Shown: in pieces, positions 1-32,000 of the stretch
Layout: every line of letters starts with the position of its first letter
Position numbering within the stretch: the stretch's first letter is position 1
NCBI RefSeq assembly: GCF_000092105.1
Contig: NC_014148.1
Location: 5,190,001-5,222,000, forward strand
DNA from: Planctopirus limnophila DSM 3776
GTDB lineage: Bacteria; Planctomycetota; Planctomycetia; Planctomycetales; Planctomycetaceae
Reading direction: 5' to 3'
Length of the DNA stretch: 32,000 bases
Notes under the pieces: generated by a model
The model's database searches: none
Told to the model about the DNA's origin: nothing
What the model saw: the letters and a program-made list of their open reading frames with translations, nothing else
Position numbers and translations under genes: made by a program

Positions 1-3000
1 GCGAGACAGGAAGTTCGAAATAGGCATCGATCGTGAGGCGAGTGGTGTCATCGACATTTCGTCGCAGATAGACCTTCAGCTTTCGCGCGGGGTCTTCGCC
101 AGAGAGTTCCCAACTGCCGACATCGGGGCCTGTGACCGATTGAATTTTGAGTGCTGGTGGAACCTGAAGATCGAGTTCAATGACACTTCCCTGCCGGATC
201 AGATACTCAAGCCCGGTGCTCACTTTCAGGCCGCTGTCATCAAACGAGAGAGCGGTCAGTGAATTGAGCGAGACCGTGCGATTGGCCACATTGAGTTCAC
301 CTTCGGGCTGCCAGGAGATTGAAACCTCGTTGTAAGAGCTGAGTGAGACTTCGACCTTTCGTGGCTGGTCGTTACGGGCGGGCGTCTGCCGGAAGCCTGT
401 GGTGGCGCCATTGAGCCGGACGAGCAGACCCTCTTTGGGAAGATTCCAGATCAGTTTCCCACCCGTTGAAGGTTCCAGAAGAATTTGGAACTGGCCAGCC
501 GAGGGGGAAGAATTGCGATCAATAATTGTTTCCAGATCGAGGACATGCAGTCCTTCTCCAGTGATCAGGATTTGCTGCTGCGAATCTTTCGAAACCAGCG
601 GGGCCGCTTTGCCATCCAGTTCCGCCCGGTTCCAGGCCAATTGTTTGAGCGGTAAAGCCATCAATTGAGGAGCGCTGGTTCTCGACAGATAGACCAGCCT
701 GGCCTTCAAGCGGACATCGTGTGTCCACTGGCTCTGGGCGGGTGTGGCTTTTTCGTCTGCAGGAGCTGGTTGTGCTGCTTGTGTGGTATCGGGTGCGGAT
801 TTGACCTGTGGTTTAGGTATGAGATCGACCACTAATGTTGTTTCGGCCAGCCCGCCGGCATGAGGGGCTGCGGCCTTGGGTCGTTTGTCGGGGTTGGCCT
901 TCAAATACAGTTCGAGGTACTTTTCGTAAGGGATGAAGACCTGCTGACTCCCTTCGAGAATCGCGGGGTCGGTGAGATCACCATTCGCCACCGGAATGAC
1001 TGTCTGATTCACAGGAGGCGATGGGGGAAGAGGAGCCATGGCCTTTTGAGCTTCCTGGTCGATTTTTTGAACTTCTTCCTGTGCTAAAAGCGGAGTGACA
1101 CAGGCTGACCAGAGACATAGCCCGACCACAAGGCTCGCCAGTTGACCAGGGCCAGACCATCGAGTTTTGCAGCAACGTGAGAGGCAACTTGTCAGGCAGA
1201 GATCGATCAGCGAGTACAGCGCGACACCCAGCCACACCATCAGTCCCCCGATCATGGCGGCAAACAAACCATCGAGCCAAAGCTGTGCACTGGCGGGAAG
1301 CACGCCACTTAGGCCAATCACGAGGGGAAGACCAATCCCGAGAATCAGCCATTTGCGTGTGGCAGGAAGTTTACGGCAGAACCACGCGATGAGTGCTCCC
1401 ATGCAGAAGAGCCAGCGTCCCCAGAGTGTGATCTCCTGACGGTCAAGATAGGTCAGTTTCAATGAGGCGACTTCTCCGCCATCGAGGCTTTCACCCGTTC
1501 CGACATAACGAAACTCTCGACTGCGGGTACCGGCGGGTGCCTGCCAGTTCAGAGCCAGAGAGAGCCGGGATGTACCCGACTTTACCCCCCAGGATTGATC
1601 AGCACGACCTGTCAATGTTTCGGCTCCTTCGCCAGCAGTCGCAGGACGTGCATCAGGAGTGGGAGTTGCTGGAGTCTTGCTGTCTGACGTTTGATTGCCT
1701 GCTTCTGCAGGAACCGGCATGCCGGCAGCAACCGGCTGCGGCTGGTTCAAAGCCACGGCAGGATCGGTTACGGTGCCGAAAGGTTCTGTAAGTGCGGGTA
1801 AAGGTGTTTCAGCAGTGGGAGCAGGACCGCTCGGAGGCGCGGCAGGTTTGGCACCCGCCCGCAGCATCTTGCGAGATTCTGCGATCTTCTCGCCAGCCTG
1901 TGCTGGAGCGTCAAAAGCCGGGACTAGAGCATCAATATCCGACATAGGTTTACCGTTACTCTCTTCGAGACGCTGCATCGATTTCTCGACAGGTTCAACA
2001 GCGAAACCTTCGACAGCATTGTCGATATAAAAGGAGGTTGCAGGAGCAGCCGTGCGGGAAGCGACCATTCGTCGTTCAGCCAGCCCACCCAGGAAAAACC
2101 AGGGTCCTACGCAGACGACCAGCACCAACCCCAAAGCAAGCAGTCCACCGGCACCGGCACAACCCCAGAAGCCAGCCTTGAACCGGAGATAACAGGCTCC
2201 CGCAGTGAACAGAATCATGAGCCCGGCGACCAGCAATAAGGGAATCAGGCGATCCCAACTGGGTTGTTGGAAGAGTTCTTTTAACCTCGCCAGTTCTCCC
2301 GGCTGATCAAGTGGCGCGGTCGCCTCCAGTAAACCATTCTGCCTGACAAGTAACAGTTTCTCGGGATAATGGACTTCCCACGTCTGCTCGAGCACTTCCA
2401 CGATTTCAAGATCGCTCGATGACGTGACGACATTCAGCACAGGTGTTGTCCCCTCAAATTGGCTGGCCTGTGCCGCTCGACCAGCCGTCGCATGATCTGT
2501 CTCGTAATAAACGACCACCGACCGTTCAGTGCCGCCGACAGCTGAACCTTGCGATGTATTGTTCGCCCCCTCACTTCGACTGCTGAGAGGAACCAGAAAG
2601 CCTCGTGAGGCGAGCCTGGCTTCTACAGCCCGGCCATCAACCATCACCGCCCACAAGCGGCTCCCCTGACCAGGCTGACCTTGATCTCCGGGCAATTGAA
2701 CACTGAGATTCTGCACATTGGCGACCTGCAACAGGAATTCGGCCCGATGCTGCGCAGCACCGACCAGAGGCAAGTGCGTATCGACTTTCAAGCGGCGGCA
2801 GATCGCGCTGGGAAGTGCCGAGCGGTCAAATCGTTGCTCACTCACAACAACCCTGGCTCCTTCGGCCAAAGTTTCGAACAAAGCCACCAGTCGCTCGCGA
2901 GGGACCCACTTGGATGAAGGGAGTTCCAGCAGGTCCGCCTCTTTGAGAGGCGATCCATCAGCCGCCAGGGCATCAATCGATAACTTCTGATCCGGGCTGG

Positions 3001-4768
3001 CTTCGAGAGCGATAAACCCGCTATGGAGTTGAGAATCGAGCACCAGAAGTTCGGGAACTTCAAACTTCTCGACCTCAGGTCTGGGTTGCTCAATCGTCGC
3101 CCAGAGCGTCAAAGCTCCCCGGGCACGTTCCGCGAACCGCAGGATCCACAATCTGCGACCTTTAACAACCGGGCCGTCCTGTTGCTGGACGATCCGTCCG
3201 CCAGCACCTGCCAGTGAGAAGCGCAGATCAGTTCCGACACTTTCCGGCAATGTCAGCATCAGTCCGCGAACACCACCACCTTGAACTTCAACTCGCACCG
3301 AAACAAATGAGGAGATCGACTGCTGATCGAGTCTCCAGCCGGTGAGACCTTTCGTGATCCAGCGGGAAGGCTGCCTCGAAATGTTCAAGCCAGCCTTCCA
3401 GTTATTAACCTGTGACTGCAGCCTGAGTCGCTCGTCTTCCGCTTTGAGTGGTGCCAGATCAATCGCCACGAGATCGCGAGCAGTGACATCAAGATCTTCA
3501 TCCGCACGAACTACGACAGCCGTCTCTGTGAGAGTGGCGTCGGCGATTGGTAACGAAGGTAAGACCAGCGAGACGGGAGCGTTTTCTTCGACCGGCCAGT
3601 TTTCGACAAGCTGCCTGGCTGAGAATCGGATCGATCTTCGCTCACCCGGAAGTAATGGTTTATCGAGGGCCACACGAATGCGATTGATCCCTGCATCACC
3701 AGGGATCGTCTGCCAGGTTAACCCCTGACCTTCGGCAGTGCTGGCCTGCAGCAATTTCCATTCAGCAGGAAGATCGAATTCGAGATCAAACAGCGAGACA
3801 TACCGGGTTTCAACCATCGTACTGGCCGTGAGTTCAATCCCACGGGAAGTGATTTCGACAACCATAGCGACCGCTGTGTTGAGTTCGCGGGCTTTGGGTT
3901 CAGTCATGAGGTTTAAGTCAAAATCTTCCCGCCAGACTTCAAACTCGATGGAAGAAAATGAGTTGTTATCGCCTGGTGAGTTATTGGCAGCAGGAGCGGG
4001 GTTTTTGGGAGTGACAGAAAGACCTTCCGAGCGGCGCACTCCGTTTTCTTCTAATGTTCGTAAGCGGACTTCCTGCGGATGACGCACGATGAGTTGCCCG
4101 ATATGACTGGTGGCTCCATCGATCTTAAGTGGTGGTACCGACCAGGCTTCACCCACTTGTGTGGGCATGACGCCACGAACTGTCAACGTGCGCTGACCTT
4201 CAAATGGTTGCGAGAAGACCAGTGACATTTTTGTGCGCTCGGGATTCGCCGGGTCATCGGAGAGTGTCCACGCTTCGAGGCCTGTCGATTCGATGGCAGC
4301 GACTTCAAGCTTTGATGGGACAGACAATTCGAGTCGATCAATCGAGCGGCCAAAAACCTGCAGGCTGGTCAAGGCCTGCCAGGAGACTTCACCGGGACTG
4401 CTGACAAGACCATAGGCTGTGCTGGCAAAGAGCAGAGCGTCGGTCGCTTTGGCTTCTGCTCGTTCGGTAAGACGCCATTGAAAGCGGCCCTGCCCGCCAA
4501 AGGGGAGGCGATACTCATTCGCTTCGGCGAGTGGTTTCAGGCGATCCAGGGTCATGCCAGAAGAAACGAGTTGTTTCTTCGGTGGAACAGTCACCACGAT
4601 CTCCCCGGCAGGGACAGGTGGCAGCACAAAGGCCGCGACCTGATCACTTCCTGCATTGACCAGAGGTGTCGTTAATTGCAGTTCTAAATGATGAGTGCCG
4701 ACTTCATTGGTCAGGAGCTGCAGAGGTGGAGCGGGCAGTCGAACCGATTTTTGTTGAGTTTTGACCAT
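1..4768 (-). CDS. Partial CDS in a very long minus-strand open frame (open from 4903 to the left window edge; first ATG at 4768). It encodes the body of a large secreted/membrane-anchored protein (paralog 2 of the 5501-9022 protein). From about 1130 it continues in frame into a signal-peptide-like segment and the N-terminal region of a third paralog. The 3' end lies beyond the window.
   Basis: I scanned the plus-strand triplets starting at positions 2, 5, 8 and so on, up to 4903, and found no tta/cta/tca (minus-strand stops). The nearest upstream stop is the tca at 4904-4906. The translation looks like protein throughout and matches the architecture of the 1173-aa neighbour, for example C-terminal TM helices ending in ...SRCCKTR versus ...NCCRPGK. 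The ORF is absent from the track only because it has no stop in the window. Confidence 0.65.
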   Translation of the reverse strand, partial: MVKTQQKSVRLPAPPLQLLTNEVGTHHLELQLTTPLVNAGSDQVAAFVLPPVPAGEIVVTVPPKKQLVSSGMTLDRLKPLAEANEYRLPFGGQGRFQWRLTERAEAKATDALLFASTAYGLVSSPGEVSWQALTSLQVFGRSIDRLELSVPSKLEVAAIESTGLEAWTLSDDPANPERTKMSLVFSQPFEGQRTLTVRGVMPTQVGEAWSVPPLKIDGATSHIGQLIVRHPQEVRLRTLEENGVRRSEGLSVTPKNPAPAANNSPGDNNSFSSIEFEVWREDFDLNLMTEPKARELNTAVAMVVEITSRGIELTASTMVETRYVSLFDLEFDLPAEWKLLQASTAEGQGLTWQTIPGDAGINRIRVALDKPLLPGERRSIRFSARQLVENWPVEENAPVSLVLPSLPIADATLTETAVVVRADEDLDVTARDLVAIDLAPLKAEDERLRLQSQVNNWKAGLNISRQPSRWITKGLTGWRLDQQSISSFVSVRVEVQGGGVRGLMLTLPESVGTDLRFSLAGAGGRIVQQQDGPVVKGRRLWILRFAERARGALTLWATIEQPRPEVEKFEVPELLVLDSQLHSGFIALEASPDQKLSIDALAADGSPLKEADLLELPSSKWVPRERLVALFETLAEGARVVVSEQRFDRSALPSAICRRLKVDTHLPLVGAAQHRAEFLLQVANVQNLSVQLPGDQGQPGQGSRLWAVMVDGRAVEARLASRGFLVPLSSRSEGANNTSQGSAVGGTERSVVVYYETDHATAGRAAQASQFEGTTPVLNVVTSSSDLEIVEVLEQTWEVHYPEKLLLVRQNGLLEATAPLDQPGELARLKELFQQPSWDRLIPLLLVAGLMILFTAGACYLRFKAGFWGCAGAGGLLALGLVLVVCVGPWFFLGGLAERRMVASRTAAPATSFYIDNAVEGFAVEPVEKSMQRLEESNGKPMSDIDALVPAFDAPAQAGEKIAESRKMLRAGAKPAAPPSGPAPTAETPLPALTEPFGTVTDPAVALNQPQPVAAGMPVPAEAGNQTSDSKTPATPTPDARPATAGEGAETLTGRADQSWGVKSGTSRLSLALNWQAPAGTRSREFRYVGTGESLDGGEVASLKLTYLDRQEITLWGRWLFCMGALIAWFCRKLPATRKWLILGIGLPLVIGLSGVLPASAQLWLDGLFAAMIGGLMVWLGVALYSLIDLCLTSCLSRCCKTRWSGPGQLASLVVGLCLWSACVTPLLAQEEVQKIDQEAQKAMAPLPPSPPVNQTVIPVANGDLTDPAILEGSQQVFIPYEKYLELYLKANPDKRPKAAAPHAGGLAETTLVVDLIPKPQVKSAPDTTQAAQPAPADEKATPAQSQWTHDVRLKARLVYLSRTSAPQLMALPLKQLAWNRAELDGKAAPLVSKDSQQQILITGEGLHVLDLETIIDRNSSPSAGQFQILLEPSTGGKLIWNLPKEGLLVRLNGATTGFRQTPARNDQPRKVEVSLSSYNEVSISWQPEGELNVANRTVSLNSLTALSFDDSGLKVSTGLEYLIRQGSVIELDLQVPPALKIQSVTGPDVGSWELSGEDPARKLKVYLRRNVDDTTRLTIDAYFELPVS

Positions 4769-4844
4769 GGGCTGGATTTCGAACGCAGGCCGATAGAGTG
4801 GTGCCGGTTCTCCATCCAGCCGAGCGGAGTCGATGGAAAGACGT

Positions 4845-5252
4845 TCAAGCCCGGGGAATCTTCCATTCAGCCCAGCCGGGGGTGAGTTGTTCGAGTTCGA
4901 GCTTCAGGTTGATGACGAGGACAGTCCCTTCGATGGTGGCCACGGCCGTGCCACTGGTGATCACCTGATGGACCGGCGGAGTGGGGGAGTTGTTTTTGAT
5001 CTGTGCTCTTTTGAGCAGTGCTTCGTAGTCATCGCGTGAGAGCAGGACACCTCGCTTTTGAGATTCAAGCACGGCCTGCAGATCTGCCAGAGGGACAAAT
5101 ACTTCTCGTCGGATGCTGGGTGATTCACCACTTTCGACAGAAACGTTCTGTACTGGTCGATTGGTGGGGGGCTGTGCCTGTGCCCGCTGTGGTGAACTCA
5201 AGCCGCACACCATGCACAGCAGAGCAGCCATGAGCCGACAGATATCGTTCAT
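4845..5252 (-). pseudogene. N-terminal fragment of the paralog-2 large protein (signal peptide plus about 130 aa). A 1-nt frame shift cuts it off from the long downstream open frame.
   Basis: This is track ORF 4845-5351. The likely start is the ATG at 5252 (MNDICRLMAALLCMVCGLSSPQRAQAQ, signal-peptide-like). The sequence ...FVPLADLQAVL...GWAEWKIP parallels the N-terminus of the 5501-9022 protein. It ends at the TGA at 4845-4847, immediately after a CCCCGGG run, and the homologous sequence continues in another frame. Confidence 0.55.
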
Positions 5253-5500
5253 GAAGAAGTATCGACCCTGCTCAACAGGCGAAGTCTTCGTGCGGAGATT
5301 GAAGGTGATGAGTGACATCAGTTTATTCCTGCCAGAATCTGGCTCAGTCATTTCGCAGAATCAACAACATCTCTGGAAGCATCGGTATCGATTATCGCTG
5401 GTCACTCGGAGTTCTCTGCCCAGCGGAAACTGCTCTCTTTCGTTCACGGCATTCGATGAAGAACGATTCTGAACCTCGGAGAGCGATATGAACTGAGGAA

Positions 5501-8500
5501 TTAACTCTGATTTTCGCCCGTTGGATTCTGTGAAGGTGGCTCCTCCGGCTTGCTGGAAGTCGCGGATGAGGCATCTCCAGTGGACACGGCGAGTGGCTCT
5601 TCGACTTTGGTCTTTACAACAGGTTGCTCAAGTGGAACCTCGACCGGTTTTGGCTTTCCAGGACGACAGCAGTTGACAATGCTGGCGACCAGCCAGATCA
5701 GCACCATGGCCACGAGGCCGAAGAACATGGCCGCGACGATGTGTAAGACCAGATCGGCATCGGCAATGGCACTGGCAGCAGCAATGGTGGCCGCCAGAAG
5801 GAGCACGGTCAGTTTGTTTTCCAGCGGCGTTCGCCTGAGGAGCAAAGCGACCACAATCAGCACGATGGTGGCGATCCAGGTGTAGAAGGGTAGTCGCCAC
5901 CAGACAACGGTGATTTCGTTTCCGCTACCGAGTCGACTGTAAAGTGTGCCGCGACCTTCGCGTGGAAAATCGAACATGCCACTGGCGGTCTGTCCAATCC
6001 ATTCATCCAGCCCTTCCAGACCTCGTGAGTTTAGTGGCGAGGCCAGGATCAGATCGTTGAATTTCCTGCGTGTTTCGAGTGTGTAGCCTGTGGGTGAGCT
6101 GACGAGTGAAAACTCCTGTGGCACCCAGACAGCGACTCGCGATTGCTGAGTAACAATTCCCTGGGCATCGAGGCCTCCCCAGACAGGCATTCTCAAGAGG
6201 AGTTTACCTCCATTGCTGCCGAATGGTGCCGGTGAGAGTGGTAAGCGGTAGAGAATCGTCACATGAAACAGTTCATCGGCACCGCTGGCGCGTGCCACGT
6301 TGATAAAGTGAGTCGTGTAAGGTCCTTTGTCGCTGGCACCTGGTGTTTTTTCGAGAGCGACAGGCCGATCACCCATGGCTGCTCCCAGAGGCTGGGCATC
6401 GCCTGGTAAATCGATCCGCAGTCGCTGACGTTCACTGCTTTTTATAGCGTAACGGGCCCGGCCCGTGACGACACCGGCTTTATCCACGACGATTTCGACC
6501 AGGCTGCGAGAGATGACCGTTTGAACCACACCCTGCACATCGAGTTTGCTGGCTTTCAAACTGACTTCCACAGGCTGGCGGAAGTACCGAAAAGCAGCAA
6601 AGCCTTCGGGAACAGGCGTCGTCAATTCGCGAGTGTCGATGCTTTCGACATCGCCACCGCTGGCGACGGCATCGACTGCCAGAGCCCGGTCTTTCGTCAC
6701 GACAACTTCACCCACAATCCGCGTGAGTGGAACTGTCGTCGCGACAACAGGCGAGGCAGGTTTGTTCCCGACTTCTTCGGTTTTGGCAGCTTCTGCTTGC
6801 GCAGGACTGTTCTTGCCAGATTCTGACGAGGCATTTCTGCCCGATTCAGGGAGTGGGGAATCGATCAACCGGACGAGCCCCAGAGTCGCGGATTCTTCCG
6901 GAGGAGTTCCTGCCTGGGGAGTCACATCAAAGGTGACAACAAAGGTCTGGCGGCCCAGAACTTCACGCTGTAGGACGACCGTCCAGGTGACCCAGCCATC
7001 GACTGCTTTTTCTTCCCGGCTTTGTTGTTTGATCGGCGCATCAGCCGTGGAAGTAATCTGCACACTGCTGGCAACACTTTCGGGAACCTGAAAACGGAAG
7101 GTCGAGAGCCCTGCAAATTCCACGAGATAGCCAATGGTGGTTTGTGAACTGACTTGCCCCTGGCGGACATCGAGACGAGTGGTGACTTGAGCCGTTAATC
7201 GAGAAGGTTTACGAACTGTAGAAACAGGAATGACAACGGGCCTCTGCTGATAGCGCCAGGCAGAAACGAGGCGGGCGTTGCCAGTTTGTGACGGAGCAAC
7301 CGCAGGATCTGGCTGTGCCGAGATGACCTTCTCGGTTTCTGTAATCACTTCCATCGCTTCGGGGGCAAAAACGACCACCTGTCCATTTTCAACTTCAGCA
7401 CCACGCGGCTCGATCAGGGGGAGATTCCGGGCAGCTGAAGCGGAGGCCCAGGGGACAAAACCATTGATGGTGAGATTGATCTGTCCGAGCCGCTTTTCAG
7501 TGAACTGGACAACGAGTTCACGGGTGGTCTCGTTGACATCGAACTGCTTCATCCCCGTCGCGACGACGTTTTCGACAGTCAGTCCTTCGGGCAAACCGAA
7601 TCGCAATTCAAAGACACCGGCACGCTCGACCAGATAGTCGAGCGAGGCATTCAAACGGAGCTGATCATCGCGGAAGATTAACTGGGAGTTATGATTCACG
7701 ACCAGTCGAGGTTCGACAGGCCGGGCGCGCAATTCGAGTTCAAATTCGGGTGAGAAATAGCGGAAATAAGTGGCTCCTGGCGTTCGAATCGAGGGAGCAG
7801 CCCCGGCTTCATCGGTCCGTTGCAGACCACGCTGCAGTTCGACCGTCAGGTTGACATCGGGCCCGGCATGCAGCGCCAACTGACCACTTTCGCGTAAGAC
7901 ACTCAGAGCATGAATGCCGCGGGATTGTTGATCGACGATCCCGGCAACAAAGAAGTTTTCGGCAGGGACGGATCGCTCGGTATGCACCTGGATCGTGGCT
8001 GGCTTATCGACTCGACCCAGCAGTTCGACCGAGATGATCTGTTGTTCGCCTTCTTTGGAGAGTTTCCATTCGCGAAGGCGCACGTCGGAGGTGACATCGA
8101 GAACCCGATGATCTGCAGGAACCGCGATTCGTAAAGACGCCAGTTGTCCGCGAAGAATGTCGTATTTGAGCTGGGCGTGCGTGTGGATAAGCCCATCTTG
8201 AACCTGCACGCTGGTAAGGTTGGTGACACTGGCCAGCAGTTCCATATCGGGCCGGGAACCGACTCGTGGATGCCAGTTGACCTTCAGTTGTTCGACAGTT
8301 CCAAGATCTGCTCGAATACGCGTTTCTTTGGAACCAGGAGCGGTGGGGAGCAATTCGAGTGCGGCGGCTGGTGCCAGCTCGACGACCTGGTCGGCTTCGG
8401 GAATCGTCAGTTCGAGACTGCTGATCCCGGCATTTGGAAGTTGCATTTCAAATCGTCGTCCGTCGGGCGAGACACTCACTTTGGTGACGACTTCGAATTG

Positions 8501-9022
8501 CACCACATGTTCGCCGGCTTCCGGCATGAGCAGCGCGAGTTTGCCCTGGCCCAAACCTTGAAGGAGAACTCGATTGGTGCTGGATGAGACTTTGCCGACC
8601 GCTGCATCGCCGAATGAAATCGGCAAAACGGCCCAGCCCTGATTCAGAGAGAGCACCTTCAATTGCACATTCAGTCGGACGGCTTCTTTCTCGACTTTGG
8701 CGGTGTATCGAGCTTCGGAGATGACTGCCGGGACAGGTGGCTTTTCGCCTGGCTTCAAACTCTGCTGATGAGCTTTGTTCCAGAGTTCGAGATATTCTGA
8801 AAGTGGTAATGCAATCGTGGCGTCATTTTTCCCGAAGACCTGCTTGAGGTTTTGATAAGGGATGTAGATCCACCGCTGAACCAGTTCCTGATTGGCAGGT
8901 GAGGCGGCTGGTGGCCGCGTGGTGCTCTCCTCCTGGGCGAATACCATTGTGGCTGGTGACAGGGCCAAGGCCAGCAAAGCCATCATCAGACGAATAACAG
9001 TCAATGGCGAGGAGGAGCGCAT
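5501..9022 (-). CDS. Large secreted protein, 1173 aa, with an N-terminal signal peptide and C-terminal transmembrane helices. Family not recognised. It is paralog 1 of the tandem array.
   Basis: A single long ORF. The N-terminus MRSSSPLTVIRLMMALLALALSPATMVFAQEE is signal-peptide-like. There are hydrophobic helices near the C-terminus (FYTWIATIVLIVVALLL, LLLAATIAAASAI, FFGLVAMVLIWLVASIV) and a Pro/Glu-rich tail. Confidence 0.85.
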   Translation of the reverse strand: MRSSSPLTVIRLMMALLALALSPATMVFAQEESTTRPPAASPANQELVQRWIYIPYQNLKQVFGKNDATIALPLSEYLELWNKAHQQSLKPGEKPPVPAVISEARYTAKVEKEAVRLNVQLKVLSLNQGWAVLPISFGDAAVGKVSSSTNRVLLQGLGQGKLALLMPEAGEHVVQFEVVTKVSVSPDGRRFEMQLPNAGISSLELTIPEADQVVELAPAAALELLPTAPGSKETRIRADLGTVEQLKVNWHPRVGSRPDMELLASVTNLTSVQVQDGLIHTHAQLKYDILRGQLASLRIAVPADHRVLDVTSDVRLREWKLSKEGEQQIISVELLGRVDKPATIQVHTERSVPAENFFVAGIVDQQSRGIHALSVLRESGQLALHAGPDVNLTVELQRGLQRTDEAGAAPSIRTPGATYFRYFSPEFELELRARPVEPRLVVNHNSQLIFRDDQLRLNASLDYLVERAGVFELRFGLPEGLTVENVVATGMKQFDVNETTRELVVQFTEKRLGQINLTINGFVPWASASAARNLPLIEPRGAEVENGQVVVFAPEAMEVITETEKVISAQPDPAVAPSQTGNARLVSAWRYQQRPVVIPVSTVRKPSRLTAQVTTRLDVRQGQVSSQTTIGYLVEFAGLSTFRFQVPESVASSVQITSTADAPIKQQSREEKAVDGWVTWTVVLQREVLGRQTFVVTFDVTPQAGTPPEESATLGLVRLIDSPLPESGRNASSESGKNSPAQAEAAKTEEVGNKPASPVVATTVPLTRIVGEVVVTKDRALAVDAVASGGDVESIDTRELTTPVPEGFAAFRYFRQPVEVSLKASKLDVQGVVQTVISRSLVEIVVDKAGVVTGRARYAIKSSERQRLRIDLPGDAQPLGAAMGDRPVALEKTPGASDKGPYTTHFINVARASGADELFHVTILYRLPLSPAPFGSNGGKLLLRMPVWGGLDAQGIVTQQSRVAVWVPQEFSLVSSPTGYTLETRRKFNDLILASPLNSRGLEGLDEWIGQTASGMFDFPREGRGTLYSRLGSGNEITVVWWRLPFYTWIATIVLIVVALLLRRTPLENKLTVLLLAATIAAASAIADADLVLHIVAAMFFGLVAMVLIWLVASIVNCCRPGKPKPVEVPLEQPVVKTKVEEPLAVSTGDASSATSSKPEEPPSQNPTGENQS

Positions 9023-9470
9023 GGCAGACTTTCTGCGAAATCAACAGCTTCTCCTGTGAGGAAAAGCTTATGGATGGGTCAATTAAGGGAAATACGCTGT
9101 TTGCGCCACTGGTGGCATTGATGTCAAAGATAGCGATTACACACATTGCGGAACATGGTTTGTCTCACAATCGCAAAGACGACTGGGGCAGAAATTCTTT
9201 GGCCGCTGTACCGGCTGATCGATGCGTCTCGCGTGAACGGGTGCCGAAGGGCACTTCATGAAGTGAGTGTTTCAGACGTAACAGACAATTTTATAGTACT
9301 TTGCGTCATTTTTGATCAGGTTGATGTCATACGCCAAGCAGGCATTCGCTGCGTGCGTGCATCTGTGACGCGCGGATCAGCTGACAAAACTCCAGAGATT
9401 TTGCCGCTTCAATACAGATTTCCGAAAATTGATGCGTTGGTAGCAAACTCGCGGACCCAATCACTCAGCT

Positions 9471-9505
9471 GCATCAAACTGTTGCGCCGCGCGACAGTTT
9501 GATGC
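9471..9505. repeat. Perfect 12-bp inverted repeat (gcatcaaactgt / acagtttgatgc) with an 11-nt GC-rich loop. It lies in the 660-nt divergent intergenic region.
   Basis: Read directly from the sequence. The arms are 9471-9482 and 9494-9505, and the loop tgcgccgcgcg is 9483-9493. Confidence 0.7.
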
Positions 9506-9683
9506 AAAGACTTAATCCATGTCGCTTTGAAGATCATGCCGCGGGGATGCCGTTTGACACAACCTCATGATGTGCAATTGGTTAGTGATTTTGGATATCC
9601 GTGGCATCAAAGCTGCTACTTGAGACTGACAAATGTCGAGTGGCGGCTTTGTACCGTCCTGAGTTCGTAAGTTTTGTCAGAAG

Positions 9684-10745
9684 ATGGAAATGATGAACGA
9701 ATCATCGCTGTCACGTCGCCGCCTTCATGCCGGCTTCACTTTGATTGAATTGCTGGTGGTCATCGCCATCATTGCCATTCTGATTGCCCTGCTCCTTCCT
9801 GCAGTCCAGCAGGCACGCGAAGCGGCCCGGCGAACGCAATGTAAGAACAATCTCAAACAACTGGGGCTGGCAGTTCACAACTACGAATCGGCTCTCAATG
9901 CGTTTCCACCCTCGGCGACGATCAATACGTCGGTGACAACCACGGGAAACAATGGGTCGTGGTCGATTCATGGGAGAATTCTCCCTTATCTGGAACAGGG
10001 CAACCTGTATTCCAAAGTGGACTTGAGCATTGCGTGGGATAATCAACTCGCGATCAGCGGATTGAAGATTCCCAGCTACGCCTGCCCAAGTGACCCCAAG
10101 TCGGATACAGTACGCGATCCCGGTGGCGGACGGGCACTGCTTTATCCCACCACCTATGGCTTTAACTACGGCACTTACTTTGTCTTCAACCCCACCACTG
10201 GTCAGGGTGGGGATGGAGCGTTCTTTCCCAATAGTAAACTGAGTTTCAACTCTTTTACCGATGGTACCAGCAATACGCTGCTCGCAGCGGAAGTGAAGGC
10301 TTGGACTCCTTACAACCGCAATGCTTCGAGTTTTTCGTCGACGACTCCACCGACCAATGCCTCGGCTGCGGCAGCTCTACTAAGCCAGGGAACTGATCCC
10401 AAATACAACCCTGCAACAGGGCACACCGAATGGCCAGATGGTCGAGTCCATCATGCTGGTTTCACCACCTGCATGAATCCCAATACGAATCTTTCAACAA
10501 CGCATACCGATGGAGTGACCTATAACGATTGCGATTTCAACTCGTGGCAGGAAGGTCGCAATGGAAGCACAGGTTCACCAAGTTATGCAGTCATCGTCTC
10601 ACGCAGTTGGCACGAGGGGATCGTGAATGTCTGTATGGTCGATGGCTCAGTGCGTACGGTGAGTGAAAACATCGACAATGGGATCTGGCGGGCCTTAGGA
10701 ACCCGCAATGGTGGCAGCAACGAAACCACCGTCGGCGAGTTCTAA
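9684..10745 (+). CDS. DUF1559 / H-X9-DG domain protein with a type IV pilin-like (prepilin) N-terminal methylation motif.
   Basis: The N-terminus ...[53 protein letters not shown] is the classic planctomycete DUF1559 signature. The C-terminus [16 protein letters not shown] fits H-X9-DG. Confidence 0.9.
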
Positions 10746-10951
10746 CCTGATTCCACCCGGATTCTGCGTCTCAGGCTGTTGATTCGGTGTTGGCCCGCTT
10801 AAAATTGACGGTCGTGTGTCGAGTGATTTCTGACTGTTTGTATGCCGTGATTGACTGATGGTGAAACGGTCCGTCGTCCTGGGTAACGTTCTCATTTGCC
10901 AGCTTTGGACGGGATTGCCCGTTGTTCAACTTGACGTGATGGGGTCTTCTG

Positions 10952-12055
10952 ATGGTTTGCACTTCCCTCCGCTGTTTAGGTCTCGCTCTTATTGCCGGAG
11001 TATGTCTGGTGGCTCAGATTTCTGAAGCTGCCACCCCTGCCGAGATCGCCGCTTCCCGGCAGAAAGCCATTGCGTTTCTCAAGACATCCCAGGCCGAAGA
11101 TGGAAGCTGGACAACCAATCAGACTCCCGGCATTACAGGGCTTGTCCTCTACGGTGCACTGAGTGCCGGTGCCGCCGCAGACGACCCGATGATTGTCAAA
11201 GGCCTCAAGTATCTGGAGTCATATCGCCAGCCCGACGGCGGAATTTACAGCCCCAAGGCTCATCATGGGAATTACGAAACGGCCATTTCCCTTCTGGCTT
11301 TTTCGGCAGCGAACTCCGATGGCAAATACAACGATCTCATCAAGAAAGCCGAAGCCTATATTCGCGGTGTGCAATGGGATCAGTCCGAAAAGATTGAATC
11401 CTCGGATGTGCGCTGGGGTGGTGCAGGTTATGGGAAAACCAACGATCGGCCCGACCTTTCGAATACAGCGTTCTTCCTCGAAGCCCTGCAGACAGCGGGT
11501 GTGAAATCGGATGATCAGGCCGTGCAGAACGCACTGGTGTTCCTGTCACGCTGCCAGAATCTGGAATCTGAGTACAACACCACACCGGCAGCCGCCAAGA
11601 TCAATGACGGTGGCTTTTACTACACCCCCGCTCTGGGTGGCCAGTCTCAGGCGGGTACGACTCCTGAAGGAGGCTTGCGTTCGTACGGCAGCATGACCTA
11701 CGCGGGCCTTAAGAGCATGATTTACGCGGGGCTTAGCAAAGACGATCCCCGTGTAAAAGCTGCGACCGAATGGATTCGCAAGTTTTATACAGTGGATGAA
11801 AATCCTGGCCTGGGTGATCAAGGGATCTACTACTATCACCAGGCCTTTGCCAAAGCTTTGAACGCACTGGGAGAAGAAGTTCTCATCGATGCCCAGGGCA
11901 AAGAGCACCGCTGGCGGGAAGATCTCGCGAACGCACTGATTGGCAAACAGCAGGCCAACGGCAGCTGGGTAAACAAAAATTCCCGCTGGATGGAAGGCGA
12001 CCCGAACCTCGCGACAGCCTACGCACTGATGGCACTGAAATACGCGACGAAGTGA
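10952..12055 (+). CDS. Secreted prenyltransferase/squalene-oxidase-repeat (terpenoid cyclase-like alpha-alpha toroid) protein.
   Basis: There is a signal peptide (CLGLALIAGVCLVAQISEA) and repeated Q..DGSW-type motifs (QAEDGSW, RQPDGGIYS, QQANGSWVN), plus WGGAGYGK...PDLSNTAFFLEAL. Confidence 0.7.
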   Translation: MVCTSLRCLGLALIAGVCLVAQISEAATPAEIAASRQKAIAFLKTSQAEDGSWTTNQTPGITGLVLYGALSAGAAADDPMIVKGLKYLESYRQPDGGIYSPKAHHGNYETAISLLAFSAANSDGKYNDLIKKAEAYIRGVQWDQSEKIESSDVRWGGAGYGKTNDRPDLSNTAFFLEALQTAGVKSDDQAVQNALVFLSRCQNLESEYNTTPAAAKINDGGFYYTPALGGQSQAGTTPEGGLRSYGSMTYAGLKSMIYAGLSKDDPRVKAATEWIRKFYTVDENPGLGDQGIYYYHQAFAKALNALGEEVLIDAQGKEHRWREDLANALIGKQQANGSWVNKNSRWMEGDPNLATAYALMALKYATK

Positions 12056-12071
12056 GCAAGCTTCCGGGTCG

Positions 12072-12551
<480 letters not shown>

Positions 12552-12606
12552 TCAAGCATGCGGAATTGGGTATATACGGCACTCGCCTTGTTTGTGATTT
12601 CGAATA

Positions 12607-12990
12607 TCAACTCAGGTAGTGGCCAAGGGAGATGATCGATGAGCCAAACCATGCCAGACAGGCCAGAAGATACCCGCACCATGCCAGAACATGCACGCCG
12701 GGCGACACCCGGCTCTTGATGAACGCAAAGGGCGATAGACTAGCGAGCAGCCCAACAAACAAGACAACGGTCCAGAGGACGAGCATCGGGGGGCCGCCAA
12801 TCTCTCCCGAATTTGCAAAGGGGCCTGTCATCGGGCCCATGACCACGCCAAGTGCGATGGCTGCAATGTGTCGTGGAGTCTTATCCGTTCCTGCGAATTC
12901 GTTGTAGATGAGACAAGCACGTACAGCGATTATCGCTGCAATCGCTGCGAACGAGACAAAGGCAATCAGGTGGTACCGGGAAAGCCGCAT
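12607..12990 (-). CDS. Small integral membrane protein with about 4 TM helices; hypothetical.
   Basis: 127-aa ORF dominated by four hydrophobic stretches. No family recognised. Confidence 0.55.
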   Translation of the reverse strand: MRLSRYHLIAFVSFAAIAAIIAVRACLIYNEFAGTDKTPRHIAAIALGVVMGPMTGPFANSGEIGGPPMLVLWTVVLFVGLLASLSPFAFIKSRVSPGVHVLAWCGYLLACLAWFGSSIISLGHYLS

Positions 12991-13144
12991 GCCCTGATCT
13001 CTTAAATGATCATCGAACGCTCACAATTTAATGAGAGGCAACTCACCTCCCAGAAATGCTTCAGAAGATACTCATTTGAAAACGCCCGACGATGTTCGCG
13101 AAGTGGCCTCTCGTACTAAACCGCAGGAACTCAACACTGCCAGA

Positions 13145-13900
<756 letters not shown>

Positions 13901-14399
13901 GTTTGCTCACTCCTCTTTCAATCTGGCATTCAAGCCCAGGGTCCATATCCGACAGTTCATGGGGAAGTTCCAGTTTCCCGCATGAGCCAGGCTTCTCTCC
14001 TGAGATCCGGTAAAAGAATGGAATCTCTGTCACCCTTTTTCAGGATGAACTTTCACTTCCAATCATGCCAAGATGCTCCCCAAAAACCTTTTGAGAGGCC
14101 ACTCTGCCGGAGGCAATCTCGTGAGATTTTCCCACTTTTCCAGCGAAAACCACTCTTCACCAGTGCTGCGGGGCTCTTGAAGAGATAATTGGTCAGCGGA
14201 CTGCTTCACATCTTTGTTTTGTGACCACAGGATGAACTTCCCGCGCGGACTGGCATCTGGCGCTTGATTTCGCGAAACTGACCACGATAGGTTTTCAGGA
14301 GTTGTCGGGAAGATTTTCATGCCCGGCAGTGGCAGCCTTCGACAGGCCTTTGTCCTGAGAAGGATCTCACAGAATCTGCAGCAGGTTGTGACGGACACG

Positions 14400-14672
14400 A
14401 TGGCTAAAAAGAAATCTGCCAATGATGCCACAGGCCGTAAAGTGCGTGTGAAGGCCGAAGTGACCTCACCCGAGTTTCCCGAGATTCTGCTGGCTGGATG
14501 GACTGGCACCGTCGTCGAAGTGACTGGCAAAGCTCCCGCCGAGAAATATGTCATCGAGTGGGATGCCGAGACATTGTCCAGTATGCCGGCCGATTACATC
14601 ACACGGTGCGAATCGCAACAGTTATACCATCTCATGGCCTGCCTCGACGCCGAAGCGGTCGAAGCGGTGTAG
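14400..14672 (+). CDS. Small hypothetical protein, about 90 aa.
   Basis: Within track ORF 14319-14672, the internal ATG at 14400 (MAKKKSANDATGRKVRVK...) is the more plausible start. A hairpin/T-tract follows directly after the stop. Family not recognised. Confidence 0.5.
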   Translation: MAKKKSANDATGRKVRVKAEVTSPEFPEILLAGWTGTVVEVTGKAPAEKYVIEWDAETLSSMPADYITRCESQQLYHLMACLDAEAVEAV

Positions 14673-14700
14673 GGCAGGCTCCCGCCTGCCTGCCTCTTTT
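14673..14700 (+). terminator. Putative intrinsic terminator: a 7-bp GC stem (ggcaggc/gcctgcc) with a 4-nt loop and a T-rich tail.
   Basis: Stem arms 14673-14679 and 14684-14690, loop tccc, followed by tgcctcttttcttt. It starts 1 nt after the TAG stop at 14670-14672. Confidence 0.5.
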
Positions 14701-14983
14701 CTTTGGGTAACATCAACTGGAAATGCCCAACGACCGGCGAGTACATGGCCCTGGTAGTATTTTCTTCTTCACTGTACCAGCCCCCCGACGACGAATCTCT
14801 CGTATTCGTTTGAATCGATCATGGTTTGGGTGCAGCGAGGAAGGCAGGCAGGAGCCTGCCCTACTTTTCCCGATTGCCTGTGGCGTTTGCTGTAGGGATT
14901 TGTTTCGATAGTTGTGTGCAGAAAGCGTCCTGCGGATGGGACGTTGATCTTCCATTCTGCCGCAGCCCGAACAGACCTCCCTG

Positions 14984-15778
14984 ATGAAAGCTCGCCCTAT
15001 GCCCACCTTCCGCTTCTCTTCCCTGACCAGGCTCGCAGCACTGATGCTGAGTGTCGCTGCGATGACCTCGCCCGCTCTTCAAGCTGCAGAAATCGTTCGC
15101 GAAACCTTCGACGACACCGGCTTCGAATCGATCTTCGACGGCAAAACACTCGATGGCTGGCATGTCAGCACCAAGACGGGGCACAGCCGGGCGAGTAAGA
15201 ACACCACGGGTGGGAAATGGGTGGTGGAAGATGGCGCGATTACCGGCTCCCAGGATATCCCTGCCAATGGCGGCATCATCATCACCGACAAGCAGTACGG
15301 CGACTTCGAAGTCGTCCTCAAAATGAAGAACGACTACGGCCCCGATAGCGGCCTCTTCCTGCGCAGTACCGAAGATGGTAAGGCCTGGCAGTATATGATC
15401 GACTATCATAATGGCGGGAATGTCGCCGGTATCTATGGCGAAGGCTTAGGGGGCAAGCCTCACTTAAGGAACTACGACTTCCTCGATGCTGTTACAAAGA
15501 TCAAGACCAAGGACGCCCCGGTCGCCGCACCGGTCTCGGCGGAAGAATGGCCCGAGTTCTGGAAGCACGGCGAATGGAACGAACTCCGCGCCCGGATTGA
15601 AGGCAACCCACCGACCATTACCACCTGGATTAACGGCGTGAAGTTCATGAAATGGACCGAAACCGAACTCCGCCACCCCGAAAAAGGCGGCATCGCGCTC
15701 CAAGTCCACGGCGGCGGCAACTTCGTGGATCAGTATGTGCGGTATAAGGATATTAAGGTGAAGGTGCTCGGGAAATAA
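14984..15778 (+). CDS. DUF1080 domain protein (3-keto-disaccharide hydrolase-like, concanavalin-type fold), secreted.
   Basis: There is a signal peptide, then FESIFDGKTLDGWH, WVVEDGAITG, YGDFEVVLKMK, DSGLFLRS and WNELRARIEGNPPTITTWINGV. These are characteristic DUF1080 motifs. Confidence 0.85.
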   Translation: MKARPMPTFRFSSLTRLAALMLSVAAMTSPALQAAEIVRETFDDTGFESIFDGKTLDGWHVSTKTGHSRASKNTTGGKWVVEDGAITGSQDIPANGGIIITDKQYGDFEVVLKMKNDYGPDSGLFLRSTEDGKAWQYMIDYHNGGNVAGIYGEGLGGKPHLRNYDFLDAVTKIKTKDAPVAAPVSAEEWPEFWKHGEWNELRARIEGNPPTITTWINGVKFMKWTETELRHPEKGGIALQVHGGGNFVDQYVRYKDIKVKVLGK

Positions 15779-15790
15779 TTATCCACATAA

Positions 15791-15820
15791 GCGAGCGGAG
15801 CAAGATAACCCTCCGCTCGC
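15791..15820. terminator. Perfect 10-bp stem-loop (gcgagcggag / ctccgctcgc, 10-nt loop) between the convergent DUF1080 and HerA genes. It may be a bidirectional terminator.
   Basis: Read directly: arms 15791-15800 and 15811-15820. It lies 13 nt after the DUF1080 stop. There is no clean U-tract on the plus strand, and an AT-rich tail on the minus strand. Confidence 0.4.
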
Positions 15821-15946
15821 GCTTAAAGTGAGGGGAACTTATATCAAATGCTCGCAACAGTTTCCTGATTGTTTGTTTAAAGCTCTCAAAATCTTATTTG
15901 CCGCAGTAGGAAAGAGAACGAATACATGTAGGGAAATACTTTGAAT

Positions 15947-18076
15947 TCACTCGCCTACATTTTCTAGCAACTCTCCATCTTCAGTTTCATCGACTTTGAC
16001 CTGTCCTACCCAGTCCCCAACCACTTCTTTCCAATCCAAATCGCGAGGCTTTTCGTGCGTCCATACATCCCAGAAATCAGGGTCAGATGAATGTGGCCGC
16101 TGATCCGCGCGCAACTCGTCAATTTCTACAAGAATCGGAATTGGTGTTGCCCAGCCAAGCAAAATCGCTTGACGCGAGGGCAGACTTGGAAGCTCGGCCA
16201 ACAATCCTGCGACATTGTCAGGCACAAGCTTGCCAACGAGGTGCTGGTCAGCATCATTTACGATGCGATGCAAAATGAATGTGTTGCACTGCGCCAGGAC
16301 GGTAGCTGACAATTCTGAGGGCCTTTGTGACGACACAACGAGTCCGAGTCCGAACTTGCGTCCTTCGCGGGCAATTTTCTCAAATGTCTCCCGACATAGT
16401 GCAGTAGCTGTTGCCGTGCCGGAGGATTCTTCATGCCCTTTACGCACGAATGTATGCGCCTCTTCAAGTACTAGGACGGTCGGAAGTGACTCACCGGCGG
16501 CATTATCGCGCCGATAACGCTGAAGTGACTCAAACACAAGTCGGCCCAACACGGCGACTACGATATGGACAACTTCACTTGGGATGAGAGAAAGATCAAT
16601 GATCGCCACATTTCCATTCGACGCATTATCTGCCCCCACATACTCTTCAAGCCACGCCTCAAACGTAGGATTTCCATTGACGACAGCCCCGAGATGCTGA
16701 TCCGCCAACATTGCTCGAATACGCAAACCGAGAGTCGCAACGAAGCCCGCCACACCGGCACCTTGCTCAACGGCTATACGTTCAAGATGGTCAGCGAGAA
16801 TATTCACGTCGAAGTAGCTTGGCGAGTCTTCGCTGATAGGCCCTTCCGGAGCAACATCGGGCAATACTTTTGCACAATCCTCTAGCGAAGATCGAATACT
16901 CTCCAAGTCTGATACGAGGAAGTCGTTGTAGTATTGGCCCGATTTCCTAGATTGCTCGATTTGTAATGCAGCCGAAGCAGCGTTCTGCATTAACGTTTGT
17001 GCTTGACCTTCAAGATCACCCGACCATGCTTGACAGTCCTTCGCTATCCCATTCAGCAAACCAGCGCATTCAAAACGAGGTCGAGGAGAACCAGCAAACG
17101 CTATGGTCCCACGGCTCAACATCTCCGAAACTCGCACCATGTAAGAGATCACATAGCGTCGTAATATTGCTTCACGCGATCCCCGCGAAACAGAGCCACT
17201 CTTCAAATCTCTTAACCCTTGCATCAACAAAGGCCGTTGGGCACCGGGTTGAGCGTTGGAAATGGCCGTCCATTCATGTCCGCACCACATCCAGGCTGGC
17301 ACCTGCAAAGCACGATCATCTCCGGAGACTGGCGGAACTTTAAAAAGACGGACATTTTGAGGGTCGTCCCGAAAAGCATTCGAGTATTCAGCGTTAGGAT
17401 CGAGAACGATAAAGCGGGCATTGGGACGTCCCGTCTTGCCGGTTTCGGACATCTGCTTTTTGGCTGCATCCATCGACCAGCGAATCAATCCGGCAACCGT
17501 GCATGACTTCCCGCTACCGGTATTCCCCAGCACCGCGAGGTGCCGCCCGAACAGCTTGTCTGGGTCGACCATGATTTTCGTACTTGCCCCGAGGGGCGAC
17601 ACGCCGATCTTGACGCGCCTATCCGTATCCTTCGCCCCAACGATTGCTTCAATTTGTTCGGCAGTGGGAATCAACACCTGATCCCCGACAGAGGGAAAGG
17701 CGACAACGCCACGGGAGAGCACATACTGGGTGCGCGAGGTCTTGTCGCGTTTGCATGTCAGCGTTGCGACTGGTGAAACTGCCATTTTTCGCAACGGAAA
17801 TGGAAGGTCGATCAAGCCAAAGTCCTTGAGGCCAGATCGTTTCGGGAATGGTGAACGCTCAATTCCTATCCAGGAAATGTAAGCAACCGTCGCCCCCGCT
17901 TCATGGGGAATCAGCACATAACCGTTCAGGCGCGGAAACGCGACAGGCGACCCAGTGTTCAATGCCGTCGTGTGCGGAGTGTCGAGTTCAAGCATCACCC
18001 GCACTTGATCAGGAGCAACTGACTCTACGACACCGACTACGAGGCCAGAGAGATGTTCGACTGGTGAAGTTGCCAC
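15947..18076 (-). CDS. herA: HerA-type (DUF87/FtsK-HerA superfamily) P-loop ATPase. This is the ATPase component of a SIR2-HerA defence module.
   Basis: 709 aa with a GTG start at 18076. Walker A is LGNTGSGKS (codons 17504-17527) and Walker B is VLVLEEAH (16454-16477). There is an N-terminal beta-barrel-like segment (GLVVGVVESVAPDQVRVMLE). The start overlaps the stop of the upstream SIR2-like gene by 1 nt. Confidence 0.9.
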   Translation of the reverse strand: MATSPVEHLSGLVVGVVESVAPDQVRVMLELDTPHTTALNTGSPVAFPRLNGYVLIPHEAGATVAYISWIGIERSPFPKRSGLKDFGLIDLPFPLRKMAVSPVATLTCKRDKTSRTQYVLSRGVVAFPSVGDQVLIPTAEQIEAIVGAKDTDRRVKIGVSPLGASTKIMVDPDKLFGRHLAVLGNTGSGKSCTVAGLIRWSMDAAKKQMSETGKTGRPNARFIVLDPNAEYSNAFRDDPQNVRLFKVPPVSGDDRALQVPAWMWCGHEWTAISNAQPGAQRPLLMQGLRDLKSGSVSRGSREAILRRYVISYMVRVSEMLSRGTIAFAGSPRPRFECAGLLNGIAKDCQAWSGDLEGQAQTLMQNAASAALQIEQSRKSGQYYNDFLVSDLESIRSSLEDCAKVLPDVAPEGPISEDSPSYFDVNILADHLERIAVEQGAGVAGFVATLGLRIRAMLADQHLGAVVNGNPTFEAWLEEYVGADNASNGNVAIIDLSLIPSEVVHIVVAVLGRLVFESLQRYRRDNAAGESLPTVLVLEEAHTFVRKGHEESSGTATATALCRETFEKIAREGRKFGLGLVVSSQRPSELSATVLAQCNTFILHRIVNDADQHLVGKLVPDNVAGLLAELPSLPSRQAILLGWATPIPILVEIDELRADQRPHSSDPDFWDVWTHEKPRDLDWKEVVGDWVGQVKVDETEDGELLENVGE

Positions 18077-19356
18077 TACACCTCCCCTGAAGCTGAGTCA
18101 ACCAGAGTGGCAGCCACAGGTCGGTGCTTTAGAAGCTCTGTCATCCGGCTCGTAATATAATCGAGGGCGGGTTTCGGCAAATAGTTTTCGACCAGCGTCG
18201 AGATGTTCGCGAAATGTTCCCCAATCAACAGCGATACCTGAGCGGTGCGCGTCTGTTCGCAGAAGTACTTAAGCCGCTCGTCTGCGCTATATGCGATCAC
18301 CACAAGGTGCGTAGATGGAATCGAAAGCATGTCCAACAGGATACGGTTGATGTGGTCGTCCCCGAAACCGTACCCATAGGTCACGACCACCGCATTTGGG
18401 CGACAAATTGAGGCCGCGAAGTCACGGAAAAGTTCCGCATATGGATAATTGGTCGTCTCGATATCCTTCGCCGGGTTTGGGTAGATCATGACTGTATCCA
18501 GCGGATTCGCCGGAACGTCCGTGTGAGTGTCTGGCGCGCCGAACGGAATTCCCTTCCTATGAATACGGCGATCACTCTTGTCGAATGTCCAATCCAGTGA
18601 CCCGTGCAGCTTAGTGACACGAATCACACCTTCCATAAACCGTGGTTCGCCGCGAATACCCGGCGGGTTGTAATGAAGATCAACCTCTACACGAGAAGCA
18701 CGGAAGATTGGATTCAGCGTTCCTACAAAGCGGTCAATCAACCGGAGCCCGGCTAAATCGCAGCCATATTCGATCAATCTGTCATAATTTGTTGTAAAGA
18801 TATGCAACCGCTCGCGAGAAGCGGCGCGGCTCGCGAAGCTCAAAAGAAATGACTGCAGTATGTTCTGCGATTCCAGCCTCTTGTCGATGTCCGGCGCTGC
18901 AGAAATTCCCCGTTCTGTTGCAAGCAGCGATTTTAGAAACTTTAGGAGCTCTTTATCCATCGCCGCCCTGAGAGCCCCCCAGTTTGGATCGCTGATCACC
19001 TCCAGACCCTCAAGGAGTGCAACTGCGCTGCGAAACTGATCCTCAATATTTGGGTTTCCGCGATGCATCGCATTAGCAGTCTTCGCTGCATGGGCGTCAA
19101 TCTGGGCATCGTATTTTGTGCCAAACTCCACCATCGACATGCCGGTAGCAGGGCTGTCGGCAATATACGAAACGGCGTTCGTGAAACCGCTGCCAAGCAA
19201 CAGATTCAGATGCTCCGCCTGAAATACTGCCGACAACCAAGGCTCAATGCATCGCCGTGCTGTACTGACAAACGTTTCGTATTCCGCACCAGTCGGGAGG
19301 GCATCCTCCACAAACTCGTGACTGCCAACGCGATAGGAGTGCGCCTTCAAGTCCAT
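18076..19356 (-). CDS. SIR2-like (SIR2_2 family) putative NAD+ hydrolase. This is the effector component of a SIR2-HerA defence module.
   Basis: Motifs, numbered on the 471-aa track ORF: NLLLGSGFT (96-104), IFTTNYDRLIE (Asn235 codon 18787-18789), VTKLHGSLDW (His296 codon 18604-18606) and TYGYGFGDDHINRIL. I place the start at the ATG at 19356 (MDLKAHSY...). The track start at 19491 lies in an AT-rich, promoter-like stretch and encodes an implausible Lys/Tyr-rich leader. Confidence 0.85.
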   Translation of the reverse strand: MDLKAHSYRVGSHEFVEDALPTGAEYETFVSTARRCIEPWLSAVFQAEHLNLLLGSGFTNAVSYIADSPATGMSMVEFGTKYDAQIDAHAAKTANAMHRGNPNIEDQFRSAVALLEGLEVISDPNWGALRAAMDKELLKFLKSLLATERGISAAPDIDKRLESQNILQSFLLSFASRAASRERLHIFTTNYDRLIEYGCDLAGLRLIDRFVGTLNPIFRASRVEVDLHYNPPGIRGEPRFMEGVIRVTKLHGSLDWTFDKSDRRIHRKGIPFGAPDTHTDVPANPLDTVMIYPNPAKDIETTNYPYAELFRDFAASICRPNAVVVTYGYGFGDDHINRILLDMLSIPSTHLVVIAYSADERLKYFCEQTRTAQVSLLIGEHFANISTLVENYLPKPALDYITSRMTELLKHRPVAATLVDSASGEV

Positions 19357-20241
19357 GTCGATGGCCCACCAATATAAAACAAAAGACAAAATAAGAGTCA
19401 GTCGCGATTTTACAAGTAAATCGGCTGGCCGTCCATATTTATAATAACACTTTTTATTATGATTCGAATACTTATACAATTCTAAGGGCACGAAGAAAGA
19501 TAATCGTCGCGTTTTCTTACTCCCTGCGGCTCTTTTTCATTAATTTTCTGCGATCAGAAAATCGTATGAGCTTTGCAATCGAAGTCATTTCCATTTATCG
19601 CGGGAGGCAAATTATGACCATCAGCCGCACGACGGTTGTAGCCATTATAACTCAATCGTTATGTTGGCTACATGCAAGAATTAGCTTTTAATTTCTTCAT
19701 TTGTCTGAAAAGCAGTCAATATCTCTGGTTCGATTGCCTGGAGATCAATCTCAAACAACCCGCTGCGCGTCGCCTGTGTGTTTCGATATCGTTTACAGCG
19801 ACTTCTGAATCATTTCCAGTCGAGGTTGTGAGTCAAGATCTGCCTCAGGCTTTTCATTTTTGGGGGTTATGTGTTGTGTGCACCAACTTTTCCGCAGGGC
19901 GTGCCTCGTGTCGCTGATCTAATACTGCGGCTGCAAGGTCTTTCTTCAAGCCATTCAACCAACAAGGCGAGTAGGCGATTTCTACGAGGAGGACTAAGGC
20001 TTCTATTCCATCAAAGCGACTTCACACTGCCACGTTGTGGTCAATCGCGCTGTCGTCTGCTGCACCGCTTGATCCGCTCTCGCGAATTCTGCAACTGCTC
20101 TGCTCGATTTCAGAGTCGCTTGGCTGGTTGACAGGCGGGTGATCGTGGAGGATAGTCTTTCTGGTGGTTTCTGGAGGATGGGCGGAGTTTAACGTTGCCG
20201 GTTGGGCATACGATCGGGTGATTTTCTACGGGGGATAGGTC

Positions 20242-20529
20242 ATGAAATTCTTCGCGATGTTGGCAGTGACGGCTCTTATGTTTTCGGGGATGGGTGCTGT
20301 GGCGGAAGCTCAGTGGGGTTATCGACCTGTGCGCGTGAATCCAAGGTATCCTGTGCGGGTTTCAACACCGACATATTTTGTGCCGGTTTCGCAAGAGCCA
20401 GTGCGGGTTTCACGCAGCCCGAGAGTGGTTTACGAGCCCATGAATGTGGTCTATTCACGCCGACGGCCCATTCTCGGTGGGTATTCGGTCCGTGTACGAC
20501 CTGCTTACCGCCGCATGGTGATGTGGTAA
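20242..20529 (+). CDS. Small secreted Arg/Pro/Val-rich repeat protein, 95 aa; hypothetical.
   Basis: There is a clear signal peptide (MKFFAMLAVTALMFSGMGAVAEA), then the reiterated units RPVRV / YPVRV / EPVRV / SVRVRP. No family recognised. Confidence 0.55.
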   Translation: MKFFAMLAVTALMFSGMGAVAEAQWGYRPVRVNPRYPVRVSTPTYFVPVSQEPVRVSRSPRVVYEPMNVVYSRRRPILGGYSVRVRPAYRRMVMW

Positions 20530-20662
20530 CGAGGGAGTGTGGGCCGCCCGTTAGTAACGGTTCCTGCTGGTGCGAGAGCTTTCGTTTCCCCCGGAGCAGA
20601 TTCCTGATTAGGATTGGACTGGGTCGATTTGAACCAGCTCTCTCTCCAGTGAACGTTCCCGC

Positions 20663-23437
20663 ATGATGCCTGCCGATGATCACTCTCCCGATGCGTCTGT
20701 CCCTGATGCAGTGATGGGGGAGCATGTAGCCAGCCCTGGCGATGTTTCTCCAGCGGAAACGTTGCCCGCCGATCCTCCGTTCCCGGTGGATCGCGCGGGG
20801 CTGACGCCGATGATGCAGCGGTATCTCGAGGTCAAAGACCAGCATCCTGCGGCTATTCTGTTCTTTCGGATGGGCGACTTTTACGAACTCTTTTACGAGG
20901 ACGCGAAAGTCGCTGCCCGCATTCTGGGGCTGACACTCACCAGCCGCGATAAGAACTCGGAAAACCCAGTCCCGATGGCAGGTTTTCCGTACCATGCTCT
21001 CACGGGTTATCTGCAGAAGATGATCCGTGCGGGACACCGCGTCGCCATCTGTGAGCAGGTCGAAGATCCCAAAGCGGCCAAGGGGATGGTCAAACGGGAA
21101 GTGACACAAATCGTCACTCCCGGCACACTCACCGACGACTCGCTGCTCGACCCGCGTGAAACCAATCTGCTGGCCGCCATCCTTCCCGGAAAAAGCCACA
21201 GTGGCCTGGCCTGGCTCGAACTTTCCACGGGCCGGTTCATCTGTGCCACACTTCCTGCGAGTCAGATACATGATGAACTCGCGCGACTGCAGCCAGCCGA
21301 AGTTCTGACGCCCGAACGATCGCGTGAAGATCTGACGATTGCCCGCATTCGCCTGGGTGCCTGGGCTGTGACCGAACGTCCGCCCTGGGCCTACAGGCCT
21401 GAAGAGGCTCACCGCCTGCTCCTTGATCAATTTGGTGTGGCCACCCTCGAAGGCTTTGGTTTTTCCGGCAACAGTTCATCGACCACACAGGCCACCATCG
21501 AGCCCGGGATCATTGCCGCCGGGGCTTTGCTCGAATACGTGCGGGAAACTCAGAAGTCGCAACTCATTCATCTTTCCCGGCTGGAGCCTTACGAGCCATC
21601 GCAGCATCTGTTGATTGATGAATCGACACGCCGCAGCCTCGAACTGACGCGGACATTGAGATCCAATCAGCGGGAAGGGAGTCTCCTGTGGGCCATCGAT
21701 CAAACGGTCACACCCATGGGTGCCCGGCTGCTCCTCGAATGGCTCTCGAATCCACTCAAAGAGCGCACTGCCATCGAAGCCCGGCTGAACGCTGTGAGTG
21801 AACTGGTGGTTGACCTGCGGACGACACAATCGCTGCAGGAGATCCTCAAAACGGGTTACGACATCCAGCGGCTTACAGCCCGCATCGGGACAGGCCGTGC
21901 CACGCCGCGCGATCTGGTCAGCCTGACGCGCACGCTCAGTCTTTTGCCGCAGATCAAGGCCCGTCTGGCTGGCCGACGATCGACCCTGCTGAATGAACTC
22001 GAAGCGAAGATCGATCTCCATCAGGACTTGCGAGAAGCCATCGAAGCGGCACTGGTCGATGAACCGCCCCTCAATCTGACGGAAGGTGGTGCCATTCGGC
22101 CCGGCTTTGATCCTCAACTTGACGAATGGCGCGATCTGGCGCGTGGTGGTAAAGAATGGATGGCAGCCTATCAAGCCGAAGAGGTCCGCCGGACAGGGAT
22201 CGCGAATCTGAAAGTGGGCTTTAACCGCGTTTTTGGTTTCTATTTAGAATGTAGTGCCAGCCAGGCAGATAAAGTTCCTCCCGAGTATATCCGTAAACAA
22301 ACTCTAAAGAACTACGAACGCTATATCACCCCCGCTTTAAAAGAGTATGAAGATAAAGTTCTGCAGGCCGAAAGCCGGTCGATTGCTCTCGAACAGCAAC
22401 TCTTCAGTGACTTGCGGCAAAAGGTCAGCTCTCGCGCTGCAGAATTGCGAGTAACGGCAGAATCATTGGCTGTGCTCGATGTTCTCTGCAGTTTTGCCAT
22501 ACTCGCCACGCGGCGGCAGTATGTCCGCCCGGAGATCGCGAGTGAACCAGTGCTGGAGATACGACAGGGGCGTCACCCGGTTCTTGATCAACTTTTGCCG
22601 ACAGGTGGATTTGTCCCGAATGATATTCGCCTGGGTGGCTCGAATGGTTTGATCCAACTCATTACCGGCCCCAATATGGCAGGTAAGAGTACATATATCC
22701 GTCAGGCAGCTTTATTAACAATCCTCACACAGATTGGTTCGTTTGTCCCGGCAGAATCCGCCCGGATTGGTCTGGCGGATCGGATTTTTGCCCGTGTCGG
22801 TGCCAGCGATGAACTGGGCCGGGGGCAATCGACATTCATGGTCGAGATGACTGAGACAGCCCGGATTCTGCATTCGGCCACCGCATCGAGCCTCGTGATT
22901 CTCGACGAGATTGGCCGTGGCACCAGTACTTATGACGGGATTTCGCTGGCCTGGGCCATTACCGAGTTCCTGCATGATGCCGTCGGCTGCCGGACGTTCT
23001 TTGCGACGCATTACCACGAATTGACCCAACTGAGTGCTTCACTAAAGTCGGTGATGAACTGGAACGTGGCAGTTCGCGAACATAATGACGATGTGGTTTT
23101 CATGCATCAGATCGTGCCTGGGGCGGCTGATAAAAGTTATGGCATTCATGTAGGTCGGCTCGCCGGCCTGCCGGGTGTGGTGCTCGACCGTGCGCGTGAA
23201 ATTCTGAAAGTGCTGGAAGCCGAGCAGACGGATCATCTCTCGCAGGATCCGGGGAAATCGCGACTGCCAGCGAGAAAAACCCGCCGCTCACGCGAGCAGC
23301 AACTCACACTCTTTGAACTGGCTGAACACCCGATTTTAGAAAAGATCCGCCAGCTCGATGTGCATGGAATGAGTCCCGAAGCCGCCTGGCAGGAACTCGC
23401 CCGCCTGCGCAGTGAGCTTTCAGCGGATAAAGGATGA
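20663..23437 (+). CDS. mutS: DNA mismatch repair protein MutS.
   Basis: [34 protein letters not shown] (mismatch-binding domain), the Walker [21 protein letters not shown], and [12 protein letters not shown]...FATHYHEL. Confidence 0.96.
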
Positions 23438-23697
23438 ATCGAATGCCAGCAGGGCGATTCAGGAGATATTCAGCCCGAGTGTCGGTTCAACGTACCTCAT
23501 GACTCCTCCATGAGTGTTTCCAGAAACTACCATGTCAGACAGGACGGGTGGCTAAATGAGGCGAATCGGGTTGCGTGGGAGCCGAGGAAAGTGGCAGAAT
23601 TGTAATGTTATGTAGTAACCAAGAACGTGGTAGTACGCCTTCCGGTTTAAATACGCCGGATCGTCTGTTCGGATTCACGGAAATTTTAGGAATTAGT

Positions 23698-24147
23698 TTA
23701 CTGCGTTTGGTGAACTGTAAAAACAAGTTCTGCATTTAATTTGGCAATCCCGGCTACGCAATCGACGGCAAGTGCAGGTCCGCTTGCATATGGATAGGCT
23801 TGACCGGACCAGTGAACAGTAAACACTGTATCTCCGCCCGTAGCTGCTTTGATGATCACCTCTCGATGCGGCAAAAGGACGCCCAGCAGGAAACGTAAAT
23901 GTTCATTGACGTCTTTCGTTGCAACACGACTTTTGCTACTAAGTAGCCAACAGCCCCGACGACCAGAACTGCGAGCGACACCCTTAGAATCGAAGCTTGG
24001 TGCCTCTGCTGGAATCGTCCAGTCGCCATTGATTCCAAGTTGGCTGGCAAAATTTTCAAAGACGTTACCATCATTGAAAATTGCGAAATCACAGCCCAAA
24101 CACCTACTGCAATTCTTTGCGATGTCGTCAGTCACGAACTTCTCCAA
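23698..24147 (-). CDS. Small cytoplasmic protein, 149 aa, possibly of the DUF4279 family.
   Basis: The layout resembles DUF4279 as I remember it: F.I.nD.....f...LGI......, then CWLLSS....d...HL..LL..L, then a C-terminal ...IAKLNAELVFTV. This family call is from memory only. The gene sits in the lower-GC islet. Confidence 0.5.
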   Translation of the reverse strand: MEKFVTDDIAKNCSRCLGCDFAIFNDGNVFENFASQLGINGDWTIPAEAPSFDSKGVARSSGRRGCWLLSSKSRVATKDVNEHLRFLLGVLLPHREVIIKAATGGDTVFTVHWSGQAYPYASGPALAVDCVAGIAKLNAELVFTVHQTQ

Positions 24148-24264
24148 CCTAACTCGCCGGTTAACTCAGGCGAGGCCAACCATCATCGATTTGGGAAATG
24201 CTCACCCGGTAGGTGCTTCTTTGGTTCGTGGAGTCATTGGTGGAAAATTGGCCAAGCGTGCCGG

Positions 24265-24612
24265 TCAATGTTGCTCACGTGCATACCCCATCTCATCATG
24301 GACCCATCGGTTGCAGTACGCTTTCACACTGGCGACATCGTCACGATTGAGTTCAAGCCACTCCTTGGCGGCCTGACGCATTTTCAATTCAGCTTCGCGA
24401 CTTTCTCCCGGACGACTTTCAACCCAATCGGTGAGTGAACCCCATATCAACCATAATGGAAGCATAAGATCGGGTGATTCCGTCGCTAGGGACATTGCCT
24501 TGCCCCAGATCCTCGACGCAACATCATAGACTGAAGTTTGTCCATTCAGCATACTTTGCATTTCGAATTCGATCTCGCGCAGGCCGCTTAAGACTTTTGT
24601 GTCATTGTACAT
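24265..24612 (-). CDS. Small hypothetical protein, 115 aa, acidic and Trp-rich.
   Basis: An ORF with coding-like composition in an operon-like array with its neighbours. No family recognised. Confidence 0.55.
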   Translation of the reverse strand: MYNDTKVLSGLREIEFEMQSMLNGQTSVYDVASRIWGKAMSLATESPDLMLPLWLIWGSLTDWVESRPGESREAELKMRQAAKEWLELNRDDVASVKAYCNRWVHDEMGYAREQH

Positions 24613-24658
24613 ATGGTTGAGTCATGAACAGCGGCCATCACTCAGTCGCCGCCAAAAA

Positions 24659-25237
24659 CTATGATTGAAAATCACGGTTGCCCGCCGACTTGGGTGGATT
24701 GCTCAGTTCGTTGCAGTTATGTATGGCTTTGATGAGGCGCAGCTCAACGGTTACTCGGTTCTTGCGGATTTGATCCATCAGGCATGTAGCATCCAAAAGA
24801 GGGCACTGAAAGTCGCCATTGATTCTACCATGCCGAAAACAGTTGCGAGCAAGGGTGTGCCGATTACATCCAACATGGAATGTTCGAACTTGGGGATCGT
24901 AGACAATCATGAGTTCGGGATTTGACGATAACGAGTCAAACCAATCCTCGCCCCATTCTTGTAACCCGAGTCCATCGTCGTGCGGAAGGAACTTGCCGCC
25001 AGAGATTTTCGCGTTGTCATTAGACGGATCAAACGTCTCGAACAGGAAGATTTCTTTGCGAGAGTCACACAGCCGCACGAGTTCAGCCCGGTCATCTTCC
25101 TTAAGACTTACCCACCATTTGTCGGCATCGGCGACAAGAAGTGCCGGTAGAGAATCACGCAATGATCTCGGCATCATGACCATGTCTGTTCCCCGTAGAT
25201 TAAGGCGGCGAAAGATGGAGTTAACAGGCGTTGCCAA
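24659..25237 (-). CDS. Hypothetical protein, up to 192 aa. A Cys/His cluster near the C-terminus may bind metal.
   Basis: An ORF in the same array. The cluster reads HVGCNRH...C..H....C.....C. The start is uncertain: alternative Met codons lie at residues 19, 21 and 22. Confidence 0.55.
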   Translation of the reverse strand: MATPVNSIFRRLNLRGTDMVMMPRSLRDSLPALLVADADKWWVSLKEDDRAELVRLCDSRKEIFLFETFDPSNDNAKISGGKFLPHDDGLGLQEWGEDWFDSLSSNPELMIVYDPQVRTFHVGCNRHTLARNCFRHGRINGDFQCPLLDATCLMDQIRKNRVTVELRLIKAIHNCNELSNPPKSAGNRDFQS

Positions 25238-25303
25238 AGCGGCGCCGTGAAAGAGACAAGAGTTATAGATCGATTGTGTGAGAAGTGGCTCAAAGACGGA
25301 ACG

Positions 25304-25624
25304 TCAAAGTTGAACGTCGTTTTCGGCATCTTCGCCCCAGGGGATGTTCAGTATTTCCGCACGACGCTTAAGGATAGCGTCACCCGCCGCTTGAAGATCG
25401 GGAAAGCAAAGTTCAGACGGTACAACCTCTTCTGACTGTTTCGCTGGGCCGATTTGAAAAAATTCTCCACGTTGATACTCCACGTCATATTCGGCGAGGT
25501 CGTATTCCTCGCATTCCTTAACACAAATGAGAGCAAGCTCGTGATTGTCTGACTGCAGATGGAATGAGAATTCCACACGTTTATTCGCAATCAAATTTTG
25601 GGCAAGTCGATCGATGGAAATCAT
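25304..25624 (-). CDS. Small acidic hypothetical protein, about 106 aa.
   Basis: The track ORF runs 25304-25930, but its first 102 codons are Arg-rich and look non-coding. The internal ATG at 25624 (MISIDRLAQNLIANKRVEF...) gives a compact acidic protein. Confidence 0.45.
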   Translation of the reverse strand: MISIDRLAQNLIANKRVEFSFHLQSDNHELALICVKECEEYDLAEYDVEYQRGEFFQIGPAKQSEEVVPSELCFPDLQAAGDAILKRRAEILNIPWGEDAENDVQL

Positions 25625-26211
25625 CGTGATGCCTAACAGGTATTCGACCACCGAAGTGCAGAAGTGTATTACCGTACTACGGGGTGTGGCACGGACTTGT
25701 AAAAACTGACGCTTTAGGCTGGCAAATGATTTGCGACGGATCGCCGACCTTGTATTCACGTTACACCGCAATTGCCGTCCATACGACGCCGTAATCCCCA
25801 AAAACGAAAATTGACGTCCAAAGAGCCGTCGCTTTGGTCGCAAGCCATTGGCTGCCTCAGCGAACCACGACTTTTGGAATAAACTGCGAATGCCGGAAGA
25901 CTCAAGCACTTGGCGTATCGTACTGAGCAATCCAGCGTGGCAGGCGCTAACCGGGTCATCCTGTTTGATAGCAAGCCATCACGTCCGATGACCTGGGGGC
26001 CAACGAGGATGTTTGACTCCAGATTGTGGTGGGACATCCACACAGGCTTTGTTGTCTGTCATTGATGGAGCAGGGCGTGGGACTGGGGAGATACAGTTTT
26101 ACAGGACATGATTCTTGAGAAACTGCGTGCTGCGTGTTCTGCTGGAGTTTGTGAAAGTGTTTCCACGGGATCTGATACGGATTGCAGTATTCAACTGCGC
26201 TATTTGGTATG

Positions 26212-26295
26212 GGGTGGCTGGGGCCAAACGTCTTCGCGAACCCCCAGCTCGTGCCGAAAATCGCTGGGGGTTCGAAGACTCAACCCCAGCCACCC
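26212..26295. repeat. Nested and alternative inverted repeats built from four GCTGGGG/CCCCAGC units. Candidate structured RNA leader or attenuator-like element.
   Basis: The outer 12-bp perfect arms are gggtggctgggg (26212-26223) and ccccagccaccc (26284-26295). The inner 12-bp perfect arms are cgaacccccagc (26237-26248) and gctgggggttcg (26263-26274). The element ends 41 nt upstream of the ATG at 26337. Confidence 0.6.
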
Positions 26296-26336
26296 GCCCA
26301 GCAGTTCTTTATTGGAATCCGCATAAGAGGTGCAGT

Positions 26337-27134
26337 ATGTTTCGTTTCAGCAGGCTCCTGCCATTTGCCGTCATGTCATTACTGCTGACGCTGGTTGCCG
26401 CCGTTGGTCTCCCGTGGATGCTGTCACTGCGTGAGTTGGCTCGTAAGACGCAATGGAGAAATAACTATAAAATGGCCGGTCTGGCCCTTCATAATTATCA
26501 TGACACATTTAACATGTTCCCCCCAGGCGGTGTCTTTCGAGCTGATGGCACTCCGTTTCAAGGTTGGATGTTTTCGATTGCTCCATTTTTAGATGCTTCG
26601 CCATTCTATTCTGAAGTGACAAGATTTAGTAAACCATGGGATGACCCCGAAACATTGGGCTACTACATGTATAGTAATTATCCAGTGCATGACTATACTT
26701 GCCCCGCAAAAACAAGGCTTCGTGGGCCGATGACGATATGTCACATGGCAGGCAACTCGTGGATCTTGCATCGTAACAGCAGCGTCAATTTCGAAAAGAT
26801 CGGCGATTCTGCACATACCATGCTCATCGCTGATGCTGCTGAACCTTATGAAGTCTTTGGTTCAACGACCAATTGGCGCGATCCGGAATTGGCACGCAAT
26901 ACCGGCCCGCAGTCTTTCGGGAATTGCTTTCCGGGTGAGACCTTTGTGCTTTTAGCCGATGGAAGTGTGATTCAGGTGCCGCTCGTCGAGAATGAACGCT
27001 GGAAGCTGCTGCGTGGCCGGGAGGAACTTCGTCCTGATCCGATGGCGACCCAGCGTCCTGATACTCCCTGGGAACTGGGCGATCGTCCCTACGTTCCTCG
27101 CGACATTCGCGAACGACGGAACCGAGATAAATAG
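26337..27134 (+). CDS. Divergent DUF1559-like protein that lacks the canonical prepilin G-FTLIE motif.
   Basis: [65 protein letters not shown] parallels the DUF1559 N-terminal region of the 9684-10745 protein. There is a C-terminal LLADGSV (DG motif). The start is placed at the in-frame ATG at 26337 rather than the track start at 26115. Confidence 0.7.
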
Positions 27135-27230
27135 AAGGTCGCAAGGCTGCCGATCGCACGTGGTGGTTTTATATAGATAAAGTGAAGGTTGCGGTCTGGC
27201 GGCGTGCATTGTGGCGGAGATGGAGTTCAC

Positions 27231-27257
27231 CACGAAGGACACGAAGAGCACGAAGGA
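27231..27257. repeat. Tandem 9-mer repeat, three copies: cacgaagga cacgaagag cacgaagga.
   Basis: Read directly from the sequence. It lies in the convergent intergenic region between the DUF1559-like gene and the PBP2 gene. Confidence 0.8.
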
Positions 27258-27357
27258 CGGAGTAGACATCAGTTGGAAGTGCTACTGAGCTGGTGGTGAA
27301 TGTGGATATTTAAATCCTGTCTTTCGTCAACGATGGGCTTGGCACCTGAAACAAGAG

Positions 27358-29658
27358 CTAGTCTTCGTTCTTCGCCAGGCTGCCTGAGGGGATCAGGCCC
27401 AGTTGATGCATACGGCGGATGACTTCCCGTGCCATGGGGCCAGCCTCTTTTCCGCCGCTTCCTCCATGTTCCAGCACCACCACAATGGCATAGCGCGGCG
27501 GAGAGGCAGGAGCATAGCCTGCAAACCACGCATGATCGGCGACACCACTTCCTGCCTCGGCAGTCCCGGTCTTGCCGCAGATCTCGACTTCTTTCAGACG
27601 CACGGTCTTATAGGCGGTTCCTTGAGCATCATTCACCACTCGATACAACCCGTGACGAACCTCTTTCAGCGTCTGAGGAGCGAGTGAAGGCTTTCGCACG
27701 TTCGTGCGAGTGGTTTCTCCAGAAGTCTCCGCGAATGATGTCACCAGCAGGGGGCCTTGATCGGTCTTGAGCCGGGGAGTGAGGAGTTCTCCACCATTGG
27801 CAATGGCCGCCATAAAGCGAGCCATTTGCAATGGCGTCACCTGCAGCCGCGATTGACCAATGGCCAGGCCTAATGTATCGCCGGGATACCACGGTTCGCG
27901 GGCCGAATTCGTTTGAGGCGATGGCAGATGACCAGCCTGTTCAAAAGGGAGGTCAATTCCTGTGAGTTGGCCAAAGCCGAATTGCCGGGCTTGTTCGACC
28001 AGTGGGCTGGGCCCCAGCATGCGGGCCAGCTTGAAAAAGTAAACGTTGCATGACTGGCAAAGTGCATCTGAGAGATCTGTCGAACCATGGCCGACGCCAT
28101 AATGCCGGAAGATGAGGCAGCGATCGCGCTGTGGTTGATCCAGATACCCGGCACACTCGATGGCCGACTGCGCCTTCATGCCAGCCTCCAGACCGGCAAT
28201 TGCCGTGAGAGGCTTAAAGGTCGAACCCGGTGCCAGTGCCATGCGTGTGACGCGTTGATAGAGTGGCCGCCGGACATCGCCTGTTAACTGAGCCCACTCC
28301 GTGGCTGAGGGGTTCGTCAGGACATTCGCGTCATAGCCCGGAGCACTCGCTGCGGCAATCACCTGGCCAGTGCGGACATCGATCACGACGACACTTCCGC
28401 CCTGAGGTGATGTCAATCGGGTTGGCTTTTGGGGATTGTCCACATCATTCGTTGATGAGTCGCCTGGCGCATCGATCACATCGGGCAAGAGGGCTTGTTC
28501 CAGCAGAGCTTCGGCAGTGCGCTGGACTTCGACATCAAGTGACAGATACAGGTCGGCTCCGTGCCTCACTTCGCGCGTCATGACTTCTTCAACAATCTGC
28601 CCGCGTCGATCGAGTGTCAGCCGTTTCAAGCCCCTCAAGCCGCGCAACTGAGCGTCATAAGCCAGTTCGAGGCCACTGCGGCCTATGGCATCTCCCGTGC
28701 GATAATCGAGGGGATCACCTTGTGGCCACTGTTTGGTACGTTCCAGTGCTTCTTCTTCGCGCAAAGGAGTCCGCACACCGAGCAAATGGCTGGCCACCTG
28801 CCGGGCTGGATAAGTGCGGTGATGGCGGACGCGAACTTCGAGCCCGGGGTATAACTCCGGGTGTGCCAGAATCTCATCGGCTGCCGCTTTGGGGAGCGTA
28901 TCGAGCACTCGCTGTGGTTCAAGTTCTTCGGCCAATATCAAAGGCCCGTTTTCTGCACGAGGTGGCGGCGTGGTTAACTCATGCTGAAACTCCTGCCATA
29001 ACTTTTGGCCCCAATCGAGCCACGCCGTCACAGCATGTGGTGAAGATTCTTCCGCAATTGATCGTGTTGGCTGTATTGATCGTGTTGGCTGTTCGGTCAC
29101 TGGCTGCTGCTGAATCTGTTTCTCGAGCACAGCCTGCTTCATTCGTTCGATCCGGGTCTGCACACTCTGGCGTGCTTGATCGAGTTCTTCCGGCGTCACA
29201 CCCGTGACATGGGCAATACGTTCCCACAATTGACGGCGTTCGTTGAGGAGCGTGGTGGTCATCGTAGCGACTTGCTTGTCATCACGTCGTTGCCGCCGGG
29301 ATAACCGACTATTCGCCTGCCGCTTGAGCCAGTCCGGATGAGGCGGTTCTTCCAGCCATCGGTAGTGCACCCAGAGTTCGAAGTTCTCTTCATCGACAGC
29401 CAGTAACGAGCCATCTGAGGCGAGAATACGACCATTGCGAGCCGGAATCTCGACGATCCGAGTGGTAGTAGCCTCAAAAACGTGAGTGAACTCTGCCTGA
29501 CGATAGACCTGCAACTGCACGAGGCGATAGCCAATTGCCAGTGAGGGGAGCAGGAAGATCAGTAGCAACACTCTCAGCCGCTGGCCGGGATGATCCAGCC
29601 AGCCATATGTGGGAGCCTCCGGCTCCAGCCACTGAGATTGAAGTGAATTCCGCATCAC
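27358..29658 (-). CDS. mrdA: Penicillin-binding protein 2 (class B peptidoglycan D,D-transpeptidase), elongated at 766 aa.
   Basis: There is an N-terminal TM anchor. The transpeptidase motifs are GSTFKP (SxxK), SCNVYFF (SxN; the SC[DN]xYF form is typical of PBP2) and KTGTAE (KTG). Confidence 0.85.
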   Translation of the reverse strand: MMRNSLQSQWLEPEAPTYGWLDHPGQRLRVLLLIFLLPSLAIGYRLVQLQVYRQAEFTHVFEATTTRIVEIPARNGRILASDGSLLAVDEENFELWVHYRWLEEPPHPDWLKRQANSRLSRRQRRDDKQVATMTTTLLNERRQLWERIAHVTGVTPEELDQARQSVQTRIERMKQAVLEKQIQQQPVTEQPTRSIQPTRSIAEESSPHAVTAWLDWGQKLWQEFQHELTTPPPRAENGPLILAEELEPQRVLDTLPKAAADEILAHPELYPGLEVRVRHHRTYPARQVASHLLGVRTPLREEEALERTKQWPQGDPLDYRTGDAIGRSGLELAYDAQLRGLRGLKRLTLDRRGQIVEEVMTREVRHGADLYLSLDVEVQRTAEALLEQALLPDVIDAPGDSSTNDVDNPQKPTRLTSPQGGSVVVIDVRTGQVIAAASAPGYDANVLTNPSATEWAQLTGDVRRPLYQRVTRMALAPGSTFKPLTAIAGLEAGMKAQSAIECAGYLDQPQRDRCLIFRHYGVGHGSTDLSDALCQSCNVYFFKLARMLGPSPLVEQARQFGFGQLTGIDLPFEQAGHLPSPQTNSAREPWYPGDTLGLAIGQSRLQVTPLQMARFMAAIANGGELLTPRLKTDQGPLLVTSFAETSGETTRTNVRKPSLAPQTLKEVRHGLYRVVNDAQGTAYKTVRLKEVEICGKTGTAEAGSGVADHAWFAGYAPASPPRYAIVVVLEHGGSGGKEAGPMAREVIRRMHQLGLIPSGSLAKNED
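29057..29092. repeat. Perfect 18-bp tandem duplication (attgatcgtgttggctgt, two copies) inside the PBP2 gene. It is in frame and encodes QPTRSI-QPTRSI.
   Basis: Read directly: the copies are 29057-29074 and 29075-29092. The protein reads ...VTEQPTRSIQPTRSIAEE... Confidence 0.9.
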
Positions 29659-29732
29659 AAGTTTTGGCTAATAGTGGAATCGAGGATTCGAAGTGTCTGT
29701 ATTTGGTACAGCGATGGATGCCACCTGTCCCG

Positions 29733-30737
29733 TTAACCGGAGGGTGGAATCGTGATGACTTCAGGCAGGGAGAGTCCTTGCCTTAAGACGAAAAAGGTTT
29801 CCTGAAACGCATTCACGATGACAGCCGGCGAGGTACTGAAAAGTGTGATCAGCAGGAGCAGGCTCACCATGGCCTTGAGTGAGAACCCGACGGCCTGAAT
29901 ATTGATTTGCGGAACGGTGTGGCTCAAAAAACCAATGGCGGCATCGACCAGGCACATCACGAGCATGATGGGTGCGGCAAAGCGTATGGCCAGCGAGAAC
30001 GAGGCCTGCATCAGATTGTTTAACAGTTCCACAGTTCCCGGCTCCCAGAAGGCCCGTCCCACCGGGATCGACTGAAAACTCTCGACCATTGATTTCAACA
30101 TGACGAGATGCCCGCCCAGAGGTTCGAGCACCAGAAAGATGACTGTCCCCAGCCAGAAGAGGAGTTGCCCACTTTGCGAGGCATTCATTTGCAAGTCTGG
30201 GTTAAAGACTTCACCCAGTCCGAACCCTCCCTGCTGATCAATGATCTGCCCTGCCATCTGCAGACCAGCCAGCACCATCTGCACACCCAACCCTAAGAAC
30301 AACCCGATCACCAGTTCTCCCAGAAGCACGAGCACGAGTTGCCCCAGGTTTTCTGGAGGTGTGGGAAGTGCTGAGTATTCCGCGGCTGTCATGACTCGAT
30401 CATCAGGCGTCGAAAGCTCGGCAGATGCCGGTGTGTTTGATGACTCTGCGAGAAATCGCTCAGCGAGTGCCGGGGGAATTTCGTCGCTGGTTAATCGCTG
30501 ATCCTGGTTGCCATCTCGCAGCGAAAACCCTTGAGCCGCCTGATGGCCGATGGACGGTGTCACGAGAAGTGCCAGTACAAAAATCAGCAGTACGCGGATA
30601 TTCGTGGGCACGGCAGGGGCACCGAAGATCGGGCCAGTCAATGCGAGGCCTGAGAGCCTGACCAGCACCAGCAGAAAGATCTGGAACTGAAAAGTGGCTT
30701 CGGTCAGCAGCCATTCTGTCCAGGGCAAGGCCGGCAT
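29733..30737 (-). CDS. fliR: Flagellar type III export apparatus protein FliR, with an internal insertion of about 70 aa.
   Basis: A polytopic membrane protein immediately downstream of fliP and fliQ. The N-terminus (FQIFLLVLVRLSGLALTGPIFG) and the C-terminal half are typical of FliR. It is 334 aa, against about 250-260 aa for typical FliR. Confidence 0.85.
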   Translation of the reverse strand: MPALPWTEWLLTEATFQFQIFLLVLVRLSGLALTGPIFGAPAVPTNIRVLLIFVLALLVTPSIGHQAAQGFSLRDGNQDQRLTSDEIPPALAERFLAESSNTPASAELSTPDDRVMTAAEYSALPTPPENLGQLVLVLLGELVIGLFLGLGVQMVLAGLQMAGQIIDQQGGFGLGEVFNPDLQMNASQSGQLLFWLGTVIFLVLEPLGGHLVMLKSMVESFQSIPVGRAFWEPGTVELLNNLMQASFSLAIRFAAPIMLVMCLVDAAIGFLSHTVPQINIQAVGFSLKAMVSLLLLITLFSTSPAVIVNAFQETFFVLRQGLSLPEVITIPPSG

Positions 30738-30802
30738 GGAGCGAAATCTACTTTCGGCAAGGTGCGTTGGAGGTTGTCAGGAAGATTCCAATGGCCTGGT
30801 TT

Positions 30803-31078
30803 TCATTCATTCGCCAGACGTTCTGGAATGCTGGAGTACAAATCGAGGGCATAACTGTCCATGAGGCTCATCGACCAGGGCAGCGTTAATAAGGCCACCA
30901 GCAGCATGATCACCAGCTTGGGAACAAAGCTCAGCGTCTGTTCCTGAAGCTGTGTCACAGCCTGTGCCAGACTGATGATCAAGCCGACCAGCATCGCCGA
31001 CATCAGGCTGGGTAAGCAGACCATCAGCGCGACGACGACCGCATTCCGGCAGAGTTCAAGAGCAGTATCAGAAGTCAT
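30803..31078 (-). CDS. fliQ: Flagellar type III export apparatus protein FliQ.
   Basis: 91 aa with two TM helices and the conserved ...AQAVTQLQEQTLSFVPKLV... motif. Confidence 0.9.
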   Translation of the reverse strand: MTSDTALELCRNAVVVALMVCLPSLMSAMLVGLIISLAQAVTQLQEQTLSFVPKLVIMLLVALLTLPWSMSLMDSYALDLYSSIPERLANE

Positions 31079-31141
31079 GGGAGTCAGGCGTTCATACAGG
31101 TTGAAGTAGGGTGGGAATGAACTGGTGATGCAACGTGTGCG

Positions 31142-31993
31142 CTATCCGGAGGGTCTGACACTTTCTAGCAGCATGCCAACCGTCAGGAACCAGCCGTCAA
31201 TCATCACAAACAGCAGCAGCTTGAACGGGAGAGAAATCAGCACAGGGGGGAGCATCATCATCCCCATGCTGATCAGAATGGAGGAAATGACCATGTCGAT
31301 AATCAGAAACGGCAGATAGATCTGGAACGCAATGAGAAAGCTGACTTTCAACTCACTGAGAACATAGGCGGGTAACAATGCCACCAGTGGCACGTCTTCG
31401 TAGGTGGTGGGTTCTTTCCATGTGCTCAGAGCCGGGCTGTCTTGGGGTGGCCGCATGAAGTCGATAAACATCCAGACCGAATCACTGCTCCCCGTGCGGT
31501 CAATCTGTTCGGCCATAAAGCGGCGGATTGGAACTAAAGTGCGATTGAACGCTGTCCACTCATCAATCGCTGCTTCACCCGCACGAGGTGCGGTGTACGG
31601 CCTGATGCCCGCTTCATAAGCTTCCTGCCAGATAGGTGCCATCACGAGAAATGTGAGAAACAGACAGAGCGAAGTAATCACCTGATTGGGAGGCAACTGT
31701 TGTGTTCCCAGTGCCTGCCGCAACAATCCGAGCACAATCACAAAGCGAATGAAGCAGGTTGTCATCATGAGAATGCTGGGTGCCAGAGTGAGCACGGTCA
31801 GCAGGAACATAATTTTGAGTGTGTTCGACAACCCGCTCCGAGAAGTCAGATTCGAGGCGTCCAGTCCGGTTGGTAGGGCTGGTGCAGCCAAGCCTGGAGG
31901 AAATGCGAGCGTGCTGTTTTCACCACTGTTGAAATCGGCAGGTGCGTTACCTTCGGCACCAGTTCTTACGAGTGCCGGGCTCGACAGTTGCAC
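31142..31993 (-). CDS. fliP: Flagellar type III export apparatus protein FliP. The 5' end may extend past the window edge.
   Basis: [46 protein letters not shown] and the C-terminus [18 protein letters not shown] are hallmark FliP motifs. The listed start at 31993 is a GTG, and the frame stays open to position 32000. Confidence 0.9.
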
Positions 31994-32000
31994 TGGCGCA

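What the first reader, a model, noticed from the sequence alone, without database searches (positions are those of the whole stretch)
15947..19491. Translationally coupled SIR2-like NADase + HerA ATPase pair: a SIR2-HerA type anti-phage module in a planctomycete-like genome
Two minus-strand genes form a compact cassette. The upstream protein carries the three hallmark elements of prokaryotic SIR2_2 NADases. These are the Rossmann glycine loop NLLLGSGFT, TTNYD (Asn codon 18787-18789) and KLHGS (His codon 18604-18606). The downstream 709-aa protein is a HerA/FtsK-class ATPase with Walker A GNTGSGKS (17504-17527) and Walker B VLVLEEAH (16454-16477). The SIR2 stop codon and the HerA GTG start share one nucleotide (TAGTG, 18074-18078), which implies coupled translation and fixed stoichiometry. 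From the literature as I remember it, SIR2 + HerA pairs were identified in systematic defence-island screens. They were later shown to assemble into a large SIR2-HerA complex that depletes NAD+ on infection (abortive infection). This copy sits alone between housekeeping-type genes, has a lower GC content than its flanks, and comes from a lineage where such systems are essentially unstudied. The spacer between Walker A and Walker B is long, about 345 aa.
Basis: partly seen in the sequence, partly recalled or inferred. Interest (0 to 1): 0.85.

Follow-up and report, generated by a model that had tools for sequence, protein, structure and literature searches.

The report
Ordinary SIR2-HerA anti-phage gene pair

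Summary
Both proteins match PADLOC's SIR2 (PDLC04079, E 1.8e-198) and HerA (PDLC04098, E 8.4e-299) models over their full lengths. They also pass the Pfam SIR2_2 and DUF87 thresholds. Their closest solved structures are the E. coli, S. aureus and Paenibacillus SIR2-HerA complexes.

The window is from Planctopirus limnophila DSM 3776 (Plim_4055 and Plim_4054). The pair belongs to a large, horizontally spread subfamily. Relatives are 65-82% identical across unrelated phyla. They sit in defence islands, next to recombinases, on plasmids and transposons, and in prophages.

Four corrections:
- SIR2 most likely starts at ATG 19356 (426 aa, not 471), so the catalytic residues are Asn190 and His251.
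- The "lower GC" is about 2 points and lies within the range of neighbouring genes.
- The overlap gives co-expression, not fixed stoichiometry; the known complexes are 12-14 SIR2 to 6 HerA.
- A 2023 preprint already reports cryo-EM structures of a planctomycete SIR2-HerA.

The long spacer between the Walker motifs is the known helical-bundle insertion. Verdict: a new member of a known kind, of low interest. Function rests on homology only.

The parts
18076..19356 (-). SIR2-family NADase gene (Plim_4055). The most likely CDS is 426 aa from ATG 19356.
   Evidence: Pfam SIR2_2. PADLOC PDLC04079, E 1.8e-198, aligning from residue 48 of the long form. A 426-aa gene is called in L001 and L002. It is 73% identical to the Methylocella plasmid SIR2, which starts at the equivalent position. 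Consensus of 40 homologs.
19180..19206 (-). Rossmann glycine loop NLLLGSGFT (NAD-binding).
   Evidence: Coordinates. G57 is invariant and G55/S56 are nearly invariant among 40 homologs. The loop aligns to LLGAGAS of E. coli SIR2 8J4U.
18781..18795 (-).
   Evidence: Coordinates. N190 is invariant and D192 is at least 90% conserved. The motif aligns to FTTNYD in 8J4U, 8YHX and 8W9L. The equivalent residues N163/D165 are the putative catalytic residues in Paenibacillus SIR2, and N168A abolishes defence in V. cholerae.
18598..18612 (-).
   Evidence: Coordinates. H251, G252 and S253 are invariant. The motif aligns to KLHGS/KIHGS of the solved SIR2 proteins. H227A abolishes defence in V. cholerae.
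15947..18076 (-). HerA-family ATPase gene (Plim_4054), 709 aa, GTG start.
   Evidence: Pfam DUF87. PADLOC PDLC04098, E 8.4e-299, residues 4-690 against model positions 3-684 of 686. An exact match is named 521674.Plim_4054. The homolog consensus MTTPIERLS aligns with the N-terminus.
17504..17527 (-). Walker A motif GNTGSGKS (Lys190).
   Evidence: Coordinates. G184 to S191 are invariant in 40 homologs. The motif aligns to GSTGSGKS of 8WIV.
17384..17410 (-). IVLDPNAEY motif with Asp226. This is the position equivalent to the Asp (D218) whose mutation abolishes HerA nickase activity in the E. coli 'type III' Sir2-HerA.
   Evidence: Motif position. D226 is invariant. D218A data are from PMC13434337. 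The equivalence is inferred from the same motif, IILDPNGEY with D218, in the E. coli plasmid homolog.
16667..17305 (-). Alpha-helical bundle insertion (about residues 258-470) between the two halves of the RecA-like core. It explains the 350-aa gap between Walker A and Walker B. Boundaries are approximate.
   Evidence: The alignment to 8WIV covers query 14-304 and 469-693 and skips this stretch. The Paenibacillus HerA bundle domain is aa 228-396. The stretch is all-helical in the AF2 model, and residues 300-410 are the only confident region, pLDDT 75-94.
16454..16477 (-). Walker B motif VLVLEEAH (Glu538/Glu539).
   Evidence: Coordinates. V536 to H541 are invariant. The motif aligns to VVLEEAH of 8WIV.
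18074..18085 (-). Gene junction. An SD-like GGAGG (18081-18085) lies 4 nt before the HerA GTG. The SIR2 stop TAG (18076-18078) and the GTG (18074-18076) share one base.
   Evidence: Sequence TCAGGGGAGGTGTAGTGGCA. The same 1-nt overlap (TGATG) with a GGAG(G) upstream occurs in the closest relatives L089 and L090. E. coli plasmids have a 4-nt overlap, Methylocella a 7-nt gap and the E. coli P2 prophage copy a 2-nt gap.
19357..20241 (.). AT-rich (46% GC) non-coding tract upstream of SIR2, presumed to be the promoter or regulatory region. It contains a sigma-70-like site at 19435-19407 on the minus strand.
   Evidence: The promoter match is consensus-level only: 5 sites found against 4.2 expected.

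Best explanation
This is an intact two-gene SIR2-HerA abortive-infection anti-phage system in the chromosome of Planctopirus limnophila DSM 3776.

Shown here:
- The gene order is sir2 then herA, in one tightly coupled operon.
- Both proteins are full-length members of one SIR2-HerA subfamily (PADLOC PDLC04079 and PDLC04098).
- All catalytic residues are intact and invariant in the subfamily: SIR2 Gly loop, Asn190, Asp192 and His251; HerA Walker A Lys190, Asp226 and Walker B Glu538/Glu539.
- The subfamily spreads horizontally and keeps company with other defence systems and mobile elements.

Inferred from characterised homologs:
- SIR2 forms a two-layer 12- to 14-mer ring that docks on the N-terminal beta-barrel face of a HerA hexamer.
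- The complex is kept quiet until a phage cue acts through HerA. The cue could be a phage DNA-binding protein such as an SSB, or DNA ends.
- SIR2 then hydrolyses NAD+ to ADP-ribose and nicotinamide. This depletes the cell and stops phage replication at the cost of the infected cell.
- HerA's ATPase, and probably a nickase activity (Asp226 matches the nickase Asp of the E. coli type III system), modulates or gates the NADase.

The operon overlap with an internal Shine-Dalgarno-like sequence ensures co-expression.
For: - Family placement: Pfam SIR2_2 and DUF87 score above their gathering thresholds. PADLOC SIR2 gives E 1.8e-198 and HerA E 8.4e-299, each over essentially the whole model.
- Structural relatives by sequence: SIR2 matches 8J4U/8SU9 (E 1e-21 with a profile), 8YHX and 8W9L. 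HerA matches 8WIV (E 3e-60), 8J4U_M and 8YHO. The motifs align.
- Catalytic residues are invariant in 40-sequence alignments.
- Pairing and the 1-nt overlap are conserved in the closest relatives.
- Defence and mobile contexts of relatives: type I R-M and SbcCD-like neighbours on a Methylocella plasmid. CBASS is next door in L090. A serine recombinase and an excisionase-like HTH lie upstream in L089. There is a Tn3-family transposon on E. coli NDM-1 plasmids and a P2-like prophage hotspot. Eight IMG/VR viral contigs carry relatives at 44-49% identity.
- Cross-phylum identity of 65-70% (Acidobacteria, Syntrophales, Polyangia, Mesorhizobium, Roseateles) indicates horizontal spread.
- Mechanism from the literature: PMC11472057, PMC11514289, PMC11559045 and PMC13434337.
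Against: - There are no functional data for this copy or for any planctomycete host. No phage of P. limnophila was considered here.
- NCBIfam equivalog models built around characterised systems score far below cut-off: SIR2_antiphage 120 against 500, and HerA_antiphage_2 221 against 850. The pair is therefore only 25-35% identical-level related to the biochemically studied systems, and details such as stoichiometry, trigger and the role of the nickase may differ.
- HerA aligns to 8WIV only up to chain residue 606 of 696 and then ends. It therefore lacks most of the C-terminal arm extension that stabilises the Paenibacillus HerA spiral.
- The AF2 models were too poor to confirm folds independently.
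- The locus shows no compositional or repeat signature of recent acquisition, and the 10 other window ORFs scanned with PADLOC gave no defence hit, so the usual 'defence island' support is missing here.
Confidence: 0.88

Rival explanations
1. The pair is a domesticated or decaying relic that no longer works in defence. It may be silent, or retained by chance in a chromosome region that is otherwise housekeeping.
For: It is solitary: none of the 10 other window ORFs scanned gave a PADLOC hit. No mobile-element genes, tRNA or flanking repeats were found. GC and codon usage are indistinguishable from the neighbours, which suggests long residence.
Against: Both ORFs are full length against models of 430 and 686 positions. 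Every catalytic residue that is invariant in the subfamily is intact. The coupled junction with an SD-like sequence is preserved as in the closest relatives. Identity of 80-82% to the nearest homologs, with no frameshifts, argues for purifying selection.
Confidence: 0.05
2. The pair has a housekeeping DNA-repair or DNA-processing role, by analogy with archaeal HerA-NurA. The position next to mutS would then be functionally meaningful, with SIR2 acting as a regulatory deacetylase or ADP-ribosyltransferase.
For: HerA also matches the archaeal repair helicase HerA (4D2I, E 1e-29; NCBIfam HerA_Thermprot, 114 bits). mutS lies 1.3 kb upstream on the opposite strand.
Against: The repair-HerA models score far below their cut-offs. 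There is no NurA or Mre11/Rad50 partner. The partner is an SIR2_2-type protein of the defence subfamily. None of 80 mutS loci from other species has SIR2 or HerA within 10 kb. Relatives sit in defence islands and mobile elements, not beside repair genes.
Confidence: 0.03
3. It is a SIR2-HerA system, but its primary effector activity is DNA nicking or degradation by HerA or the complex, not NAD+ depletion.
For: Asp226 in the invariant LDPNxEY motif corresponds to the Asp whose mutation abolishes nickase activity and defence in the E. coli type III system. Nuclease activities are reported for Nezha (cited in PMC11559045).
Against: In every studied system, SIR2 active-site mutants abolish defence, and the SIR2 active site is invariant here. 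Whether the type III system belongs to this subfamily is unproven: the HerA numbering K188/D218 matches, but Sir2 N238 does not match N221.
Confidence: 0.04

Closest known systems
SIR2-HerA subfamily covered by PADLOC models PDLC04079 (SIR2) and PDLC04098 (HerA). Examples: Methylocella tundrae plasmid p2 WP_134493228.1/WP_322843387.1; E. coli plasmid pair WP_000085084.1/WP_001084041.1; E. coli P2-like prophage pair WP_000027066.1/WP_113415072.1.
   Same: Both proteins match the models end to end. The gene order and tight junction are the same, and so are the motifs (TTNYD, KLHGS, GNTGSGKS, LDPNxEY; the VLVLEEAH Walker B string was confirmed in the Methylocella homolog and in the subfamily alignment, and my motif search did not find that exact string in the three E. 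coli copies). Identity is 73% and 68% to Methylocella, and 48-50% and 44-45% to the E. coli copies.
   Different: The host phylum is Planctomycetota. The position is chromosomal and solitary, beside mutS, rather than on a plasmid, transposon or prophage or in a defence island. The E. coli SIR2 proteins carry insertions of about 30 aa in the small-domain region.
Paenibacillus sp. 453MF SIR2-HerA (PDB 8W9L, 8WIV, 8WLD; PMC11472057)
   Same: This is the closest solved HerA (E 8e-51, or 3e-60 with a profile). The layout of beta-barrel, split RecA core and helical-bundle insertion is the same, and so are the SIR2 catalytic N/D/H residues.
   Different: The relationship is distant. The helical bundle here is about 213 aa against 169 aa. 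The HerA here ends about 90 residues short of the Paenibacillus C-terminal arm extension. The SIR2 match is weak (E 5e-10 with the single sequence, 1.5e-9 with the profile). The Paenibacillus complex is 14 SIR2 to 6 HerA; the stoichiometry here is unknown.
E. coli Nezha / SIR2-HerA (PDB 8J4U, 8SU9; Gao 2020, Tang 2023 and Shen 2023 as cited in PMC11559045)
   Same: This is the closest solved SIR2 (E 8e-20, or 1e-21 with a profile, covering the Gly loop through the C-terminal Rossmann strands). It is a two-gene operon with a 12:6 complex that depletes NAD+.
   Different: The HerA match is weaker (E 6e-31) and limited to the RecA core. The NCBIfam equivalog cut-offs are not reached. It is a different subfamily.
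E. coli Sir2-HerA type III (PMC13434337)
   Same: The tested mutants HerA K188A (ATPase) and D218A (nickase) have exactly the residue numbers of the Walker A Lys and the LDPNGEY Asp in the E. coli plasmid member of this subfamily. Both residues are conserved here as K190 and D226.
   Different: Sir2 N238 in the paper does not match N221 in the E. coli plasmid protein, and no alternative start reconciles the two. Membership of type III in this subfamily is therefore a lead, not a result.
HerA-DUF4297 systems (PDB 8XAU, 9C1M; PMC11291478 and bioRxiv 10.1101/2024.10.24.620088)
   Same: The HerA cores are of similar closeness (E 6e-47 and 2e-45).
   Different: Their partner is a DUF4297/Cap4-like nuclease, not SIR2. 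Here the partner is clearly SIR2.

Membership tests
SIR2-HerA anti-phage system (PADLOC / Gao 2020 definition) | A SIR2_2-type protein with an NAD-binding Gly loop and the catalytic Asn, Asp and His. | tested here: met
   Pfam PF13289 scores 33 bits, above 24.5. PADLOC PDLC04079 gives E 1.8e-198. The motifs align to 8J4U, 8YHX and 8W9L. N190 and H251 are invariant and D192 is at least 90% conserved.
SIR2-HerA anti-phage system (PADLOC / Gao 2020 definition) | A HerA/FtsK-class ATPase with Walker A and Walker B, an N-terminal barrel and a helical-bundle insertion. | tested here: met
   Pfam PF01935 scores 65.5 bits. PADLOC PDLC04098 gives E 8.4e-299 over 684 of 686 positions. Alignment to 8WIV covers the N-terminal part and the RecA core. 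The fold itself was not confirmed independently because the AF2 model was poor.
SIR2-HerA anti-phage system (PADLOC / Gao 2020 definition) | The two genes are adjacent, on the same strand and co-transcribed, with sir2 upstream. | tested here: met
   1-nt overlap TAGTG with an SD-like GGAGG. The same arrangement occurs in relatives.
SIR2-HerA anti-phage system (PADLOC / Gao 2020 definition) | Association of the family with defence islands or mobile elements. | tested here: met
   Met for the subfamily: R-M, CBASS, recombinase, Tn3-family transposon, P2 prophage and IMG/VR contigs. Not met for this particular locus, which is solitary among the ORFs scanned.
SIR2-HerA anti-phage system (PADLOC / Gao 2020 definition) | Formation of a SIR2 12-14-mer with a HerA hexamer, and infection-triggered NAD+ depletion that gives phage protection. 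| not testable with these tools
   Needs biochemistry and phage assays. Structure prediction of the monomers failed (pLDDT 54.6 and 51.2), and no multimer prediction is available.
NCBIfam equivalogs SIR2_antiphage (NF042942) and HerA_antiphage / HerA_antiphage_2 (NF042943 / NF042944) | A whole-protein score above the curated equivalog cut-off. | tested here: not met
   Scores are 120 against 500, 178 against 800 and 221 against 850. The pair lies outside these narrowly defined subfamilies but remains inside the broader SIR2-HerA family.
Archaeal/bacterial repair helicase HerA (HerA-NurA) | An equivalog-level match, and a NurA/Mre11/Rad50 neighbourhood. | tested here: not met
   NF040937 scores 114 against 800 and NF040819 scores 107 against 970. 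There are no such neighbours.
E. coli Sir2-HerA type III (PMC13434337) | Sequence identity with the tested type III proteins. | tested here: inconclusive
   The HerA numbering K188/D218 matches the E. coli plasmid relative, but Sir2 N238 against N221 does not.

The most novel reading that the evidence does not exclude
The copy may belong to a very widespread but biochemically uncharacterised SIR2-HerA subfamily, 65-82% identical across phyla. That subfamily may work by the recently described 'type III' logic: a phage SSB-type trigger, a HerA Asp226-dependent nickase that produces DNA ends, and an ATP checkpoint on the NADase. A long-resident, compositionally ameliorated chromosomal copy in P. 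limnophila would then be a tractable native model of abortive infection in Planctomycetota, a phylum with almost no experimental phage-defence biology.
Probability: 0.15. Interest if true: 0.4.

Novelty: new member of a known kind. Interest (0 to 1): 0.2.

Why it matters
It matters little beyond correct annotation. The locus adds a planctomycete example to a defence family that is already well characterised structurally and functionally, and it shows that the public start codon of Plim_4055 is probably 45 codons too long. The subfamily is extremely common and highly conserved across phyla, yet it is distinct from the three structurally solved systems. A representative of it would therefore be a reasonable target for biochemistry. 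The E. coli plasmid or prophage members would be far easier to study than this copy.

Tried and rejected
1. Insertion test. MutS was used to fetch 80 loci from the species-level genome collection. The best was only 66% identical, and no Planctopirus relative was returned. None had SIR2, HerA or the hydrolase within 10 kb. This shows that the mutS linkage is not conserved, but it cannot date the acquisition.

2. Signs of an island. There were no tRNA genes and no Rfam hits. No convincing direct repeats bracket the cassette: the only flanking pair, 15853-15870 and 20592-20609, matches at 15 of 18 bases and is likely chance. There is no GC3 or codon-usage deviation. The upstream 1.3 kb has no tblastx or blastn similarity to the contexts of homologs.

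3. Structure. AF2 on 40-sequence alignments gave mean pLDDT 54.6 (SIR2) and 51.2 (HerA). The alignments were too shallow, since all members are at least 64% identical to the query.

4. Linking the subfamily to the tested E. coli type III. The HerA residue numbers agree and the Sir2 number does not. Three E. coli variants were checked, and alternative starts were excluded by upstream stop codons or the absence of a start codon at -17. The supplementary files are not held. This remains unresolved.

5. V. cholerae Nezha (N168/H227) was considered as a closer tested relative and rejected. It is described as Nezha-type.

6. Cultured phage genomes carry no close homolog.

7. No paper mentions Plim_4054, Plim_4055 or the E. 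coli accessions.

Full report
**1. Observation**

ORF listing shows two minus-strand ORFs, 18076-19491 (471 aa, GTG) and 15947-18076 (709 aa, GTG).
- NLLLGSGFT at 19180-19206.
- TTNYD at 18781-18795 (Asn codon AAT, 18787-18789).
- KLHGS at 18598-18612 (His codon CAC, 18604-18606).
- GNTGSGKS at 17504-17527.
- VLVLEEAH at 16454-16477.
- The junction TAGTG at 18074-18078, where the SIR2 stop and the HerA start share one base.

An SD-like GGAGG sits 4 nt upstream of the HerA GTG. The Walker A to Walker B distance is 350 aa.

**2. Corrections to the observation**

*SIR2 start.* The PADLOC SIR2 model aligns only from residue 48 of the 471-aa ORF. Gene callers on four independent assemblies that carry the identical locus call a 426-aa product. 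The 73%-identical Methylocella protein and the consensus of 40 homologs begin M-x-(W)KKH-x-YRVG, matching MDLKAHSYRVG at ATG 19356. The 45 extra codons lie in AT-rich sequence with a sigma-70-like site at 19435-19407. The catalytic residues are therefore Asn190, Asp192 and His251. The public annotation (Plim_4055, 471 aa) is probably too long.

Gene by gene, with SIR2 from ATG 19356, the two genes (both 53.0-53.1%; GC3 0.515 and 0.590) fall inside the range of their neighbours (49.0-57.7%; GC3 0.50-0.72), and their codon-usage distances are ordinary. The visible dip is in the 885-bp non-coding tract 19357-20241 (46% GC).

**3. What it is**

- Pfam places the proteins in SIR2_2 (33 bits, cut-off 24.5) and DUF87/HerA central domain (65.5 bits, cut-off 23.2).
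- PADLOC's defence-system models match end to end. SIR2 PDLC04079 gives E 1.8e-198 (model positions 4-418 of 430). HerA PDLC04098 gives E 8.4e-299 (3-684 of 686). The next-best models are 140-210 orders of magnitude worse.
- NCBIfam's narrowly defined equivalogs for anti-phage SIR2 and HerA are hit but far below cut-off (120 against 500; 221 against 850). The pair therefore lies in the SIR2-HerA family but outside the curated subfamilies built around the first characterised systems.
- Against the PDB, SIR2's only relatives are the SIR2 subunits of SIR2-HerA complexes. These are E. coli Nezha 8J4U/8SU9 (E 8e-20, or 1e-21 with a profile that covers the Gly loop), S. aureus 8YHX and Paenibacillus 8W9L.
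- HerA's best hits are Paenibacillus 8WIV (8e-51, or 3e-60 with a profile), two HerA-DUF4297 systems (8XAU, 9C1M), 8ZIQ, Nezha HerA, S. aureus 8YHO and archaeal HerA 4D2I.
- The catalytic motifs align residue for residue.

**4. The "long spacer"**

The 8WIV alignment covers HerA residues 14-304 and 469-693 and skips the middle. In Paenibacillus HerA the RecA-like domain is split (aa 133-227 and 397-575) by an alpha-helical bundle domain (aa 228-396). The equivalent stretch here, about residues 258-470, is all-helical, and part of it (300-410) is the only confident region of the otherwise poor AF2 model. The spacer is therefore a known family feature, roughly 45 aa longer here.

One real difference concerns the C-terminus. 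The alignment ends at chain residue 603-606 of 696 while the protein here ends at 709. Most of the C-terminal arm extension that stabilises the Paenibacillus HerA spiral is therefore absent.

**5. Source and relatives**

- The HerA sequence is identical to 521674.Plim_4054, and SIR2 to Plim_4055.
- More than 6,000 homologs of each protein were scored at E below 1e-10. The top 120 of each are 64-82% identical and include Terriglobia, Syntrophales, Polyangia, Mesorhizobium, Roseateles and Reyranella. Identity this high across phyla indicates horizontal spread.
- In 40-sequence alignments the following are invariant: SIR2 G57, N190 and H251-G252-S253; HerA G184 to S191 (Walker A), D226, V536 to H541 (Walker B) and many others.

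**6. Context of relatives**

- On Methylocella tundrae plasmid p2 (73% and 68% identical), the pair lies between a type I R-M system with an AAA-ATPase pair and SbcCD-like genes.
- In L090 (HerA 80% identical) it neighbours DUF4238, a peptidase-S8/AAA pair and a CBASS operon (SMODS, E2, patatin).
- In L089 (82% and 73% identical; a 7.8-Mb chromosome) it follows a large serine recombinase, DUF2924 and an HTH_17 protein.
- In E. coli, members of the same PADLOC subfamily (48-50% and 44-45% identical) ride a Tn3-family transposon beside NDM-1 and sul1 on plasmids. They also occupy the ogr-proximal hotspot of a P2-like prophage.
- Eight IMG/VR contigs carry relatives at 44-49% identity. Cultured phage genomes carry none.
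- The 1-nt overlap is conserved in L089 and L090 (TGATG, with GGAG(G) upstream). The junction varies elsewhere, from a 4-nt overlap to 2-nt and 7-nt gaps.

**7. This locus**

- The neighbours are housekeeping or typical planctomycete genes: mutS (20663-23437), a 3-keto-disaccharide hydrolase-family gene, a GT2 glycosyltransferase, DUF1559 proteins, a PBP2-type transpeptidase and FliP/FliR-type genes.
- The 10 other window ORFs scanned with PADLOC gave no hit.
- There are no tRNA or Rfam hits and no credible flanking repeats.
- mutS loci of 80 other species (MutS identity 66% or less) show no SIR2 or HerA within 10 kb. The mutS adjacency is therefore lineage-specific and probably fortuitous.
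- No close Planctopirus genome was available, so the insertion could not be demonstrated or dated.
- The lack of compositional deviation suggests that the acquisition is not recent.

**8. Mechanism**

*Shown here:* family membership, intact catalytic residues and operon structure.

*Inferred from the literature:*
- SIR2 forms a double-ring dodecamer, or a tetradecamer, that binds a HerA hexamer. SIR2 alone is auto-inhibited, and complex formation plus a phage cue activates NAD+ hydrolysis (PMC11472057; PMC11514289).
- SIR2 active-site mutants and herA deletion abolish defence in a native host (PMC11559045).
- In the E. coli type III system, phage Gp2.5 (an SSB) and Gp5.9 trigger the complex. 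A HerA nickase (D218) creates DNA ends that drive the ATPase (K188) and relieve an ATP checkpoint on the NADase (PMC13434337).
- The E. coli plasmid member of this subfamily has its Walker A Lys and its LDPNGEY Asp at exactly K188 and D218. The corresponding residues here (K190, D226) are invariant. However, the paper's Sir2 N238 does not match N221, and no alternative start explains the offset. Transferring the type III model is therefore a lead only.

This does not hold, because the known complexes are 12:6 or 14:6. Coupling ensures co-expression.

**9. Comparison and novelty**

SIR2-HerA is a textbook defence system. It has multiple cryo-EM structures, native-host genetics, a published sub-classification and known phage counter-defences. 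A 2023 preprint reports SIR2 and HerA structures from 'Planctomycetes HKU-PLA5'. No paper mentions Plim_4054 or Plim_4055.

This copy is a new member of a known kind, in a subfamily that is abundant but not shown here to include any biochemically characterised member.

**10. Verdict**

The finding is ordinary, with an interest score of about 0.2.

Noticed in passing
window 14669-14696 and 14837-14864: A 28-nt inverted repeat, 93% complementary, with arms 140 nt apart. It starts at the stop codon of the 117-aa ORF (14319-14672) and lies upstream of the 3-keto-disaccharide hydrolase gene. These are the only two copies in the window, and none are expected by chance. It could be a large hairpin, a terminator or a small repeat element.
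   Followed up: partly
window 19357-20241: An 885-bp AT-rich (46% GC) tract with no convincing ORF lies between SIR2 and a 95-aa signal-peptide ORF. It has no similarity to the flanks of homologous cassettes. Its origin (promoter region or insertion scar) is unexplained.
   Followed up: partly
window 18076-19491: The public annotation of Plim_4055 (471 aa, GTG 19491) is probably 45 codons too long. ATG 19356 (426 aa) fits the homologs, the profile models and independent gene calls.
   Followed up: yes
window 2-4903 (-) and 5501-9022 (-): Two very large minus-strand ORFs have no Pfam hit. One is at least 1634 aa and runs off the window start. The other is 1173 aa and also has no PADLOC hit. They may be giant planctomycete surface or unknown proteins.
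   Followed up: partly
window 23500-26100: A stretch of about 50% GC on the far side of mutS holds several small ORFs with no family hits apart from a weak DUF4279 match (23698-24147, minus strand; E 2.6e-4, below the Pfam cut-off). It may be an accessory or foreign segment. The three largest ORFs there gave no PADLOC hits.
   Followed up: partly
window 20242-20529 (+): A 95-aa ORF with an N-terminal signal-peptide-like segment and a proline/arginine/valine-rich repetitive body lies just upstream of mutS. One assembly calls it as a gene (L002). It has no PADLOC hit.
   Followed up: no
L085 5365-8825 (E. coli plasmid pEsST80_L1_NDM) and L087 4839-8287 (E. coli CT30 chromosome): E. coli members of the same SIR2-HerA subfamily travel inside a Tn3-family transposon, flanked by ISCR1, sul1 and NDM-1 resistance genes. 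They also sit in a P2-like prophage hotspot between ogr and the tail genes. 81 of 5426 complete E. coli genomes carry a match.
   Followed up: partly
L085 6753-8825 compared with PMC13434337: The residue numbers of the tested E. coli 'type III' HerA mutants (K188A, D218A) coincide exactly with the Walker A Lys and the LDPNGEY Asp of the plasmid HerA WP_001084041.1. The Sir2 mutant N238A does not match N221 of WP_000085084.1.
   Followed up: partly
window 27358-31993: A PBP2-type transpeptidase gene (27358-29658) lies next to flagellar or type III export genes of the FliR (29733-30737) and FliP (31142-31993) families. This is ordinary housekeeping context.
   Followed up: no
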